Shown: one piece after another, positions 1 through 64,000 of the stretch
Layout: each line of letters starts with the position of its first letter
How positions within the stretch are numbered: the first letter of the stretch is position 1
DNA from: Bacteroidota bacterium
Lineage (GTDB): Bacteria > Bacteroidota > Bacteroidia > Chitinophagales > Chitinophagaceae
Length of the DNA stretch: 64,000 nucleotides
NCBI GenBank assembly: GCA_029555415.1
Contig: JAKPSI010000067.1
Coordinates: 18,515-82,514 of the forward strand
Direction of reading: 5' to 3'
Program-made: the position numbers and the translations under genes
Notes under the pieces: generated by a model
The model's database searches: none
Seen by the model: the letters and a program-made list of their open reading frames with translations, nothing else
Told to the model about the DNA's origin: nothing

Positions 1-1991
1 ATACGATCTCCGTGTCTCCTGCTGAAGAGATCAAAGTTGTACTTGCATCCGGACATTCCTTACAGGAAGTCAAAGTGAGTGCGGTACGCCGCAGTTCTTA
101 TCTCTCCCCACTGTCTCCCTTAATGACCACTGTGATGAGCGAACGGGAACTGTTCAAAGCGGCATGTTGTAACCTCAGTGAAAGTTTCGAGACCAATCCA
201 TCAGTCGATGTGGCGTATAATGATGCCGTCACAGGATCGCGTCAGATCCAGTTACTGGGACTGGCCGGCGTCTATTCGCAACTGACCCTGGAAAGTTTGC
301 CGGGGCCTCGTGGGCTGGCCGCTGCATATGGTATCAATTATATTCCCGGGCCCTGGATCGAATCGATCCAGTTGACAAGGGGTACGGGCTCTGTCGTGAA
401 CGGATATGAAAGCATCGCAGGTCAGATCAATGTGGAAATGAAGAAGCCGGAATCGGCTGAAAGATTCTATCTGAATGGCTATATCAACAGCATGGGCAAG
501 ACCGACCTGAACCTGGTGCTGAGTCAGAAACTCGGTAAGAAATGGTCCACCGCTTTATTGCTGCATGATGATTTCCTGCAAAACAAAACAGCGGATATGA
601 ATCATGATGGTTTCCGCGATCTGCCCACCGGTAATCAGTTCAGTGTTTTCAACCGCTGGAAGTATGATAACGCGAACGGATTGTTATTCCAGGCCGGTTT
701 CAAATACATGAAAGAGGACCGGACAGGAGGGGAAACCGCTTTCGATCCTTCCGTGGATAAGTTCAGTATGAATCACTACGGACTGGGGATACAGACCACG
801 CGTACGGAAGCATTCAGTAAACTGGGATATGTGTTTCCCCAGAAGAAATACAAAAGTATCGGCTTGCAGTTATCCGGTTTCCGGCACGATCAGCATGCTT
901 ATTACGGGATGATGATCTATAATGCGTTGCAGGATAATTTCTATGCGAACCTGATCTATCAGTCCATCATCGGTACCACCAAACATAAATTCAGGACCGG
1001 CCTGAGCATGAATGCGGATAAATTCCGTGAATTGTACCGCAGTGTCCGTTTCGACCGCAATGAAACGACACCAGGCGTATTCTTTGAATACACATTCAGT
1101 CCCGATGATAAATTCAGCGCTGTAGCGGGTCTCCGCGCGGATCATAACAGTATCTACGGAACATTCATCACTCCTCGGCTGCATATCCGCTATGCCCCCG
1201 TGAAAGGAACGACATTCCGGTTCAGTGGTGGACGCGGACAACGCACCGCGAATATCCTGGCTGATAACGCCGGATTATTGGCCAGTTCCCGCATAATCAT
1301 GATCATGGGTGGACAAAGTGGGAAGGCCTACGGACTGGATCAGGAAGTGGCCTGGAATGAGGGCGTGAGTCTGGAACAGAAATTCAGGTTATTCAACCGC
1401 AGCGCTTCGCTGGTGATGGATTTCTTCCGGACGGATTTCACAAAACAAGTGGTGACAGATCTGGAAGATCCGTCCTTCTTCATGTTCTATAACCTGAACG
1501 GTAAGTCCTTCTCCAACAGTTTCCAGGCGGAACTGGAAATGGAGCCGGTGCATAAACTGGAAGTGAGACTGGCATACCGTTTATTCGATGTAAAGAGCAC
1601 CTACAATCAGGTGCTGATGTCCCGTCCGCTGGTGTCGCGCAACCGCGCGTTCATGAACCTGGCTTATGATCTCAAAGGCTGGAAATTCGATTATACGATC
1701 AACGTGAACGGAAAGAAACGTTTACCGCCTACCGTTATCAACCCAACGGCTTACCATCGTGACAATGAATCACCTGCTTTTGTACAGATGAACGCACAGT
1801 TGAGTAAGACGGTCGGTAAGAAACATCCGGTCGATCTTTACATCGGTGGAGAGAACCTGACCAATTTCATGCAGGAGAACGCGATCGTTGCGGCCGATCA
1901 TCCATTCGGCCCTTATTTCGATGCATCCATGGTTTGGGGACCTGTCACCGGACGACAACTCTATGCCGGATTCCGGTACAAGATCAAATGA
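1..1991 (+). CDS. TonB-dependent outer-membrane receptor (N-terminus upstream of window)
   Basis: ORF open to the window edge. Plug-like segment (LLGLAGVYSQLTLESLPGPRGL..GTGSVVNGYESIAGQINVEMKKP) is followed by ~550 aa of beta-barrel-like sequence rich in G/N/Y/F/R. An intrinsic terminator follows. Confidence 0.65.
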   Translation, partial: TISVSPAEEIKVVLASGHSLQEVKVSAVRRSSYLSPLSPLMTTVMSERELFKAACCNLSESFETNPSVDVAYNDAVTGSRQIQLLGLAGVYSQLTLESLPGPRGLAAAYGINYIPGPWIESIQLTRGTGSVVNGYESIAGQINVEMKKPESAERFYLNGYINSMGKTDLNLVLSQKLGKKWSTALLLHDDFLQNKTADMNHDGFRDLPTGNQFSVFNRWKYDNANGLLFQAGFKYMKEDRTGGETAFDPSVDKFSMNHYGLGIQTTRTEAFSKLGYVFPQKKYKSIGLQLSGFRHDQHAYYGMMIYNALQDNFYANLIYQSIIGTTKHKFRTGLSMNADKFRELYRSVRFDRNETTPGVFFEYTFSPDDKFSAVAGLRADHNSIYGTFITPRLHIRYAPVKGTTFRFSGGRGQRTANILADNAGLLASSRIIMIMGGQSGKAYGLDQEVAWNEGVSLEQKFRLFNRSASLVMDFFRTDFTKQVVTDLEDPSFFMFYNLNGKSFSNSFQAELEMEPVHKLEVRLAYRLFDVKSTYNQVLMSRPLVSRNRAFMNLAYDLKGWKFDYTINVNGKKRLPPTVINPTAYHRDNESPAFVQMNAQLSKTVGKKHPVDLYIGGENLTNFMQENAIVAADHPFGPYFDASMVWGPVTGRQLYAGFRYKIK

Positions 1992-2000
1992 TAAAAAGTA

Positions 2001-2030
2001 AAACCCCGGTCGATGCCGGGGTTTTCTTTT
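2001..2030. terminator. Bidirectional rho-independent terminator
   Basis: aaaccccgg-tcgatg-ccggggttt hairpin flanked by A-run and T-run. It sits between the convergent 3' ends of the TBDR (+) and the MetA-OMP (-). Confidence 0.7.
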
Positions 2031-2041
2031 AGGATGTTTTT

Positions 2042-2806
2042 TTATTTTCCGATCCTTCTGCCGATATAAGACTTGAAGATGAAATGATCCGTTGCCGGCG
2101 TCAATCCCCAGCCCGGTCCGAAATTGAATTCCCATTTAGGGTTCACATACAGGTCCGTTACGAAGAATAACGCGTGTTCCTGTCCTTTCCAGCCGGGTAT
2201 CTGATTGAGTTGACCGAGACTGCCATAATATTCAACGCCCAATGTTGCTTTTGGAATGCTGAACGCCAGTTTGAATGCAGGTTCGAAAGCGGGGGTATGA
2301 TCGGAACTCACGCCTTTGAGGCCGATGCCCAGTACGGGATTGAAGGAGAAATATACCTTATTGAATTGCTTATCGAAGATGGGACGCAGTTCCACACTCC
2401 ATGTATCAGCGGAGTAGTTCTTGCCCTGATAGCCGACTTCGGCGGAAAGGCTGGCGCCGAAAGGCCATTTCCATTTTAAAGGAACACGTACACGCGGGCG
2501 GATATGTACTCCGACTAACTGATAACCATATGTCTTTGTATAATTGCTGAAGAGATAGAATCCCATTTCAAAACTATCCGTGAATCCATGTGTGATCTCC
2601 AGTGTTTCATGCAGTGCATGATAACTGGGCCGTACGCCTTCCTTCACCAGTTTTTCTCCATTGAAAGTGTAATTGCTGTGCAACTCGAAAATGGTCGTGT
2701 GTTTATCGAGAGTAGGAGAAGCATATACCTGGATCTCATAATTGTCCTGCGCCATCAAAGGGCTTATGCTGATGAATAAGCATATAGCTAACAGCGAATG
2801 TTTCAT
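2042..2806 (-). CDS. MetA-pathway/'transporter' family outer-membrane beta-barrel channel (PF13557-like), paralog 2
   Basis: The six-frame ORF 2042..3187 is trimmed to the internal Met (MKHSLLAICLFISISPLMAQ, signal peptide). This gives 254 aa, the same length as the upstream paralog. The alternating beta-strand pattern and aromatic-rich C-terminus match that paralog. Confidence 0.6.
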   Translation of the reverse strand: MKHSLLAICLFISISPLMAQDNYEIQVYASPTLDKHTTIFELHSNYTFNGEKLVKEGVRPSYHALHETLEITHGFTDSFEMGFYLFSNYTKTYGYQLVGVHIRPRVRVPLKWKWPFGASLSAEVGYQGKNYSADTWSVELRPIFDKQFNKVYFSFNPVLGIGLKGVSSDHTPAFEPAFKLAFSIPKATLGVEYYGSLGQLNQIPGWKGQEHALFFVTDLYVNPKWEFNFGPGWGLTPATDHFIFKSYIGRRIGK

Positions 2807-2819
2807 GTTTTGTTTCTGT

Positions 2820-3584
2820 TTATTCTGTTCGTGTATGTACCCTGAATGAAAAGCCCAGTGCAAAATAACTCTTTGGTGCTTCGGAGCTGATGCCTTTGCC
2901 GGCAGATATATCCACTTTGACGTCTTTGCTGATATAATAAGCCAAACCGGCATCCAGGCTGTGTTCCGGCCGGTGGCCATTACTGATCGAGCCGAAAGCT
3001 TCCAGATAGAAATACCATTTCTCACCGAGGTCGAACCCTTGTGCAATGGTATAGATCCATTGCGGGTGCCTTTTAAAACGATCCCATGTCGCGCCCAGGT
3101 TGACGCCCAATGCGCTTTTTTCGCCGGTCGTGTGCTGCAAGCAAAAACGGAACGAAGGCGACATGATACTGTCCTTGTAAACGCCACTGGAGAGAAAAGG
3201 AACGGTGGTATGCATGATCAGGGAGACCTTTGGCCGCCAGCCCTTTTCTTCACACAAGGCGGCTTTGAAACCGATCTCAACGGGTTCCAGTCCGCGTGAC
3301 CATTGGGGTTCCGGGATCACATGCTCATATTGACTGCTGATGGTAGTTTCCAGCCGTAATTCCATTTTTTTGAATCCGTATTTGAAAAGCGCGGTGGGGT
3401 GAACGAGCGAGTAGTCTTTTCCGATCGTATTTTCTTTGTTGAATCCGAATTCCGCCTGAAAATAACCACGCGGAACGGTGAATGCAGATTCCGTCTGGTC
3501 AGGCCGGTCGGTATCGATCTTTTCCTGTGCTGTACAGCTCAGGGATATGAAGAGGGATGTTATAAATATGAAACGGGTCCTCAT
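2820..3584 (-). CDS. MetA-pathway/'transporter' family outer-membrane beta-barrel channel, paralog 1
   Basis: Signal peptide, then 'DTDRPDQTESAFTVPRGYFQAEFG', which is the hallmark N-terminal motif of the family. 254 aa. The start ATG overlaps the cupin stop (ATGA). Confidence 0.65.
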   Translation of the reverse strand: MRTRFIFITSLFISLSCTAQEKIDTDRPDQTESAFTVPRGYFQAEFGFNKENTIGKDYSLVHPTALFKYGFKKMELRLETTISSQYEHVIPEPQWSRGLEPVEIGFKAALCEEKGWRPKVSLIMHTTVPFLSSGVYKDSIMSPSFRFCLQHTTGEKSALGVNLGATWDRFKRHPQWIYTIAQGFDLGEKWYFYLEAFGSISNGHRPEHSLDAGLAYYISKDVKVDISAGKGISSEAPKSYFALGFSFRVHTRTE

Positions 3585-3898
3585 TGTTTATAATCTTCAC
3601 GAACCGGCGCAAATACATCGATGAGCGTACAATCCACCGGAGCGATGGCTGAATGCAATACATTGGAAGGGATCACCTGCACCATGCCGGGTGTAAGGAT
3701 GCACCGTTCACCGCCGATCGTCATGTCCAGTTGTCCGGTCAGCATGTACGTGATCTGTTCCTGCGGATGGCTGTGCTCCGGCAGATGGCTGCCGGCTTTG
3801 ATCTCCACTAGTCCAAATGTCATATTCGTCCCGTGTTCATAATATCCGGTGATGCCGGCGATGAGGTCTTTGGCTTTGATATCCCTGATAGGTCTCAT
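3581..3898 (-). CDS. Cupin-domain protein (small single-domain cupin)
   Basis: Cupin motifs 'G..H.H...E' are visible (HLPEHSHPQEQITYMLTGQLDM..GG). Start chosen at MRPIRD, 4 bp after the stop of the upstream gene. The longer ORF version would overlap that gene by 62 bp. Confidence 0.6.
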   Translation of the reverse strand: MRPIRDIKAKDLIAGITGYYEHGTNMTFGLVEIKAGSHLPEHSHPQEQITYMLTGQLDMTIGGERCILTPGMVQVIPSNVLHSAIAPVDCTLIDVFAPVREDYKQ

Positions 3899-3902
3899 GA
3901 TC

Positions 3903-5099
3903 TTATTTTTCAAAATAACAGAAGGTGCCGCCCACCCATTCTTTGTCCTTGTTGTAGCGCACACCGATCATCTTGCCTTTACTCAAGCGGCCGAGATTAT
4001 TGGTGGGAACCGGCCGTGCTTCACCGTCCTTCCAGAAATAGAAGATCCGGATCTCCGCCTTGGCAGGCACATCGGGTGTTTCAATGATATCGGCATATTT
4101 CACTTTCCGTTGCAGGATCCAGTTCTCCGGGTCTTTTACTTTTTCGATATCAGCGGAGGTCACATCGATCACCACACCTTGTCCCGCGAAGGAGAACAAA
4201 GGTTTCAGCACATAATTCTCCAGGTCCGAAGGTATTTGCTTCACTTCATTCAGGAAGTAGGTTGCAGGTACATAGGGATGATGCAGGAAGGGCAGTGTGA
4301 ATTTGCTGATGCGGTAGAACCAGGCAGGGTGGGGTGCCCATTCCACATCAAGTGGTTGCAACAAGATCTTTCCCTGTTCCTGCACTTCTGCGGGTTGCTG
4401 CTCCAGATCATCAAAGATGATGCGGTTGTAGATCCGTTTGATGCGGGTCTTCACACCATCCCGCATATAATATAATCGATCTCCTTCCGCGATCAGTTCG
4501 GTCAGGCAGACCATACGGATACCGGTATAAGCTTCCGTGCAATAGAAGTCGATCCTTGTTTTTTGTTTTTTGGGGTAGATCTCCAGCAGGATCACTTCTG
4601 CGGGTTCATGTTCACCTACAATGATCTCTTTCAGGAGTTGGAGGTATGAGGCTTCATTATGTCCGCCCAGATAGCAGCTGAAATTTTCAGGCACCGGAAA
4701 ATGTCTGCGGAACACCTGATCCAGCAATACTTCCCACGCGAATAAAGTAGGGAATCCCTGCATCTCGATCAGCTGGGGTTCATATTCACCATCTTCATTG
4801 ATGCAGATACCGAAATCAAAAGCGATGAATTGAGTATGTGCGTTCTCACCGGGTACCTGCCACTGTTGTGGGATGGCGCGATCGGTCTGTTCTTTGAATT
4901 TCGGATCTGTGATCACATCCACGATATGCTCGCAGGCCGCGATCATTTTTTGTGTGAAATCCTTCGGAACGAACACCGGCGTTTCAGCCACACGGAATTC
5001 GATCTGTCCCGGGAAAGCGCTTTCAAGGTCCTTGAGGAAGGCCTGATACGTTTCCTGCGTAAATGCGGCATTAAAGGCTTTGCGGATAGCCGGGATCAT
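3903..5099 (-). CDS. Glutathionylspermidine-synthase-like preATP-grasp ligase (YgiC/YjfC-type)
   Basis: 398 aa. The C-terminal 'YVLKPLFSFAGQGVVIDV', 'FYFWKDGE' and 'HPYVPATYF' resemble E. coli YgiC as I recall it ('YVVKPIFSREGANVSIIE', 'HPNLLPAYF'). The length matches YgiC at about 386 aa. The resemblance is from memory, not a search. Confidence 0.5.
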   Translation of the reverse strand: MIPAIRKAFNAAFTQETYQAFLKDLESAFPGQIEFRVAETPVFVPKDFTQKMIAACEHIVDVITDPKFKEQTDRAIPQQWQVPGENAHTQFIAFDFGICINEDGEYEPQLIEMQGFPTLFAWEVLLDQVFRRHFPVPENFSCYLGGHNEASYLQLLKEIIVGEHEPAEVILLEIYPKKQKTRIDFYCTEAYTGIRMVCLTELIAEGDRLYYMRDGVKTRIKRIYNRIIFDDLEQQPAEVQEQGKILLQPLDVEWAPHPAWFYRISKFTLPFLHHPYVPATYFLNEVKQIPSDLENYVLKPLFSFAGQGVVIDVTSADIEKVKDPENWILQRKVKYADIIETPDVPAKAEIRIFYFWKDGEARPVPTNNLGRLSKGKMIGVRYNKDKEWVGGTFCYFEK

Positions 5100-5154
5100 G
5101 GCTTTGATGTTTTACGGAAAGTTAAGGATTGCGGTACGTGCTGCCAAAACAGCG

Positions 5155-6000
5155 TCAGGCAGGCTGGCAATGCAATTGTTCAATGGCCTGATTCAGGAAA
5201 TTGGGCAGGATGTGGGCATGGGTCCAGCGGATCTTATCCGGGTCATCCAGATGCTCCAGCATGCTTTCCAGTTTTTCAGCGCCATGGCTTTCGATCACGG
5301 TCTTTCTTTTTTCATCCGTCTTCAGGTACATGCTCATGCCCGGTGCATCCGCTTCCGGATGGAACTGGGTGCCGATCATACAATCACTGAAACGGATCCC
5401 CATGATCGCTCTTTCATAAGGCACATGCGGTCTGCTTTTCTCAATACAGAGGATACGTGCGCCCATGTCCTGCAATAATTCATGATGAGGCTGAATGACC
5501 TGGTAGTCGCGACTGTCCACCGCGTAAAAAGGGTCACGTAAGCCGGAGAATACGGTTTCTTCTTTTCCGCCATCCAGCATGTGAACCGGGAAAACACCGA
5601 ATGCGGTGGAACGGCGTTTGCAAACCAACCCGGCGTTGAAATAACGGCAGGCCAGCTGAAAGGAATGACAAATGAAGAAGATGTATTTTTTCTGCAGTCG
5701 CGAAGGATTGTTGTTCCATCTTTCCATTTCATCCAGCCAGTTGCACCAGGCGATATCCCAGTCGTCAAAACGCGTGGACAACGGATCGCCGGGACCTCCG
5801 CTAGAGATATAGATATCGTAACTGTTGTCGGGTAATTCTTTTTTAAGACGAACGTCGAATTCGTCCGTATGCAGGGAGAGCTGATGTGTCGCACTCCATT
5901 CCGCGAGTATCTCACGGATACAACGCATACCCTGGTTGGCGGCGCCTTCATAGAGGTCAAGGATGGCTACACGGACAGATCGGTTTTCGTTCCAGCTCAT
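5155..6000 (-). CDS. Class-I glutamine-amidotransferase-fold (GATase1 / peptidase C26-like) protein
   Basis: 'VRVAILDLYEG..' N-terminus, a candidate nucleophile elbow 'FFICHSFQLA' (G-x-C-x-G-x-Q-like), and a downstream His/Glu region. Confidence 0.55.
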   Translation of the reverse strand: MSWNENRSVRVAILDLYEGAANQGMRCIREILAEWSATHQLSLHTDEFDVRLKKELPDNSYDIYISSGGPGDPLSTRFDDWDIAWCNWLDEMERWNNNPSRLQKKYIFFICHSFQLACRYFNAGLVCKRRSTAFGVFPVHMLDGGKEETVFSGLRDPFYAVDSRDYQVIQPHHELLQDMGARILCIEKSRPHVPYERAIMGIRFSDCMIGTQFHPEADAPGMSMYLKTDEKRKTVIESHGAEKLESMLEHLDDPDKIRWTHAHILPNFLNQAIEQLHCQPA

Positions 6001-6113
6001 GATGCGGCAAACTTACTGCTTTTTAAACGTTTAAGCAGGCGATACCCGTATCAGAATTACCCACAAATGTGGATTTATTGCGATGTATTAAGGGTATTTG
6101 ATTACCGTTAAGT

Positions 6114-7754
6114 TTATTTTTTTTCGTAAACCTTTTTTCCGCCGAGCCAGGTCTGCAAGACAATCGTTTGCAATAATTCTTTTTCATTCGTCTTCATCAG
6201 GTCCTGATCCAGGATCACGAAATCAGCGTACTTCCCTTTTTCCAGACTTCCTTTTTCTTTTTCCTCAAAATTCGCACGGGCTGCCCAGATGGTCATGCCA
6301 CGTAAAGTTTCTTCGCGGCTCAGTGCATTCTCTTTCTGAAATCCGTTCTCCGGCCATCCTTTGCCGTCTTTTCTGGCCACTGCTGCATAGAATGTTTTGA
6401 ATGTGGAAACGTTCTCGACCGGGAAATCAGTTCCCAGAGGTATCCATCCGTTCTGATCATTCAATTGTTTGTACGCATAAGCACCTTTCACTCTTTCACC
6501 ACCCAAGCGATCCGCTGCCCAGTACATATCACTGGTGGCATGTGTCGGTTGTACGGAAGGAATGATGCTGTTATCACCGAACAAATGAAAATCGGCCGGG
6601 CTCACCACCTGCGCATGTTCCACGCGCCAGCGGAGGTCATTCTTTCCTTTCAGGTATTTGGCATACACATTCAGGGTCTCACGGTTGCCACTGTCGCCGA
6701 TCGCGTGTGTACACATCTGCCATCCCATGTCTTTGATCATGGATGCAACGGAATCAAAATGCGCGGGTTGACTCAGCAGGAATCCCGACCAGCCGGGTTT
6801 ATCACTGTAAGGTTGCAGCAAACAGGCGCCGCGTGAACCTAAAGCGCCATCCGCATATACTTTGAAGGAAGAGACGGTCAGATGTTCTGTTTTGATCTTA
6901 CCATTCTGTTTCGCCCAAATGAAATTCTGCGGATTGTCACTGAGCATCGCGTAAATACGCATGTTGAGTTCGCCTTTTTTCTGCAGACTGTCAATGGAAC
7001 GAATAGAAGCTGCATCCAGACCGCAATCGTCCACCGTAGTAAGTCCGTAACTGAAGCAATCCAGTTCCGCATCACTCAGTGCTTCCGTCACCGACACAGC
7101 GCTGGGAGCGGGGATGAATGAACTGACCAGGTCCACTGCATTATCAACAAGCAAGCCAGTGAGCTTACCATTCTTTGTCACTACATCACCACCGGTCAGG
7201 GTTTGTCCTGCTTTTACACCTGCGATCTCCAACGCTTTCGCATTAGCAATAGCGGCATGTCCGTCTATCCTTGTTAACAGCACCGGTCTGTCCGGATACA
7301 TTTCATTGAGTTTGCTGTTGTCCGGGAAATTCTTGTCTGCCCAGTCATTCTGATCCCAACCGCGGCCGATCAGCCATTCACCCGGGGTCATGGATTTACC
7401 GAAATCGGCACAAAAATGAATGATATCATCCCAGGAAGTCGTTCCTTCCAGATCCAGTTTTTGTTTGCCCAGACCATATGCCAGAAAATGTGCGTGCGCG
7501 TCGATGAAACCGGGATAGATGAATTTACCCTGTGCATCCAGCGTGTCCTTGGCCTGATAGGCGGCTTCCAGTTCACTGCGTTTACCGGTGGCCAGGATCT
7601 TGCCATCCGCGATCACCATGGCTTCAGCGGTACTGAAGGTGGAATCAACGGTATAGATCGTTGCATTGAATACAAGCAGATCGGCAGCCTGTTTCGACTT
7701 GCAGGCAAAGAGTACGATCGCGATCAGCAGGAGTGTGGGATATCTTTTCATCAT
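6114..7754 (-). CDS. Amidohydrolase-family metallo-hydrolase (Amidohydro_3-like), lipoprotein
   Basis: Lipobox LFAC, 'YPGFIDAHAHF' metal-binding HxH motif, 546 aa. Its stop overlaps the start of the upstream amidase by 4 bp. Confidence 0.75.
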   Translation of the reverse strand: MMKRYPTLLLIAIVLFACKSKQAADLLVFNATIYTVDSTFSTAEAMVIADGKILATGKRSELEAAYQAKDTLDAQGKFIYPGFIDAHAHFLAYGLGKQKLDLEGTTSWDDIIHFCADFGKSMTPGEWLIGRGWDQNDWADKNFPDNSKLNEMYPDRPVLLTRIDGHAAIANAKALEIAGVKAGQTLTGGDVVTKNGKLTGLLVDNAVDLVSSFIPAPSAVSVTEALSDAELDCFSYGLTTVDDCGLDAASIRSIDSLQKKGELNMRIYAMLSDNPQNFIWAKQNGKIKTEHLTVSSFKVYADGALGSRGACLLQPYSDKPGWSGFLLSQPAHFDSVASMIKDMGWQMCTHAIGDSGNRETLNVYAKYLKGKNDLRWRVEHAQVVSPADFHLFGDNSIIPSVQPTHATSDMYWAADRLGGERVKGAYAYKQLNDQNGWIPLGTDFPVENVSTFKTFYAAVARKDGKGWPENGFQKENALSREETLRGMTIWAARANFEEKEKGSLEKGKYADFVILDQDLMKTNEKELLQTIVLQTWLGGKKVYEKK

Positions 7755-9433
7755 TGTTTGAATTTTTCAGGGTGCAATTTGTTGAATTCAGTTTTGTCCT
7801 GATAGGCTTTTGCGGCCGCTAAGATAGTGGCTTCATCATATAATTGGCCGATCAGTGTGATACTGAGCGGGGACCCGCTTTTATTGAATCCGATCGGCAT
7901 ACATACCACCGGATTGCCGGTAAGATTGGTCATGGATAACTGCCTGCCCATGAATGTGGGCACGATCAGTACATCATAGGGCTTCATGAATTCATAGAAT
8001 TTTTTGCAGAGCTCATAGCGGTAACGGTTGGCATTGATGTATTCCGCTGCGGGAATGAGACGTGCCGAACGGAATGTATTGGGCCAGAAATTCTTATCCT
8101 GACGCTCCACCAGATCATCCCGGTTCGTCCTTGTCAATTCATCAAAAACGGCAGCGCATTCTGCATTCAGGATGATATTGACCAGATTCACGGGATACAT
8201 GGAGGAGTCCGGCAATTCGATCGCTTGCACATTAGCACCCAGCGCGCGGTATTGATCCAGTACTTTCCATTCAGGCGCATCGGCGGCTAGTCTCTTGAAA
8301 TAGTTGGCTGCATAGGCGATCCGGATCTTCTTCCAGTCCGATTTGCCGGTATAGTTGAAAGCATGATCCACGGAACCTGCATCCAGTCCGTCCGTTCCTT
8401 TGATCGCGGCATAAACGAACGCGGCGTCTTCCGCACTGCGGCAGATGGGGCCTGCTTTATCCAGACTCCAGCATAATACCATAGCGCCGGAGCGGGAAAC
8501 GGTCCCGAAGGTGGGTCTTAAACCTGTTGCTCCGCACCGGGTGGAAGGGGATACGATCGAACCCAGCGTTTCGGTGCCGATGGCAAAGGGCAGTAAGCCA
8601 GCTGCGGTAGCGGCCGCGGAACCGGCGGATGATCCGCTGGAGCCCTGTTGCAGATTCCAGGGGTTCTTTGTTTCTCCGCCGAACCATTTATTGTTATTCG
8701 CCAGCGCGCCCATGGATAATTTTGCACAGAGCACCGCACCGGCTTTTTTCAGTTGCGTATACACATATGCATCCTGATCGATCATCTGGTCCTTATAAGG
8801 TGCCGAACCCCAGGTGGTCTTGTATCCTTTTACAGCGAACAGATCCTTCAATCCGTATGGTATGCCATGCAAAGGCCCATGCCAGATCCCTTTCTTCAGA
8901 TCGGCATCCGCCTGCATGGCCTGTTGCAATGCGAGGTCTTCCGTCAGCGTAATGACGCATTGTAAAGTGTCTCCCCATTTTTTCAAGCGGCTCAGAAAGA
9001 ATTTGGTCAGTTCTACGGAACTGATCTTTTTATGATAGATGAGGGACGCTAATTTCGGGATCGGCCAGAATGCGAGCTCCTCGCGGTTCTGCGGAAGATT
9101 CACATTGTCCGGGTTGTTCCACCTGATCTGAGCTTGTTTGGTCGGGACCGGTACTCCATAAGGCGCGGGCTGGAATGCGAAAGGGAAGGGGATGCTGTTC
9201 TCCGGCAAGCGTTCATGCATGCCTTTGTATAACTGCAGGTCATACCGCAATACATCCAGCAGCGAATCCGCTTCAGATTCCGTATAATCCAGATCGTAGA
9301 GTTTCACGAATTCACGCACCTGTTTAATGCTGTCTGAATGAGTTTGTGCATGGGAGGAAGTTAAGATCAGGGAAGCCGTGACGGCCAGCAAGTATCTCAT
9401 AAGCTTTTGTTTCAGTGTCTGTAATTTCGGCAA
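7751..9433 (-). CDS. Amidase-signature (AS) family amidase, secreted
   Basis: Signal peptide, then the Gly/Ser-rich AS signature 'GSSGSSAGSAAATAAG..GTETLGSIVSPS'. Confidence 0.75.
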   Translation of the reverse strand: MPKLQTLKQKLMRYLLAVTASLILTSSHAQTHSDSIKQVREFVKLYDLDYTESEADSLLDVLRYDLQLYKGMHERLPENSIPFPFAFQPAPYGVPVPTKQAQIRWNNPDNVNLPQNREELAFWPIPKLASLIYHKKISSVELTKFFLSRLKKWGDTLQCVITLTEDLALQQAMQADADLKKGIWHGPLHGIPYGLKDLFAVKGYKTTWGSAPYKDQMIDQDAYVYTQLKKAGAVLCAKLSMGALANNNKWFGGETKNPWNLQQGSSGSSAGSAAATAAGLLPFAIGTETLGSIVSPSTRCGATGLRPTFGTVSRSGAMVLCWSLDKAGPICRSAEDAAFVYAAIKGTDGLDAGSVDHAFNYTGKSDWKKIRIAYAANYFKRLAADAPEWKVLDQYRALGANVQAIELPDSSMYPVNLVNIILNAECAAVFDELTRTNRDDLVERQDKNFWPNTFRSARLIPAAEYINANRYRYELCKKFYEFMKPYDVLIVPTFMGRQLSMTNLTGNPVVCMPIGFNKSGSPLSITLIGQLYDEATILAAAKAYQDKTEFNKLHPEKFKQ

Positions 9434-9466
9434 TATTTAATTAACTTTTCTCCCAAATACCTGCTT

Positions 9467-10498
9467 ATGCGCATCTTCATCGTTTTTCTGTCATTCGTTC
9501 TGATCAGCGGCTGCAGCCAGCTGGAGAAAAAAGGCAAGGGGTCAGAAACACCTGTTGCGGAGTACTTCAATTACAGTGAATCCGGTGTAAAGTCCGCAGG
9601 TGTTCAGATGATCCCCATTGAAACACCCGTGGGGAAATTCAAGGTATGGACCAAACGCTTCGGCAACAATCCGAAGATCAAGATCCTGCTCCTGCATGGC
9701 GGCCCGGCCATGACGCATGAATACATGGAATGTTTTGAGAGCTTCTTCCCAAAAGAAGGATTCGAGTTCTATGAATACGACCAGCTGGGGTCTTATTACA
9801 GTGATCAGCCGACCGACAGCAGCCTGTGGACCACTGCCCGTTTCGTGGAAGAAGTGGAGCAGGTGCGCAAGGCCATTGGTGCGGATAAAAGCAATTTTTA
9901 TTTACTGGGTAATTCATGGGGCGGGATCCTGGCCATGGAATACGCGCTGAAATACCAGGATAACATGAAAGGCTTGCTGGTAGCGAATATGATGGCCAGC
10001 TGCCCGGAATATGGTCGCTATGCGGAAGAAGTACTGTCGAAACAAATGGATACGGCGGTTGTGCGTGAAGTAAAAGCGATGGAAGCGAAAGGGGATTATG
10101 CAAATCCGCGTTATATGGAACTGCTCATCCCAAATTTCTATAAACAACATCTCTGCAGACTTGAAGAATGGCCGGATGGTTTCAACCGTTCCATGAAACA
10201 TGCCAACGGTACGATCTATACTATGATGCAGGGCCCTTCAGAATTCGGCATCAGTGGCCGGCTTGCGAACTGGGATGTAAAAGCAAGATTAAAGGAACTG
10301 CATGTACCCACCCTGATGGTCGGCGCTAAATTCGATACGATGGATCCCAAAGCCATGGAAGAACAGAGCAAACTGGTACAGCATGGCAGATACCTGTATT
10401 GCCCGAACGGAAGTCATTTGTCCATGTGGGACGACCAGGAAGTATTCATGAACGGTGTGATCCGTTTCATTAAAGACGTGGATTCGGGCTCGTTCTAG
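9467..10498 (+). CDS. Prolyl aminopeptidase / proline iminopeptidase-family alpha/beta hydrolase (S33), lipoprotein
   Basis: Lipobox LISGC. 'LLLHGGPAMTHEY' and nucleophile elbow 'GNSWGG'. Confidence 0.7.
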   Translation: MRIFIVFLSFVLISGCSQLEKKGKGSETPVAEYFNYSESGVKSAGVQMIPIETPVGKFKVWTKRFGNNPKIKILLLHGGPAMTHEYMECFESFFPKEGFEFYEYDQLGSYYSDQPTDSSLWTTARFVEEVEQVRKAIGADKSNFYLLGNSWGGILAMEYALKYQDNMKGLLVANMMASCPEYGRYAEEVLSKQMDTAVVREVKAMEAKGDYANPRYMELLIPNFYKQHLCRLEEWPDGFNRSMKHANGTIYTMMQGPSEFGISGRLANWDVKARLKELHVPTLMVGAKFDTMDPKAMEEQSKLVQHGRYLYCPNGSHLSMWDDQEVFMNGVIRFIKDVDSGSF

Positions 10499-10549
10499 CC
10501 GGCAAATAGTTACTTTCTAAAACATGAATTGCTTCCGGGGAGCAGGGAT

Positions 10550-10632
10550 CCATTCTCCATTCTCCGTTATCCACTATCCATTATCCATTATCCATTATCC
10601 ACTATCCGTTCTCCATTATCAATTATCATATT
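10550..10632. repeat. Tandem oligo-repeat array (ATTCTCC/ATTATCC units; reverse of the GGAKAATG module)
   Basis: ccattctccattctccgttatccactatccattatccattatccattatccactatccgttctccattatcaattatc. It abuts the GCS2 stop. Confidence 0.85.
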
Positions 10633-11735
10633 CCGTGCAGGTACTGGTCCTGAATGTAACCCACTACCTGACTGAGGTCCTTGGTCTTTTCGAATACGGC
10701 CAGCTGGCGGTCAGCGCCCGTTCCGTTCTCCAGGATCTTGTGTACATAAGCCAGGCGGTGCCTGCTTCCCAGATGATCCAGTACGGGTTCCACGAATTCC
10801 AGTAACTCATAGATCAGCGCACGGGTATTTACTTCCTCTTCTTTGCCGAAATCGATCAGACGGCCATCGATACCATAACGGCTGGCGCGCCATTTATTCT
10901 CATTGATGAGCGGACGCGGGTATTGAATGAAGTTGAGATTCTTGCTGCGCAACATATAGATCCTCGCGCAAATGGCCTGGAATAAGGCCGCGATCGCTAT
11001 CGTTTCATCCACTGTCATCGGCACATCACAGATCCTGAATTCAACAGTATTGAAGAAGGGATGCACACGCAGGTCCCACCAGATCTTCTTCGCATTGTCA
11101 ATGCAATTCGTTTTGATCAGCAGCTTCACATAGTTATCGTATGATTCAATGCTGTCGAACGCTTCCGGAATACCGGTACGCGGGAACTTGTCGAATACTT
11201 TCGTGCGGAATGATTTATAGCCGGTCAGCCTTCCTTCCCAGAAAGGGGAGTTGGTACTGAGCGCGTAAATATGCGGAAGGAAATAACGGGTGGAATTGGC
11301 GATATGATTGGCCATCTCACGCGTTTCCATACCCACGTGAACATGCAAACCAAAGATGAGATTACTTCTTGCAGCTTCCTGTAATTCATTCACGATCTCG
11401 CTGTAGCGGATATGGTCCGTGATCAGCTGACTTTCCCAGTGACTGAACGGGTGCGTTCCCGCCGCGCCCATGGAGTAGCCCAGACTGCTTGCGATACCGC
11501 TGATGGTCTTGCGCAGGGTGGCCACATCCGCCCATGCTTCATCCACATCGGCACAGATGTCCGTACCTACTTCCACAACGGCCTGGTGCATTTCTGCCTT
11601 GACCTTGTCCTTGATCACTTTCTGACCCTCATGTACGATCTGCTGTTCATGGCTTTTCAGTTCCCTTGTTACCGGGTCCAGCACCATGTACTCTTCTTCT
11701 ACGCCGAGTGTGAAACTTTTATAATTCAGATGCAT
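10626..11735 (-). CDS. Glutamate-cysteine ligase family 2 / YbdK-type carboxylate-amine ligase
   Basis: 'FTLGVEEEYMVLD', 'GTHPF', 'GLHVHVG', 'LSTNSPFW' and 'WWDLRVHPFFNTVEFRICD' all match YbdK/GCS2. Confidence 0.85.
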   Translation of the reverse strand: MHLNYKSFTLGVEEEYMVLDPVTRELKSHEQQIVHEGQKVIKDKVKAEMHQAVVEVGTDICADVDEAWADVATLRKTISGIASSLGYSMGAAGTHPFSHWESQLITDHIRYSEIVNELQEAARSNLIFGLHVHVGMETREMANHIANSTRYFLPHIYALSTNSPFWEGRLTGYKSFRTKVFDKFPRTGIPEAFDSIESYDNYVKLLIKTNCIDNAKKIWWDLRVHPFFNTVEFRICDVPMTVDETIAIAALFQAICARIYMLRSKNLNFIQYPRPLINENKWRASRYGIDGRLIDFGKEEEVNTRALIYELLEFVEPVLDHLGSRHRLAYVHKILENGTGADRQLAVFEKTKDLSQVVGYIQDQYLHGI

Positions 11736-11763
11736 ATTGATTGTTTAGATGCTACTTAGATCG

Positions 11764-11800
11764 GACTACTGACTAACGACTAATGACTAATGACTATAGC
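11764..11800. repeat. Tandem GACTAA/GACTAC hexamer-type repeat
   Basis: gactactgactaacgactaatgactaatgactat. The same family recurs, inverted at 13744 and direct at 51760. Confidence 0.8.
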
Positions 11801-12747
11801 CCAAGGTTCTGTTTTTGTGAACTTCGTTTTACATACTCTCCCCACGTCAGATTATCACCACCGTTATTCGCCAGTGCTTTTTCGATGGCGTAATTGGCGG
11901 CGGTTTCCACCACCCATTCAAAGTTCTCTTCACCAACACTGGTCAGTTCCGCATCCGGAGCGGGGTTGCAGAAGTCGATGGCATAAGGTACGCCATCCCT
12001 TACCGCCAGCTCCACAGTGTTGAAGTCGTAACCCAGGAATTTATTGATCTTGAGAACGATGTCGGTCATTTGTTTCAGTCTTTCCGGAGAAGGATTGAAA
12101 TCGGCCACATACCGCAGGTGGTGCGGGTTGCGGGGTTCGTACGACATGATGCGGACATGCTTGCCACCGATGCAATAACAGCGGTAGTATTCCGTGAACA
12201 CGATCTCTTCCTGCAGCAGCATCACCAGTTGTCCGGTTTCGCTGTGCTTCTCGAAGAAATCGTTGGAGTCCGTAAGTTTATATACGTGTTTCCAGCCGCC
12301 ACCCGCGAAAGGTTTCATATATGCGGGAAAGCCAACGTATTTGAAGATCGCATCCCAGTCGAGCGGGAATGCCAGATTACTGAATGATTCATTACTCGTA
12401 TCATCCGGCAGATCACGGGAGGGGAGGATGACCGTTTTCGGAACGGGCACATCCACTTTCGTCATCAGGCAATTGTTGAAATATTTATCATCCGCACTCC
12501 ACCAGAACGGATTGTTGATGACAGCTGTTCCGGTGAGCGCAGCATTCTTCAGCCAGGTGCGGTAAAAAGGTACATCCTGAGAGATGCGGTCGATGATCAC
12601 AGCATAACCGCTGGATTCGCCCTGCATGGCTTTATCGATACGTACCGGTTCGGCAACGATACCCGGGATATTCTTACTGTTCACACGTGATACGAAGGTT
12701 TCGGGGAAGGAGCGTTCTTTCCCGTGCAGGATGCCGATCTTTTTCAT
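11794..12747 (-). CDS. ATP-grasp-fold ligase (putative peptide/amide ligase)
   Basis: 317 aa. 'AYMKPFAGGGWKHVYKL' has a Lys + Gly-rich loop. 'VELAVRDGVPYAIDFCN' looks like an ExN-like Mg site. A pre-ATP-grasp N-domain 'KKIGILHG' is present. It sits directly downstream of GCS2. Confidence 0.5.
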   Translation of the reverse strand: MKKIGILHGKERSFPETFVSRVNSKNIPGIVAEPVRIDKAMQGESSGYAVIIDRISQDVPFYRTWLKNAALTGTAVINNPFWWSADDKYFNNCLMTKVDVPVPKTVILPSRDLPDDTSNESFSNLAFPLDWDAIFKYVGFPAYMKPFAGGGWKHVYKLTDSNDFFEKHSETGQLVMLLQEEIVFTEYYRCYCIGGKHVRIMSYEPRNPHHLRYVADFNPSPERLKQMTDIVLKINKFLGYDFNTVELAVRDGVPYAIDFCNPAPDAELTSVGEENFEWVVETAANYAIEKALANNGGDNLTWGEYVKRSSQKQNLGL

Positions 12748-12925
12748 AAAGAGTTTTTAGGTGATGGTATTTGACGGCCACTTCACAACTGGACATGCCG
12801 GGGAACAGGCCTGATCAAATTTATTTTTTCATACCCAATATAGCAAATAAAGCCATCCGTTTTACGGTCTGCGGCAGGCGCAGGTTCAAATGCCTTTTTA
12901 GCCTGAAATCCTTATTTTTGGCGCC

Positions 12926-13747
12926 ATGCACCGTGTACAGGATTCCTCCCTTCACATAGAATCGGATACTATTGAATCGGCATTTCTCGGGAGAGAAGTG
13001 AAAGTGGATTATTACTGCCCCACAGCGGTACCGGACCCTTCCCGGATGAGCCTGCTGCTGATCAATGATGGACAGGATATGGCAGCCATGCATTTCAGTG
13101 CCATTCTGGAAAAACTCTTTGCCGGGAAAAAGATCGAACCCATTCTTTGTGTCGCGATCCATTGCGGACCGGAACGGAAAATGGAATATGGGGTAGCGGC
13201 TGTACCTGATTACCTCGGCAGAGGAGCGAAGGCCGGGGCTTATACTTCATTCCTGTTTGAGGAATTGCTGCCCGGACTCCGTGAAAAGTTCAACGTTCCT
13301 TCTTTTAAAGAGAAAGCTTTCGCCGGTTTTTCACTGGGCGGACTCAGCGCCCTGGATATCGTCTGGAGCCATCCGGCTGAATTCAGTAAAGTGGGTGTAT
13401 TCTCCGGTTCATTCTGGTGGCGGAGTCTGGATCAGTCGGATGAAGCATATGACGACGATCTCCACCGCATCATGCATCAGCAGATCCGTAACGGCGCCTG
13501 CCAGCCCTGGCTGAAGTTCTTTTTTCAGTGCGGTGCCCTGGATGAGACCAAGGACCGTAACCATAACGGCATCATCGACTCCATTGATGATACCCTCGAT
13601 CTGATCTCTGAACTGGAGCAGATCGGCTACGACCGCAATACCGATATTCAATATCTCGAACTTCCGGATGGCAAACATGATGTTGCCACCTGGGGGAAGG
13701 CGATGCCGGCATTCCTGGAGTGGGCATTCGGAACGAGTAGTTTGTAG
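12926..13747 (+). CDS. Esterase-family alpha/beta hydrolase (PF00756-like 'putative esterase')
   Basis: 'AGFSLGGLSALD' nucleophile elbow, 273 aa, divergent from the ATP-grasp gene. Confidence 0.6.
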   Translation: MHRVQDSSLHIESDTIESAFLGREVKVDYYCPTAVPDPSRMSLLLINDGQDMAAMHFSAILEKLFAGKKIEPILCVAIHCGPERKMEYGVAAVPDYLGRGAKAGAYTSFLFEELLPGLREKFNVPSFKEKAFAGFSLGGLSALDIVWSHPAEFSKVGVFSGSFWWRSLDQSDEAYDDDLHRIMHQQIRNGACQPWLKFFFQCGALDETKDRNHNGIIDSIDDTLDLISELEQIGYDRNTDIQYLELPDGKHDVATWGKAMPAFLEWAFGTSSL

Positions 13748-13771
13748 TCTTTAGTCGGTAGTCTTTAGTCC
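13744..13771. repeat. Tandem GTAGTCTTTAGTC repeat (inverted GACTAM family)
   Basis: gtagtctttagtcggtagtctttagtcc, immediately after the esterase stop. Confidence 0.8.
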
Positions 13772-14007
13772 TTTCTAAGCAAAGTTATTTACAGATTCGT
13801 CTAATGATTTTTTTTGGGCTGTTCCGGGTTGCGGGTTTCTGGTTGCGGGTCGCGCCGTTGAAAGCAGCACGCCGTGGCCGGTATATTTCACCTATCATCG
13901 GGTTTTAAAATCGATTTAATGTAACTGCAACTAATATCTGGATGTTAATATAAAATGGTTATGCAGCAGGGGAGATGAAGTGTATGTTAGAACCCTCTTG
14001 CAGCGTA

Positions 14008-14036
14008 TAGCTTGAAGCTTGCAGCTTTATATAGTA
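14008..14036. repeat. AGCT-family short repeat (agcttgaagcttgcagct)
   Basis: Same AGCTNNNAGCT motif family as at 26108, 39245, 40762 and 59655. Confidence 0.6.
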
Positions 14037-14041
14037 AAAAG

Positions 14042-14075
14042 AAAAGCCCGTCATATGACGGGCTTTTCTTTTATC
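14042..14075. terminator. Bidirectional rho-independent terminator
   Basis: aaaagcccgtcatatgacgggctttt, a perfect hairpin flanked by A/T runs between convergent genes. Confidence 0.75.
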
Positions 14076-14088
14076 GTGCTTAAACTTC

Positions 14089-17000
14089 TTAGTTGAAGAT
14101 ATAACGGATACCGAACTGGATCGAGTAAGTCGATGCAGTACTTACGTTATCACGGAATGTAGTGGTGATCGGATTACCACGGTCAGTTGCCAGACGGAAG
14201 GTCGGACGAACTGTACCACCTGCCACCAGTGAAGCCTGGTTCTGGGGAACGAGGATAGAGCTGGCGTTGATCGTTTTGATCTTACCCCATGAAGGGTTCA
14301 GGAGGTTACCGAGATTGAATACGTCGATCGTGAACTGAACGCTGTTACGGTTCTTACCGAGGTTAACGAACAGGTCCTGCATGAATTTAGCATCCAGCTG
14401 ATTTCTCCAGGGGATCTGTGCACCGTTACGTTCTGCGTATTGTCCTTTGTGTTTGCGCAGGTAACGATCCTGATCGATGTAAGCGAAGAACAGGTCTTTC
14501 TGCTGTTGTGCAGTATAAGTAACACCATTGGTCGTCAGGGGAACGAAGTCGATCTCAGTCTGATCTTTCGGAATGTAGATCAGGTCGAAGTTCGTACCAT
14601 CACGGTTGATGTCGGCTGAATAAGTATAAGAGAAACGACCCTGGATACCACCTTCATACACCATAGAGATCGTAGTCGCGAGGTGTTTGAAGTATTCTTT
14701 GCGGTAAGAGAAGTAAGCGATCACACGGTCAGGTGTAACGAAACCGGCATAACCCAGCTGAGCGAAGTTAGAACCGTTCACGTTAGCAGTACCCTGCCAT
14801 GCGGACAGCGGCTGGTCGCCACTACCGTCGAACAGGTTAGCTGACTGAGACTTGGTGTAAGCAACTGCACCGGAGAAACCGTTGCGGAATTGTTTTTCAA
14901 GTTTCAGGGTCAGTGAAGCGTAATAACCTTGTTTACCATTACCCAGTACGATCGCGTTGAAAGCCTGGTTACCAGTGGGGCTCGCCTGACCAGCTGTTGT
15001 CAGCGGGTTGATGAACTTAGTGGTATTGGTAGCAGGGTAGATCATACGGTTATCCGGATAACCTGCAACGTTCAGGGCTTGAGGAGCAACCAGGTTCGGG
15101 TTCGTGAAGAACGCCGTGTTCACGTCTTTATTGAAGATACCTTCCATGGAGAAGATCCAACCGTTGCCGAGTTTGAAGTCAGCAGCGAGGCTTGTTTTCC
15201 AGGTCTGGGGGTTCTTGAAATTAGGATCCAGCAGAGATACAGTGCTCGGGATAACGGTACCTGCTACAGGCACAGTTGCCGGGCGGTAAGCAGCCGGATC
15301 GGGGTTGAAGGGGCCAGGCGTGTTTGCCTGTCCTGTATAAGTCTGCGTAACCTGCAGCATACCGGCATCACCAGCCTGGCTCACGATCCATACGAAGGGA
15401 ATGCGGCCGGTGAAGATACCTGTACCACCACGGAGCTGGAAGGAACGGTCACCGTAAACATCCCAGTTGAATCCGATACGGGGAGATACCATCAGACGTG
15501 CTTTAGGCAGTGTACCTGTATTCAGTTTCAGACCATTTGCGAAGGTGAGCGCAGCCACCAGCGGATGGGTCGGAAGCGGTTCCGGATATTTCGGCTGGTC
15601 AACACGCAGACCGATCGTCAGTTTCAGTTTCTTGTTCACAGCGATCTCATCCTGTCCGTAAACAGAATACTGCTGGAATTTGAAGCTCGGGAAAGCCTGA
15701 GCGAAGTTCGGGGACAGAGAATAAGTGATACCGAAATCAAGCGGTTTTACACCACTGATGAAATCGTTCCAGGAAGCGAAAGTATAGTAGCTGGTACCGA
15801 AACGCTGGAAGCCGTTGATGGTTTCGCTGTATTCAGCCTGAGCACCTACTGTCCAGCTGTGTTTTTTCACTGTCCAGCTGAGGTTATCCACAAATGAGTA
15901 CATTTTCACTTTACGGAGGTTACCATAAGTGAAAGGCTCATATCCGAATGATGTATAAGGAGAACCTGCGTTCAGGATATCAACGAAGGGGAAGATCTGG
16001 CTGTCGGATTTGCGGGAGTCATTCTGATAAGTGAATGTACCGCGGAAAGTGTTATTCAGTTTTTTACCGATCTGTGAGTTCAGCTCACCAGCTAAAGAGT
16101 AGAAGTTAGCACCCTGGAAATAGTTGGAGTTCTTGAACCACAGGGCGTTGATATCAGTACGGCCGGAACCTGTTGTGAAAGCCGTCAGCGGGGAACGGGA
16201 AGTGCTGGGCGGGTTAGGCTCACCACCTTCAACCTGGCTGTAACGGATGTTCATGCGGTTCTTGCTGTTGATGTTCCAGTCGATACGACCAAGGATCTTC
16301 TTACGGGTGATCTCAGTGCTGTAGTTATCGTATCCACCTGTTACATAACCATAAGTGTTGAACAGGTAAGAACTGTAAGACTGAAGGTCAGCAGCGGTAG
16401 CACGGGAGATCTGGGGGCTGCTGCCGAAAGGAGATGAAGCGGTAGCGGCAAAACGTGTTTGAACGGTTTTGGGCTGTGTTTCATTCTCGTAGTTGAGGAA
16501 GAAGAACAGTTTGTTCTTGATGATGGGACCGCCAATCCGGAAACCCACTTGTTTGTAATCCTCGATCGGGCGAACGAATGTGGTCTTCTCCACTTTGTCA
16601 CCCCTTTGTTTTTCCGTACGGAAATATTTGTAAACAGAACCTGAGAATTTGTTAGTACCAGCGCGGGTTACAGCGTTGATCGCACCACCGATGAAACCTG
16701 ATTGACGAACGTCGAAAGGCGTTACGTTCACAGAGATCTCCTCAACGGCATCCAGGGAAACCGGAGCACCGTTGGCCGGCAGGTTGTTACCGATACCGAA
16801 ACTATTGTTGAAGTCGGCACCATCGATCGTGAAGTTATTCTGACGGAAGTTACCACCGCCTACGGATGAACCGTTCGACTGAGGAGTAGCACGTGTCAGG
16901 TCATTCAGGTTACGCGTGATCGTCGGGAGTCTTTCGATCTCACGACGGCCGATATTCGTAACAGCACCTGTACGGTTTGAGTTGAGGATCGGATTCTTCC

Positions 17001-17373
17001 TTGCACCGGTTGTAACGATCACATTCTCAAGATTGCCTTCTCCTTTTTTAAGGATCGAACTGATCAGGTATGTTTCAGCGAGTTTCAGGTATACTTCATC
17101 CTGTTTTTCAGATTGAAATCCAACGAATGTGATCTCGATCGAATAAGGACCGCCGACACGCATGTTGGAGATGGAAAACTGACCACCTGCACGAGCGGTC
17201 GTGGAATACTTTGTACCTGAGGGTTGGTGAATGGCAACGATGGTAGCACCCACCAGCGGTTCATTCGTACTGCCAGTAACAGTACCCGAAATACTGGAGG
17301 TGGTTACCTGCGCAAATAAGGCGAAGGGCATTGCCAGGATTAAAATAATAAGCGGAGTAATTCTCTTAAGCAT
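14089..17373 (-). CDS. TonB-dependent receptor with N-terminal carboxypeptidase-regulatory-like domain (SusC-like, no SusD partner)
   Basis: 1094 aa. Signal peptide, CarbopepD_reg-like 'SGTVTGSTNEPLVGATIV', then plug 'NVIVTTGARKNP..' and a long barrel. Confidence 0.8.
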   Translation of the reverse strand: MLKRITPLIILILAMPFALFAQVTTSSISGTVTGSTNEPLVGATIVAIHQPSGTKYSTTARAGGQFSISNMRVGGPYSIEITFVGFQSEKQDEVYLKLAETYLISSILKKGEGNLENVIVTTGARKNPILNSNRTGAVTNIGRREIERLPTITRNLNDLTRATPQSNGSSVGGGNFRQNNFTIDGADFNNSFGIGNNLPANGAPVSLDAVEEISVNVTPFDVRQSGFIGGAINAVTRAGTNKFSGSVYKYFRTEKQRGDKVEKTTFVRPIEDYKQVGFRIGGPIIKNKLFFFLNYENETQPKTVQTRFAATASSPFGSSPQISRATAADLQSYSSYLFNTYGYVTGGYDNYSTEITRKKILGRIDWNINSKNRMNIRYSQVEGGEPNPPSTSRSPLTAFTTGSGRTDINALWFKNSNYFQGANFYSLAGELNSQIGKKLNNTFRGTFTYQNDSRKSDSQIFPFVDILNAGSPYTSFGYEPFTYGNLRKVKMYSFVDNLSWTVKKHSWTVGAQAEYSETINGFQRFGTSYYTFASWNDFISGVKPLDFGITYSLSPNFAQAFPSFKFQQYSVYGQDEIAVNKKLKLTIGLRVDQPKYPEPLPTHPLVAALTFANGLKLNTGTLPKARLMVSPRIGFNWDVYGDRSFQLRGGTGIFTGRIPFVWIVSQAGDAGMLQVTQTYTGQANTPGPFNPDPAAYRPATVPVAGTVIPSTVSLLDPNFKNPQTWKTSLAADFKLGNGWIFSMEGIFNKDVNTAFFTNPNLVAPQALNVAGYPDNRMIYPATNTTKFINPLTTAGQASPTGNQAFNAIVLGNGKQGYYASLTLKLEKQFRNGFSGAVAYTKSQSANLFDGSGDQPLSAWQGTANVNGSNFAQLGYAGFVTPDRVIAYFSYRKEYFKHLATTISMVYEGGIQGRFSYTYSADINRDGTNFDLIYIPKDQTEIDFVPLTTNGVTYTAQQQKDLFFAYIDQDRYLRKHKGQYAERNGAQIPWRNQLDAKFMQDLFVNLGKNRNSVQFTIDVFNLGNLLNPSWGKIKTINASSILVPQNQASLVAGGTVRPTFRLATDRGNPITTTFRDNVSTASTYSIQFGIRYIFN

Positions 17374-17524
17374 AAAGATTGGTTTACGGGTGCAAAGAAA
17401 AGGAATATTCCCAAATTAAATATAGGCAAATATTAACAATCTGGAACCTGAAAAATAAGGCTTTATAATGACAAAAGACCTGCCTTTTTTGCTGCTCCGG
17501 AGGCCATAATCGGACTACGGGTTT

Positions 17525-18763
17525 ATGAAGTTGCTACCTTTGATAAAAATCAGCGATATGTTAGATCCGATCTTGCGTGCGGTGGAGGATATCCGGGAAG
17601 GAAAACTGGTCATTGTGGTGGATGATGAGGACCGTGAAAATGAGGGGGATTTCGTAGGGGCTGCGTCAAAAGTGAGCCCGGAACTGATCAATTTCATGAG
17701 CAAACACGGCCGCGGACTGATCTGTGCCGCCCTGCCGGAAGACCGCTGCGATGAACTGGGTCTTGAGCTCATGGTCAACAACAATACCGCCCTCCATGAA
17801 ACAGCCTTCACCGTATCTGTTGATCTGCTCGGAAATGGTTGTACCACAGGTATTTCTGCACAGGACCGCGCCCGGACCGTTCAGGCCCTGATCGACCCTA
17901 AAACCCACCCTTCCGACCTCGGCAAACCCGGCCATATTTTCCCCCTCCGTGCCAAAAAAGGTGGGGTACTCCGCCGTGCCGGACATACCGAAGCTACGGT
18001 CGACCTGGCCCGGCTGGCAGGACTCGAACCCGCCGGCGTACTTGTGGAGATCATGAATGAGGATGGCACTATGGCACGGCTACCTGAATTGATGGAAGTT
18101 GCTAAAAGGTTCGGATTCAGCATTATATCTATAAAAGACCTGATCGAATACCGGCTCCAGACCGATTCTCTGATCGAAGAGGTCGTCCGGGTCGAAATGC
18201 CTACCCGCTATGGCAATTTCCAGCTCGTTGCTTTCCGGGAAAAGGGCTCTTCCAATGAACACCTGGCCATCATTAAAGGAACCTGGGTAAAAGATGAACC
18301 CGTTATGGTCAGGGTCCACTCATCCTGCTTCACCGGTGATATCCTGGCCTCCCTGCGCTGCGATTGCGGGGAACAACTGCATGCGGCTATGGAAATGGTT
18401 GAAAAAGAAGGCAAAGGGGCCATATTATATATGAATCAGGAAGGCCGCGGGATCGGCCTCCTCAATAAACTGAAAGCCTACCGGCTCCAGGAACAGGGCA
18501 TGGACACCGTGGAAGCCAATCTTCATCTCGGATTCCCGATGGATAAAAGAGACTATGGTGTCGGCGCCCAGATCCTCCGTTACCTGGGTATCACCCGCCT
18601 CCGGCTCATCACTAATAATCCGAAAAAACGTGCGGGACTCATGGGGTACGGACTGGAGATCGTGGAGAATATCCCGATCCGGATCGCATCCAATCCGCAC
18701 AATGAAAGATACCTGCACACTAAACGGGATAAAATGGGGCATGAACTGCCCGGGAATGACTAA
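17525..18763 (+). CDS. ribBA: Bifunctional 3,4-dihydroxy-2-butanone-4-phosphate synthase / GTP cyclohydrolase II
   Basis: DHBP synthase '[11 protein letters not shown]' and 'RAGHTEA', then GCH-II 'CFTGD..SLRCDCG' Zn site and 'EGRGIGL'. Confidence 0.9.
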
Positions 18764-21700
18764 TTATTCTTCTTTCGGCTTTTCAGCATCAGCGGGAACC
18801 TTTTCCGCTTTCTTCTTTTGCTGATTCGTTCCTGTTTTCTTTTTTTCGAACAGACGGTCGAAGTCCTTGCGGTAGGCAAGACTCGCACCCGCGCTTTTAT
18901 TGTTCTTACCCGCCCCACTGGAAGTGGAGGTCAGGTAATCGAGGTTTTCGCGGTAAAAGATCGTGGCACGCAGTGTACCGCTGGGGTTGATCAGGAAGTC
19001 GACCGTGAAGTTCGGCAGGATCGCCACCGATTGTTGGATCGCGGTTTGCAAAGGCACATCGAAAGTATAGCCAACATTCACCACGATACGGTCCTGCAGC
19101 ATCGAGATCGGAACATTCACACCTACCTGACTCTGGTTGAAAGTGAATTTGTTCGAAGTAGCCTGATCGAGCAGGTTACGGTTGTACAGAGAGCCGCTCA
19201 GGTTGATGCGGATGTTGTTCGATTTGAAGATACTGGCCAGTGATTTGTTCAGCAGGTTATTGACCTGTTCGAACAGGATACCGGAAATACTGGACGCGAA
19301 TTCATTCAGCGTACTGCCGATACCGGTATAAGTGGTATTCTCCGGTGGCGCGAAACTGTTGAATACGATCAGGAAGGTGACCTGACGGTTGATGTCGTTA
19401 TCATTCTTCTCCAGCTGGGAAATGGTGAGCGATACGGAGGGATCGGTCGTGGCTTTACTGTTGGCCGGGAACTCCAGTTTGAATTTGAATTTCGGATCGA
19501 ACAGTTCATTGTACATGTTCGCGACGATGTACACGTTCTCCCGATAAGAAGCAACGGACTGGTCACCGATCACATTGGCCAGCGGCGCGAAGCTCACATT
19601 CTCTGCTGTATAGACCGCGTCGAAATTGATCTTGGCTTTATAAGGATCACCATTCCATTCAATATAGTTATCCGCGCCTTTACGCAGTACGAAAGGTTTT
19701 TTGATGTACGACTGGAATGTGAAAAGATAATTACCATCCTGAATGTCGTACCGGCCGCGGATCGCCAGCGGTTCAGAAGTGCCGGAGTGGATGTTGAGCG
19801 TGCCTTCGCCGCGTCCTTTGATCTCATCACCTGTCAGCGGATCCAGTACCACTTTCACATTGACGAAATTGTTGGCGGTCACATCCACATCATACGTGAT
19901 GATGGAATTGTTCTTACCCAGACCACTGTCGCTCATCTCACGTCCGAATTTTCTTTCTACCAGGAAGTCGGCACCGGCCGTTACCCTGCTGTTCGTGGAA
20001 GGGATGGTGATATAACTGCTGTCCTTTTTGGAAGCGATGGCGCTGATCTGCATGAAGAGGTCGGATTCTTTACCTGTTAAGGAGAAGGATCCGGTACCAA
20101 ATGCTTTGCCGTAAAAGGCGCTGTTATCTTTCAGGGAAGTATTCAGCAGCAGTACGGGTTTGTTATTCTGATCACCTGTTGTTCCTTTCTTCCTTGTGGA
20201 AACACCAAGGTCGAAGAACATCTTGCGGAAGGATTGGTGCATGATCGTACCATTCAGATAAATGGGATTGCCCGTTGCCGTATCACGCAATACGATACCA
20301 TCCAGATCGATCTCGGTCGGTGTCAGTGAGACATCCGTATCCAGGATCTTATAGAAGCATTGTGTGAAATTCACTTTCAGTCCCGCATCTTCCAGTTTGG
20401 CTTTACCGGTTACACTGATATTATCCAGCGGTCCGTTCAGATCGATCGGTCCTGTTACAAAGCCCTGCAGGTCCGAGAACAGTTCACTGAGGAAGCGTTC
20501 CAGGATCTTCACGGGATAGCGGTAGGTGGAAAGGCTGATATGATTGTCTTTCGCTTTTTCTTTGTCCTTTACATTCAATGCAAGATTGAATGCAACACGG
20601 TGAGCGGTATCCAGATTCGTTCCTTTACCTGTCAGTGCTCCGGTCGCGTTATCATAGTCGATGTGTCCGCTGAAACTACCGAGTGAATCATTGTCGAGCA
20701 CGATGCCATTCGCTTTCAGGTCGGCCTTGGCATTGAATTTATGGACGGGGTCCTCGATCGTGATCCTGCCGGTGCTGGTTCCTTCCAGCCGGTTACGCGG
20801 CAGGAAGTAAGGGGAGAAGTCGCCCAGGTTCACATTATTCAATTCCACCAGCAGGTCATTCCAGTCGCCTTTTCCGGGAACGGTTTGTAAACGGATCTCC
20901 TGATTGCTTTCACGCAACAGTAACTGACCGGAAGCGGGTGAGTTGGTACGGAGTACGAGTTCACCGCTGTTATCGACCGACCAGGTTTTACCATTCACCG
21001 TGAAGGTGGAGGGATCGAAATCGATCTTCACACCATCATCATAGGTCATGACCAGTGCATTGATATCCGCTTTCTCCACTTTCTGGTTCGCACCGGTCTG
21101 GATGGAAATGCGGGAGGAATCATTCCTTGCCATCACGTGGAAAGTGGTGAGCGGAACATTGAGGCTGTCGTTGATGCGGATGTTCTTGGCTACGCCGGTG
21201 AGTGAGATGCTGTCACGGTTACCTGTTGCCGCAATACCCACATCATCGAAATTATATTGCTTGTATTTGAACTGGGGTACATCCGCGTGCAGGTCCAGTT
21301 CATTCTGCCCCAGGTCCAGTTTGCCGTAAAAGTGACTGTTGTTGAGGCCCGACATACTGGTGTCGATCAGCTGCAGATAATCTTCCACCCATAGAGTGGT
21401 GATGTCGAAACTGATGGACTGATTCTTCGGCAGTCGCGCAGGTGGCTGGATGTAAGCAGGATAATATTTGCTGAGGAAATACGTGAACGTGGCAGGCAGG
21501 TCACGGATACTGAAGTCGCCGATCACGGATCCACGGAATTCATTGGATGCGAAGTTGAAAGTTTTCTGACCGTTCTCGATATAGGAATCGATCACCAGTG
21601 AGTCGAAGGGCAGAGGTTGCCCGTTACGGGTGATCTCCGCTTCGGTCACACGCGCTTTACCCAGGAAGTTATCGATATCGTTACTGATGAAGTCGAGGTT

Positions 21701-23635
21701 GAATTTTCCTTTCGCGCGGATATCATCCTTCGTGATATGCAGACTTTTCAGTTGAGCGTAACGCAGGTCAGCCAGCAGATCGAAGCGCGGTACTTTCTGA
21801 TTGTAATCGATCACGCCATTAAGGGTGAAGTCGAGGTTCGGGTCATCGATGGAAGCGATACCATCAAAGAGTTTCTTATCCAGTTTTCCCTTCAGAGTGA
21901 TATTGTGATATCGGTATTGCTGATAGTCAGCATAACGGATCGTACCATCAACGGTGGCATTGCGTTCGGTAGCTTTGAAGCCCCTGCCTTTCACGATCCC
22001 TTTCATGGAGATCTGGCCGAGGTCTTTTTCGCCCAGGAATTTCCCGAGGTTGAAATTTTCGGTGGCAATGGTACCGGAATACACAGGTTCCTGTTTTGCG
22101 GGCAGCTTCATGTTCAGGTCGCTCGTCACGGTTCCCAGGTTGGTCTCAATGGTGCCGAATGTCACGAAGTCGCGGATGAAACCTGTGAAACTGCCTTTGA
22201 ATGTCAGGTAGGTGATGCTGCGCAGATCGGGACTGGTCACTGAACGCATGGCCGGTACAATGGCCACCGCGTCAGCATAGGTGGTTCGGAAATCATTCGC
22301 TTTGAAGTCGATGAAGGTCTGGTTGATGTCCGGCAATCCGGTCATGGAGATATCCCCGTTGAGGAAGGTACTGTTACCGGCGGCAGCGCGTATGTTCTTT
22401 CCCGTTAGTGCATCGATGGGGCCGCTGACATAACCGGAAAGACTGATCTTCTTTTTCCAGGTCCGGAGTTCCGGTGCGAAATAACCGATGTCATCGCTGT
22501 CGATATCCGCGTTATCGAAATTGCCCTGCAGGGTTATGGCATGCAGGAAGTCATCCATATCACTGAAGTCATCATAGCTCATCCGGAAATGATCGCGGAT
22601 GCGGCTGTTATTGGTTTGCAGATCGAGCTTCCGGAAGTCCATTTCCTTCGGGGTCCACTTCAGCGATGCGGTCATGCTTTTCACTTCGATGCCACTGCGT
22701 TCCTTTGTACTCAGTTGCAGGTCGGTCCGGATCGTATCCTTATCCCATTGCAGGTTCTTAAAAGTTCCGTAGATCGACTGGAAGTCGATATGTTGCCCGT
22801 CGAAGAAGCTGTAAGCGGCTCTTTCGGTTTCGCGGTCATCCGTAAAATGTCCGTTACGGATCTTCAGTTCTTTCGTGGTCAGGTCCCAGCCGGCTTTATT
22901 CCATTGCAGGCCAGTGGCGGCTTTGGCGAGTGCGGTGACAGGGTTCAGCGTGTCTTTACGGGGTGGTCTTCTTCCGTCATAGCCCCGGATACTGAACAGC
23001 GGTTCGTCAATGACAATGGAAGTGATATTCGCTTTTTTGGCGGAGAGGTCGATCTTTTCCGCTTTCATTTTCAAACCACCGAGATGCAGCTGCATGTCCT
23101 GTCCCACCCATTCATCTTTCTGCAAAAATGAAACATTGAGGAGGTCCAGTTCTTTGATGTCGATCTTCAGTCCGCCGCTTTTTTTCGAAGTATCGCTGGA
23201 AGAGGATGAAAAATAATCGAACAGGAATTGCTGGCTCCAGACGGAATCATGCCGCTGGAATTTCACGACGGCATCCGTGAGACCGATGTATTTGAGCTCG
23301 GCGGATTTCTTGAGGAAGAACCAATCCGTGATCTTCACGTTGAGATCACCGGCATAAATGAGTGTGTCTTTTTGCTGGTCCCGGATCATGAACCCTTCCA
23401 TATGCATCCGGTTGAAGAGGGAGAAGTTGACATGACGGACCGAGACCTCTGTATGGAGGTCATTTGATAAGCGTTTGGTCACCCGGCCAATGATAAAGTT
23501 CTGACCCCAGGGAGTATTGATGAATATCCACAGTGAGAGCAGCAGGAAAATGATCGTCAGCAGCGTCCAGCGTAATATTTTTTTAAATCTCTTCAGCCTC
23601 AGCATTTTAGCTATGTAAAAATAGGCATTCGGCAC
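18764..23635 (-). CDS. TamB/AsmA-family translocation-and-assembly-module protein (DUF490-type)
   Basis: 1623 aa. One N-terminal TM helix, then a very long beta-rich body with the typical AsmA-like N-region. Its stop directly abuts the ribBA stop with zero intergenic bases. Confidence 0.65.
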   Translation of the reverse strand: MPNAYFYIAKMLRLKRFKKILRWTLLTIIFLLLSLWIFINTPWGQNFIIGRVTKRLSNDLHTEVSVRHVNFSLFNRMHMEGFMIRDQQKDTLIYAGDLNVKITDWFFLKKSAELKYIGLTDAVVKFQRHDSVWSQQFLFDYFSSSSSDTSKKSGGLKIDIKELDLLNVSFLQKDEWVGQDMQLHLGGLKMKAEKIDLSAKKANITSIVIDEPLFSIRGYDGRRPPRKDTLNPVTALAKAATGLQWNKAGWDLTTKELKIRNGHFTDDRETERAAYSFFDGQHIDFQSIYGTFKNLQWDKDTIRTDLQLSTKERSGIEVKSMTASLKWTPKEMDFRKLDLQTNNSRIRDHFRMSYDDFSDMDDFLHAITLQGNFDNADIDSDDIGYFAPELRTWKKKISLSGYVSGPIDALTGKNIRAAAGNSTFLNGDISMTGLPDINQTFIDFKANDFRTTYADAVAIVPAMRSVTSPDLRSITYLTFKGSFTGFIRDFVTFGTIETNLGTVTSDLNMKLPAKQEPVYSGTIATENFNLGKFLGEKDLGQISMKGIVKGRGFKATERNATVDGTIRYADYQQYRYHNITLKGKLDKKLFDGIASIDDPNLDFTLNGVIDYNQKVPRFDLLADLRYAQLKSLHITKDDIRAKGKFNLDFISNDIDNFLGKARVTEAEITRNGQPLPFDSLVIDSYIENGQKTFNFASNEFRGSVIGDFSIRDLPATFTYFLSKYYPAYIQPPARLPKNQSISFDITTLWVEDYLQLIDTSMSGLNNSHFYGKLDLGQNELDLHADVPQFKYKQYNFDDVGIAATGNRDSISLTGVAKNIRINDSLNVPLTTFHVMARNDSSRISIQTGANQKVEKADINALVMTYDDGVKIDFDPSTFTVNGKTWSVDNSGELVLRTNSPASGQLLLRESNQEIRLQTVPGKGDWNDLLVELNNVNLGDFSPYFLPRNRLEGTSTGRITIEDPVHKFNAKADLKANGIVLDNDSLGSFSGHIDYDNATGALTGKGTNLDTAHRVAFNLALNVKDKEKAKDNHISLSTYRYPVKILERFLSELFSDLQGFVTGPIDLNGPLDNISVTGKAKLEDAGLKVNFTQCFYKILDTDVSLTPTEIDLDGIVLRDTATGNPIYLNGTIMHQSFRKMFFDLGVSTRKKGTTGDQNNKPVLLLNTSLKDNSAFYGKAFGTGSFSLTGKESDLFMQISAIASKKDSSYITIPSTNSRVTAGADFLVERKFGREMSDSGLGKNNSIITYDVDVTANNFVNVKVVLDPLTGDEIKGRGEGTLNIHSGTSEPLAIRGRYDIQDGNYLFTFQSYIKKPFVLRKGADNYIEWNGDPYKAKINFDAVYTAENVSFAPLANVIGDQSVASYRENVYIVANMYNELFDPKFKFKLEFPANSKATTDPSVSLTISQLEKNDNDINRQVTFLIVFNSFAPPENTTYTGIGSTLNEFASSISGILFEQVNNLLNKSLASIFKSNNIRINLSGSLYNRNLLDQATSNKFTFNQSQVGVNVPISMLQDRIVVNVGYTFDVPLQTAIQQSVAILPNFTVDFLINPSGTLRATIFYRENLDYLTSTSSGAGKNNKSAGASLAYRKDFDRLFEKKKTGTNQQKKKAEKVPADAEKPKEE

Positions 23636-23799
23636 CTTTACGCAAATTCAGTACCAAAGCCGGGTTCCCGGGCATGATCCTGAACGTTCACAGTGTAGTT
23701 GCCGGTGGGGCTGTTACAGAGGTAAAGTGGCCGGATAAATATGGTCAAATTCCATGCATGGATGCACGGGGCCGGCAATTTTCACTTTTAATTAGGGGC

Positions 23800-24474
23800 T
23801 TATTCCTTGTTACGGGTGTCCATGACAAGCCTGGAGTTATGGAACTTCCAGCCGAGGCAAAAACCGAAGGTGCGGTGGCGGATATCCGGCCCTTCATCCA
23901 CATTATCCAGACTGGCCAAACCGATACTGGCGGTGGCAAATACGGTAAGTCCGTTCTCAGATTCATAGCCGAGGTGCAGGATCCAGTTGGCAGAATAGCG
24001 GCCATAATCGTTGTATCCGAATTTCATCGGGCGGGAAACAGTGCCGCCACTGAGGGTATGGTATTTTTCTTTGGCGAACAGCTGGAAATCCAGCGTGGGC
24101 CCGGTTCTGATGAAACCGTGTGAAGGTTTCGCGGAGAAGTCGAGTTGCAGCGGTACCGCGGTTTCCAGGGTATGCATGCGGGTATCATTGTCAATGGCGG
24201 TCACATCCGGAGGCGCCTGATACTGGGTGAATTTCACCTTATAACCTTTCATACTGTAGAAGATGGAAGGCGCGAAATAGAGTTGTGATTCAAAAGCTAC
24301 TTTCATGCCTACACCGGTCTGGAATCCGTATTTAAAGGAGCTTTTTTGTTTCTCATCACGGATCTTATAACCGGCAGAACTGGCCTGGGGGCCGCCAAAA
24401 ACGGTCCATTCCACCTGGCTGCTGGCCAGCATGGGGATGATCAGAAAGAGCAGGGGGGTGGTGATGAATTTCAT
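23800..24474 (-). CDS. Small outer-membrane beta-barrel protein (OmpW/OMP_b-brl-like)
   Basis: Trimmed to MKFITTPLLFLIIPMLASSQ (signal peptide). Alternating aromatic beta-strands. The C-terminus is rich in aromatics. Confidence 0.5.
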   Translation of the reverse strand: MKFITTPLLFLIIPMLASSQVEWTVFGGPQASSAGYKIRDEKQKSSFKYGFQTGVGMKVAFESQLYFAPSIFYSMKGYKVKFTQYQAPPDVTAIDNDTRMHTLETAVPLQLDFSAKPSHGFIRTGPTLDFQLFAKEKYHTLSGGTVSRPMKFGYNDYGRYSANWILHLGYESENGLTVFATASIGLASLDNVDEGPDIRHRTFGFCLGWKFHNSRLVMDTRNKE

Positions 24475-24523
24475 GTACTGGTTCAGGCTAATGGTGGTTT
24501 CGGGCGGCAAAATAGAGGATTTC

Positions 24524-24560
24524 CCGCAGATTTCGCAGATATCGCGGATATCGCAGATTT
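24524..24560. repeat. CGCAGATWT x4 tandem array
   Basis: cgcagatttcgcagatatcgcggatatcgcagattt. This is the inverse of the array at 25101. Confidence 0.85.
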
Positions 24561-24648
24561 TCTCCGGAGTGCTGGCAAATCAAAAAGTGGAACAGTTGAA
24601 AGAAAGCATTGATTGAACTGAAAGGACGAAGCCTTCGATATGTCCTAA

Positions 24649-25026
24649 TTATAAATTATTCACCTTTCGGAATATGGATTTACTGATATTGGAAGAGTTG
24701 AAATTGACAAGTAATCCCAGTTTCAATCCGGATAGACGCAGGTAAGTCAGCACCTGTTTATGGTGAATTTCAGCGATCAGTTTTACAGACTTGACCTCAA
24801 TGATCACCTTCTCCTCTACCAGAATGTCGATCCTGAATCCTGAATGCATCGAATTGTTCTTATAGTAATAGGGCAACGACACTTCGTGTTTGATCTGTAA
24901 GCCCAATGACTTCAATTCGTCTGCCAGTGCTTTGCAGTACACGGACTCCAAAAGTCCCGGCCCCAGATTATTATAGACTTGAAATATGGCTTTTCTGATC
25001 AGATAGGAAATTTCATTCTCATGCAT
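24649..25026 (-). CDS. GxxExxY-family protein (PD-(D/E)XK nuclease fold)
   Basis: 'GPGLLESVY' motif, and 'RIDILVEEKVIIEVKSV' carrying the D..E.K catalytic-like motif. 125 aa, typical family length. Confidence 0.85.
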   Translation of the reverse strand: MHENEISYLIRKAIFQVYNNLGPGLLESVYCKALADELKSLGLQIKHEVSLPYYYKNNSMHSGFRIDILVEEKVIIEVKSVKLIAEIHHKQVLTYLRLSGLKLGLLVNFNSSNISKSIFRKVNNL

Positions 25027-25100
25027 ATTCTTTTCGGGTGAATGTATATTGGATCACAGTTGTTCAGTTTGGTGTTTTATGGGGGATTTTAAGTGTAAAC

Positions 25101-25140
25101 CATCTGCGTGATCTGCGTTTTCATCTGCGAAATCTGCGTT
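25101..25140. repeat. ATCTGCG x4 tandem array (about 10-bp period)
   Basis: catctgcgtgatctgcgttttcatctgcgaaatctgcgtt. Confidence 0.85.
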
Positions 25141-25235
25141 CCCCCACCGGGTTATGCAGATGTTTTTCACATCCCAAAAAGGCAAAGTACTGTGCGGAGG
25201 GGAATGGACGTTATTACTTTAGGAGAAAGAACAAG

Positions 25236-25499
25236 ATGAACAAAAATGATCTCCCCTTTTATCTTAGAAAAACCATCCACAAGGTCTTTAACAGCCTGGG
25301 GCCCGGCTTATTTGAATCCGTTTACGAGCAGGCATTATGCGAGGAATTGTCAGAAATGGGATTGAAATTCCGGCCAGCCCGCATGTGCTCCGGTGTTTGT
25401 AATGAACACGATCAGGAAACATCATCGATCCTCGTAGAGGAACAGGTGCTGGTCGGTACCGGAACTTATCCCTGGCGAGTTGAATTGTATCAGCCCTGA
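25236..25499 (+). pseudogene. Truncated/degenerate second GxxExxY-family gene
   Basis: An AGGAG RBS precedes it. 'FNSLGPGLFESVYEQALCEEL' is conserved, but the sequence diverges after about 50 aa and ends at 'ILVEEQVLV' without the E.K strand. 87 aa against 125 for the intact copy. Confidence 0.45.
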
Positions 25500-25547
25500 A
25501 ACCTTCGGTCGTTTTTCTATTATCAATCGCAATGCGGGGACATTGCA

Positions 25548-26099
25548 TCACTGATATTTTTTTGCCGGATCCTTGATGTCGGCTGAGCTGTTGTATCGCT
25601 CCGATCCGCCTTTGGGTATCGACAGACTTTTCCAGTTCTCATTCTGCAGCATCTTGCTGATGAAGATGATCTGTCCGATATGATAAGGGTAATGCGCCAA
25701 TTGGCGATTGATCGCGTCCGTAACAGTGAGCCCTTCATTGCGGATCGTCACCGTCTTCATCAGGTCATCCGGCTGTAATGCACGCAGCGCGCTGAGATAG
25801 CAGTCCCATCCTTTTTCCCATAAAGCAATGACCGCTTCTTTCTGCATCCGCTGTTCTTCAAATTCCGCATCACGCATCCGCCATTCTTTTTCTCCGTCTT
25901 CGGTCAGGAAATTCGTCCACCGGCTCAGCATATTCCCGGCCATATGCTGCACGATCACCGCGATGCTGTTGCTTTCACTTGTTGCCTGAAAATGCAATTG
26001 CTCTGTAGAGAGCGGTGCCATGGCTTTATCAGCAAGATCCTTGTAATAACTGACGCGTTTGACGACGGTGCTGAGGTAGTTTGCGGCTAATGTTTCCAT
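25548..26099 (-). CDS. DinB/YfiT-like (DUF1572-type) four-helix-bundle protein
   Basis: 183 aa with His-containing helices ('VIVQHMAGN', 'LAHYPYHIGQ'). Confidence 0.4.
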   Translation of the reverse strand: METLAANYLSTVVKRVSYYKDLADKAMAPLSTEQLHFQATSESNSIAVIVQHMAGNMLSRWTNFLTEDGEKEWRMRDAEFEEQRMQKEAVIALWEKGWDCYLSALRALQPDDLMKTVTIRNEGLTVTDAINRQLAHYPYHIGQIIFISKMLQNENWKSLSIPKGGSERYNSSADIKDPAKKYQ

Positions 26100-26107
26100 G
26101 ATGAAAT

Positions 26108-26263
26108 GGCTTATAGCTATTAGCTGTTAGTGTGTTCTAATTTACTTTTGTTTTACAGAAGAGCTTATGGCTTTCTCTCTTAACTCTTACCTATTACCTA
26201 TTACCTTTCACCTCTGTTATCCATTCTCAATTATCCATTATCCATTATCAATTATCCATTAAT
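26108..26263. repeat. Composite intergenic repeat: AGCT module + GTGTTCTAA + CTTACCT module + ATTATCC module
   Basis: ttatagctattagctgttagtgtgttctaa ... cttacctattacctattacctttcacc ... ttatccattctcaattatccattatccattatcaattatccatt. It ends at the ggt stop. Confidence 0.85.
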
Positions 26264-27988
26264 TCAAAATCCTTCCGCATCATCATCCCCCCGGTTATCC
26301 GCCACTGCTTCCATTTTACCGTTCGGTAATACGCGGATCACTTCAGTGCGGCCGATGCCACCGCGTTCCGCGAATTTATATCCGCGCTGCTGCAATGAAT
26401 CGCGTACCGCCTGCGGAAATCCCTTTTCTATGTTCAGTACATCCGGTAACCATTGGTGATGGAATTTCGGTTTGTATACCGCGTCCTCCGCACTCAGGTT
26501 GAATTCAATGATGTTCACGATCGTCTGGAATACGGAGGTCGGAATGGTCGTGCCACCCGGCGTTCCCACCACGATATAAGGTTTGTTGTCTTTCAGTACC
26601 AGTGTAGGGCACATGGAACTCAGCATGCGTTTGCCTGCAGCGATGGCATTCGCTTCGCCACCCACCGCGCCGTACATATTCGGCACCCCGGGCTTCACAC
26701 TGAAATCATCCATCTCATCATTCATGAAGAATCCCGCGCCACCTACAACGGTCTTGCTGCCGTAAGAGTTATTCAGTGTGGTCGTTACCGATACCGCATT
26801 ACCATCCTTATCCAATACACTCAGGTGAGTGGTCTCTTCACTTTCATGGCCCGTCGCTTGTCCGGGTTTGATCTGTGTGCTGTTACCCGCATGATCGGGA
26901 TCGTAATCCTTCATCCTTCCTGCCAGGTATTCGGGGGCAGTGAGCGCTTTCACCGGTACTTTATAGAAATCGGCATCGCCCATATATTCCGCACGGTCGG
27001 CATAAGCACGGCGTTCCACTTCGGTCATCAGTTGTACGGCCTGGGTGGACTGGAATCCAAACGCCCCGATATTCCGGTCCTCGATCATCTTCATCATCTG
27101 ATGCAGTAATAAACCGCCGCTGCTGGGCATCGGCATACCTACGATCGTGTATCCTTTATAATTGAATACATGCGGTTCGCGGGATTTGGCTTTGTAATTC
27201 TTCAGGTCTTCAGCAGTGATGATCCCTCCGCCTCTTTTCATTTCTTCACTGATCAGTCTTGCAGTTTCTCCTTCATAGAAACCTGCTTGTCCTTTATCCC
27301 GGATACGTTTTAAGGTAGCGGCCAGGTCCTTTTGGATCAATGTGTCGCCTTCTTTCCAGGGCACTGAACGCATGAACGCATTGGGTTGTGTATTGTATTT
27401 TTTCAGGTCGGCCTGCAATCCATTGTAAGCCGCCGCTTCGCGTTTCGTCAGTACGAATCCGCGTTCGGCCAGATCGATGGCCGGTTGTATCAGTGCCGTA
27501 AAAGATAGCTTCGCATATTTCATAGAGGCGAATATCCCCGCGATCGTTCCGGGTACACCGCTTGACAAATGTCCGTTCATGCTCTGACCTTCCCGCACAT
27601 TCCCTTTTTCATCCAGGTACATATCACGTGATGCGGATCCGGGAGCCATTTCACGGTAATCCAGTGTAACGAGTTTGCCGTCGGCCAGTCGCGCGACCAT
27701 GAACCCACCCCCTCCGATATTGCCCGCGTTGGGATACACTACGGCCAGTGCCAGTTGTGTGGCGATCGCTGCGTCCACGGCATTGCCGCCGCGTTTGAGC
27801 ATGGACAAGCCGACCTTGCTGGCCAGCGGATGTGCGGAAACCACAGCGCCATTCTCTGATTCGGTCCTTTTGTTTATTGTGTAACTATAAGGATCGATAT
27901 TGGCGACCCGGCTGATACCATGCTTCGGAGGGTCACAGGAAACGATCAGGGCCAGGAGACCGGCAGCGATGAAAAGTTTTTGCTTCAT
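26264..27988 (-). CDS. ggt: Gamma-glutamyltransferase, lipoprotein precursor
   Basis: Lipobox IVSC. The autoprocessing Thr is in context ('GHESEETTHLSVLDKDGNAVSVTTTLN'). 'GGGG' and 'GSxxG' motifs are present. 574 aa. Confidence 0.85.
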   Translation of the reverse strand: MKQKLFIAAGLLALIVSCDPPKHGISRVANIDPYSYTINKRTESENGAVVSAHPLASKVGLSMLKRGGNAVDAAIATQLALAVVYPNAGNIGGGGFMVARLADGKLVTLDYREMAPGSASRDMYLDEKGNVREGQSMNGHLSSGVPGTIAGIFASMKYAKLSFTALIQPAIDLAERGFVLTKREAAAYNGLQADLKKYNTQPNAFMRSVPWKEGDTLIQKDLAATLKRIRDKGQAGFYEGETARLISEEMKRGGGIITAEDLKNYKAKSREPHVFNYKGYTIVGMPMPSSGGLLLHQMMKMIEDRNIGAFGFQSTQAVQLMTEVERRAYADRAEYMGDADFYKVPVKALTAPEYLAGRMKDYDPDHAGNSTQIKPGQATGHESEETTHLSVLDKDGNAVSVTTTLNNSYGSKTVVGGAGFFMNDEMDDFSVKPGVPNMYGAVGGEANAIAAGKRMLSSMCPTLVLKDNKPYIVVGTPGGTTIPTSVFQTIVNIIEFNLSAEDAVYKPKFHHQWLPDVLNIEKGFPQAVRDSLQQRGYKFAERGGIGRTEVIRVLPNGKMEAVADNRGDDDAEGF

Positions 27989-28089
27989 AACAACGAATGT
28001 AAGACCTGTAAGGTACTAAAATACCGCTCCCGTATACGCTGTGCATAAATCATCCGGGTTTCCTAACTTGCCGGACTAAATCCTCAAAC

Positions 28090-30603
28090 ATGCTGCAGCG
28101 CTTCCTGCTTCTTTTCGTTTTCAGTTTTTCAGTTTTCACGATCTCCGCCCAATTGCAATCACCGGATGCTTTTCTCGGCTATAAAGTGGGCACCCGTTAT
28201 ACCCCGCACTGGAAGATCGTGAGTTATTTCAACCAGATCGCCGCAGCGGCACCGCAGACGGTGAAACTGCAGTCATACGGACAAACGAATGAAGGAAGGA
28301 CACTGCTGGTGACTTTCATTTCTTCTTCGGATAACATCAGCAATTTGGAGAATATCCGGAAGAACAACCTTCGCCTCGCTGGTCTGAGCCCGGATAAAAT
28401 GGCGGCGAATGAAGTAGCACCCGCCATCGTTTGGCTGAGTTACAATGTGCATGGTAATGAAACCTCCAGTTCTGAAGCTGCGATGATGACGCTCTGGGCA
28501 CTGGTGGATCCGAATAATAATACGACCAGGGAATGGCTGAAGAATACAGTGGTGGTGATCGATCCCTGTATCAATCCTGATGGCCGCGACCGTTATGTGA
28601 ACTGGTTCAATTCCATCGCGGGAAAGAACATGAATCCCAACCGGATCGCGCGTGAACACCGCGAACCCTGGCCGGGCGGTAGGGTGAATCATTACAATTT
28701 CGATCTGAACCGCGACTGGGCCTGGCAAACACAGGTGGAAAGTCAGCAGCGCATCAAATTATACGATCAGTGGCTGCCGCAGGTGCATGTGGATTATCAT
28801 GAGCAGGGCATCAACAGTCCTTATTATTTCGCACCCGCCGCGCAACCTTATCATGAAGTGATCACGCCCTGGCAGCGTGAGTTCCAGCAAACGATCGGTA
28901 AGAACAACGCGCGTTATTTCGATGCCAACGGCTGGCTCTATTTCACCAAGGAAGTATTCGATCTGTATTATCCTTCATACGGAGATACGTATCCGATCTA
29001 TAACGGTAGCATCGGTATGACCAATGAACAGGGTGGTGGTCCACAGGGCGGTCTCGGTGTGCTGAATGATGAAGGCGATACACTGACACTGCTTGACCGT
29101 GCCACGCATCACTTCACCACCTCACTCAGTACCATCGAAGCCTCTTCACTCAACGCACCCCGCTTGCTGAAAGAATTCAGGAAATTCTTCAGCGATGGCG
29201 TACAGAACGGCGTGGGTGAATACAAGACCTATGTGATCCGCAATGAAGCGGCCAATTCTGAAAGGATCGCGTCGCTGCTGACATTGCTTGATAAGAACCA
29301 GATCCAGTATGGTACCGGCAGTGGTACCGGAAAGGGATACAATTATGGAACTGGAAAAGAAGAAGCTTTTAATGTGGGCAGCAGCGATATCATCGTCAGT
29401 TCATTCCAGCCGCGTTCCGCGCTGGTGAAAGTGCTGTTCGAGCCGAAATCGAAACTCGTTGATTCCGCGACCTATGATATTTCCGCCTGGTCACTTCCTT
29501 ATGTATACGGACTGAATGCATGGGCTTCCCGCGACCGGATCAATCCTTCCGGCGCTGTAACCCGCACTGCGCCTGTGAATACGGACGCGACCTATGGTTA
29601 TGTGATGCCGTGGAAAGGGGTGCAGAGTGTGAAAGTGGCGGGACAGTTACTGCAGAAAGGCGTACTGCTCCGTTATTCTGAAGAGCCATTTGAAGTGAAT
29701 GGGAATAAATTCGAACGCGGCGCGATCGTGGTCCTGCGTACAGCGAATAAATCATTCGGTAATGATCTCTGGAGTCTTGTGAAGAAGACCGCTGATGCGA
29801 ATGGTGTACAGTTATATCCCGTCACTACGGGATTCGTTGATAAAGGTTTCGATTTCGGAAGTGGTAAGATCCATCCTTTCCGGGCACCGCGTGTAGCGAT
29901 GCTGACCGGTGAAGGGGTGAGTTCCGGAGCCGCAGGTGAGATCTGGCATTTCTTCGATCAGCAACTGGAATATCCGCTGACGCTCATCAATGCCAATGAT
30001 GCCAGCCGCATCAACTGGTCCGATCTTGATGTGCTGATCATGCCCGACGGGAACTATCGTTTCCTCTCCGATAAATCAGCGCTGGAAACATTCAAGGCGT
30101 GGATCAGTAAAGGCGGACATGTGGTGGCACTGGAATCAGCGGTAGGACAATTGTCCCGCGCTGAATTCGGGATCAAATCCAAAAAAGAGGATACGGATAA
30201 AAAGGACAGCAACAGTTATGACGCGCTGAAGACATTCGCGGACCGCGAACGTGACGCCATCACAGGAACAACGCCCGGTGCGATCTTCCGGATCAGTCTG
30301 GATAATACCCATCCGCTCGCTTACGGGTATCCCGATTATTATTACACCCTGAAGATGGATGATAATATCTATGAGTTCATGAAAGACGGTGGCTGGAATG
30401 TGGGTGTGCTCAAGAAAGATAATATCCTCGCAGGTTTTGTTGGAACAGGATTACAGCCCAAACTCAAAGATGGTCTGCTGTTCGGTGTGCAGGATCTTGA
30501 TGGCGGCACGGTCACTTATCTTTCCGATGATATCATGTTCCGCAGTTTCTGGGAGAATGGTAAGCTGATGTTATGCAATGCGGTTTTCTTAGTGGGCAGG
30601 TAA
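28090..30603 (+). CDS. M14-family zinc carboxypeptidase with large C-terminal extension
   Basis: Signal peptide. 'YNVHGNETSS' matches the HxxE zinc site. 837 aa. Confidence 0.7.
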   Translation: MLQRFLLLFVFSFSVFTISAQLQSPDAFLGYKVGTRYTPHWKIVSYFNQIAAAAPQTVKLQSYGQTNEGRTLLVTFISSSDNISNLENIRKNNLRLAGLSPDKMAANEVAPAIVWLSYNVHGNETSSSEAAMMTLWALVDPNNNTTREWLKNTVVVIDPCINPDGRDRYVNWFNSIAGKNMNPNRIAREHREPWPGGRVNHYNFDLNRDWAWQTQVESQQRIKLYDQWLPQVHVDYHEQGINSPYYFAPAAQPYHEVITPWQREFQQTIGKNNARYFDANGWLYFTKEVFDLYYPSYGDTYPIYNGSIGMTNEQGGGPQGGLGVLNDEGDTLTLLDRATHHFTTSLSTIEASSLNAPRLLKEFRKFFSDGVQNGVGEYKTYVIRNEAANSERIASLLTLLDKNQIQYGTGSGTGKGYNYGTGKEEAFNVGSSDIIVSSFQPRSALVKVLFEPKSKLVDSATYDISAWSLPYVYGLNAWASRDRINPSGAVTRTAPVNTDATYGYVMPWKGVQSVKVAGQLLQKGVLLRYSEEPFEVNGNKFERGAIVVLRTANKSFGNDLWSLVKKTADANGVQLYPVTTGFVDKGFDFGSGKIHPFRAPRVAMLTGEGVSSGAAGEIWHFFDQQLEYPLTLINANDASRINWSDLDVLIMPDGNYRFLSDKSALETFKAWISKGGHVVALESAVGQLSRAEFGIKSKKEDTDKKDSNSYDALKTFADRERDAITGTTPGAIFRISLDNTHPLAYGYPDYYYTLKMDDNIYEFMKDGGWNVGVLKKDNILAGFVGTGLQPKLKDGLLFGVQDLDGGTVTYLSDDIMFRSFWENGKLMLCNAVFLVGR

Positions 30604-31037
30604 TAATTTTTCTCACTACATAGAAACATTGGGACACATGGCTTTCACCTATGGAAGTTTCTATGTGTAGCTATGATCCTGTGTGGTAAAAAAAGAATTT
30701 TTCTTTTGGAGCTCCTGCCTATTGCAAATCAGCAGGATACATATTTATTCTCCGAATTATTTTTGCAGATTCAGGAAATATTTGAACTTTATGTCTTCAA
30801 ACATTCCACTATGGAATCTGATGAACATGAAAGAAGCGGCTACGCTTCACCGTTAAGATTCACGATCTACAACACTTCTCCTCCCTTTTCAAGTTAAAAG
30901 ACAGAACCAGGACTGAGACAGGCATTCCTGTATCCGCTATCGTGGCCCGCCGGGCTGCTATGGATCGTATTACCTGTACAATAACATTTCGTATTGAACA
31001 TCATCATCATTCTAATCATTCTAATTTTTAAATCATC

Positions 31038-32963
31038 ATGGAAAAAGCAGACCTTATCCGTTGGGGACTCATCATTGGCGTACCCCTCTTTTTGTTACTC
31101 TTTTACAAATTCATTCTCCGTGTTTTCTTCGGGCTCGTGATCGTCCCGGAAGACCGGATCGGACTTGTGACCAAGAAATTCGTGCTCTTCGGTAAACAGG
31201 AATTACCGGAAGGCCGCATCATCGCAACCAAAGGTGAAGCCGGTTTTCAGGCACAGACGCTGGCACCCGGAGTTTATTTCTGGAAATGGATCTGGCAGTA
31301 TTCTATAAACTTCCAGCCATTCATCATCATCCCGACCGGTAAGATCGGTCTGGTGCTGGCAAAGGACGGTGCCGAACTGGAGACCGGCCGTATCCTTGGC
31401 CGCCGCGTAGATTGCGATTCCTTCCAGGACGCGGAAGGTTTCCTCACCAAAGGAGGACGTAAAGGCCGTCAGACCGCTATCATCGCTCCGGGTTCTTACC
31501 GTATCAACACATTTCTGTTCGAAGTGGAACTGACCGAAATGACCATGATCCCCGACAATGCCGTGGGTGTGGTGACAACAGCGGAAGGTATGCCACTGAA
31601 AGAAGGACAGATCGCTGGTGCGATCATGGACGGGCATAACAAATTCCAGGATTGTGATAAGTTCCTGGATCAGGGCGGTTATAAAGGTTTGCAGGAACAG
31701 GTGATCCTGGCGGGTTCCTACTTCCTCAATCCCTGGTTCGCCAAGATCGAAATGGTGAAAATGACCGAGATCGCGATCGGACATGTAGGTGTCGTGATCA
31801 GTTATGTGGGTGAAGAAGGAAAGGACCTCAGCGGTGCCGAATTCAAACATGGTAATATCGTGGCCAAAGGGTTCAAAGGCGTGTGGGCGGAACCGTTAGG
31901 TCCCGGTAAATATCCCATCAACCCGTATATCATGAAAGTGGAACTGGTACCGACCACGAACCTTGTACTGAACTGGGCATCCGCACGGAGTGAATCACAC
32001 CAGCTGGACAAGAACCTGTCAACGATCACGGTGCGCAGTAAGGACGGTTTCCCGTTCAACCTCGACGTATCACAGATCATCCATATCCCCACCACGGAAG
32101 CACCGAAAGTGATCGGCCGTTTTGGTAACATGGTCAACCTGGTGAGCCAGGTACTGGAACCCACGATCGGTAACTATTTCCGGAACAGTGCACAGGACAG
32201 TGATGTGATCGCCTTCCTCGGTACACGTAAAGAAAGGCAGCAGTCCGCCAAGGATCATATCGGCAATGTACTGGAGCAGTATAATGTGTACGGAGTGGAT
32301 ACCCTCATCGGTGATATCGTACCGCCGGAAAGCCTGATGAAAACGCTGACCGACCGTAAACTGGCGGAAGAACAGAAGATCACCTATGATACCGAGAAGA
32401 AAGCGCAGGAGACCCGTCAGACCCTGGAGAAGGAAACCGCTATCGCGGATATGCAGAAAGAGATCGTGAAGGCCGATCAGGGTGTACTGATTGCGGAACG
32501 CATCGCTGATGCGAGCGTGAAGAAAGCGACCGGTGACGCGAACAGTGTGCGTTTGCAGGCCACCGCCGAAGCCGACCGGCTGAAACTGCTGGCAAGTGGT
32601 GAAGCGGAGAAGACCCGTTTACTGGCAAAAGCCAATGCGGAACAGATCGAACTGCTGGCGAAAGCGGATGCGGAAAAGATCTCGCTCACCGGTAATGCGG
32701 AAGCAGAGAAGATCCTGGCGATCGGACGTTCCAATGCGGAATCGTATAAATTGTCGGTTGATGCCATGGGCGGTGATAATTTCACCCAGCTCAAAGTGAT
32801 CGAATCCATCGCAAGCCAGCAGGTGAAGATCATGCCGGATGTACTGATCGGCGGTTCCGGCGACAGTGCCAATGGGGGCATCAGTGGTCTGCTGGGACTG
32901 CAGTTGCTGGAAAAACTTGGACAAAAGATCCAGGAGAAGAAACCTGATCTGAAACAGTCCTGA
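31038..32963 (+). CDS. Flotillin-like SPFH/band-7 protein (YqiK-type)
   Basis: N-terminal TM, SPFH core, then Ala/Glu-rich coiled coil (AEADRLKLLASGEAEKTRLLAKANAEQIELLAKADAEK). 641 aa. Confidence 0.8.
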   Translation: MEKADLIRWGLIIGVPLFLLLFYKFILRVFFGLVIVPEDRIGLVTKKFVLFGKQELPEGRIIATKGEAGFQAQTLAPGVYFWKWIWQYSINFQPFIIIPTGKIGLVLAKDGAELETGRILGRRVDCDSFQDAEGFLTKGGRKGRQTAIIAPGSYRINTFLFEVELTEMTMIPDNAVGVVTTAEGMPLKEGQIAGAIMDGHNKFQDCDKFLDQGGYKGLQEQVILAGSYFLNPWFAKIEMVKMTEIAIGHVGVVISYVGEEGKDLSGAEFKHGNIVAKGFKGVWAEPLGPGKYPINPYIMKVELVPTTNLVLNWASARSESHQLDKNLSTITVRSKDGFPFNLDVSQIIHIPTTEAPKVIGRFGNMVNLVSQVLEPTIGNYFRNSAQDSDVIAFLGTRKERQQSAKDHIGNVLEQYNVYGVDTLIGDIVPPESLMKTLTDRKLAEEQKITYDTEKKAQETRQTLEKETAIADMQKEIVKADQGVLIAERIADASVKKATGDANSVRLQATAEADRLKLLASGEAEKTRLLAKANAEQIELLAKADAEKISLTGNAEAEKILAIGRSNAESYKLSVDAMGGDNFTQLKVIESIASQQVKIMPDVLIGGSGDSANGGISGLLGLQLLEKLGQKIQEKKPDLKQS

Positions 32964-32984
32964 TCAGGACAATGAATGATTGAA

Positions 32985-33018
32985 GCGGGATACGCCAAAG
33001 GCGGTCCCGCTTTTTTTT
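32985..33018 (+). terminator. Rho-independent terminator
   Basis: gcgggatacgcc aaag gcggtcccgc + T8. It shares the GGCGGTCCCG(C/G)T7 core with the terminator at 33576. Confidence 0.65.
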
Positions 33019-33068
33019 GTACCAGAACAGAAATATCCCTACTTTGAAATACACTTAACCTTTCTACT

Positions 33069-33563
33069 ATGATAAAAAAGTACTTCATCATCTTCTCCGT
33101 CCTGATCATGGCGGCGTCCTGTGATCTCCTCGGAAAAAAGGGAATGTCACCCCTGCAATACAATGAATTCGTCAGTAAGCTCGAAACAGCATTGAAACCG
33201 GAGATCAATAAAGCGGAAGCCAGGATCGCGGAATTCAACGGTAATGAACAATATGACAGTATCCGGCTGACGGGGCTCCGAATGAAAAAAATGATCCAGG
33301 CCGATATCGATACGATCCAGAATACGCCCGCACCCAAGGGTAAGGAAGCAGAAGCCTTTAAACTGGGGTCGATCCGTTATTTCCAGTACATCCGGGACGC
33401 ATACGCGATCTATGAGGAGTACGGTGCTGCGGCCACACAGGAAAAAAGGGATGAGGCGCTCAATAAATTGCGTGAGAAAATGAGTCACAAGGAAGAAGAG
33501 AGCAGCAGCATTCACGCAGTGCAGCTGGCTTTCGCTCAGAAGAGCGGTTTCAAAGTCCGTTAA
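33069..33563 (+). CDS. Hypothetical lipoprotein
   Basis: Lipobox MAASC. 164 aa, helical, Lys/Glu-rich. Confidence 0.5.
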   Translation: MIKKYFIIFSVLIMAASCDLLGKKGMSPLQYNEFVSKLETALKPEINKAEARIAEFNGNEQYDSIRLTGLRMKKMIQADIDTIQNTPAPKGKEAEAFKLGSIRYFQYIRDAYAIYEEYGAAATQEKRDEALNKLREKMSHKEEESSSIHAVQLAFAQKSGFKVR

Positions 33564-33575
33564 AAAAGCATTTCC

Positions 33576-33616
33576 CCGGAACCGGGATGCGTCGGAGGGC
33601 GGTCCCGGTTTTTTTG
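33576..33616 (+). terminator. Rho-independent terminator
   Basis: ccgggatgcgtcggagggcggtcccgg + T7. Confidence 0.65.
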
Positions 33617-33676
33617 TGCCCATAGTTTTACCTGACCGGTAAACCGGGCTTCATAATTTGCCGTTATATTCGCTTC

Positions 33677-36184
33677 ATGAAACTACGCCTGAACCAACGA
33701 TATCTGCCGGCCATCTTTTTGCTGTTTTTTTCCGGCAACCTTTTTTCACAAGCACCCGCAACCTGGACCTCTGCCGATATGTACCTCGGCATCCGCAAAC
33801 TCAATGTGCTGGGTTCTGTACTATATGTAGCCGCGCATCCGGATGATGAAAATACCCGGCTGATCGCTTACTTCTCCAAGGATAAATTGTACCGGACCGG
33901 TTATCTGTCCATGACCCGGGGTGATGGTGGTCAGAACCTGATCGGGAATGAACAGGGCGTGGACCTGGGACTGATCCGCACGCAGGAATTGCTGGCGGCA
34001 CGCCGCATCGATGGCGGCGAACAATTCTTTACCCGCGCGTATGATTTCGGTTTCTCCAAAGGACCGGATGAAACGTTTACAAAATGGGACAAGGAAAAGA
34101 TCCTGAGTGATGTGGTATGGGTGATCCGCAGATTCCAGCCCGATGTGATCGTGACCCGTTTTCCGACGACCGGAGAAGGCGGACACGGACATCATACCGC
34201 TTCCGCGATCCTCGCCAATGAAGCATTCAAGGCCGCGGCCGATCCGGATCGTTTTCCGGAACAATTGAAATATGTAAAGGTCTGGCAGGCGCAGCGTATC
34301 GTTTGGAATACATTCAATTTCGGCGGCACCAATACGCAGAGTGAGGACCAGTACAAGTTCGATGTAGGCGGATACAATCCCTTACTCGGGAAAAGTTATG
34401 GCGAGATCGCGGCCACGAGCCGCAGTCAGCATAAAAGCCAGGGATTCGGAGTTCCGGCTTCTCGTGGTGAAGCCATGGAATACTTCCGTACGACTGGCGG
34501 TAAAGCTCCGGCGAATGACCTGCTGGATGGTGTGGACCCGACCTGGAAAAGAGTTGCAGGCGCGGAAAAGATCCCGGTGATCATTGATTCCATTGCGGCC
34601 TCATTCGATCTCCTGCATCCGGAGAGATCAGTGAAAGGATTAGTACGCTTATATAGTGCCATCGCCGGATTGCCCGATGGTTACTGGCGCAACAGAAAGA
34701 TGAACGAAGTGCAGGAGCTTATCGAACAATGCAGCGGATTATTCACCGAAACCACGACCGCACAGGCATTCGCGATCAAAGGCGATTCCGTTCGCATGAA
34801 TTTTTTCTGCAATAACCGGCTGGGTGTGAACGCCGCGCTGAATAAAGTGCAGTTCGTTTCCGCTGAGAATATTGACAGTACATTCAATCTGACTTTGCAG
34901 CGGAATAAGAATGTCGCATTCTCTAAAACAGTATATGTCAGTCCGCTCAATCCGCAAACCGAACCTTACTGGCTGGAGATACCCATGGATGAAGGCCATT
35001 TCAATGTGAAAGAGCCTCGGTCCATTGGTCAGCCTGATGTATCGCCTTCCTGGCTGATGGTCGCAACGATCACGATCGAAGGAACACCTTTCACTTTCAC
35101 CAAACCCGTGCGTTATAAATTCACGGATCCCGTACGGGGCGAATTGTATGAACCACTTGTGGTGTTACCTGCAATGGAATTAAGTTTCGAAAATGAGAAT
35201 TACCTTTCTGTGAATGGTAAAGAAGTAAATACCGGCCTGCATTTCCGTTCGAACAGGAAGGATACGGCTACCTATAAATATGACTATACGGTTTCTAAGA
35301 ACTGGAGGGTCGATAAGCAGGTTGGGCCCGTTGTGCTCAACGGTACGAAAGATCTTCCGCGGAGTGACGTCTTCACGCCGGCCAAACAATTCGTGAATGG
35401 CAAAGAGACGATCACAGCAGTGGCAACGGGAGGGGGTGAGACCTACGAACATTACCGCCGCTTTATCAGCTATGATCATATTCCTTATATCAACTACTTC
35501 AAACATTCCACGGCCAATCTGGTCAGTGTGGATGTAAAGACATACGGCAAGAAGATCGGTTACATCACCGGTGCGGGCGACAAGGTACCCGATGCACTGG
35601 AAGCCATGGGTTATGAAGTAACGATCCTGGGCAGCAAGGACATGGCACGGGTCAATCTGGCCCAGTTCGATGCTATCATTACCGGTGTTCGCGCTTACAA
35701 TACGAACGACTGGATGAATGAGTATTATGACAAGCTCATGAAATATGTGAACGACGGGGGGAACCTGATCGTGCAATATAATACCAGCAATCAGATCGGA
35801 CCTGTTCGTGCGAAGATCAGTCCTTATCCCTTCGAGATCACGCGTACCCGTGTAACGGATGAGAACGCCGAAATGCGAATCGTCAGACCGGAACATCCGG
35901 CACTGAATTTCCCGAATGTGATCACGGCAGATGATTTCAAAGGATGGATCCAGGAACGCAGTATCTATCATGCGGCGGGGCTGGACAAGCATTTCGAAAC
36001 GATCTTTTCCATTAACGATCCCGGTGAGAAAGCGGATGAGGGAAGTCTGATCATTGCGCCTTACGGAAAAGGATTCTTTACGTATACCGGGTTGGTCTTT
36101 TTCCGTGAGTTGCCGGCAGGTGTGCCCGGTGCGTACCGGCTGATCGCGAACCTGATCGCCCTGAACAAGAAAAAAGCATTTTGA
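33677..36184 (+). CDS. PIG-L/LmbE-family deacetylase with large C-terminal extension
   Basis: Signal peptide. 'VLYVAAHPDDENTRLIAY' is the LmbE His/Asp zinc motif. 835 aa. Confidence 0.7.
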   Translation: MKLRLNQRYLPAIFLLFFSGNLFSQAPATWTSADMYLGIRKLNVLGSVLYVAAHPDDENTRLIAYFSKDKLYRTGYLSMTRGDGGQNLIGNEQGVDLGLIRTQELLAARRIDGGEQFFTRAYDFGFSKGPDETFTKWDKEKILSDVVWVIRRFQPDVIVTRFPTTGEGGHGHHTASAILANEAFKAAADPDRFPEQLKYVKVWQAQRIVWNTFNFGGTNTQSEDQYKFDVGGYNPLLGKSYGEIAATSRSQHKSQGFGVPASRGEAMEYFRTTGGKAPANDLLDGVDPTWKRVAGAEKIPVIIDSIAASFDLLHPERSVKGLVRLYSAIAGLPDGYWRNRKMNEVQELIEQCSGLFTETTTAQAFAIKGDSVRMNFFCNNRLGVNAALNKVQFVSAENIDSTFNLTLQRNKNVAFSKTVYVSPLNPQTEPYWLEIPMDEGHFNVKEPRSIGQPDVSPSWLMVATITIEGTPFTFTKPVRYKFTDPVRGELYEPLVVLPAMELSFENENYLSVNGKEVNTGLHFRSNRKDTATYKYDYTVSKNWRVDKQVGPVVLNGTKDLPRSDVFTPAKQFVNGKETITAVATGGGETYEHYRRFISYDHIPYINYFKHSTANLVSVDVKTYGKKIGYITGAGDKVPDALEAMGYEVTILGSKDMARVNLAQFDAIITGVRAYNTNDWMNEYYDKLMKYVNDGGNLIVQYNTSNQIGPVRAKISPYPFEITRTRVTDENAEMRIVRPEHPALNFPNVITADDFKGWIQERSIYHAAGLDKHFETIFSINDPGEKADEGSLIIAPYGKGFFTYTGLVFFRELPAGVPGAYRLIANLIALNKKKAF

Positions 36185-36206
36185 TCCAACCCTGAAAATG
36201 TAAGCA

Positions 36207-36380
36207 ATGGATCAGGAAAGAAAACCGGATACGGGACGCGGCGAGATGGCCTTCTATGTGGCGATCGTGCTGGGTATCGCACTCGGCTTATTCATCAAAC
36301 GGATAAGGGTCGGATTACTGATCGGTATGGTCATGGGACTGCTGATCGTATTTTCCGGCGCGTTACGTAAAAAAAGATGA
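36207..36380 (+). CDS. Small membrane protein (57 aa, two predicted TM segments)
   Basis: MDQERKPDTGRGEMAFYVAIVLGIALGLFIKRIRVGLLIGMVMGLLIVFSGALRKKR. Too short for the ORF track. Found by reading the gap upstream of the symporter. Confidence 0.45.
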   Translation: MDQERKPDTGRGEMAFYVAIVLGIALGLFIKRIRVGLLIGMVMGLLIVFSGALRKKR

Positions 36381-36383
36381 CAC

Positions 36384-36512
36384 ATGCAGGCAGAACAAAA
36401 AGATCATATGCAGGATAATGGAAAATGGGGAGGCTGGTACGCCTTTGTCATCCTGTTCCTGGTATTGCAGATCGTATTGTTCAGCCTCTTCACCCGATAT
36501 TTTTCATGAGTA
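36384..36512 (+). CDS. Small membrane protein (42 aa, one TM segment)
   Basis: MQAEQKDHMQDNGKWGGWYAFVILFLVLQIVLFSLFTRYFS. Its TGA overlaps the symporter ATG (ATGA). Confidence 0.45.
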
Positions 36513-38227
36513 CACTGGATTGGATCATACTGGTCGTTACCCTGCTCGGGATCATCGCGTACGGTTTGTATAAAAGCCGCACGACACATGATCTTGACGG
36601 ATACTTCCTCAGCAACCGGAGCATGCCCTGGTGGCTGGTGCTGCTGAGCATCATGGGTACACAGGCCAGCGCGATCACTTTTTTATCGGCTCCCGGACAA
36701 GCCTATACGGACGGGATGCGGTTCGTGCAATACTATTTCGGCCTGCCACTGGCGATGGTGGTGATCTGTATCAGTTTCGTTCCCCTGTTCAGCCGCCTCA
36801 AAGTGTACACCGCTTATGAATTCCTGGAACAGCGCTTCGATGTGGAAACCAGGACGCTAACGTCTTCACTTTTTTTACTGCAACGCGGATTGTCTACCGG
36901 TATCAGCATCTTCGCGCCTTCGATCATCCTGGCGTCTTTACTGGGCTGGAATATCTACTGGACCAACCTGTTCATGGGCGGCCTGCTCATCATCTATACG
37001 GTGACGGGAGGGGCAAGGGCGGTGGCTTATACGCAACAGTTACAGTTCGTGATCATCTTCGCGGGTATGTTCCTGGCGGGTTATTATGTGGTACATCATC
37101 TTCCTGCCAATATCGGATTCACGGATTCATTGGCCATCAGCGGGAAGCTGGGGAAACTGAATGTGATCACAACCGGGATGAAGCAAGGTTCGTTCGATTG
37201 GGGGGATCGTTATAATATCATCAGCGGAGTGATCGGTGGATTCTTCCTGGCCTTGTCCTACTTCGGTACGGACCAGAGTCAGGTGGGCAGATACCTGACC
37301 GCCAGTTCCGTGAAACAAAGCCGGTTGGGACTATTACTGAATGGTGTGGTTAAAGTGCCTATGCAATTCCTGATCCTGCTGATCGGTATCATGGTCTTTA
37401 CTTTTTATCAGTTCAATAAAGCGCCGGTGTTCTTCAATCAAACGGAGATCGCGCGGCTGGAAAAGTCGGCGTACAGGGATTCCCTGCATGTGATCCAGCA
37501 GAACGGCCTGGCGGTGCAAACGGAAAAGGAAGCAGTGCTGCAACGCTATGCAATTAAGCATGACGCGGTCCATCTGGATACCTTGAAACAATTGCAGGGC
37601 CGGACGGATTTGTTACGTGGTCAGTTGAAATCACTCGTGAAGAAGAACGGCGGTGATGATAATGATACGAATTACATCTTCCTCCGATTCGTGATGGATT
37701 ACTTGCCGGTGGGACTGGTGGGGTTGCTCATCGCCATCATTTTCCTGGCTTCCTGGGGCAGCATCGCGGCGGCACTGAATTCGCTGGCGTCCTGTACGGT
37801 GGTGGATTTCCATAAACGTTTCATCGTGAAAAAGGAAACGAAGGAGGATGACTATCGGGTATCCAGATTGTATACACTGGGCTGGGGTATTTTCTCCATC
37901 ATCGTTTCTATGTTCGCGTATAATATCGGGAACAGCCTCATCGAAGCGGTGAATATACTTGGCTCTCTCTTTTACGGAACGATACTGGGGATATTCCTTG
38001 TGGCATTCTGGTTTAAGAAGGTCGGAGGTAAAGCGGTTTTCATTGCGGCGGTGATCGTTGAACTTGGAGTGATCGGGATGTTCACATTGACACAACAGCA
38101 TGTCATTAATGTTGCCTTTCTATGGCTCAACGTAGTGGGGGCACTCGGTGTGGTGCTGGTCAGCCTGATACTGCAAAGCTTCATGAAGGGGCATAAAAAA
38201 GCCCCGACAGTAAGTGCCGGGGCCTGA
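36509..38227 (+). CDS. Sodium:solute symporter family (SSF) transporter
   Basis: Start trimmed to MSTLDWIILVVTLLGIIAYGLYKS. About 13 TM helices. The SSF N-terminal pattern 'R..........FLS.RS' is present. Confidence 0.8.
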   Translation, partial: STLDWIILVVTLLGIIAYGLYKSRTTHDLDGYFLSNRSMPWWLVLLSIMGTQASAITFLSAPGQAYTDGMRFVQYYFGLPLAMVVICISFVPLFSRLKVYTAYEFLEQRFDVETRTLTSSLFLLQRGLSTGISIFAPSIILASLLGWNIYWTNLFMGGLLIIYTVTGGARAVAYTQQLQFVIIFAGMFLAGYYVVHHLPANIGFTDSLAISGKLGKLNVITTGMKQGSFDWGDRYNIISGVIGGFFLALSYFGTDQSQVGRYLTASSVKQSRLGLLLNGVVKVPMQFLILLIGIMVFTFYQFNKAPVFFNQTEIARLEKSAYRDSLHVIQQNGLAVQTEKEAVLQRYAIKHDAVHLDTLKQLQGRTDLLRGQLKSLVKKNGGDDNDTNYIFLRFVMDYLPVGLVGLLIAIIFLASWGSIAAALNSLASCTVVDFHKRFIVKKETKEDDYRVSRLYTLGWGIFSIIVSMFAYNIGNSLIEAVNILGSLFYGTILGIFLVAFWFKKVGGKAVFIAAVIVELGVIGMFTLTQQHVINVAFLWLNVVGALGVVLVSLILQSFMKGHKKAPTVSAGA

Positions 38228-38241
38228 TCAATGAGATCTTT

Positions 38242-39075
38242 TTATTTATTCAGTTCTGCCAGTAATTTCTCGTTCAGTTTCACGTAGTCATCATTTTTCT
38301 GTTCCGCAGCCAGTTTTTTGGAAGCTTCAGCGGCTGCTTTGGCATCATCTTTCCTACCCAGTTTGGCGAGGCAATTCGCGCGCTGGTGCTGGATCCAGTA
38401 AGCGGAGGGCTGTGCTTCCACGGCTTTGTCGAACCAGGCAAGTGCCTGTTTCAGGTCTTTGCCATTATCCATATAGAACATCGCGGCATTGAAATAAGGG
38501 CGGTTGTCCTTATTCATCAGCTGATCGATCTGGGCCATCACTTTGCCTTCCACATCCGTACTGATGGGCAGGGCTACTGCGGTGCGGTCCCACATGATAT
38601 GCAGTTCACAGCTATTGGGTTTCACATTGGCGAACTGCATGGTGAAGGATTCCAGGGCGGTCTCCATGTCCATCGTTTTTACCTCTGTACGAACCACATC
38701 CTGTGCGGCATCATATGCGGCGGGACTTGTTACGTCCAGTTGTTTGGTAATGATCAGCGTCCAGCTTTTTTTGTCGGGGATCGAAAGCAGACCGTATTTA
38801 CCTGCCGGGATCTTCGTGCCGCCGATGGTCACATCGTCGCCGAAAGTGAGCGTGGTAGCACTGTTGGCACCGGTGCGCCATACTTTACCGAAAGGAACGA
38901 GGTCTCCGAAGATCTTACGTCCTTTCATGCCAGGACGTGAATAGGACAATTCAACGGAAGCGAGTCCGAAATCCTGTTTGATGGTCTGTGTCGGGCTCGG
39001 TGCGGGTGTTTTTAATTGTGCCTGGCCGGAAAATGCAAGGCCGATAAGGAATAATGCGATCGTTAGTTGTTTCAT
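38242..39075 (-). CDS. DUF2911-type secreted protein with C-terminal TPR-like helices
   Basis: Signal peptide, 'ELSYSRPGMKGRKIFGDLVPFGKVWRTGAN', then helical repeats. Confidence 0.5.
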   Translation of the reverse strand: MKQLTIALFLIGLAFSGQAQLKTPAPSPTQTIKQDFGLASVELSYSRPGMKGRKIFGDLVPFGKVWRTGANSATTLTFGDDVTIGGTKIPAGKYGLLSIPDKKSWTLIITKQLDVTSPAAYDAAQDVVRTEVKTMDMETALESFTMQFANVKPNSCELHIMWDRTAVALPISTDVEGKVMAQIDQLMNKDNRPYFNAAMFYMDNGKDLKQALAWFDKAVEAQPSAYWIQHQRANCLAKLGRKDDAKAAAEASKKLAAEQKNDDYVKLNEKLLAELNK

Positions 39076-39111
39076 TTTGGAGTGGTTTAGAAATGCGAAG
39101 ATAGAGGATAA

Positions 39112-39300
39112 ATAATAATGGAGAATTGATAATGGAGAATTGATAATGGAGAATGGATAATGGAGAATGGATAATGGGGGACAGTTGAAAGGTAACAGGT
39201 AAAAGGTGAGAGGTAAAAGGGGAAGAAGCTTCTGGGTAGCCTGATAGAATATACTTGCAGCTTGTAGCTAAAAGCTTGCAGCTACAAGTTAGAAGCTAAT
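39112..39300. repeat. Composite intergenic repeat: GGAGAATKG module + AGGTRAMAGG module + AGCT module
   Basis: aatggagaattgataatggagaattgataatggagaatggataatggagaatggataatgg .. ggtaacaggtaaaaggtgagaggtaaaagg .. gcagcttgtagctaaaagcttgcagctacaagttagaagctaa. Confidence 0.85.
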
Positions 39301-40728
39301 TTTTACTGTCGTCCGCCCGTTCTTCGTCTTGCGTTTCCATTTCGGGCCTTCTTTGATGAGGCGGATGGCTTCTTTGTCGCAGGAACTGCACAAAGATTTT
39401 TCGATACGGATGTCGGAGGGTTCGCCATTCTTATCCACTTCGAAGGAGACTTCCACTTCGCCGCCGGACTTCGCTTTTTGACTGCGGTACTCGTTGGGCA
39501 TCACGAGATTATTGGCGAGGTAAGTATCATAATTGTCCCAGCCATCGGAAGGCTCGGGCTCTGTGAGTTTGAGATTGTTGTTGCGGGCGTGCAGGTCAGT
39601 GTTCGGTTTAAGGCTGTAGAAGACAAATGAACCAATGGTCGTGTCTTCCCTTAATGTGATCTGATTACTCGGCAGATAATTGCGCAGCAGAACATTGCTG
39701 TTGTTGAAACCGACCGATCTGACCTGAACGTTCAGGATGGAATCGGGAGAGGTGAGATTGAAGAATCCGCGTGCGTCGGCATATGTGCCCACATTGTCCT
39801 CCACATTGGTGATATTGGCAAAGGGTAGTGGATTATTGTTTTTATCCAGCACCCGGCCACGGAAATTGTTGAAGTTGTAAGCGATGTTCTGTTGTTTTTT
39901 TACCTCCTGATTCAGCTGGAATGCCTTTGCATTAGCTGTTCTTGCTTGTTTGTCATCAGATGAAGTGGTGATGAATCCCTGTACATTATCAAGGTCCCGT
40001 TTACTTTGTATGCTTACTTCCGGTTTGTCTTTCCCAGGGGCTTTATATATTGCGGTCAGTTCTTTGTTGGGTGCAGGCGCAGAAACAGAATTGATCGTTA
40101 CGGGCTTCGCCTGCGCATAGCCATTGCCTGATGAGCTGATCTGAAAAGTGTCGGTAACACCTTTAAGTGGTGGAGATGAGATCGTGATTGACTTCGTATC
40201 CGCCTGTGTCTGTTTCTGTGTGTTCAGGTAGTTGTAATTATTATTGCCTTGCGGAATGGACTGGGGTTTCAGGGTATCAGTGAAAGTAACCGTGTTTCCG
40301 CCTTGCAGGGTTACTGAATCAGGTTTTGCCGGTGCTTTTTCTGCGGAGATCACAGGTGTTTCCTGTTTCACTTCATTCTTTGCCAGTTCAGTTTTGTTGC
40401 TTTTGAACAGGAATACATAAGCCGGCAGACCTGCACCCGCCAGAATAATGACAGCAGCTGCCACGCGCAGCCAGGGGAATCCGGTTTTGCCTGAACCCAG
40501 ATGCAGCACTTTGCCGCTCTCTACTCTTGCCTTCAGACGCTGCTGCAGATCCTGCATATCCGTTGCGCCAACACCTGCAGCCGCATAACCCTCCAACGCA
40601 TCCGCCAGGAAGGGGTCTTCCAGTGCGGCCTTCTCCATGGCATTCCTTTCCTTCGGAGAAAGGAGTCCCTGCTGATACCGTAGGATATCTTCGGGGGAGA
40701 ATTGGGGTATGTTGTTTGCGTCGGACAT
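39289..40728 (-). CDS. Anti-sigma-factor-like membrane protein with CarbopepD_reg-like and TonB-C-like C-terminal domains
   Basis: N-terminal cytoplasmic anti-sigma-like domain, one TM helix (LRVAAAVIILAGAGLPAYVFLF), low-complexity linker, 'GRVLDKNNNPLPFANITNVEDNVG' and C-terminal 'SGGEVEVSFEVDKNGEPSDIRI'. It lies directly downstream of the ECF sigma. Confidence 0.55.
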   Translation of the reverse strand: MSDANNIPQFSPEDILRYQQGLLSPKERNAMEKAALEDPFLADALEGYAAAGVGATDMQDLQQRLKARVESGKVLHLGSGKTGFPWLRVAAAVIILAGAGLPAYVFLFKSNKTELAKNEVKQETPVISAEKAPAKPDSVTLQGGNTVTFTDTLKPQSIPQGNNNYNYLNTQKQTQADTKSITISSPPLKGVTDTFQISSSGNGYAQAKPVTINSVSAPAPNKELTAIYKAPGKDKPEVSIQSKRDLDNVQGFITTSSDDKQARTANAKAFQLNQEVKKQQNIAYNFNNFRGRVLDKNNNPLPFANITNVEDNVGTYADARGFFNLTSPDSILNVQVRSVGFNNSNVLLRNYLPSNQITLREDTTIGSFVFYSLKPNTDLHARNNNLKLTEPEPSDGWDNYDTYLANNLVMPNEYRSQKAKSGGEVEVSFEVDKNGEPSDIRIEKSLCSSCDKEAIRLIKEGPKWKRKTKNGRTTVKISF

Positions 40729-40761
40729 TATATATGTAAAGTTCCTATTTTTTGATCAAAC

Positions 40762-40895
40762 TCTAAAAGCTGCAAGCTATTAGCTACAAGCTGCAAGGGT
40801 GTTCTAATTAGCCTCTGTTGTTTGTTGTATGTAAAATATTCCATGAACAACAGGTGCCATTATCCATTTTCCATTATCCTTTCTCCATTTTTTCT
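40762..40895. repeat. Composite intergenic repeat (AGCT module + GTGTTCTAA + ATTATCC module)
   Basis: aagctgcaagctattagctacaagctgcaagggtgttctaattagcc ... ccattatccattttccattatcctttctccatt. The last unit runs into the sigma-factor C-terminal codons. Confidence 0.85.
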
Positions 40896-41452
40896 TCCAT
40901 ACAATTCTTCAAATTCCTTCTTCCGTTCTGAATGAAACTCCTGATCTGGTTCCATTCCTGACCGGTTATTTCCACGATCTCGTTATAACATTTTCCTTCG
41001 AGATAGAAGAGCCGGATGGCTTGCTGCTGGTCGCCGGTAAGGGTGTCCAGACATTTTTCCATTTTCCTGAAGTTCTCTTCTTTCTCCAGTACTTCATTCA
41101 GATGCAGGTTTTCCCCGCTTTGCACAGCATCCGGGTTGAATTCCACTGTTTTCAGGTTCCGGGGGGTGCGGAGCTGCATGAGACAGTGATTCTTAGCCAG
41201 TTGGTGCAGCCAGGCCCGGAAATTATCTACCTCATGCTTCTGCAATTTTGTGACCAGTTCTTCAAAGATCTGCATCACACTGTCTTTGGCCCTTTCCGTT
41301 TCCTTATAATATTTCAGACATACCCCATATACCAGTTCCATGTAACGCTGGTATAATTCGCCGAGGACCGTGAGGTCGTGCGACTGCATATACAATGCTA
41401 CCAGTTCCTTATCCGAAAGGGCTGAAGGGGATATGTTCTTTAGAAAACTCAA
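40874..41452 (-). CDS. ECF-type sigma-70 family RNA polymerase sigma factor
   Basis: Region 2 ('ELYQRYMELVYGVCLKY..AKDSVMQIFEEL') and region 4 ('LFYLEGKCYNEIVEITGQEWNQIRSFIQNGRRNLK'). Confidence 0.8.
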   Translation of the reverse strand: MSFLKNISPSALSDKELVALYMQSHDLTVLGELYQRYMELVYGVCLKYYKETERAKDSVMQIFEELVTKLQKHEVDNFRAWLHQLAKNHCLMQLRTPRNLKTVEFNPDAVQSGENLHLNEVLEKEENFRKMEKCLDTLTGDQQQAIRLFYLEGKCYNEIVEITGQEWNQIRSFIQNGRRNLKNCMEEKMEKG

Positions 41453-41532
41453 CGAAATAAAAATAGCAAATTATTCCGAGCCCCTTGTGTATTGGCAAAA
41501 AGCACTGCATCTCCCGGAATAAATACTCCAAT

Positions 41533-43551
41533 ATGAAAAGAATATTCTACGTGCTGGCACCGGTGATGATCCTGCTGCTGGCTTTCCGCCAGGTGTATAC
41601 GTTCAGTATGTCCGGTAAGGTCACAGATGCCGGCGGTAATCCCATTGCCAATGTGAATATCCGTGAAAAAGGGACCCGCAATGGTACTGTTGCGGATATC
41701 AACGGGAATTTCAAGATGGTCGTTAAAGACAGTAATGCGATCCTGATCTTCAATGCAGCGGGTTATGAGTCGATGGAGATCAGTCTTTCCGGCAAATCAA
41801 ATGTGAATGCGGTCATGACATTGGATACGAAATCGGTATCTGAAGTGGTGGTAACTGCTATGGGTGTAAAAAGGGAAGAAGATGGCTACAGCGCGCTCGT
41901 GCCTGGCAACACATACAAACCCGCTGCACCACGCAGGGATCTCACCGGAGCGCTGAGCGGAAAAGTTTCAGGTGTGCAGGTCAATGGATACGCTACAAGT
42001 TACAATCAGAAAACGATCACGTTAAGAGGTATCAGTAGCTTCAACACGAATAAACAAGTGCAAAATCAGTATCAGGGATACATTAGCGATGAGTCCTATG
42101 ATAAGATCACGGAAAATACATTCCAGGAAGTAAGTGCGAATCCGCTCTCCACTTTTTCTATCGATGTAGATGCCGCCTCCTACAGCAATGTGCGCCGTTT
42201 CCTCAATCAGGGACAACTGCCACCCGCCGGCGCCGTGCGCATCGAAGAGATGATCAACTATTTCCATTATGAATATCCGCAGCCTATGGAAGGACAACCG
42301 TTCTCCATCAATACGGAGATCACGAACGCGCCCTGGAATAAGGACCACAAACTCGTGCTCATCGGATTACAGGGCAAAAAGATCCCGATGGAAAAACTGC
42401 CCCCTTCCAATATCGTTTTCCTGGTGGATGTTTCCGGTTCCATGGCCGAGCCCAATAAATTACCCCTCGTGAAATCATCGATGAAAATGCTGGTGGAACA
42501 GCTTCGGGAACAGGACAGGATCTCGATGGTGGTGTATGCCGGCAATGCGGGACTGGTGCTGCCTCCTACGAGTGGCGCGGAAAAAACGAAGATCAAAGAC
42601 GCGATCGACAGACTCGATGCCGGTGGCTCCACCGCTGGTGGCGCAGGCATTCAGCTGGCCTATAAAACAGCGAAAGAGAATTTCAAAAAAGAAGGGAATA
42701 ACCGGGTGATCCTTTGTACGGACGGTGATTTCAATGTGGGTGCCTCCAGTGATGCCGATATGGAACAACTGATCGAGAATGAAAGGAAGAGTGGTGTGTT
42801 CCTGACCGTGCTGGGATTCGGCATGGGTAATTATAAGGACAGCAAGATGCAGAAGCTGGCTGATAAAGGCAATGGTAACCATGCTTATATCGATGGTATC
42901 ACTGAAGCGAAGAAGGTTCTGGTGAATGAATTCGGCGGTACCCTGTTCACGATCGCCAAAGATGTGAAACTGCAGCTGGAATTCAATCCCGCCAAAGTGC
43001 AGGCCTACCGCCTCATCGGTTATGAGAACCGTATTCTGGCCAAAGAAGATTTCAATGACGATAAAAAAGATGCGGGCGAACTCGGCAGCGGCCATACCGT
43101 GACTGCCTTGTATGAAGTGATCCCGGTGGGCGTGAAATCATCCTTCGTGAAAAAAGTGGATCCGCTGAAATACCAGGAGAATCCGGTGGCGCTCAGTCCT
43201 TCATCCCATACCGATGAGATCCTGACCGTGAAATTCAGGTACAAAGCACCGGATGCGGATGTCAGCAAACTGATCGAACAGCCGGTACTGGATAAAGGGA
43301 TCGCGCTGACGAAGTCAAGTGAGAATCTGCAGTTCGCGGCCGCAGTGGCCGAATTCGGAATGCTTTTACGCAATTCTGAATTCAAACAGCATTCCACTTT
43401 CGGTGATGTCATTTTCATGGCACGCCGTTCAAAAGGAGAGGACAAAGACGGATACCGTTCTGAGTTCATTCGTTTGGCAGAAAGCGCGGAGTTGCTGGCG
43501 AAAGGAGGAACAGTTGAGGAAGATGAAGAAGAAACGGAAGGGGATAGATAA
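41533..43551 (+). CDS. YfbK-like von Willebrand factor A protein with N-terminal CarbopepD_reg-like domain (vWA + DUF3520-like tail)
   Basis: Start trimmed to MKRIFYVLAPVMILLLA (signal peptide). 'SGKVTDAGGNPIANVNI', MIDAS 'FLVDVSGSM', 'STAGGAG'. Confidence 0.7.
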   Translation: MKRIFYVLAPVMILLLAFRQVYTFSMSGKVTDAGGNPIANVNIREKGTRNGTVADINGNFKMVVKDSNAILIFNAAGYESMEISLSGKSNVNAVMTLDTKSVSEVVVTAMGVKREEDGYSALVPGNTYKPAAPRRDLTGALSGKVSGVQVNGYATSYNQKTITLRGISSFNTNKQVQNQYQGYISDESYDKITENTFQEVSANPLSTFSIDVDAASYSNVRRFLNQGQLPPAGAVRIEEMINYFHYEYPQPMEGQPFSINTEITNAPWNKDHKLVLIGLQGKKIPMEKLPPSNIVFLVDVSGSMAEPNKLPLVKSSMKMLVEQLREQDRISMVVYAGNAGLVLPPTSGAEKTKIKDAIDRLDAGGSTAGGAGIQLAYKTAKENFKKEGNNRVILCTDGDFNVGASSDADMEQLIENERKSGVFLTVLGFGMGNYKDSKMQKLADKGNGNHAYIDGITEAKKVLVNEFGGTLFTIAKDVKLQLEFNPAKVQAYRLIGYENRILAKEDFNDDKKDAGELGSGHTVTALYEVIPVGVKSSFVKKVDPLKYQENPVALSPSSHTDEILTVKFRYKAPDADVSKLIEQPVLDKGIALTKSSENLQFAAAVAEFGMLLRNSEFKQHSTFGDVIFMARRSKGEDKDGYRSEFIRLAESAELLAKGGTVEEDEEETEGDR

Positions 43552-43612
43552 TAAATGATAATGGATAGTGGATAATGGAGAGGTGATAGGTAAGAGGTGA
43601 GAGGTAATGGAA
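43545..43612. repeat. Composite repeat (GGATARTGG module + GGTRAGAGG module)
   Basis: gatagataataaatgataatggatagtggataatggagaggtgataggtaagaggtgagaggtaatgg. It overlaps the vWA stop codon. Confidence 0.8.
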
Positions 43613-43662
43613 AATTCCGGCCATCATGGGAGATCCGGGGTGGCCGGAATAAAACAAAGCTT

Positions 43663-44613
43663 ATGAGATATTTATACATTTTATTGGCAATTGGATTTTC
43701 TTTTGCGGCATCAGCGCAGCGTAAACAAGACAGACATGCCGATCCTGACACATCGGGGAAGCAGGTGATCCGGTTGCGGTGTCAGAGCTCAATAACAAAG
43801 GATCAGCCCCCTTTGTACATTCTGGATGGATTTCCGGTTAAACTCACTGATCTTTCAAAGCTGGATGTGAATTCAATTGAGAATATTCAAGTGATGAAAG
43901 ATGTAACGGCAAGTGTATTGTATGGCAGTGCTGCTGCAAACGGAGTAGTTATCATCAATACGAAATGCAAGCTGGAATTCATTTTTCAGGATGTTGAGGG
44001 CAAACAGATGGTAGGTAGTGCAACAGTAAAACTTTTTAGCACTGAACTGCGGGATACATTGATGTATGCAGCTGACAGTTCCGGTTTTCTTACAATAAAC
44101 AATGTGAAACGGGGCCGGGATTATGGTGTGCTTGTGAGTGCGGTTGGTTATGAAGACTGGAGGATGCCTTATACACCCAGAGGAGGTGTAGATGAGATCC
44201 ATGTTGCGATGACCCGGAATTATAAATACGGGCCGGATGTGGTGGTCAGTGCAATGGGATACTACAAATGTGGCCGGCGGGGAGTATGCTGTTTTGGAAG
44301 ATATGAAGCAGCTACAGTTAGCCAGGCGGATGTTGCAACAGAAAAGGCCGTTCTGACAAAGTGTTATCCCAACCCGCTTTCCCGGGGAAGTACACTCCAT
44401 GTTGAGTTTCGTACGAAGCAATCCGGCGCTTCAACCCTGCGTATGCTGAATGCGGGTGGCGCACTGGTCAGTTCCCAACAGGTATCACTGATAGAAGGAA
44501 CGAACAGGGTAGATATTCCAAACGATAGCCGTTTCGTGCCCGGTATATATTTCGTGATGCTGTATGATGCGCAGCAGCAGCCGGTGATCAAACAGAAAGT
44601 TGTTATTCAGTAA
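43663..44613 (+). CDS. T9SS C-terminal-sorting-domain protein with plug/CarbopepD_reg-like N-region
   Basis: Start trimmed to MRYLYILLAIGFSFAASAQ. 'LYILDGFPV..LDVNSIENIQVMKDVTASVLYGSAAANGVVII' is plug-like. The C-terminal tail 'GIYFVMLYDAQQQPVIKQKVVIQ' is typical of a type-A CTD. Confidence 0.55.
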   Translation: MRYLYILLAIGFSFAASAQRKQDRHADPDTSGKQVIRLRCQSSITKDQPPLYILDGFPVKLTDLSKLDVNSIENIQVMKDVTASVLYGSAAANGVVIINTKCKLEFIFQDVEGKQMVGSATVKLFSTELRDTLMYAADSSGFLTINNVKRGRDYGVLVSAVGYEDWRMPYTPRGGVDEIHVAMTRNYKYGPDVVVSAMGYYKCGRRGVCCFGRYEAATVSQADVATEKAVLTKCYPNPLSRGSTLHVEFRTKQSGASTLRMLNAGGALVSSQQVSLIEGTNRVDIPNDSRFVPGIYFVMLYDAQQQPVIKQKVVIQ

Positions 44614-45520
44614 TGTTCTTTTTCTGATACGCCGGATGGAATTGCTCCAGTGTTTTACGCAGGAATTCACGGTCGAGGTGCGTGTAGATCTCCGTAGTGG
44701 TGATGCTTTCATGCCCCAGCATTTCCTGTACCGCGCGCAGGTCCGCGCCGCCTTCCACCAGGTGGGTGGCGAAGGAATGCCGGAAGGTGTGCGGGGAAAC
44801 GGTCTTGGTCACACCCGCTTTTAATGCCAGTTCTTTAATGATCAGGAAGATCATGACGCGGGATAATCTCCTGCCGCGTTTATTCAGGAACAGGATATCT
44901 TCTTCACCTTGTTGGGCCAGCACCTGATTGCGTTGTGTGTTCTTGTAGAGCTTGATGAATTTGATGGCTTCGCGGCCGATAGGGACGAGTCGTTCCTTAT
45001 CGCCCTTACCCAGGACACGGACGAAACCCACATCCAGATAGAGCTGGGAGATCTTCAGGTTCACCACTTCACTTACACGCAATCCACAGCTGTACATCGT
45101 TTCCAGGATCGCTTTGTTGCGGCCGCCTTCCGGTCTGCTCAGATCGATGGCCGCGATGATCGATTCGATCTCTTCCAGACTCATCACATCCGGCAATGCG
45201 CGTTTTACTTTAGGCGCTTCCAGTAATAAGGTTGGGTCGGTATTGCTGACATGTTCAGTGATGCAGTATTTATAGAAGGCACGGATGCCGGAAATGATGC
45301 GGGCCTGTGAACTGGCCGTCATGCCCAGTCCCCCGATCCATTCAAGAAAACCCTGGAGGTCTTTCAGCGTGATGTCTTCCGGTCCTTTCAGGTCGCCCTT
45401 CTCCTGCAGGTAAGTCGTGAGTTTCTCCACATCATGGGCATAGGCATCCGTGGAATGTCCGGAGAGTGACTTTTCCAGTTTGAGATACAGTTCAAATCCT
45501 TTTTTGTAAGGCTCCCACAT
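44603..45520 (-). CDS. xerD: Tyrosine site-specific recombinase XerD/XerC-type
   Basis: 'HTFRHSFATHLVEGGADLRAVQEMLGHESITTTEIYTHL' carries the R..H..R..Y catalytic set. 305 aa. Its 3' end overlaps the T9SS gene by 11 bp. Confidence 0.75.
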   Translation of the reverse strand: MWEPYKKGFELYLKLEKSLSGHSTDAYAHDVEKLTTYLQEKGDLKGPEDITLKDLQGFLEWIGGLGMTASSQARIISGIRAFYKYCITEHVSNTDPTLLLEAPKVKRALPDVMSLEEIESIIAAIDLSRPEGGRNKAILETMYSCGLRVSEVVNLKISQLYLDVGFVRVLGKGDKERLVPIGREAIKFIKLYKNTQRNQVLAQQGEEDILFLNKRGRRLSRVMIFLIIKELALKAGVTKTVSPHTFRHSFATHLVEGGADLRAVQEMLGHESITTTEIYTHLDREFLRKTLEQFHPAYQKKNITE

Positions 45521-45534
45521 ATGCCTGTCTTAAA

Positions 45535-45562
45535 AAGAGAGGCCGGGAAATTCCCGGCCGTT
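45535..45562 (-). terminator. Hairpin terminator for lipoprotein gene (minus strand)
   Basis: gccgggaaattcccggc palindrome followed, on the minus strand, by ctctcttttt. Confidence 0.5.
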
Positions 45563-45566
45563 TCCT

Positions 45567-46223
45567 TTATTTCAGTTCGATCGTTTTTTCGAGCTCCTTC
45601 CAGGCCTTGTCGATCTTGACCCTGGCCCAGATCTTTTGAGGGGTGATGTGTACGCTGTCGATGTACTCATGCATCGCATCGTAATCGATATCGAGTTTCT
45701 GTCCGAAGGTCATCATGGCCTTTTTACCTGTCATGAGGTCTTCCACATAGAGATTACCACGGTCGGTATTCACGACCAGGCTGGAATCGATGGAGAATTT
45801 CGGGTCGAAATTATTGATACCGCTGGTCTTGATGCTGAAGTTCTGATTCTTGTCATAAGGCAGTTTCAGCTGAAAACCGCGTCCCGTAGAGCAGTCGTTG
45901 AACAGCAACCAGGCAAACGAAGTATCATTGATCACGCAGCGGATATAATCCTTATTCAGGTTCACGGTGGCACCGAACAGGTAGGTAAAACCGGTTTTGC
46001 GGTTCACTCCCATACCGGAATAGCTCCATTCGAGCGTATCAGGCAAACAGTTCTTCGCGCTGATATTTACATATGGATGCAGTTTGGAATTGCTGGTGAA
46101 TTTGATGGAATCCTTCAGGCAGGTCGTATCACAGAAGGTTTTTGGGGCTTCTTCACTTTTGCAGGAACCAGCTCCGGCGGCCATCAGGGCAGCGAATGCC
46201 AGTGCGATCAGGGTTTGTTTCAT
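45567..46223 (-). CDS. Hypothetical lipoprotein
   Basis: Lipobox GAGSC. 218 aa, Cys-rich N-region. Confidence 0.5.
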   Translation of the reverse strand: MKQTLIALAFAALMAAGAGSCKSEEAPKTFCDTTCLKDSIKFTSNSKLHPYVNISAKNCLPDTLEWSYSGMGVNRKTGFTYLFGATVNLNKDYIRCVINDTSFAWLLFNDCSTGRGFQLKLPYDKNQNFSIKTSGINNFDPKFSIDSSLVVNTDRGNLYVEDLMTGKKAMMTFGQKLDIDYDAMHEYIDSVHITPQKIWARVKIDKAWKELEKTIELK

Positions 46224-46328
46224 TTGAGGGGTTTGAGTGGAACAAAATTAGCCATGGGAGGCAGGCTCAGGAAATTTATTTTGGACTGACCGCTGAATGA
46301 GATCAAATAGTATCTTCGGCCACCTGAT

Positions 46329-46832
46329 ATGAAAGTAAATCTCCGTTCGTTCAAGCAAAAGGTTCGTCACAACCGCAGTATCTTCCGTCGTTTCATGACC
46401 AAGCTCGAGAAGAACCCGCCGAAGGGTCTCGACCAGCTGACCACCGTCGTGGAAAAAGAAGTATGGAAAGAAGTGGACTGTCTGACCTGCGCCAATTGCT
46501 GCAAGACCATGACGCCGACCTATACCCCGGCCGATCTCAAACGTATTTCAAAGCATCTCGGCATGACCGTGGATGAGTTCAAGAAGAAATGGCTGTACAA
46601 GGAAAGGGGCAGTGGCGACTGGATGAACAAAAGCACTCCTTGCCAGTTCCTCAACCTGAAGGATAATAAATGCAGTATCTATCTGCAGCGTCCGGTCGAC
46701 TGTTCCGGATTCCCGCACCTCCCCAAAAAGAAAATGGTGGACTGGATGCATATCCACAAACAGAATGTGGAGTATTGCCCGGCGACCTACAAGATGGTGG
46801 AGAAGATCAAAGCGCGGATGGAAGCCGAATAA
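46329..46832 (+). CDS. YkgJ-family (UPF0153) Cys-cluster protein
   Basis: 'CLTCANCCKTMTP' CxxCxxCC motif and downstream 'CQFL..C..Y..RP..C'. Confidence 0.7.
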   Translation: MKVNLRSFKQKVRHNRSIFRRFMTKLEKNPPKGLDQLTTVVEKEVWKEVDCLTCANCCKTMTPTYTPADLKRISKHLGMTVDEFKKKWLYKERGSGDWMNKSTPCQFLNLKDNKCSIYLQRPVDCSGFPHLPKKKMVDWMHIHKQNVEYCPATYKMVEKIKARMEAE

Positions 46833-46836
46833 GGAC

Positions 46837-47134
46837 GGGAAATTTTGAATTTTGAGTTTTGAATTGGGACCAGAAACGGATTCAAAATTTAAAATTAAAA
46901 ATTCAACGAAGAGTCGTTAAAGCAGATTGCGAACTGCAATAGGCTTTGCGTAAAGGCTTTAAATCCCATTCATTTTTCCGAGAACGGATATCAGTAGAAA
47001 CTCATTGTGTCCAACGCCACACATGGCTTTAGTACAGCTTCGATTGAAAAGAGTCTTGTATTAATTTTGAATTTTTAATTCTGAATATCTTTCTCTTCAA
47101 TTCAAAACTCAAAATTCAGAATTCAAAATTTCCC
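46837..47134. repeat. MITE-like palindromic element with ~32-bp terminal inverted repeats and nested inner inverted repeats
   Basis: Left TIR gggaaattttgaattttgagttttgaattg. Right TIR caattcaaaactcaaaattcagaattcaaaatttccc. Inner IRs are at 46881-46906 and 47061-47086. It fills the whole gap between the ykgJ and yraN stop codons. Confidence 0.6.
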
Positions 47135-47491
47135 TCATAGGAAAACGTCTTCCAGCATAAAGTACTCCGCCTCCCGTCCCTTCATCAGCGTTATCGCCAG
47201 AATATCGTACTGCACCCAGCTGTGTCCCGGGTTCAGGAACAGGAACTGATCGGTGGCGCGTTGCAGGCGTTTGAACTTCTTACGGCTTACATGTTGTTCC
47301 GGGTGTCCGGCGCGGGTGAACCAGCCGGTCTTCACTTCAATGATATGCAGCACGCCGGTTTTCTGTGCGATGATATCGATCTCAAAATAGGAGTAACGCC
47401 AGTTGCGGTGCAGGATAATAAAACCCTGTTGCCTGAGCCAGGCCGTGGCCATTTCTTCACCGAGCTTTCCAAGGTCATTATGATCTGCCAT
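47135..47491 (-). CDS. yraN: YraN-family (UPF0102) endonuclease-fold protein
   Basis: 'GEEMATAWLRQQGFIILHRNWR..EIDIIAQ..HIIEVKTG'. Confidence 0.8.
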   Translation of the reverse strand: MADHNDLGKLGEEMATAWLRQQGFIILHRNWRYSYFEIDIIAQKTGVLHIIEVKTGWFTRAGHPEQHVSRKKFKRLQRATDQFLFLNPGHSWVQYDILAITLMKGREAEYFMLEDVFL

Positions 47492-47530
47492 GACTTATCT
47501 TTACAGTAAGTTAAAACCACCGATCACCAT

Positions 47531-48742
47531 ATGCCCGGTATTTACCACCTGAAAGGAAGTATTAAACACTATGAATGGGGAGGAAAAAACTTCATTCCCG
47601 ATCTGTTGCAACAACCCAATCCCGGTGCCAAACCCTGCGCGGAATACTGGCTGGGGGTTCATCCGCAGGATGATTGCAGGATCATGACCGAGCATGGTGA
47701 ATTATTGCTGAAGGTCTATCTGCGTCAGCATGCGGCCTTACTGGGTGAACAGGTGCAGAAACAATTCGGGCATCTGCCGTATCTGCTGAAAGTGCTGGAT
47801 GTAAAAGATATGCTGTCGATTCAGGTGCACCCCACCAAAACTGAGGCGGAAAAAGGCTTTGCCAGAGAAAATGAACTGGCCATTCCGCTGACAGCACCCA
47901 ACCGGAATTATAAAGATGATAATCATAAACCGGAGCTGATGGTCGCCCTGGGCGATTTCTGGCTGCTGCATGGTTTCCGGCAACCGGGCGAGATCGAAAT
48001 GATGCTGAAGACCATCCCGGAATTTTATCCTTTGCTCACAGTATGGTATCATGAAGGACTGAAAGGTCTGTATGCCCACCTGATGCGGATGCCTCAGGAG
48101 AATGTCAATGAGATCCTTCAACCCTTGTTACAACGCATTCTTCCATTATATGATAGCGGGAAAATGGATAAACATCATCCGGATTTCTGGGCGGCAAGGG
48201 CTGACAGGACCTTCAGCAAGAACGGGCAGGCCGATCGCGGTATCTTCTCTGTATATCTGTTCAACTTGCTGCATCTGACCAAAGGGCAGGGCATTTTTCA
48301 GGATGCCGGATTACCGCATGCTTATCTGGAAGGCCAGAATGTGGAGATCATGGCCAATTCAGATAATGTTCTGCGCGGTGGTTTGACACCGAAACATATC
48401 GATGTGGACGAACTCCTGAAACATGTGGTGTGTACACCAACCACCGTCCGGATCATGGAAGGGAATGGTGTTGCCGGCACGGAAGTTTTATATGCCTGCC
48501 CGGTGCCCGATTTTCAGTTGGGACAGTTCACATTGAACAAGACCCAGACCGCCAGGGTCAGCCCGTTGACCGCAGAGATCCTGCTGCTGCTTTCCGGATC
48601 GGTTTTGGCCGAAGCAGGGGGAAAGCAGGTGACCCTGAAGGCCGGAGAGCCCGCTGCTATTGCGTTTCCGGGGCAGCATGTGATCCTGACGGCTTTGGAA
48701 GACAGCGTCATTTTCAGGGCTTCCGTCCCTGAATTGAGGTGA
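47531..48742 (+). CDS. manA: Mannose-6-phosphate isomerase, class I
   Basis: 'SIQVHPTK' and 'EIMANSDNVLRGGLTPKHIDVDELL' are class I PMI motifs. 403 aa. Confidence 0.8.
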   Translation: MPGIYHLKGSIKHYEWGGKNFIPDLLQQPNPGAKPCAEYWLGVHPQDDCRIMTEHGELLLKVYLRQHAALLGEQVQKQFGHLPYLLKVLDVKDMLSIQVHPTKTEAEKGFARENELAIPLTAPNRNYKDDNHKPELMVALGDFWLLHGFRQPGEIEMMLKTIPEFYPLLTVWYHEGLKGLYAHLMRMPQENVNEILQPLLQRILPLYDSGKMDKHHPDFWAARADRTFSKNGQADRGIFSVYLFNLLHLTKGQGIFQDAGLPHAYLEGQNVEIMANSDNVLRGGLTPKHIDVDELLKHVVCTPTTVRIMEGNGVAGTEVLYACPVPDFQLGQFTLNKTQTARVSPLTAEILLLLSGSVLAEAGGKQVTLKAGEPAAIAFPGQHVILTALEDSVIFRASVPELR

Positions 48743-48837
48743 TATATTCCTTGTTAACAGTCGTGAATAACTTCAAAACCTGTTTGATTCAATTCATCTA
48801 AATTTGTCGTTCCGGTGACCCGGAAAAAGACTTATAT

Positions 48838-49410
48838 ATGAAGCAGAATAAACCAACCTATCTCGTTTTTGCATTACTCATTCTTGCCTCCGCGCTGTAC
48901 CGTGTATGGGACAATCGTCCGCTCGGTTTTGCACCGCAGATCGCCATGGCATTGTTCGCAGGTGCGGTGATCCGCGACCGTAAATTCTCTTTCCTGGTGC
49001 CTTTGATCTCCATGCTCATTTCAGATGCAATTTATGAAGTGCTGTTCCGTAACGGCCTCAGCGATATCAAAGGTTTCTATTCCGGTCAATGGCTGAACTA
49101 TGCATTGTTCACCAGCATCACCTTCATTGGTTTTGCCATCAATAACAAAAAGATCGCCTCCATCTTCGTGGGTTCACTGGCTGGTGTGGCTTTCTTCTTC
49201 ATCGCTTCCAACTTCGCAGTTTGGATCGGCGGCGGATGGGATATCAATAACCTGCCTTATCCCAAAACCTTTTCAGGACTGATGACCTGCTATGCAGAAG
49301 CAGTTCCCTTCCTGAAAGGTAGTCTGTATGCGACCCTCGCATTCGGTGCTGTATTCTTCGGCGGTTACGCCTTCTTTACAAGGAAAAGTCTGGTTAAGGC
49401 CAAAGCCTGA
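48838..49410 (+). CDS. Hypothetical polytopic membrane protein
   Basis: 190 aa, 5-6 hydrophobic segments, no recognisable catalytic motif. Confidence 0.4.
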   Translation: MKQNKPTYLVFALLILASALYRVWDNRPLGFAPQIAMALFAGAVIRDRKFSFLVPLISMLISDAIYEVLFRNGLSDIKGFYSGQWLNYALFTSITFIGFAINNKKIASIFVGSLAGVAFFFIASNFAVWIGGGWDINNLPYPKTFSGLMTCYAEAVPFLKGSLYATLAFGAVFFGGYAFFTRKSLVKAKA

Positions 49411-49428
49411 TCGTTGTATAAAATTTTA

Positions 49429-49468
49429 AAAGCTCCCGGGATTTTATATCCAGGGAGCTTTTTTATTT
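49429..49468 (+). terminator. Rho-independent terminator
   Basis: aagctcccgggattttatatccagggagctttttt. Confidence 0.7.
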
Positions 49469-49519
49469 CGGGAAAAATAATCTTTTAAAAACATCTTCTT
49501 TCACCCAAAACCCAAAACC

Positions 49520-49993
49520 TCAAACCGGGTTCTCAGCTTCATACCCCGCATCCTTCAGCAAATGATGCCCGTCTGCTGCTGCGGTCGCCAGTTCATCACA
49601 CCGGTTATTAAGCGGGTTATCCGCATGCCCCTTCACCCATTTGAATTTGATATGATGGTCCTGCGATAATTCATGATACCGCAACCAGAGATCACTGTTC
49701 TTTTTACCGCCTTTGAAATTGGTGGCGATCCATTTATTGAGCCATTTTTCCGTAACGGCTTTCACAACGTACTGACTGTCGGAATACACCGTAATGTTCA
49801 GTCCTTTTTTCTTCAATGCTTCGAGTCCGGCTATGACCGCCATCAGTTCCATGCGGTTATTGGTCGTGCGGCGGTAGCCCTGCGATAATTCCTTGCGGTG
49901 TTGTCCTGCCAGCAAAATGGTACCGTAACCGCCGGGGCCGGGATTGCCACGGGAAGAGCCGTCCGTATAAATGGTAATAGTGGAGTGGGGCAT
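49520..49993 (-). CDS. rnhA: Ribonuclease HI
   Basis: 'ITIYTDGSSRGNPGPGGYG', 'NNRMELMAVIAGLEAL', 'YSDSQYV', 'WVKGHADNPLNNRCDELA'. Confidence 0.9.
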   Translation of the reverse strand: MPHSTITIYTDGSSRGNPGPGGYGTILLAGQHRKELSQGYRRTTNNRMELMAVIAGLEALKKKGLNITVYSDSQYVVKAVTEKWLNKWIATNFKGGKKNSDLWLRYHELSQDHHIKFKWVKGHADNPLNNRCDELATAAADGHHLLKDAGYEAENPV

Positions 49994-49995
49994 AG

Positions 49996-51645
49996 TTAAA
50001 CCTGGAATACACCGAGTTTCATGTCGGGGGTAAAGGGATTTTGATCGGCCGCATGGATCGCTTCCGCGATCAGCTGCCGGGTTTGAATGGGATCGATGAT
50101 ATCATCCACCCATAAACGCGCGGCAGCGTAGTAGGGGGAGGTTTGCGCATCATAGCGGTCCTTGATCTGTTTGAGTTGTTGTGCTTCATCTTCCGGTGTC
50201 ACTTCTTTTCCTTTGGCTTTCATGGCGGCCACCTGGATCTGCAGTAATGTTTTGGCGGCCTGATCGCCACCCATTACGGCGATCTTCGCGGTCGGCCATG
50301 CAAAGATCAGTCGCGGATCATAGGCTTTGCCACACATGGCATAATTACCCGCGCCATAAGAATTACCGATGATGAAAGTGATCTTGGGTACAACGGAATT
50401 GGCGACAGCATTCACCAGTTTCGCGCCGTCCTTGATGATGCCGGAATGTTCGCTGCGGGAACCGACCATGAAGCCGGTCACGTCCTGCAGGAATACTAAC
50501 GGGATCTTTTTCTGATTACAATTGAGGATGAAGCGGGCGGCCTTATCGGCACTGTCGTTATAGATCACGCCACCCATCTGCATTTCACCTTTCTTGCTCT
50601 TCACGATCTTGCGCTGGTTCGCCACGATCCCAACTGCCCATCCATCCACACGTCCATAGCCACAGATGATGGTCTTACCATAATCCTGCTTGAATTGTTC
50701 GAACACGGAATCATCCACGATGCGTTCGATGATGTCCAGCATGTCGTAAGGCTTTCCATCGGAAGGGAAGAGGCCGTATATTTCTTTCGGATCTTTTTTA
50801 GGAGGCAGGGCTTTGATACGATCGAATCCTGCAGTGGCGGGTTTGCCGAGCATGGAGAACATCTTTTTGATATGGTCCATGCAGGCTTCTTCGGTCGGGA
50901 ATTTATAATCGGCGATGCCGGATATCTCGGTATGGGTAACGGCTCCGCCCAGTGTTTCGTGGTCCATATCTTCCCCGATGGCGGCTTTCACAAGATAAGG
51001 GCCGGCCAGATAGATCGAACCTTTGTTCTCCACCATCAGCGTTTCATCACTCATGATGGGCAGGTAGGCGCCACCGGCCACGCAGGCGCCCATCACCGCG
51101 GCGATCTGTGTGATGCCCATGGCACTCATTTTCGCGTTGTTGCGGAAGATGCGGCCGAAATGTTCTTTATCAGGAAAGATCTCGTCTTGTAAGGGGAGGA
51201 ATACACCGGCACTGTCGACCAGATAAATGACCGGCAGATGATTCTCCATCGCGATCTCCTGTAATCTTAAATTCTTCTTTCCGGTAATGGGGAACCAGGC
51301 GCCGGCTTTCACGGTCTGGTCATTGGCAACGATCACACATTGGCGGCCGCTGACGTATCCGATCCCGGCAACGGTACCACCGGCAGGGCAACCGCCGATC
51401 TCATTGTACATATCATATCCGGCAAAAGCTCCGATCTCGGTAAAAGGTCTGTCCGCGTCAATGAGGTATTCGATGCGTTCGCGGGGCGTGAGTTTCCCTT
51501 TCTCTTTCTGCTTTTCAATGGCTTTCTTTCCCCCGCCTTCATGAATTTTCTCCAGCCGCTGCCGCATGGTGCTGAGCTGCATTTTCATGACGTCTTCGTT
51601 CCGGTTGAATTCAAGGTTCATGGTCAAGGTTTCGTTGTGGAACAA
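49996..51645 (-). CDS. Acyl-CoA carboxylase carboxyltransferase subunit (propionyl-CoA carboxylase beta / methylmalonyl-CoA carboxyltransferase-like)
   Basis: 549 aa. 'GGGKKAIEKQKEKGKLTPRERIEYL' and tandem crotonase-like halves. The true start may be the internal MNLEF. Confidence 0.85.
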   Translation of the reverse strand: MFHNETLTMNLEFNRNEDVMKMQLSTMRQRLEKIHEGGGKKAIEKQKEKGKLTPRERIEYLIDADRPFTEIGAFAGYDMYNEIGGCPAGGTVAGIGYVSGRQCVIVANDQTVKAGAWFPITGKKNLRLQEIAMENHLPVIYLVDSAGVFLPLQDEIFPDKEHFGRIFRNNAKMSAMGITQIAAVMGACVAGGAYLPIMSDETLMVENKGSIYLAGPYLVKAAIGEDMDHETLGGAVTHTEISGIADYKFPTEEACMDHIKKMFSMLGKPATAGFDRIKALPPKKDPKEIYGLFPSDGKPYDMLDIIERIVDDSVFEQFKQDYGKTIICGYGRVDGWAVGIVANQRKIVKSKKGEMQMGGVIYNDSADKAARFILNCNQKKIPLVFLQDVTGFMVGSRSEHSGIIKDGAKLVNAVANSVVPKITFIIGNSYGAGNYAMCGKAYDPRLIFAWPTAKIAVMGGDQAAKTLLQIQVAAMKAKGKEVTPEDEAQQLKQIKDRYDAQTSPYYAAARLWVDDIIDPIQTRQLIAEAIHAADQNPFTPDMKLGVFQV

Positions 51646-51660
51646 AGATAGCAGGTTATT

Positions 51661-51793
51661 GGATAGTTGATAATGGATAATGGAGAATGGAGAATGGAGA
51701 ATGGAGAATGGATAGTTAGGAGGTGATAGGTAAACTCACGTCCTGAACTTCAAAGAAGTGACTACCGGCTAATGACTACAGGCTACCGACTGC
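51661..51793. repeat. Composite intergenic repeat (GGAGAATGG x4 module + GGTGATAGGTAA + GACTACMGGCTA module)
   Basis: ggatagttgataatggataatggagaatggagaatggagaatggagaatggatag .. aggtgataggtaa .. gactaccggctaatgactacaggctaccgact. Confidence 0.85.
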
Positions 51794-51795
51794 TC

Positions 51796-52557
51796 TTACC
51801 GTTGGAGCCATTCCAGGAATTCGGTTGTTTTGTTCTTGCCGATGATGACCTCGTGTTTGGCATCAATATTCAGCCCAACGACCAGTTTACGGGAGAAAGA
51901 CTGTGAGGCATCTGTGACCGATGTTTTGTTGATCAAAAACTGCCGGTTGGCACGGAAAAAGCTATCCCCACAAAGTACTTCCAGTTCATCCAGTGTATGA
52001 TTGACGAAAAACTTCTGATTATTGAACGTATGCAGGGATGTGTTCTTGTACTCGATCGTGAAGAGTGCGATATCGCTGATCTTCACGGGAATGATCTTAT
52101 CCTTTCTGTTCACCAGTAATGATGTGGTTTTTTTATCTCCGGACTCTTGTCCGAATTGCCGCATCACTTCTTCATAATTGATCTGATTATTCCTTGGAAT
52201 ATTGCAGAGCATCCTGAATTTATCAAGTGCCGCACTGACCGTTTGCCGGGAAAACGGTTTGAGGATATAGTCGATACCATTGTTCCGGAAAGCATCCATG
52301 GCATAAACGTCATAAGCGGTGCAGAAAATGACCGGAGCCTGTACGGGTGCCACGCTGAAGATCTCAAAACTATGCCCGTCGCCCAGTTGGATATCACTGA
52401 AGATCAGATCAGGGACGGGGTTTTCACGTAACCACGACTTCGCTTCCGCCACAGAATGCAGCAGGGTTTCGATCCGGATCCAGGGATCTAGGCTTTTCAG
52501 CAAAGCAGCAAGGTCTTCTGCTGTCATTATTTCATCTTCAATGATTACGACTTTCAT
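51796..52557 (-). CDS. LytTR-family two-component response regulator
   Basis: REC domain 'MKVVIIEDEIMTAEDL..D' and C-terminal LytTR DNA-binding domain. Confidence 0.8.
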   Translation of the reverse strand: MKVVIIEDEIMTAEDLAALLKSLDPWIRIETLLHSVAEAKSWLRENPVPDLIFSDIQLGDGHSFEIFSVAPVQAPVIFCTAYDVYAMDAFRNNGIDYILKPFSRQTVSAALDKFRMLCNIPRNNQINYEEVMRQFGQESGDKKTTSLLVNRKDKIIPVKISDIALFTIEYKNTSLHTFNNQKFFVNHTLDELEVLCGDSFFRANRQFLINKTSVTDASQSFSRKLVVGLNIDAKHEVIIGKNKTTEFLEWLQR

Positions 52558-52559
52558 GA

Positions 52560-53609
52560 TCAGAGTGCTTGTATGGTTACTTCGAATGATCCGTTCCCAT
52601 TCCTGATGTCCAGCGCGCGTGCGCCGAGCAGCCGGTAGCGTTCAGTCAGATTGGCCAGACCGGCGCCGCTTTTTTCAGCTGCAATGTTCTTTTGTTGCAG
52701 GTTATTCGTGACGGTTATTGAATCGCCGTTCGTATTTGTACTGATCCTGATGTGTAACGGATTAGTAGTGGTAAGAATATTATGTTTGATCGCGTTCTCC
52801 GTCAGTAATTGAATCGAGTATACAGGTACGGATCTTTCAGCGCGGAAGTGCTCCGGGATGTCTATACTGAACTGTAAGGCGTCACCAAAGCGCATTTGCT
52901 GTAAATGCAGATAATTGATACAGCGCTCCAGCTCCTGAGCAAGCGGTACCAGTGTCTGAGGTTTGATGTTGACAGTTGACCGGAGGATGTCGGAAAGTTT
53001 GATCAGATAGGATTCGGCCTGATCAGGATCCCTGTGTATCAGAGAACGAAGTGTATTGAGCGAATTAAAAAGGAAATGCGGATGCAGTTGCTGTAATAAC
53101 TGGCTGTGCCTCGCTTCAAGGTTGTTGATGCGGAGCTGAATGTTCTCGCTTTCGATCACTTGCTTCCTTTCACGGAGCAAGACCAGTTCCATCAGGATGA
53201 TCACGATGATATTGATGGAAAGTGCCTGTATGAGGGGCATGACAGGTAATGGATCGGAATGATGGAATCCGCCGGGAGGATCACTCATGAGGCCCGGCGG
53301 TTTAATTGGTTGTACAGGATAGAGATAAGTGACCAGCAAGTAAACCAGGATCAAACTGATCAGTGTGCTGAACAGGTATCTGAGCAGGTAATGGCCATGT
53401 CCGGTATTTGTATACATGATCCGGAGCAGGAGGATATTCACGCCCCAGAAGAGCAGGGTGACCAGATATACTACGAGAAATCCGGTTACGATCAATGAAA
53501 ATTCGGGGTTGCCACTGAACATCATGGGTGTAGCACCCAATACCCCGAACAGCGGCGTGGTCAGTATCGCGATCCTGATGATCTTGCTGTATGGGATATT
53601 TATTTGCAT
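52560..53609 (-). CDS. LytS-type sensor histidine kinase (His_kinase PF06580-type, multi-TM sensor)
   Basis: 'HPHFLFNSLNTLRSLI' H-box after 4-5 TM helices. Start trimmed to MQINIPYSK. The longer ORF would overlap the upstream gene by 47 bp. Confidence 0.75.
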   Translation of the reverse strand: MQINIPYSKIIRIAILTTPLFGVLGATPMMFSGNPEFSLIVTGFLVVYLVTLLFWGVNILLLRIMYTNTGHGHYLLRYLFSTLISLILVYLLVTYLYPVQPIKPPGLMSDPPGGFHHSDPLPVMPLIQALSINIIVIILMELVLLRERKQVIESENIQLRINNLEARHSQLLQQLHPHFLFNSLNTLRSLIHRDPDQAESYLIKLSDILRSTVNIKPQTLVPLAQELERCINYLHLQQMRFGDALQFSIDIPEHFRAERSVPVYSIQLLTENAIKHNILTTTNPLHIRISTNTNGDSITVTNNLQQKNIAAEKSGAGLANLTERYRLLGARALDIRNGNGSFEVTIQAL

Positions 53610-53676
53610 CCGGCAAAAATAATCCTGCAGTGTGTTGAAAGGATTTCTCTGTCGCAGGGCTCGACCGAAATTGATG

Positions 53677-54117
53677 TTAAAAATCACCATTGGGTGGGGG
53701 CGGGGGCGGAAAATTTTCCGCATTCTTTTCCGCTATTGCGGGATCCTGCCTGTACCAATGAATGGAAATGTCCATGAACAGCATTCGTTTCAATTTTAAC
53801 TTCAGTTTATCATTGTTTTTTTTATGATACCGTATCGTTACTTTGGTACTGCTGCTGTCCGCTACCGAATGGATGAGGCCTTCCCAGTTCCTTCCATTCC
53901 GGTGTAACTGGCTGATGATCGCGAAGCCAGGTTTGTCTGATGCCCGGCTTGAACGGATCAGCACCGCGGTCAGACCATCCGCCTGTTCCCTGATCTCATA
54001 CTGACGTGTACCGTCTTCTGAGAACCATGTTCCGCTGATCTGTTGTGCATCCAGTTGCGAAGCAGAAGTTGCCATACTTACAAAAAATAAAAGCAGGAGT
54101 GATCTTATCTTTTTCAT
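53677..54117 (-). CDS. Hypothetical secreted protein
   Basis: Signal peptide. 146 aa. Confidence 0.4.
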   Translation of the reverse strand: MKKIRSLLLLFFVSMATSASQLDAQQISGTWFSEDGTRQYEIREQADGLTAVLIRSSRASDKPGFAIISQLHRNGRNWEGLIHSVADSSSTKVTIRYHKKNNDKLKLKLKRMLFMDISIHWYRQDPAIAEKNAENFPPPPPPNGDF

Positions 54118-54136
54118 GTGATCTTTTTGTTTTAAA

Positions 54137-55381
54137 TCAGTTGAATCGCCCGAACTTCTTTGTTCCCACCCAAATGTCTTTCACTGTGATCCCCATCACA
54201 TATTGTGTATAGTTCTCTTTGATCAAGCCAGAGTTGCCTCCGCCTTTTACGCCGAATTCAAGACCTGAGTAAACCGATACACTTCCTGTTGGCCTGAATC
54301 CCGCTCCGAAAGTGAAAGCATGGTCATTCAGCGGAAGGTTGTTAACACGGAGATATGAGCGTTCCGTGTTGAATCCAAGTGCGACATAACTTTTCTCCAG
54401 TAATCCCGCCCATGATTTTCTCCGGAATGAATATTCAAGACCTGCCCCGAGCCGCCAGGCTGGTGCTGTAAAGGAATTCTTGAATGCCAGTTTCTGATAA
54501 TGCCAGTCACTATAGGAGGCTTCGGCAGACAGGGTCAGTTTTTCCGCGTGTACTGCAGAATAGCCCACAGTCGCACTGGCAGGGAGTTTGAACCGCCTCC
54601 CATTGGTGATGGAATTGGTAATGACGGTCCCGCTTTCTGAATATTCACTACTAAGCTGTCCTGATAGTCCTGTACTGATGCTGCCCGTCATACCGAATGT
54701 GTGTTTCCATTTCCTTGCGGAAGCAGTATAGTACTGTAATCCGGCCTGCAGCATTGCTCCGGTGTAGAAATCATGATCGGTCCGGGTGATATCCAGAGAG
54801 ATCACGTCACTGTAATAATTCACGGAACGTTGCAGTGAGCCGAATAGCCAGGATGCAGTGATCCCTGCGGAAAGATGTTTGCCAAGCGACCGGCCGGCAG
54901 ATAAATAGAATTGATTGATACCGCCAGTCCCTTCCGTGAATTTCGAATAGGTCGTGTTGCCGTCCAGGATCTTTGCTTCCGCGCTGAATTTGAAATTGAC
55001 CGAACTGTAAGGTTTCAGACCCATGGCTACACCGGTCTTTTTGTCTGGCTTGAATGCGATACTGATCCTTTTGATGATCAGGTCTTTGGTCAGATCCGTT
55101 TTATCACCACTTGTCAGGGTGAAGATGCTGCTGCGCCCGCGCAATGCCACATCCAGATGCATGGCCTTGAGCGGAAGCGCACTGAGCGAAGCAGGGTTTG
55201 AGAAATTATATGTATGATCATTCCTTCTGCCGGTTGCGGCATTTCCACTGCCTGTGTAACGGCTGTAATCCCTTGTATCAATATCCCCGATACCCAGAAT
55301 GGAGTAGGGAGAAGTTACGTTTTGTGCCGATCCGGAGAGATAGCAAAAGCTCAGGATCGTTATGAGTATCCGTACTTGCAT
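54137..55381 (-). CDS. FadL/TodX/PorV-superfamily outer-membrane beta-barrel protein
   Basis: Trimmed to MQVRILITILSFCYLSGSAQ. 'SPYSILGIGD' and 'NFSNPASLSAL' are the NPA hatch motif. The C-terminal residue is aromatic. Confidence 0.45.
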   Translation of the reverse strand: MQVRILITILSFCYLSGSAQNVTSPYSILGIGDIDTRDYSRYTGSGNAATGRRNDHTYNFSNPASLSALPLKAMHLDVALRGRSSIFTLTSGDKTDLTKDLIIKRISIAFKPDKKTGVAMGLKPYSSVNFKFSAEAKILDGNTTYSKFTEGTGGINQFYLSAGRSLGKHLSAGITASWLFGSLQRSVNYYSDVISLDITRTDHDFYTGAMLQAGLQYYTASARKWKHTFGMTGSISTGLSGQLSSEYSESGTVITNSITNGRRFKLPASATVGYSAVHAEKLTLSAEASYSDWHYQKLAFKNSFTAPAWRLGAGLEYSFRRKSWAGLLEKSYVALGFNTERSYLRVNNLPLNDHAFTFGAGFRPTGSVSVYSGLEFGVKGGGNSGLIKENYTQYVMGITVKDIWVGTKKFGRFN

Positions 55382-55391
55382 GTTCTTTTTT

Positions 55392-56705
55392 TCAGAGTCC
55401 GAGTACATAGAGTTTAAGCTGGATCCCATTGTTCAGATCCTGGTCATTGATCACAAGTCTGTCTAAAGATCCCTCTGAGATCAGGGATGGAGGTACCAGT
55501 AACAGAGCGGATTTTGAAAACACACCTTCACTTATGATCTTTTTGATGAAGCTGGTCACTTCATAGCTGTAGCGGGTATCCGTGCCGTACAGTTTGTCTA
55601 TATAAAGGTTTCCGTTCAGTGCACTCTGCCCGGTCCCATCGGTTACAATGGCCACCGGATAATTACTTTCATCCGTGGTATAAATATTAAGAGCGGATGG
55701 TAAGTGGTAAGGATAACTATAGGTGCCGGGTGTAGGCCTGATCACCAGCTCCGCTTTCAGTATCCGGATATAAGGATGCAGTTCTTTCAAAGAAAGCAGC
55801 GTTGGGAAATTCATTTTGATATACGTCCCCAGGTTGGAATGCAGGAATGAATGATGCGCGGTACTGCTGCTTTCCTTCAATTCTTTTTTTTGGCTGAATA
55901 CACTCAGTGCGGTTGATCCCAGCCCGAACTTCATATAGTTGAATTGCTTCAACGGGTTGATCCTGAAGTCAAGTGTCTTTTCCTGATACACAGTTCCATT
56001 GAGCCGGTAACAGAGCCGCATGATCAGACTGTCGGATGTGATATTGAAATAATACAGTGTCCGGGTCAGATTCGTATCCACCCCGATCCGGAACCCGTTG
56101 AGGTATCTGGTGAATGCAGACTGATCGCGGATCTCCGGAGCATTCGTCTTCAGTTTCTGAAAAAGGTCCAGCCCAAGAACATCTTGCAGCCGGATCGTTA
56201 CTGCGGTATCCTTGCCAGGCCTTATCACGACGGATCTTTCCCCTGCAACCTGGGACTCATAACCGAAGCTGCGGGTGTTGTAATAGTTATTGTTCTCGTC
56301 ATCTGTGTTCCGGATCCGCTCCGTTAATTTGTTCACGATGAAGTGTGCCGGTAATGTCGTGTCACCATAATATCCTTTAGGCTCCAGTACAATCACCAGC
56401 GAATCAAAAAGGACGTTCTGGCCTTGCAGTGGATTTTCAGAAGGAAGACTCAGTTCTGTATAACAAGCCGCTTCCGCATTACCAAAAACAGGATCCCGGT
56501 GGTAACCTGCGGTCATCACACTGTGGCCCGAAGTGATGAAGGAGTCCGTTTTCCAGGTGCTGAGGGTGACCGGAAAATTATCATAATAGACGATATCGGG
56601 GTCGCTCGTATTCGTGTTGTCGGAAAAACTGATATCCGCTTTTGTACAGGATGACACAATAAGCATCAGCGGAAGTACCATGAAGAAGTAGAAAGGATGT
56701 TTCAT
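55392..56705 (-). CDS. Hypothetical lipoprotein (DUF4270-like?)
   Basis: Trimmed to MKHPFYFFMVLPLMLIVSSC (lipobox). About 437 aa. Confidence 0.4.
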   Translation of the reverse strand: MKHPFYFFMVLPLMLIVSSCTKADISFSDNTNTSDPDIVYYDNFPVTLSTWKTDSFITSGHSVMTAGYHRDPVFGNAEAACYTELSLPSENPLQGQNVLFDSLVIVLEPKGYYGDTTLPAHFIVNKLTERIRNTDDENNNYYNTRSFGYESQVAGERSVVIRPGKDTAVTIRLQDVLGLDLFQKLKTNAPEIRDQSAFTRYLNGFRIGVDTNLTRTLYYFNITSDSLIMRLCYRLNGTVYQEKTLDFRINPLKQFNYMKFGLGSTALSVFSQKKELKESSSTAHHSFLHSNLGTYIKMNFPTLLSLKELHPYIRILKAELVIRPTPGTYSYPYHLPSALNIYTTDESNYPVAIVTDGTGQSALNGNLYIDKLYGTDTRYSYEVTSFIKKIISEGVFSKSALLLVPPSLISEGSLDRLVINDQDLNNGIQLKLYVLGL

Positions 56706-56848
56706 CAGCGAAAACAATTGAAAGGATTTTATAAGGGGAGGTAACTGCATTGTGCGTTACCTCCCGGATACCGGCTGTCTACCCTGACCAAAGGTTTACT
56801 GTATGAAACCATGTGCCGGTACTGCTGCCAGGTCCTCCTGGTCCTGGA

Positions 56849-57904
56849 TTAGTTGTCGTTATCGCTTTGTTCTTCATTGGGAAGGAATTCCCACAGATCA
56901 TCGAACCGGTAGCTGCTGTTGTTCCCGGTAACGATATATCCGCGGTCATTGACCGTAAAAGCAATGAGTCCTTCACGGGCGCTACCTTCAAAAGCCGTTT
57001 TCTCCTTCCAGTTGTCATTGAGGATATCATATTCCCAGGTGGTTCCGATCACGCCGCTACGGCTTCCACTGGTGAGATAAGCTTTGCTGCCCATGACGAA
57101 TACTGCAGCGTTGTTACGTGTGATATTGTTATCATAGTCGTCGTCGAAAGTATCATCGGTCGCGTCTGTGATCTTTCTTTTTTCTGTCCAGCTGTTCAAA
57201 CCCGGATCATAGGCCCAGAAATCATTCAGGAAGCTTCCGTTATTGAGTCCGCTCACGACATATGCGATGCTGTTGTATACGAAAACGACCGCTTCACTTC
57301 TTTTGGAACCGGTCATACTTGCCACTTGTGTCCAGGTGTTTCCGGTGGGATCATATTTCCACATATCCTTCAGGAAGTTCCCGTCGTATCCGGTTCCGAT
57401 ATAACCATTACTGCCGATCGCGAAACCGATCGCATTGTATCGGGCCGAGCCTCCGAAGTCGGCTTTACGGGTCCAGACATTTGCCGTGGGGTCATATTCC
57501 CAGAAATCTTTCAGTTTGTTATCATTCGCATCATATCCGGTTCCAACATAACCTTTGCCATTGATGGTGAAGGCTACAGCTGAATTCCTGGCCACTCCCG
57601 GGAAATCTGCGATGCGTACCCAGGTGCCGGTAGACTGATCAAATGCCCAGAAATCATTCAGCCTGTTGGTGCCGTCAAATCCACCTCCGACATACACTTT
57701 ATTACCGATCGTGAAACTGACGGCCTCCGTACGTCCCACCCCTTCGAATTCAGAACCACGTTTCCAATTACCAACGAGGTCTGATGTGGTCGAGGAGTCT
57801 CTCTGACAGCTGCTAAGCAGGGAGCAAATGAGGATCATGGCCATGGCACCGGACAGTTGGAAACGGAAGGATGATCTGGCAATAAGGGTATTCTTTTTTC
57901 TCAT
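56849..57904 (-). CDS. Kelch-repeat beta-propeller lipoprotein
   Basis: Lipobox LSSC. There are six repeats of the 'GG.DG...LND.W.YDP..N.W' type. Confidence 0.7.
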   Translation of the reverse strand: MRKKNTLIARSSFRFQLSGAMAMILICSLLSSCQRDSSTTSDLVGNWKRGSEFEGVGRTEAVSFTIGNKVYVGGGFDGTNRLNDFWAFDQSTGTWVRIADFPGVARNSAVAFTINGKGYVGTGYDANDNKLKDFWEYDPTANVWTRKADFGGSARYNAIGFAIGSNGYIGTGYDGNFLKDMWKYDPTGNTWTQVASMTGSKRSEAVVFVYNSIAYVVSGLNNGSFLNDFWAYDPGLNSWTEKRKITDATDDTFDDDYDNNITRNNAAVFVMGSKAYLTSGSRSGVIGTTWEYDILNDNWKEKTAFEGSAREGLIAFTVNDRGYIVTGNNSSYRFDDLWEFLPNEEQSDNDN

Positions 57905-58059
57905 ACTTTTTTATTTGCGGGTAAACATTCAATGAACAGGTGCAAACTGCAACCACATCAAATAAAAAAAATGTTAAGGGCGCCTGCAGGGACGGATCGC
58001 AGGTTAAAAAGGACGTATTGAAGGTTGAGACGCAGATATGAAGAAGATGTGTGAGAAGA

Positions 58060-58145
58060 GAGAGGTAAAAGGTAAGAGGTAACAGGTAAAAGGTAACAGG
58101 TAAAAGGTAACAGGTAACAGGTAAGAGGGATAAGGTGAAAGATAA
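58060..58145. repeat. Tandem AGGTAAMAGGTAAC repeat array
   Basis: gaggtaaaaggtaagaggtaacaggtaaaaggtaacaggtaaaaggtaacaggtaacaggtaagagggataaggtgaaag. Confidence 0.9.
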
Positions 58146-58157
58146 GATCGCGAAAAT

Positions 58158-59612
58158 TTATTTGATCACCACCGTATTGAATGAATCTCCTTTCAGTCTG
58201 ATCCCGAATACATCCTTGCCAACTTTGAAACTCACGATGCGTTCATCAACAGAGTCATTCTGGGCAACGATCACCACAGATCTGTCAGGATTCATGAAGG
58301 CCAGCAGGTTGCTGAAACCGCCATTCACTGTCAGTCGTTTTGCACCGGGTTTCACGAAATGGCTCAGGTGCTTCATCAGGTAATATTCGTAGTTGTATTT
58401 GAAGGTATGTTTCACCGTATCCACACTGATCAGCGAATTCTGTTTCCATCCCCAGGTACTGATGCCGCCATCATTCAGCGATGTGTTCCAGTACATATAT
58501 GCTGATGCGCCATTACTCAGATAATGTTTCATCAGTCCCCAGGTGTATTTACAGTAATCCCAGTCATTCTTTCCATTGCCACATTCCTGCTCCGACTGGA
58601 TCAGTTTCAGATCCGGATAACGTTCATGAATGGAGGCGATAGCATCCTTCCCCGCCCATTGAAACCCTACACCTTTGATCCAGGGGCCGCTTTGCGGATC
58701 ATTCAAAACGGTATCCACCAGTTTCGCATTCGGTCTTTCCATGGTGCCGAAGAAAACATCAACGCCGATCTGTTTCATTTCGGGACCGAGATAGCTCACG
58801 AATTTTGCCAGCCCGGCGGCGGTCCAGGTGCAACTCGGGAATACCTGCGCGGAATTGAATTCATTCTGCGGCATCACCATACCGATGCGGATGCCTTCCT
58901 TGCGGTAGGCTTCGATGAACTTCCGGAAATAGAGGGCATAGGCCTTGAAATAGTTTTCGCGCTGAATGAAATGATCCCTTCCTTCCACACCTTCCTGTCC
59001 GGGTAACAGTCCATTGTCACGGCCCTTGAACGACATCCCCCATTTCTCTTCCGCTTCTTTTGGCAGTTCCATTTTCGGGAAGGGCTGCATCGCGTAATGT
59101 TTATTGGTCTTCATCCAGGTAGGGGGCGACCAGGGGGAGGCCCACAGTTGCAATTTGGGATTATATTTCAGCGCACTCTTGATGAAGGGGATCAGTGTTT
59201 GTTTGTCATTGGCGATCGTGAAACCGACCAGTGAGAAGTCGCCGTCCCTTTCGTCATACGAATACCAGTTCCTCGAAAAATCATTGGCGCCGACCGGCAT
59301 TCGGCAGATCGTGAAACCCGCGCCTGCAGCAGGTGCGAACAATTCACGGAAGATCTTCTCCCGGTCCTGTGCGGAAAGCAGACCGAGCGAGGTCCATCCC
59401 AGTTCATTGAAACAGGTGCCGAATCCGTCGATGGTCTGCAACGGATGTGTAAGATCGATCTCCGCATCCGGTTTGCCCACACCACTGCTCATGATCTTTT
59501 CTGTTTGCCAGGATGCCGAAGCAGTACTGCTGACCCACGACCGGATCTTCGTCTGCGCGTTTGCTGTAATGGTAAGTATGGCAAAGGCAATGATGCAGGA
59601 TGCTCTTTTCAT
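58158..59612 (-). CDS. Glycoside hydrolase family 30 (glucosylceramidase-like)
   Basis: Signal peptide. 'WASPWSPPTWMKTN' is the GH30 signature. Confidence 0.8.
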   Translation of the reverse strand: MKRASCIIAFAILTITANAQTKIRSWVSSTASASWQTEKIMSSGVGKPDAEIDLTHPLQTIDGFGTCFNELGWTSLGLLSAQDREKIFRELFAPAAGAGFTICRMPVGANDFSRNWYSYDERDGDFSLVGFTIANDKQTLIPFIKSALKYNPKLQLWASPWSPPTWMKTNKHYAMQPFPKMELPKEAEEKWGMSFKGRDNGLLPGQEGVEGRDHFIQRENYFKAYALYFRKFIEAYRKEGIRIGMVMPQNEFNSAQVFPSCTWTAAGLAKFVSYLGPEMKQIGVDVFFGTMERPNAKLVDTVLNDPQSGPWIKGVGFQWAGKDAIASIHERYPDLKLIQSEQECGNGKNDWDYCKYTWGLMKHYLSNGASAYMYWNTSLNDGGISTWGWKQNSLISVDTVKHTFKYNYEYYLMKHLSHFVKPGAKRLTVNGGFSNLLAFMNPDRSVVIVAQNDSVDERIVSFKVGKDVFGIRLKGDSFNTVVIK

Positions 59613-59654
59613 AGCTGATGTTGTTGCAATAAATATAATTAAAATAAGTGCAGG

Positions 59655-59950
59655 ATGGGCTAGTAGCTAATAGCTAACAGCTAGTGGCTATATTTTAACC
59701 ACTGAGGCACGGAGAATTGAGTTTCTTTGAGATTCGGAAGTTCGCCAAAGACGTTTGAGTACACGGGCTGCGCGTGGCGCAGCAACGAGGATAAAATGCA
59801 GACTTGGTTCTGTTAGAACACACTGGCAGCTAATAGCCAGCAGCCAGTAGCCATCAGCTTTCTCCTGAATTCAACTACAAAGCGATCAGAAAAAGGTGAG
59901 TACAGTTTTCCTTAGTATAATCTAGCAGCTAATAGCTGGCAGCTATTTTT
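59655..59950. repeat. Two AGCTAATAGC-type arrays flanking a ~120-bp unique core
   Basis: gctagtagctaatagctaacagctagtggctat ... ctgttagaacacactggcagctaatagccagcagccagtagccatcagc ... tagcagctaatagctggcagctat. Confidence 0.8.
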
Positions 59951-60452
59951 CCTTCTTCCATTCGATCTCATAACTGATCCCTGCCAGGAAAAAATGCTGG
60001 TTGGTAAATCCCCACGTGAAGAGATATTCCGCATGTGGTGCCCACTTGCCTGCCTGATATAAAATGCCGGCACCTGTATTGAAAGAAAAGAAGCGGGTCT
60101 TGATGAATACATTCCCGTTCGGGGATTCTTCATTCTCTGAAGTGTGACTGAAACCGGTAATAGGGTAGATGCGCCATTGTTTATTCAGCGGAATAAGGTA
60201 GTGGATGTTCAGATCGAAATCCCATGCGGACTGGTCCATTTCTTCACCATCAATGGTCTTTCTTTTTTTCGGAAAGCGGTTCAATTCCAGTCCTCCTGTG
60301 AAACGCTCCGTGAAGTGCTGAAAGTAACTGACGTTGAACCCGTTCAGGTCCGTATGCAAATTGCGGATATAAGCCAGGTCAATACTGCTTTTCTGGGCCT
60401 GAATGAATAAGAATGATCCGGTCAGCAGGATCAGCAATGAAATTTTACGCAT
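59943..60452 (-). CDS. Small outer-membrane beta-barrel protein (hypothetical)
   Basis: Trimmed to MRKISLLILLTGSFLFIQAQ. Ends '..ISYEIEWKKEK' after aromatic-rich strands. Confidence 0.45.
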   Translation of the reverse strand: MRKISLLILLTGSFLFIQAQKSSIDLAYIRNLHTDLNGFNVSYFQHFTERFTGGLELNRFPKKRKTIDGEEMDQSAWDFDLNIHYLIPLNKQWRIYPITGFSHTSENEESPNGNVFIKTRFFSFNTGAGILYQAGKWAPHAEYLFTWGFTNQHFFLAGISYEIEWKKEK

Positions 60453-60742
60453 GTTGGTAGGTTTGGGCGAAACTATTAAAAGGCAACGACTTGCGGGATT
60501 GATATTCATCAGGATAGCGCCGGTTTTTTGTCATGCCGGTCGCAAAACGCCCTTTTACGGTGGTTTCCCTCAGTGAAATAGCAAGTTGTCCCGGGTAGAA
60601 ATCTGGCTTTATCAGCGTGACATCACTGCGTGATATCATATGTTGATAACTATATTCCATTAGCCTGAACGGGGACATTTTCCAGCCTTAGGCTCTGGCA
60701 CATCAGTTGATTCATTTGGGGTAACCTTCAAAATGCAATATC

Positions 60743-61171
60743 ATGAAAACGATCAACAAAATCTTTCAATGGGGATCCTCCCATCATCCGCAATGGCTTG
60801 TATTCATTCGTGTCTTATTGGGCTTGTTGCTTTTCGCGAAAGGCATCGACTTCATTCAGGACCTTGCCGGTTTACGCTCCCTGCTTCAGTTCAATGGTGT
60901 CGATGACAGGTATACACTGCTGTCGGTGGCCATTGCAGGGCTGCACCTGATCGGAGGTGTGTTCATCATACAGGGATTGTTCACAAGACTCATCGTTCTG
61001 ATCCAGTTGCCCGTCATTTGTGGCGCATTATGGATCGATAAGTCCGGTGCTGAGCTCACGTACGCGGCATCTGTCCTGATCCTGCTCCTCCTTTTCCTTT
61101 TTGTAGGCGGAGGACGTGTTTCCCTCGATCATTATTTTTTCGGCGGACAGGAAGATGTACAACCTGTCTGA
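60743..61171 (+). CDS. DoxX-family membrane protein
   Basis: 142 aa, 4 TM helices, 'WLVFIRVLLGLLLFAKG'. Confidence 0.5.
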   Translation: MKTINKIFQWGSSHHPQWLVFIRVLLGLLLFAKGIDFIQDLAGLRSLLQFNGVDDRYTLLSVAIAGLHLIGGVFIIQGLFTRLIVLIQLPVICGALWIDKSGAELTYAASVLILLLLFLFVGGGRVSLDHYFFGGQEDVQPV

Positions 61172-61188
61172 ATCTGAACGAACCTGGT

Positions 61189-64000
61189 TTACTCAGCTTT
61201 CATGATCATGACACTGAACTGCTGGTTATTCAGCCCGATGCGTAAAATATAGACGCCGTTGGGAAGCGATGTCATGTCGATCGTCCTGTTCACATTTCCG
61301 TTCACGTTCACAGGCATATTGAAAAGGACACGCTTTCCATTCAGGTCGAATAAGCTGTAATCCATTTTACGGCTGTTCGCCAGTTTCAATTGGATCCGGA
61401 GTAAACCCTTCGTAGGATTCGGAGCGATGTAGAACGATTCCATTCCATCCACCTGCGGTACCGCTGTTGAGATGCAATTGATGGTCTCCGTTACATTCGC
61501 GGTTTGCGGAGTGGCACAGACTGCACTGGAAGTCATCACACATTTCACCACCATTCCATTCACTGCGTTATTCAAAGTGAATGATACACCAGTACCGGAA
61601 ATCACATTATTCACCAGCCACTGGTATTGCGGTGTGGTGCCACCATTCACAGGTGTGGCCTGGAAGTTCAGCGTAGTGGAAGGACAGCCCGTATATCCAA
61701 TGGTCACAGAGGGAACGACCGTTCCGTTCGTAACGGTCAATGAAACACTGACCGCATTATTGGTTTCATTCGATTCCGTCACCTGCGCTTGCCCGTCCGC
61801 AACAATGAATATGAAATAAGTTCCGGCAGGAACCGTACAGGGTATCGCAGCCGATTTCGTGAATTGTCCGCTGTTACCACCCGCAGCGATCGTAGCCGTG
61901 ATGTCCTGTTGGGTCAGTAGCTGATCACCATTGGCGCCGGGGGTCAGTACATTGTCAGCTGAAATATAAATATTGACCTTGTGTGCAAGGCTTGCCGGCG
62001 CATTACCATTGTTGGTTTCTGTAAAGACGACATTCACACTGGATCCGGTGGGAGCGGATGCCGGGTTGACCGATTGACCCGTGATCACCAGATCAGGCAT
62101 GGGCGTTGGCGCTCCTAATGTGGCCAGCGTATCGCTTGCAGTGAATTCTGAGAAGGAAGTGAGGTTGAAGGCGGAAATGGTACGCGCTGTTGTATTCACC
62201 AGGGTCGGATGCTGATCCGTCCAGGTGCCCGCCGTACCTGTCTGCTTCTTGTTCATGATCACCGTTCCGAAATTGGTGACCTTGCCTTTCATCGTGGAGT
62301 CGTAGAATAATTTCAGATCGTAACTGTAACCTGTTCCGCCGGTCACATTCACCAACAGATAGCCATTTATATAACGGGCACCTGTAACCGTATTATTATT
62401 CGTGGTGTCATTGGGCCATGTACCAGCATAGAAACGCGCGTTGCTGATCTGGGGCAGCGTGCCTGTTGCCGACCAGGTGATCGTTGCGGTCAGATTACCA
62501 TTGAAGTATAGTGAATCCGTGCCGCCATTCACGTGATTGCCAGCCATGCGTAATACAGGAGGCGTTGTGGTCGTATTGAATTCGTCACTGCCAATATCAA
62601 CCGCGCCGGAGCTGGTGCTGGTGGATCTGACGTTCGTAGCGCCATAGTCATCCGAAATATTTGCCAAAGGCAGGCCTCTGCCGTTGACATACCAGCAGAT
62701 GCTGTCGTTCACATTGATGTCAAGGTCGCCCTTTGCACTATCGGCGAATAAACGCCCTGCAGGCATTTTGATTTCCTGCATCGCGAAAGAATACTGATCG
62801 GTCTGTGTACTGATCCGCCAAGCGTGGATGTTCTGTATGCTGGAGAAACCCCAGCGGAACGCGGTGTTCGTGTCCTTCAGCGCATACATGTTGTAATTGG
62901 CGCTATTGGGCAGCCAGGATGTTGCAGGTGTGGCCGTCTCGATACTTACCGCACCATGTTGCCCGGTTCCTCCTGTTCTTGCATTCATAAGCAGGTTGTT
63001 CTTGAAAAGGGCAGACTTGCCCGAACCACTGTTCCGGTATCCGAATGAATTGCTGTTACCGGTCTGGTTGCCACCGATCAGGATGCTGTTGAATTCAATG
63101 AAATGATTATTGCCAGTGCCCAGGAATGTACTGTCGTTAATGCCATAAATATGGACCGGGTTCGCGGAGCTGCCATTGGTCAGTGTGATCTGATTGTTCT
63201 CCACATTCCAATCTCCTGTCTGCTGCAGATAAATGCCGATGATCGAACCATTGATACTGTTAGGTTGTGTAAGATTCCAGATCCGGTTGCGGCTGACCTT
63301 CCCTGCATTGTTATCCGCATTCAGGTGAATGCCGGCAATGGGAACAGGAACAGTATTGGTGCACCGCAGGTTGAATATCTGATTCTGTGAAATCTCATTC
63401 AGTGTGGCATGCGTCAGTACGGAAATGCCACACAGTGCCGGGGAAGAACTGTATTGCGCGCCAGAAGCGGAACTGATGTTACGGATGATATTGTTACGGA
63501 TGACCGTGCTGGAATCCGTGGTCTGCCAGATGCCCTGCACCAGTGCATAGTAAACGGTGCTGGTGCAATTGATACCACTGATAAGGTTGTTCGAAATGAT
63601 GTGTTTCCTGTTGGAAAAGTAAATACCAGTAAATGAGATGCTGGCGATATCCAGACTGTTCGTTATCGTGGAGTCGCCGATGGCATTGTGATTGATGATG
63701 GCCATTCCGTAGGAAACGATGGGGAAGAAATTATCGGCATCCGGGTGGGTTGTTTTGATGTTGCGGATGGTGTTATGCTCGATATGGGAATAGTTATTCG
63801 ATTGCGCTCCCATCTGAATGCCATAAAAATTATTGAAGTCCGCATTGTTCTGCCAGACACTGCCGCCGCAGAAGGGCTGTGATCCGCCTATATAATTACC
63901 GTTGGCTTGTTGTTGTGAAGTGCTGCCTGTCAGATTAATGGCGATATATTCCGTTGAAGCATGGGGAAGCGGATCGTTCCAGTAGAAATGATTCGAATCC
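61189..64000 (-). CDS. Large T9SS-secreted right-handed beta-helix (pectate-lyase-fold-like) protein, N-terminus beyond window
   Basis: I re-read the reading frame by hand. It stays open from 63813 up to position 64000. N-rich 'NxIxxN' beta-helix repeats, Ig-like stretches, and the C-terminal T9SS tail 'GVYILRIGLNNQQFSVMIMKAE'. Confidence 0.6.
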   Translation of the reverse strand, partial: DSNHFYWNDPLPHASTEYIAINLTGSTSQQQANGNYIGGSQPFCGGSVWQNNADFNNFYGIQMGAQSNNYSHIEHNTIRNIKTTHPDADNFFPIVSYGMAIINHNAIGDSTITNSLDIASISFTGIYFSNRKHIISNNLISGINCTSTVYYALVQGIWQTTDSSTVIRNNIIRNISSASGAQYSSSPALCGISVLTHATLNEISQNQIFNLRCTNTVPVPIAGIHLNADNNAGKVSRNRIWNLTQPNSINGSIIGIYLQQTGDWNVENNQITLTNGSSANPVHIYGINDSTFLGTGNNHFIEFNSILIGGNQTGNSNSFGYRNSGSGKSALFKNNLLMNARTGGTGQHGAVSIETATPATSWLPNSANYNMYALKDTNTAFRWGFSSIQNIHAWRISTQTDQYSFAMQEIKMPAGRLFADSAKGDLDINVNDSICWYVNGRGLPLANISDDYGATNVRSTSTSSGAVDIGSDEFNTTTTPPVLRMAGNHVNGGTDSLYFNGNLTATITWSATGTLPQISNARFYAGTWPNDTTNNNTVTGARYINGYLLVNVTGGTGYSYDLKLFYDSTMKGKVTNFGTVIMNKKQTGTAGTWTDQHPTLVNTTARTISAFNLTSFSEFTASDTLATLGAPTPMPDLVITGQSVNPASAPTGSSVNVVFTETNNGNAPASLAHKVNIYISADNVLTPGANGDQLLTQQDITATIAAGGNSGQFTKSAAIPCTVPAGTYFIFIVADGQAQVTESNETNNAVSVSLTVTNGTVVPSVTIGYTGCPSTTLNFQATPVNGGTTPQYQWLVNNVISGTGVSFTLNNAVNGMVVKCVMTSSAVCATPQTANVTETINCISTAVPQVDGMESFYIAPNPTKGLLRIQLKLANSRKMDYSLFDLNGKRVLFNMPVNVNGNVNRTIDMTSLPNGVYILRIGLNNQQFSVMIMKAE

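Follow-up and report, generated by a model that had tools for sequence, protein, structure and literature searches.

What connects a putative thiol hydrolase, an ATP-dependent ligase, a cupin and two outer-membrane barrels encoded head to tail between positions 6000 and 2042 of a 64,000-nucleotide stretch of Chitinophagaceae DNA (hereafter the window)? The first-pass annotation read these five genes as one operon, possibly built around a two-enzyme synthetase/amidase cycle. We reconsidered this view using the gene run itself, its upstream flank and a neighbourhood comparison of 171 related loci. The features concerned are the following:

11794..12747, minus strand: RimK/LysX-like ATP-grasp ligase (R2K; tentative assignment), 317 aa; opens the extended cassette, outside the coordinates of the first-pass annotation
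10626..11735, minus strand: YbdK-type GCS2 carboxylate-amine ligase, 369 aa; follows R2K in the extended cassette
7751..9433, minus strand: amidase-signature protein (AMI), Pfam Amidase 9e-73; signal peptide, read from sequence
6114..7754, minus strand: Amidohydro_3 lipoprotein (AMH), Pfam Amidohydro_3 1.5e-84; lipobox, read from sequence
6008..6015, minus strand: Bacteroidota -7 promoter-like motif TAAGTTTG, exact TAnnTTTG; consensus match only
5155..6000, minus strand: GAT, class-I GATase-fold protein, 281 aa; Cys-His-Glu triad, predicted thiol amidohydrolase
3903..5099, minus strand: LIG, ATP-grasp ligase, 398 aa; putative new family in the circularly permuted GspS/YgiC/eukaryotic-GSH-synthetase clade
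3581..3898, minus strand: CUP, small single-domain cupin, 105 aa; metal-binding His/Glu motif, lineage-specific accessory gene
2820..3584, minus strand: OM1, MetA/Phenol_MetA_deg-family outer-membrane beta-barrel, 254 aa, signal peptide
2042..2806, minus strand: OM2, second predicted outer-membrane barrel, 254 aa, signal peptide; separate family
2000..2025, minus strand: intrinsic-terminator-like hairpin, 10-bp stem with 6 G-C pairs and a T-run tail

The tight packing described previously is confirmed by the coordinates: GAT and LIG are 55 nt apart, LIG and CUP 4 nt, CUP and OM1 overlap by 4 nt (the CUP stop and OM1 start share an ATGA at 3584..3581), and OM1 and OM2 are 13 nt apart. The 4-nt gap and the stop/start overlap indicate probable translational coupling in the window. 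As proposed, the run ends at a bidirectional terminator: the hairpin at 2025..2000, with T-rich flanks in both directions, lies between OM2 and a convergent TonB-dependent receptor gene (12..1991, plus strand) and is common to both. Terminator-like sites are not enriched across the region (14, vs 9.3 +/- 3.4 in shuffles), and a minus-strand scan inside 6000..2042 found no convincing terminator, the sole candidate being a 5-bp stem within LIG (3937..3923). An exact TAnnTTTG is located 15 nt upstream of the GAT start (background: 21 matches in the window, both strands, 128 kb), while none precedes LIG, CUP, OM1 or OM2. This distribution fits a transcription unit that would start at GAT, and neither a convincing terminator nor an exact promoter motif splits the run.

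Conservation of all five genes as a unit, which the first-pass annotation expected, is not observed: the complete set is rare among relatives, CUP is found downstream of LIG only at ligase identities of at least 65% (79 loci), and both barrels occur in 2 of 58 loci. Only GAT-LIG is broadly conserved among the five genes. The association predicted for these two is borne out, as LIG is immediately preceded by a same-strand GAT in 92 of the 171 loci, at ligase identities of 42-100%. The pair is 70-80% identical across the whole bacterial family and persists in differing contexts; in locus L089, for instance, its neighbours are recF/dciA on one side and thiS/thiC on the other. The same gene order is found on well over 100 independent contigs, so that the arrangement is not due to chance. 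Strict co-transcription is not required, since unrelated genes separate the partners in some close relatives: chagasin and papain genes lie between GAT and LIG, about 2 kb of unrelated secreted-protein genes separate these two in 8 close relatives, and DUF2214 is found between LIG and the cupin. In several ligase clades the gene stands alone or among other neighbours.

Two further ligase genes are located 4.6 kb upstream of the GAT-LIG pair, at 12747-10626. The GCS2 product matches Pfam GCS2 (E 4e-57) and NCBIfam NF010039 'carboxylate-amine ligase' (513.6 bits, cutoff 371), and is 75-79% identical to the GCS2 proteins encoded directly upstream of GAT-LIG in L157 and L144. The 317-aa protein weakly resembles RimK/LysX, with below-cutoff NCBIfam matches to rimK_fam TIGR00768 (E 2.3e-6) and LysX (2.6e-6), an E of 0.011 against Pfam R2K_2, and a weak hhalign alignment with E. 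coli RimK, collinear over 195 columns (E 0.025). Its orthologs adjoin GCS2 in 14 other loci, and an exact TAnnTTTG is present 76 nt upstream of its gene. The collinear order R2K-GCS2-(GAT or M29 aminopeptidase)-LIG occurs in 21 loci plus the window; GCS2 overlaps LIG by 4 nt in L086, and GCS2-M29-LIG are contiguous at 42% ligase identity in L084. Of the more distant loci whose flanks are long enough (roughly 30), only about 12 have GCS2 and R2K near LIG. Three secreted hydrolase genes separate GCS2 from GAT in the window. AMI and AMH, whose genes overlap by 4 nt, give the impression of having been inserted between GCS2 and GAT: among close loci, 40 of 51 have AMH upstream and 19 of 49 have AMI, and in lineages below 65% ligase identity both are absent and GCS2 abuts GAT. 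Being conserved neighbours in close relatives only, they are uncertain members of the cassette.

The linked RimK-like and GCS2 genes, overlooked in the first-pass annotation, suggest a pathway with several ligases in place of a cycle of two enzymes. With slightly better than even confidence, we interpret the run as the downstream half of a cassette, conserved but uncharacterised, of amide ligases and a hydrolase. This cassette probably serves to synthesise and trim a small amide compound resembling glutathione, its substrates, the pathway direction and the hydrolytic role of GAT being reasoned from the observed folds, catalytic motifs, gene order and conservation.

The description of LIG as a YgiC/GspS-like ATP-grasp ligase holds for fold and motifs, but the expected Pfam match fails. 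Using hhalign, LIG matches E. coli YgiC (93%, E 3e-7), D95 and E112-x-Q114 aligning with the D...E-N-N motif and K299-P-L-F-S-F-A-G-x-G with the ATP loop KPIFSREGANV. The Arg of the family motif R-x-D is replaced by Ala and the Mg-binding Asn by Gln. Against Pfam GSP_synth (PF03738), LIG scores 13.6 bits, below the gathering score of 29.3, and it is about 15% identical to YgiC/YjfC and the GspS synthetase domain. Judged from its sequence, LIG represents a new family of ATP-dependent ligases, of which glutathionylspermidine synthetase is a distant relative. Unlike GspS it carries no CHAP amidase fusion, and its partners are the GATase, GCS2 and the RimK-like ligase, whereas those of YgiC are TolC/YgiB. 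Fungal Cp1B, the ATP-grasp enzyme of E-64 biosynthesis, is 14% identical to LIG, but is eukaryotic and acts in a different pathway context (epoxysuccinate warhead, ANL-family amide synthetase). CP_ATPgrasp_2 is weakly matched by 11 of 59 LIG family members, some of them matching it about as well as GSP_synth, but the defining partners of the CP_ATPgrasp_1/CP_ATPgrasp_2 systems (structure 3n6x), namely alpha-E, transglutaminase and Anbu, are present in none of the loci examined. The earlier remark that YgiC/YjfC substrates are still unknown is outdated: peptide-spermidine ligase activity was reported in 2023 (cited in PMC11762307 and in PMC12568646), and YgiC now carries a matching name in RefSeq.

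GAT does have the proposed GATase1 fold with a plausible nucleophile Cys. It exceeds the PF00117 cutoff (28.3 bits vs 22.8), as do 33 of 33 tested homologs. The triad C111, H214, E216 and the oxyanion loop SGGPG are invariant in the family; Peptidase_C26, also anticipated, is not matched in Pfam. The nearest structural neighbours include gamma-glutamyl peptidase GGP1, which agrees with a hydrolytic role, the structure model being poor (pLDDT 56). Such a protein could alternatively belong to a two-subunit glutamine-dependent amidoligase, in which GATase-derived ammonia would be channelled to the ATP-grasp acyl-phosphate to convert a carboxylate into a carboxamide. CarA/CarB carbamoyl-phosphate synthetase and GatD/MurT work on this principle. 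The match to PF00117 rather than Peptidase_C26, the intact triad and oxyanion loop, and the tight position directly upstream of LIG (92 loci), typical of amidotransferase/synthase subunit pairs, are all consistent with this alternative. However, the nucleophile motif is FICHSFQ instead of the usual G-x-C-x-G-x-Q, the two genes lie about 2 kb apart in the 8 close relatives mentioned above, and we know of no GspS/YgiC-fold ligase that uses ammonia. Moreover, in three loci only (L084, L149 and L169), the GAT slot is filled by an M29 aminopeptidase, which is unable to supply ammonia. Because of this replacement, the hydrolytic role initially suggested is favoured, GAT being more likely a thiol amidohydrolase than an ammonia donor, and we consider an amidoligase unlikely.

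The cupin assignment is supported by Cupin_2 (Pfam, E 1e-14), a best PDB match to 4e2g (E 4e-17) and the motif HSHPQEQ...H read in the sequence. The two barrels had been described as tandem MetA-family channels, which is correct for OM1 (PF13557, E 4.8e-15, profile positions 1-241 of 242), but OM2 has no match in Pfam, even with the cutoff relaxed to E<=10. Recent paralogy is ruled out, as BLASTP detects no similarity between them (E 0.43) and their families are linked only by profile comparison (hhalign 88%, E 2.8e-6, 219 columns), which makes OM2 a remote relative. OM1 orthologs are downstream of LIG in 18 loci, directly after it and without cupin in L105, L114, L116 and L139; OM2 orthologs are so placed in 20 loci, with ligase identities as low as 50% (L088). 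An outer-membrane barrel is present in about one third of the close relatives. In L082, a ligase of 35% identity is followed by an unrelated Cupin_2 and then by a weak FGase-like amidohydrolase, a further point in favour of a hydrolytic partner.

These additions bring to mind a catabolic or detoxifying pathway, in which the barrels would admit an amine, the ligase would mask its amino group by attaching an amino acid, the cupin would modify the conjugate and the GATase-fold hydrolase would remove the tag. The ligase and GATase-fold hydrolase pairs PuuA/PuuD (putrescine) and AtdA1/AtdA2 (aniline; Atd/Tdn), which tag then untag, are known precedents. The 'MetA pathway of phenol degradation' family of OM1, the recurrence of OM1- or OM2-type barrels directly after the ligase in several lineages, the fusion of LIG homolog P0127 to a sodium:solute symporter, and the periplasmic amidase and amidohydrolase genes just upstream point in the same direction. 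With these pairs and the neighbourhoods described in 2008 (PMC2588565), the cassette shares an amide-forming ligase beside a stand-alone triad GATase-fold protein taken as a hydrolase, and it also contains a GS-fold ligase (GCS2). The GS-fold ligase partners the GATase in PuuA/PuuD and AtdA1/AtdA2, whereas the tightest GATase partner in the cassette is the ATP-grasp ligase, and the cassette GATase lacks both a Peptidase_C26 match and accompanying oxidising enzymes. Against this reading, no oxygenase, dehydrogenase or regulator is conserved alongside, barrels and cupin are absent from most loci, GAT-LIG is found among housekeeping genes in L089, its identity across the family is unusual for a xenobiotic pathway, and three ligases exceed tagging needs. 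A tagging pathway thus appears rather improbable.

Even less probable is the C-terminal modification of peptides or proteins, with RimK-like and YgiC-like ligases adding residues or polyamines and GATase or M29 trimming them. Ribosomal protein S6 is a target of RimK, YgiC/YjfC attach spermidine to the C-termini of peptides (PMC11762307; RefSeq name), and CP_ATPgrasp_2, weakly matched as noted above, is a predicted peptide-tagging family; but ORF clustering revealed no conserved small precursor gene (at least 80 aa) beside the cassette, and GCS2/YbdK enzymes are small-molecule ligases. Finally, synteny inherited by descent without common function could account for the cupin, barrels, amidase and amidohydrolase, conserved only in close relatives, but is hardly credible for the five genes, as GAT and LIG are still adjacent, in differing surroundings, where ligase identity has dropped to 42-46%, barrels and cupins have joined the ligase independently in clades far removed from this one (L088, L082), and the spacing in the window indicates translational coupling.

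The ligase and hydrolase cassette, which we prefer, resembles the glutathione/glutathionylspermidine pathway (GshA, GshB, GspSA) in combining a gamma-glutamylcysteine-ligase-type GCS2, a RimK/GshB-class ATP-grasp, a GspS-fold ligase and a cysteine amidohydrolase. In that pathway, a tripeptide is made and conjugated to an amine, and the conjugate is hydrolysed; the predicted enzymes of the cassette have the same logic. Its components are all non-orthologous or very distant, the RimK-like assignment is sub-threshold, and its amidase is GATase-fold whereas that of GspSA is CHAP. Carboxylate-amine ligases beside 'glutamine amidotransferase-like thiol peptidases' have been read as glutathione-related peptide synthesis (Iyer, Burroughs and Aravind 2008; PMC2588565), and linked successive ligases are a known theme (PMC4431377).

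The ancestral order, found in many lineages, would be RimK-like ATP-grasp, YbdK-type GCS2, hydrolase (GATase-fold or M29) and GspS/YgiC-fold ATP-grasp ligase. In this Chitinophagaceae genome, the three secreted hydrolase genes would have been inserted between GCS2 and the GATase, and the cupin and two barrels added downstream. The cytoplasmic ligases would activate carboxylates with ATP as acyl-phosphates, one after another, in an order following the logic GshA -> GshB -> glutathionylspermidine synthetase, their product being presumably a small gamma-glutamyl-type peptide or peptide-amine conjugate. The GATase-fold protein would hydrolyse an amide bond of the product or of a precursor via C111, H214 and E216, for turnover or trimming, and the cupin and barrels, as lineage-specific add-ons, may serve in modifying the compound or in its transport across the outer membrane.

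The minus strand between positions 6000 and 2042 carries five consecutive genes, encoding a class-I glutamine amidotransferase (GATase)-fold cysteine protein (GAT), a GspS/YgiC-like ATP-grasp ligase (LIG), a cupin (CUP) and a first and second predicted outer-membrane barrel (OM1 and OM2). According to the ORF list and the sequence, the run and its downstream end are laid out as follows.

6000..5155, minus strand: GAT, 281 aa
5099..3903, minus strand: LIG, 398 aa
3898..3581, minus strand: CUP, 105 aa
3584..2820, minus strand: OM1, 254 aa
2806..2042, minus strand: OM2, 254 aa
2025..2000: terminator-like hairpin (10-bp stem and T-run) closing the five-gene run
12..1991: TonB-dependent receptor gene, convergent with the run and facing the hairpin

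The spacers (55 nt, 4 nt, an ATGA overlap and 13 nt) are exactly those of the first-pass annotation, and the terminator it placed at the end of the run is borne out by the hairpin. No convincing terminator was found inside the run, where the sole minus-strand candidate has a 5-bp stem; terminator-like sites show no enrichment relative to shuffled sequence. The Bacteroidota -7 consensus TAnnTTTG is matched exactly at a site 15 nt 5' of the GAT start, and no such match was found upstream of LIG, CUP, OM1 or OM2 (21 matches on both strands of the whole window). Over positions 1-14000 the GC content stays flat near 0.49, so that nothing points to an island gained by horizontal transfer, a possibility we rejected. 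Searches of the window for Rfam families and tRNAs returned none, so that there is no riboswitch hint at a ligand. Ordinary envelope genes occur nearby, namely those for a 1623-aa TamB-like protein (TAM translocation and assembly module; 18764-23635, minus strand) and a 1094-aa TonB-dependent-receptor-like ORF (14089-17373).

For 5155..6000, a GATase1 or Peptidase_C26 domain had been expected, and only the former is found. GAT scores 28.3 bits on Pfam PF00117 (gathering score 22.8), which is matched by all 33 homologues tested, and neither GAT nor any of these 33 matches Peptidase C26/gamma-glutamyl hydrolase (PF07722); seven of them match HTS weakly. The nucleophile C111 (FFICHSFQ), H214-P215-E216 (GTQFHPE) and the oxyanion loop G68-G69-P70-G71 are invariant in our alignment A4, and GAT is predicted to have the class-I glutamine-amidotransferase fold with a Cys-His-Glu triad and an oxyanion loop. 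Public annotations of the family as 'GMP synthase' or 'homoserine O-succinyltransferase' are routine mis-annotation. Phmmer and profile searches of GAT against PDB sequences returned nothing meaningful. Fold matches of its AlphaFold model are indicative only, as this model is poor (pLDDT 56), and the many response-regulator matches are noise from the flavodoxin-like fold.

Pfam and NCBIfam scans of LIG gave nothing at threshold. The GSP_synth match anticipated at 3903..5099 falls short of the gathering score of PF03738 (13.6 bits against 29.3; E 0.038), and none of 59 diverse family members reaches threshold (best E 1.1e-4), weak sub-threshold matches being to GSP_synth (19 members) and CP_ATPgrasp_2 (11 members). 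A profile of 59 diverse LIG homologues retrieves YgiC from the PDB (E 1e-4), and hhalign aligns LIG with YgiC collinearly across 322 columns (93%, E 3e-7) in local mode with a relaxed threshold. LIG residues D95, E112, K299 and G306/G308 are aligned with YgiC residues: D95 and E112-x-Q114 align with D...E-N-N, and the P-loop-like segment of K299 with KPIFSREGANV. Compared with the GspS/YgiC motifs R-x-D, E-x-N and K-P-x-x-S-x-x-G, LIG has Ala for the Arg of R-x-D and a nearly invariant Gln114 for the Asn of E-x-N. The circularly permuted pre-ATP-grasp plus ATP-grasp fold was recovered. Because LIG belongs to no Pfam or NCBIfam family, matches GSP_synth and CP_ATPgrasp_2 below threshold and aligns with YgiC as a profile, we count it, on sequence grounds, as a new family within the circularly permuted ATP-grasp clade; it would work like GSP_synth enzymes (common fold and partly conserved core motifs) rather than being a member of PF03738.

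This family comprises at least 1313 clusters at 50% identity (at least 8000 matches in a word-indexed search), is annotated as 'hypothetical' everywhere and is very well conserved throughout Chitinophagaceae. A profile search from distant ligase homologues (A3) again retrieved mainly Chitinophagaceae, an effect of the word index. Some homologues (P0158, P0164, P0194 and P0199; L087 545-2221 for the last) carry what looks like a signal peptide, together with an Ala-rich extension of about 160 aa at the N-terminus that matches no Pfam family. These features are odd on an ATP-dependent enzyme; they could stem from faulty gene calling or serve as a membrane anchor. Another homologue, from a different genome (P0127, 46% identity to LIG; L085 8001-10613), is fused, in an 870-aa protein, to a sodium:solute symporter of the same family as one encoded elsewhere in the window (36425-38227, plus strand), a hint that imported solutes may be within reach of the ligase as substrates. 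Finally, the sampled ligase clade farthest from LIG (30% identity; L081 4710-7688) has, upstream on the same strand, a gene whose 992-aa product contains a Spermine_synth domain; this single observation was given no weight as a polyamine link.

Relatives of the run were collected at 80 genome loci, 80 metagenome loci and 14 loci for distant representatives, with neighbours clustered for 171. In 92 loci GAT is the gene immediately 5' of the ligase, in the same orientation, and the ligases of these loci are 42% to 100% identical to LIG. GAT accompanies the ligase in 40 of the 47 loci at 74-100% ligase identity, 32 of 44 at 68-74% and 15 of 21 at 62-68%, then in 3/8 (55-62%) and 6/10 (40-55%). 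For example, at loci L089/L090 (43% identity; ligase P0128, labelled by its source as from a Phycisphaerales MAG) the pair is located between recF/dciA and thiS/thiC, and the other genes of the run are absent. In some genomes chagasin-like and papain genes separate GAT from LIG: in about 8-10 close relatives, including L004 (6323-7878), L005, L010, L011, L015, L016, L024 and L052, the space between the two genes holds an insertion that encodes a small chagasin-like protein and a papain-family (C1) peptidase, the latter secreted. Similarly, DUF2214 or a small lipoprotein separates LIG from the cupin in some genomes.

The five-gene unit originally proposed is thus upheld for the GAT-LIG pairing, which is broadly kept, and not for CUP, OM1 and OM2, which are lineage-specific additions to it. 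CUP matches Cupin_2 PF07883 (54.4 bits against 27.2), carries the metal-binding motif H-x-H-x3-E ... H and is predicted to be an ordinary small metal-binding Cupin_2 protein. Its type is confined to loci with at least 65% ligase identity (79 loci); the Cupin_2 protein following a 35%-identical ligase at L082 is unrelated to it. As for the two tandem MetA-family barrels, OM1 matches Phenol_MetA_deg PF13557 over profile positions 1-241 of 242 (56.7 bits against 22), whereas OM2 does not match it, nor any Pfam family even at E<=10. BLASTP detects no similarity between OM2 and OM1 (E 0.43), and their only link is between family profiles (88%, E 2.8e-6). A recent tandem duplication was rejected on these results, and the two barrels are, as far as sequence comparison can tell, remote relatives rather than recent paralogs. 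Roughly one in three close relatives has a barrel of the OM1 or OM2 type after the ligase (both in 2/58), and barrels occur directly 3' of the ligase without a cupin at L088, L101, L105, L114, L116 and L139. In E. coli, YgiC, the closest structural relative, is co-operonic with TolC, a channel of the outer membrane, and with a lipoprotein of the same membrane (tolC-ygiB-ygiC, L171 1116-4582), a parallel to the barrels after LIG that may be a coincidence.

A wider arrangement emerges upstream of GAT, where two further ligase genes lie on the same strand as GAT-LIG, with hydrolase genes in between.

12747..11794, minus strand: RimK-like ATP-grasp (R2K)
11735..10626, minus strand: GCS2 (YbdK-type carboxylate-amine ligase)
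9467..10498, plus strand: S33-like alpha/beta-hydrolase lipoprotein, predicted secreted, between GCS2 and GAT
6114-9433, minus strand: amidase-signature protein and Amidohydro_3 lipoprotein, predicted secreted, with a 4-nt overlap and translationally coupled

GCS2 exceeds the curated cut-offs of both PF04107 (194 bits against 21, 4e-57) and NF010039 (513.6 against 371), and is 79% identical to the L157 gene. The product of 12747..11794 is called RimK-like only, as it scores below the TIGR00768 cut-off (27.2 bits against 143.4, E 2.3e-6); hhalign against E. coli RimK gives E 0.025. Among more distantly related lineages, the order RimK-like, GCS2, GAT, LIG is found at L103, L104, L144, L150, L157, L159, L161 and L162, and an M29 aminopeptidase takes the place of GAT at L084, L149 and L169; at L086 the GCS2 gene overlaps LIG. 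Altogether, the four cassette families are collinear in 21 loci and the window. The cassette is not universal, several ligase clades being solitary or having other neighbours. The three genes for predicted secreted amide or peptide hydrolases look like a Chitinophagaceae-specific insertion. The amidase and the amidohydrolase are conserved among close relatives only; since loci below 65% ligase identity lack both, we rejected them as core components. Heptamer tandem repeats flank GCS2: about 11 copies of ATCCATT follow closely after its stop (10548-10627), and about five copies of GACTAAT (11764-11796) lie in the 58 nt that separate it from the RimK-like gene. About 14 kb from the cassette there is a full-length gamma-glutamyltranspeptidase gene (26264-27988, minus strand; PF01019 E 1e-160), from which we conclude that gamma-glutamyl compounds are handled extracytoplasmically in this organism.

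Genes for three types of ATP-dependent ligase that form amides, and for one triad cysteine enzyme, recur together, with largely intact catalytic motifs. Our verdict is that GAT and LIG form the functional unit, as part of a RimK-like/GCS2/hydrolase/ligase cassette. Working in the manner of GshA, GshB and GspS, the ligases would act in succession to assemble a small gamma-glutamyl-type peptide or a conjugate of peptide and amine, and GAT would hydrolyse this compound. A hydrolase role is suggested by the M29 aminopeptidase that can occupy the GAT slot, and by the earlier interpretation of comparable neighbourhoods of a carboxylate-amine ligase and a 'GATase-like thiol peptidase' as ligase/hydrolase systems (PMC2588565; see PMC4431377 for the general principle behind linked ligases). 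This agrees with the first-pass view of GAT as the hydrolytic counter-activity of the ligase, but within a larger pathway. In bifunctional GspSA the amidase is a CHAP domain, whereas the cysteine enzyme beside the ligase is here GATase-fold; no CHAP domain was found in the five proteins of the run or in any fusion protein examined.

The main rival explanation is a glutamine-dependent amidoligase of the CarA/CarB or GatD/MurT kind, in which GAT delivers ammonia to LIG. The PF00117 match and the tight GAT-LIG pairing would fit it, but displacement of GAT by an aminopeptidase argues against ammonia delivery. A Puu/Atd-style pathway tagging an imported amine would suit the barrels, the symporter–ligase fusion and the periplasmic hydrolases, but not the housekeeping-gene contexts or the very high conservation.

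The ligation-hydrolysis reading has a more specific form, to which we give only a slim chance: a glutathione- or glutathionylspermidine-like peptide-amine conjugate, new to science, made by wholly non-canonical enzymes in soil Bacteroidota and some other phyla. YbdK-type GCS2 would make the first amide and the RimK-like ATP-grasp the second, the GspS-fold LIG would attach the amine, and recycling of the conjugate would fall to the GATase-fold cysteine amidase or, in certain lineages, to an M29 peptidase. For Chitinophagaceae, the cupin and dedicated outer-membrane barrels would connect this compound with the cell envelope or with export.

The substrates of YgiC and YjfC are not as obscure as first stated, since peptide-spermidine ligase activity was reported in 2023, according to the citing passages of PMC11762307 and PMC12568646. 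RefSeq names YgiC a peptide-spermidine ligase and, as Cp1B illustrates, the same fold also ligates non-amino-acid carboxylates (PMC12568646). The cassette belongs with the predicted amidoligase/peptidase metabolite systems, as a variant. Our literature search found no paper describing it, although it may have been catalogued in Iyer et al. 2009.

Chitinophagaceae are abundant in soil and wastewater. To our knowledge, the natural substrates of YbdK/GCS2 and YgiC-like ligases are unknown even in E. coli, and the cassette lends these enzymes a physiological context. With LIG and GAT placed in a defined four-enzyme cassette, the way to a new small-molecule pathway becomes concrete and open to testing, and, if the product is a thiol or polyamine conjugate, it would bear on the redox and stress biology of a major environmental phylum.

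Follow-up and report, generated by a model that had tools for sequence, protein, structure and literature searches.

Over-represented tandem heptanucleotides have been described as STRRs since 1990 (Mazel) and as long SSRs since 2007 (Mrazek), both as cited in PMC4692102 and PMC4679880, with neither a mechanism nor a function established for the class. Heptamer arrays of GGGAATC in Xanthomonas and GGGGAYT in Nostoc were reported by Rehm et al. 2015 (PMC4692102), and TAACTGA direct repeats were found in Beggiatoaceae, Cyanobacteria and five Bacteroidetes by MacGregor 2015, with several heptamer arrays in Gramella and Aequorivita spacers that are missing in close relatives (PMC4679880). Protein recognition of DNA in steps of 7 bp has a precedent in plasmid pSM19035: its heptad operator/parS arrays are bound by the ribbon-helix-helix protein omega, which needs at least four heptads and accepts them in direct or inverted arrangement (PMC9499535). 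Here we analysed a stretch of 64,000 nucleotides (the window), in which tandem arrays combine strict 7-nt periodicity, intergenic location, homology between copies and copy-number change in whole heptads. The sequence-only reading of this DNA had described such arrays without recognizing the heptanucleotide (STRR/LSSR) class; they belong to that class, here in a new modular, BIME-like arrangement.

Like STRRs, the arrays consist of tandem 7-nt units, with several families per genome, and are dispersed and mostly intergenic. The canonical STRR1-3 units of Calothrix and Anabaena are CCCCAGT, TTGGTCA and CAACAGT in a heterocystous cyanobacterial host, whereas the units here are the non-canonical GGAKAAT, AGGTRAN and TAGYYNN in a Chitinophagaceae host, which sets them outside STRRs in the strict sense. 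To our knowledge, no STRR has been described with a fixed family order and a unique anchor. The Xanthomonas and Nostoc arrays resemble those of the window in being intergenic, equally frequent on both strands, under-represented between divergent genes, often arranged as convergent inverted pairs, variable in length and sequence between related species, and not linked to mobile elements or surface genes. By contrast, their G-tract units form G-quadruplexes, which the units here cannot because they hold at most two consecutive G, and Xanthomonas has essentially one unit where the source genome has four or more in an ordered composite. The TAACTGA repeats share the intergenic direct-repeat form and a patchy cross-phylum spread that includes Bacteroidetes; however, they mostly comprise 2-6 'forward' units a few nucleotides upstream of start codons, for which translational control was suggested (PMC4679880), whereas the arrays here use other units, are orientation-independent and often lie at stop codons. 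As in pSM19035, the 7-bp units are contiguous without gaps, but the plasmid has 7-10 heptads of one unit at three promoters, and the arrays here are chromosomal, with several units at dozens of loci; no omega-like heptad reader was identified for them in the window or the loci examined. The pSM19035 unit is WATCACW. REP and BIME elements of enterobacteria and REPINs of Pseudomonas are species-specific, dispersed and extragenic in both orientations; they cluster at gene 3′ ends and inside operons and form ordered mosaics of a few motif types with linkers. The window likewise holds an extragenic, ordered mosaic of few motif types in both orientations, but REPs are imperfect palindromes of ~20-40 nt with a RAYT transposase and the elements here are non-palindromic tandem heptads, so the earlier label 'REP-like' holds as an analogy only.

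Heptamer families and their ordered composite

A period scan of the 64-kb window returned 14 arrays of period 7, where shuffles lead one to expect 0.3; periods 3-6, 8 and 10-13 yielded none. A laxer threshold gave 25 arrays, 894 bp in total, against 1.4 in shuffles. Arrays were present at all 11 positions named by the sequence-only reading, which had proposed unit lengths of 8, 13, 18 or 6 nt; every unit is in fact a heptamer in the period scan. TRF and the period scan gave 3-12 head-to-tail copies per array, in keeping with the heptanucleotide long-SSR class of at least three copies, and 14- and 21-nt higher-order periods on top of the heptamer. The heptads are contiguous, without spacers and far from the 23-50-nt repeats of CRISPR arrays, as had been noted. 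Four unit types occur: A (GGAKAAT), B (AGGTRAN), C (AGCTNNN) and D (GACTANN). Alignment places C (AGCT) and D (GACTA), modules 3 and 4 of the sequence-only reading, in a single related family with a common TAGYY core, also written TAGCT/TAGTC. Pattern counts in the 64-kb window gave 20 matches to KGAKAATx2 (0.00 expected), 18 to AGGTRANAGGTRA (0.02 expected) and 11 to TAGYYNNx3 (0.00 expected), and recurrence beyond chance extends to seven sites for A, five for B and at least eight for C/D within 64 kb. Intergenic or gene-boundary positions account for 23 of the 25 arrays; Table 1 gives the array sites of the window. Two properties of the units themselves were considered and rejected. Stop triplets in all three frames are not enriched: they occur in 194 of 275 arrays and in 177 after composition-matched shuffling, with no difference when only unique units are counted. 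Also, a strong purine/pyrimidine asymmetry fails at 52% against 45% expected (p = 0.1).

Table 1 Heptamer arrays in the window, with strand and setting or basis
Feature	Position	Strand	Setting or basis
A array, 11 heptads (TGATAAT/GGAKAAT)	10547..10629	-	first heptad supplies TGA stop codon of GCS2 gene (10626-11735)
D array (GACTAMT), 5 heptads	11762..11801	+	between 317-aa gene stop and GCS2 start
D array, inverted (TAGTCNN on + strand), 4 units	13736..13773	-	directly 3′ of esterase stop codon
GTTGCGG heptamer array, about 5 units	13821..13854	+	absent from the sequence-only reading
C array + anchor	13985..14036	-	+ strand: TTAGAACCC then AGCTTGA AGCTTGC AGCT
C array (GGCTTAT AGCTATT AGCTGTT) + anchor AGTGTGTTCTAA	26108..26140	+	adjoins DinB-like gene start
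B array (AGGTRAN, about 5 units), then A array (about 6 units)	26176..26262	-	A array ends at gamma-glutamyltranspeptidase (GGT) stop codon
A array (about 9 heptads, 14-nt super-period), 14-nt linker, B array (about 5 heptads)	39112..39222	+	
C array + degenerate anchor	39242..39300	-	- strand: AGCT heptads then AAGTATATTCTA; overlaps stop codon of TonB_C / anti-sigma-like gene
C array (5 heptads) + anchor AGGGTGTTCTAA	40762..40808	+	upstream of anti-sigma-like gene
A array, about 4.5 heptads	40855..40889	-	contains ECF sigma gene stop codon
A array in register into B array	43551..43608	+	fills 45-bp gap, VWA gene to Plug/T9SS-tail gene
Inverted pair (AATTTTG)n ... (CAAAATT)n	46839..46907	.	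directly 3′ of gene 46329-46832 stop
Second (AATTTTG)n inverted pair	47059..47131	.	directly after gene 47135-47491 (- strand) stop
A array (about 8 heptads), then 2 B heptads	51660..51735	+	
D/C-type array (GACTACC GGCTAAT GACTACA GGCTACC GACTGC)	51750..51793	+	abuts LytTR regulator stop codon; preceded on + strand by anchor-like CAAAGAAGT
B array, about 12 heptads (14- and 21-nt super-periods)	58060..58145	+	3′ of GH30 gene stop
Three C arrays in 330-bp spacer, unique sequence between	59657..59945	.	59657-59685; 59811-59858 (with anchor TTAGAACAC); 59925-59945

Alignment of the sites resolves an oriented composite in which a C/D array is followed by the non-repeat anchor AG-GTGTTCTAA, about 45 nt of further sequence, a B array and an A array. 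The order C/D, anchor, spacer, B, A is observed at 26108(+), 39300(-), 40762(+) and 51793(-), an ordered mosaic of the REP/BIME kind. The full A+B+C composite that had been assigned to three sites is present at 26108 and 39112, but site 40762 is C+anchor+A without B; site 51661 is A+B+D and site 43545 is A+B. The sequence GTGTTCTAA or a near variant stands 3′ of the C/D array at 26132, 40799, 59813(-) and 13987(-), and degenerate versions stand at 39242 and 51750. The common non-repeat anchor and the module order identify the composite copies as homologous, and nhmmer matches to the anchor fell only in copies of the source genome. Each composite ends in an AGCT-type array at one side and a CCATTMT array at the other, and the aligned copies are bounded by neither terminal inverted repeats nor target-site duplications. 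Composites occur in both orientations without transcription-strand or replication-strand bias, the purine-rich strand being sense in three tandem spacers and antisense in three. Placement irrespective of transcription direction and dispersal as elements, both proposed from the sequence alone, are borne out.

Of the 26 spacers of the window that are tandem or convergent, 11 hold arrays, and none of the 8 divergent ones does (Fisher p = 0.03); heptamer arrays are likewise depleted from divergent spacers in Rehm 2015 (PMC4692102). In 120 foreign loci, a crude classification put the share of array-bearing spacers at 50% for the convergent, 39% for the tandem and 32% for the divergent class, percentages that weigh little because they rest on rough ORF calls. 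Arrays commonly start at the stop codon itself, many lie at gene 3′ ends or between convergent genes, and their neighbours include housekeeping genes for a GCS2 ligase, GGT, an acyl-CoA carboxyltransferase and TamB. We considered whether assembly artefacts could account for the arrays, as the sequence-only reading had allowed. Independent contigs (ERZ761562/UOWE, ERZ27257438, UPSM, JGI 3300010345 and 3300010342, and ERZ773284) match the window at 99.8-100% across the arrays without indels, demonstrating that they are not artefacts of assembly. The GCS2 protein is 90% identical to that of Terrimonas sp. NA20 and many near matches are labelled 'MAG: Chitinophagaceae'; the host is an activated-sludge Chitinophagaceae bacterium related to Terrimonas, and the locus is chromosomal. 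Logan contigs of relatives (L153, L155 and L163-L168; L numbers denote the loci compared) all end inside A arrays, which indicates that A arrays are high-copy and dispersed, and the chimeric junction of one metagenome contig falls at an A array. In practice, such arrays break, and even chimerize, short-read metagenome assemblies.

Orthologous spacers in related genomes

Searches of related genera, a check proposed in the sequence-only reading, were positive: they recovered the same units in related Chitinophagaceae and, among the matches listed, A-type arrays in many phyla, including the cyanobacteria Okeania, Dapis, Rivularia, Trichodesmium and Symploca. The AT-rich A-type heptads form arrays even at 66-68% GC (L053, L086, L112 and L117). 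At orthologous spacers, L163 and L164-166 retain the C-spacer-B-A composite that lies downstream of the anti-sigma-like gene, L164-166 with only 56% third-codon identity in the neighbouring sigma and VWA genes, and a C array is present at the position of site 40762 in L163 and L164/L166. L152 and L156, at a third-position identity of 64-69%, likewise retain an A array at the GCS2 stop, and the B+A arrangement downstream of LytTR (51660..51735) is kept in L167/L168. Unit families and module order therefore persist at orthologous spacers despite near-saturated synonymous sites. Over the shorter distance to L163, the C array and anchor at 39242..39300, a module that L164-L166 also have, are 92% identical, and third positions of the adjacent sigma gene 91%; conservation of C+anchor beyond neutrality was accordingly rejected, and at this distance purifying selection is not demonstrated because C+anchor does no better than synonymous sites.

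Copy number differs between related genomes in whole heptads, as in the long-SSR class. The B array orthologous to that in 39112..39222 has 10 units in L163 and 5 here (73 and 38 nt), so the two differ by exactly 35 nt. At the GCS2 stop, the A array has 11 heptads here, 6 in L152, at least 6 in L153 and 5 in L156, and L152 and L153, 98.4% identical in nucleotides, differ inside it, the L153 contig ending there. The D array at 13736..13773 has 4 units here and 5 in L156, and a (TACTTTT) array of Terrimonas has 13 against 18 units. The slipped-strand change suggested earlier is in line with these whole-heptad differences between species. Consensus sequences of independent metagenome assemblies exhibit no within-strain length variation, so slippage is deduced from between-species differences only. 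Very rapid turnover between near-identical strains was considered and rejected, as the compared loci belong to different species: protein identity of 97-100% in GCS2 masks third-position differences of 31-36%.

Other spacers have changed in content. At the D array 11762..11801, L152-L155 keep five heptads with substitutions, and L156, L157 and L158 have other heptamer inverted pairs in its place. The GH30-Kelch spacer holds B x12 in the window and anchor plus C, without a B array, in L167. Locus L160 has one array against 8-11 in its syntenic relatives; differing or missing modules at some orthologous spacers, together with L160, indicate that no individual array site is indispensable.

These comparisons bear on two further explanations. 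The arrays could be a neutral by-product of a polymerase that slips preferentially by 7 nt where selection is weak, with neither function nor copying between sites. That the period stays at 7 in dozens of unrelated units, and in many phyla, argues for a mechanical cause, a proposal attributed to Mrazek 2007 in PMC4679880 and PMC4692102, and such slippage would also suit arrays that stop exactly at coding boundaries, the strongly different array load of syntenic relatives, the different units at many orthologous spacers, and units with neither stop-codon enrichment nor a strong purine rule. However, neutral slippage does not account for the recurrence of a few families, in fixed order and with a common non-repeat anchor, at many loci, for families outlasting near-saturated synonymous divergence, or for AT-rich A-type arrays in genomes of 66-68% GC, and it does not predict the polarity of inverted pairs described below; we regard it as rather unlikely. 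Phase variation, in which frequent changes in heptad number switch neighbouring genes, had been listed among the candidate roles, and copy numbers that differ between species in whole units would suit such contingency loci. Repeats of 7 bp in a promoter are a known switch, as at Haemophilus influenzae hmw1A. Against this, the neighbours are GCS2 ligase, GGT, acyl-CoA carboxyltransferase and TamB genes and not surface, restriction or virulence promoters, 3′ ends and convergent spacers hold many of the arrays, arrays are identical in independent metagenome assemblies of the strain, and the arrays number in the dozens per 64 kb instead of a few. Phase variation is thereby weakly refuted, and we consider it very improbable.

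Folding, polarity and candidate mechanisms

The A/B composites fold no better than shuffles (z-scores around 0) and C+anchor has no common or conserved fold across copies. Only C arrays and inverted pairs are self-complementary, A and B being purine-rich direct repeats. The inverted pair at 46839..46907 forms a hairpin (-21.6 kcal/mol, z = -4.5), that at 47059..47131 a weaker one (-15.2 kcal/mol, z = -1.9), and Terrimonas inverted pairs directly after stop codons reach z = -6.4 and -9.9. Hairpins of the (AATTTTG)n pairs are AT-rich and have no discrete U-tract; the two pairs of the window, at 46839-46907 and 47059-47131, were missing from the sequence-only list. A terminator scan found no intrinsic terminator in the composites, and a canonical bidirectional terminator hairpin stands separately at about 14040-14072, beside the C array and anchor at 13985..14036, supporting the earlier view that the arrays are not ordinary terminators. 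Rfam returned nothing at the gathering threshold and, up to E = 0.5, only weak matches from the terminator at ~14.04 kb. The Bacteroidetes promoter motif TAnnTTTG is too rare in the window to be informative.

3′-UTR or intercistronic elements acting in RNA, whether terminators, stabilizers, C-rich Rho-loading sites or binding arrays for single-strand RNA binders such as Csp, S1 or RRM proteins, would explain the placement of arrays in spacers with at least one gene end and their absence from the divergent spacers of the window, and the strong hairpins of inverted pairs after stops fit such a role; post-transcriptional regulators were proposed for TAACTGA repeats by MacGregor 2015 (PMC4679880). 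However, the A/B composites fold like shuffles, C+anchor is without conserved structure, a canonical terminator coexists with the arrays, and no Rfam family matches. With the purine-rich strand sense in three and antisense in three tandem spacers, both complements would have to be functional if RNA were recognized by sequence. A sense-specific RNA element thus finds no support, and we judge RNA-level action in general quite unlikely.

Across phyla, inverted heptamer pairs have a G-rich 5′ arm and a C-rich 3′ arm in 43 of 46 decided cases, and 29 vs 7 among units other than the search pattern. The loops between the arms are unrelated from site to site. This polarity could arise by repeat addition at DNA ends, in which a templated or slippage-prone enzyme would add G-rich heptads to the two 3′ ends of a break that is then rejoined, since such extension would leave convergent G-rich arrays. 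Xanthomonas pairs are likewise 'convergent' (PMC4692102), and the LytTR/LuxE junction, only 1 nt long in L160, has palindromic inserts that look de novo in relatives, namely a heptamer hairpin of 57 bp in L158 and, in L157, an insert of 363 bp with (GACCGCA)n/(TGCGGTC)n on its flanks. Yet the many different units per genome would each demand a template, neither a reverse transcriptase nor a similar gene turned up in the window or the loci examined, and the non-inverted A-B-C composites are left unexplained. Directional growth of the inverted arms was rejected, as units exhibit no outer-to-inner decay gradient (27 vs 19, p = 0.3), which also speaks against end addition, and we hold this mechanism to be highly unlikely.

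The same junction, with homologous copies that carry a unique, lineage-specific anchor in both orientations, could instead reflect a non-autonomous mobile element (MITE- or REPIN-like), in which composites or inverted pairs are mobilized in trans and inserted either way; the fixed hairpin polarity recalls REPINs, which are recognized as single-stranded hairpins. Such an element is at odds with the missing terminal inverted repeats, target-site duplications and conserved termini expected of MITEs, with the unrelated inter-arm loops, and with composites kept at orthologous positions across species, which is atypical of active MITEs. No transposase or RAYT-like gene, other trans-acting factor or RNA family was found in the window or the loci examined, and no RAYT (Y1 HUH transposase) was seen among the 20 proteins scanned in these 64 kb of genome. 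We consider mobilization unlikely.

We favour, at a probability of roughly 0.55, a reading in which the arrays are members of the STRR/long-SSR class, organized as an oriented composite, kept up at the level of DNA, and serving as a platform or tolerated as a repeat. The composite fills intergenic spacers containing at least one gene 3′ end in either orientation, and array length would change by slipped-strand mispairing in 7- or 14-nt steps. Orientation independence of the arrays suggests that DNA-level processes propagate or maintain the unit families, a pattern resembling enterobacterial REP/BIME mosaics. As to function, we infer that the likeliest reason for the arrays would be a cooperative platform for a putative heptad-reading protein, or a tolerated self-propagating repeat, and that they are probably not gene-specific switches; inverted arrays of one unit may additionally form very stable hairpins at gene ends.

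The window makes the heptamer class more tractable in three respects. It belongs to a lineage with cultured relatives (Terrimonas), few unit families and a fixed oriented composite with an anchor; families and order outlast synonymous-site saturation while copy number moves by heptads; and syntenic array-rich and array-poor sister genomes provide material for a phyletic factor search. We tentatively raise the possibility, which we think doubtful but worth stating, that the arrays are cis-sites of an undiscovered, widespread trans-acting system, either a putative DNA-reading protein with a 7-bp register or a heptad-propagating enzyme. If so, this system would hold unit families constant through speciation, would assemble an ordered BIME-like platform in Chitinophagaceae and would impose the cross-phylum rule that places the G-rich arm 5′ of the C-rich arm, and it would provide a mechanism for the heptamer-SSR class of Cyanobacteria, Bacteroidota, Xanthomonas and Beggiatoaceae.

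Heptad arrays in the intergenic DNA of the window

Tandem repeats had been reported by a sequence-only reading at 39112-39300 and at ten further sites, and inspection of the sequence located them at all 11. The unit lengths of 8, 13, 18 and 6 nt assigned there were wrong: Tandem Repeats Finder returned period 7 at every site, with 14- or 21-nt super-periods besides. Scanned for periodicity from end to end, the window contained 14 period-7 arrays against 0.3 in locally shuffled sequence, and none at periods 3-6, 8 or 10-13; a laxer threshold yielded 25 arrays (894 bp) versus 1.4 in shuffles. Pattern searches of the window for KGAKAATKGAKAAT, AGGTRANAGGTRA and TAGYYNNTAGYYNNTAGYY returned 20, 18 and 11 matches, with 0.00, 0.02 and 0.00 expected. 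The repeat feature is genuine and statistically overwhelming, and its heptad periodicity is strict. Four unit families were defined: A (GGAKAAT; variants TGATAAT and GGATAGT), B (AGGTRAN), C (AGCTNNN) and D (GACTANN). C and D units can be aligned to each other and have a TAGYY core in common.

Metagenome contigs from independent assemblies (ENA ERZ761562/UOWE, ERZ27257438, UPSM and ERZ773284; JGI 3300010345 and 3300010342), several of them from activated sludge, match the window at 99.8-100% identity through the arrays with zero indels, ruling out an assembly artefact. The protein encoded by the ligase gene GCS2 shares 90% identity with its Terrimonas sp. NA20 counterpart, and many of its close matches are labelled 'MAG: Chitinophagaceae bacterium'.

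Placement is intergenic and independent of orientation. Nearly all arrays (23 of 25) lie between genes or extend across the end of one, and the arrays together make up about 14% of the window's 5.5 kb of intergenic DNA. Among tandem or convergent spacers 11 of 26 hold arrays, among divergent ones 0 of 8 (Fisher p = 0.034). Array starts frequently coincide with a stop codon; in the window and three relatives, the first TGATAAT heptad opens with the GCS2 stop TGA. Array neighbours in the window are ordinary chromosomal genes (GCS2 ligase, gamma-glutamyltranspeptidase (GGT), a DinB-like protein, an ECF sigma/anti-sigma-like pair, a VWA protein, a carboxyltransferase, a LytTR regulator, GH30 and TamB), with no mobile-element gene among them. 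For A/B arrays in tandem spacers, the purine-rich strand is sense in three cases and antisense in three, and arrays run in both directions although cumulative GC skew along the window increases monotonically. Orientation therefore tracks neither transcription nor replication. CRISPR and ordinary terminators, both already rejected in the sequence-only reading, are excluded or unsupported, and the same holds for phase variation, which that reading had entertained as a candidate role.

Several neighbouring features were recorded (Table). A canonical bidirectional intrinsic terminator (AAAAGAAAAGCCCGTCATATGACGGGCTTTTCTTTT) lies beside a C array, so ordinary terminators are in use alongside arrays in this genome. 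Since every heptad includes a -10-like hexamer, two A arrays read as a ladder of successive sigma-70-like promoter matches (TTGATA or TGGAGA, 17 nt, GATAAT or GAGAAT); the ladder is probably irrelevant in a Bacteroidota host. A-type arrays are also found in phyla using TATAAT promoters. Two PDDEXK_3 (PF13366) genes stand side by side near short repeats; one encodes 153 aa in the window versus 87 aa as called in another assembly of the same organism.

Table. Positions of arrays, composites and neighbouring features
Feature	Locus	Positions	Remark
Composite	window	26100-26263	(+)
Composite	window	39076-39288	(-)
Composite	window	40729-40873	(+); without B
Composite	window	51646-51795	(-)
A+B alone	window	43545-43612	
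C+anchor without other modules	window	59811-59858	
C+anchor without other modules	window	13985-14029	
GTTGCGG array	window	13821-13854	absent from sequence-only reading
Inverted pair of (AATTTTG)n	window	46839-46907	absent from sequence-only reading
Inverted pair of (AATTTTG)n	window	47059-47131	absent from sequence-only reading
Similar AATTTTG hairpin	L036	7427-7505	Thermoanaerobaculia MAG
Sigma-70-like ladder	window	39088-39175; 40859-40887	in A array
Bidirectional terminator	window	14037-14075	
PDDEXK_3 genes	window	24649-25499	two
Shorter PDDEXK_3 call	L147	1117-1380	
9-nt repeat CGCAGATAT x3.8	window	24525-24558	near PDDEXK_3 genes
21-nt repeat with ATCTGCG	window	25101-25140	near PDDEXK_3 genes
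TonB_C/anti-sigma-like gene	window	39289-40728	
TonB_C/anti-sigma-like gene	L163	1236-2669	
Long post-GCS2 spacer	L157	11111-11966	Terrimonas-type
Long post-GCS2 spacer	L158	11111-11991	Terrimonas-type
Long post-GCS2 spacer	L160	11111-11681	Terrimonas-type
Perfect palindrome, ~530 bp	L076	3200-3730	Patescibacteria MAG

A composite element and its conservation in Chitinophagaceae

Once co-oriented, four spacers share a single module order: a C or D array; a non-repeat anchor, AGCTGyaAG-GTGTTCTAA, degenerate in two copies; about 45 nt of variable sequence; a B array (TTACCTN); and an A array (CCATTMT). This common order, together with the placement of GTTCTAA heptamers, four of five of which in the window adjoin a C array, indicates that the copies are homologous. 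The recurring composite described from sequence alone thus holds, with A, B and C together at 26108 and 39112 but not at 40762, where B is missing. An HMM of the anchor matched only sequences of the window's own genome.

GCS2, an extremely constrained protein, served for calibration: window and L152, a related Chitinophagaceae locus, share 97.6% amino-acid and 69% third-codon identity, and the syntenic Terrimonas-type loci L157 and L158 encode identical proteins at 65% third-position identity. The compared loci therefore come from different species, and array turnover between near-identical strains was dropped as a reading. The A array at the GCS2 stop comprises 11 heptads in the window, 6 in L152 and L154, 5 in L156, and at least 6 in L153 and L155, whose contigs end there. 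Upstream of GCS2, the D array has 5 heptads with substitutions in L152-L155; in L156 and Terrimonas, inverted pairs built from other units stand in its place.

Composites are likewise retained in further relatives. Downstream of the anti-sigma-like gene, L163 carries C and anchor (92% identity), then B, then A, beside a sigma gene with 91% third-position identity to the window; its B array has 10 heptads versus 5, a difference of exactly 35 nt. L164-L166, whose sigma protein is 86% identical to the window's at 56% third-position identity (near saturation), keep, in the window's order and orientation, a C array, the spacer, 8 B heptads (TTAYCTN) and an A array (CCATTMT), with a C array also between sigma and anti-sigma genes. 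L167 and L168 are of the same lineage and syntenic with window 51.8-60.5 kb. In both, LytTR is still followed downstream by B and then A, and the OMP gene by a C/D array; their GH30-Kelch spacer holds anchor and C versus B x12 in the window. Families and order thus persist across species, and length changes in whole heptads. In these orthologous spacers, unit families and module order are long-lived at genus level; copy number and sometimes module content change.

Two composites bracket the TonB_C/anti-sigma-like gene. Its nucleotide identity to the L163 ortholog is only 79% (75% for amino acids and 63% for third positions), against 95% (97% for amino acids) for the neighbouring ECF sigma gene, a contrast suggestive of accelerated evolution or recombination restricted to the bracketed gene.

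Terrimonas itself has different units (GATGGCC, GATGGTC, GTTGTCC, AAAAGTA and GACCGCA), mainly as inverted pairs, and array number at syntenic loci is 1 in L160, 11 in L157 and 8 in L158. The LytTR/LuxE junction of these loci measures 1 nt in L160, holds a 57-bp heptamer hairpin in L158 and a 363-bp insert with inverted arrays at both bounds in L157. The long post-GCS2 spacer of these three loci contains a strongly conserved segment (…GCAGGCCGGTTAGAAAACCACCTGCGGTTGGTCTTACGACCGTTCACATGAGAAAA…) that has no Rfam match and could be an unannotated RNA or small gene.

Array load, wider distribution and polarity

Short-read contigs of relatives (L153, L155 and L163-L168) terminate within an A-type array (…CCATTCTCCATTATCCATTCTC) in 8 of 8 cases; A arrays evidently break assemblies, implying many near-identical copies per genome. 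In the 40-kb metagenome contig L148, positions 1-4792 match window 53587-51672 and then diverge, switching exactly inside a (CCATTCT)n A array from the 47% GC of the window organism to unrelated DNA of 59% GC. The likeliest reading of L148 is a chimera, assembled across a heptamer array that another community member also carries; a genuine recombinant is less likely. Contig ends and switch together indicate that A arrays are numerous and common to several organisms of the community.

A scan for three A-type heptads, with one genome per species, returned at least 120 loci. The matches listed include filamentous Cyanobacteria (Okeania, Dapis, Rivularia, Trichodesmium and Symploca), many Bacteroidota (Saprospiraceae, Chitinophagia, Cytophagaceae, Prevotella and Flavobacteriales), and Blastocatellia, Planctomycetota, Patescibacteria and others. 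Among these 8-kb loci, many further units form abundant arrays at period 7, and periods 5, 6, 8 and 9 are nearly absent. AT-rich A-type arrays (TGAGAAT, CCATTCT, TGGAGAA and GGGGAAT) occur in 66-68% GC genomes (L053, L086, L112 and L117; GC 0.66-0.68), so the A-type unit is not simply amplified local sequence.

Adjacent arrays of one unit in the listed 8-kb loci are very often inverted. Across L003-L122, L157/L158 and window 46839-47131, such pairs have one polarity irrespective of phylum, with a G-rich 5′ arm and C-rich 3′ arm in 43 cases versus 3 opposite. The split was 52 versus 8 with both arms pooled, 29 versus 7 (p = 3e-4) once units related to the search pattern were set aside, and 26 versus 6 by unit family; A/T skew of arms outside the pattern families was not significant. 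Directional growth of the arms as the source of polarity tested negative. Rehm et al. report this same arrangement, termed 'convergent', for GGGAATC in Xanthomonas (70 and 75 cases). Hairpins of inverted pairs are very stable (z = -4.5 in the window; -6.4 and -9.9 in Terrimonas). In the convergent spacer 46833-47134, each gene's stop immediately precedes its own inverted (AATTTTG)n hairpin (z = -4.5 and -1.9). The L076 palindrome, with nested ATACAAG and CGACATC arrays, reflects inverted duplication or else faulty assembly; it was left out of the statistics.

Possible origin and maintenance of the arrays

In most genomes heptanucleotides make up the largest class of long SSRs, a possible reason being that some 7 nt contact the polymerase during slippage (Mrazek 2007, as related in MacGregor 2015, PMC4679880). 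TAACTGA repeats occur in Beggiatoaceae, Cyanobacteria and five Bacteroidetes, and Gramella and Aequorivita spacers hold other heptamer arrays missing from close relatives (MacGregor 2015, PMC4679880). GGGAATC and GGGGAYT arrays are intergenic, on both strands, rarer between divergent genes, form convergent pairs, vary between Xcc and Xac, and have no tie to mobile elements or surface genes; a regulatory role was not found (Rehm 2015, PMC4692102). The window arrays have all of these properties in common.

Array length would change by slipped-strand mispairing. Purely neutral slippage as the origin accounts for the constant period but leaves unexplained the shared families, fixed order and anchor, as well as the AT-rich units in GC-rich genomes and the polarity rule. 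Against a MITE-like origin, neither termini nor, in the window and the loci examined, a transposase are present, and a role as RNA suits the hairpin pairs but not the composites. We infer instead that unit families are maintained at the DNA level, which likens them to the REP/BIME mosaics of enterobacteria. Such maintenance may act through cooperative protein binding to contiguous heptads or through self-propagation of the element, and inverted pairs may contribute hairpins at gene ends. An example of how heptad DNA could work is omega/ParB of pSM19035, a protein that recognises uninterrupted 7-bp heptads whatever their orientation and requires at least 4 (PMC9499535). The window arrays belong to a known, unexplained class, of which the ordered, BIME-like variant in Chitinophagaceae is new.
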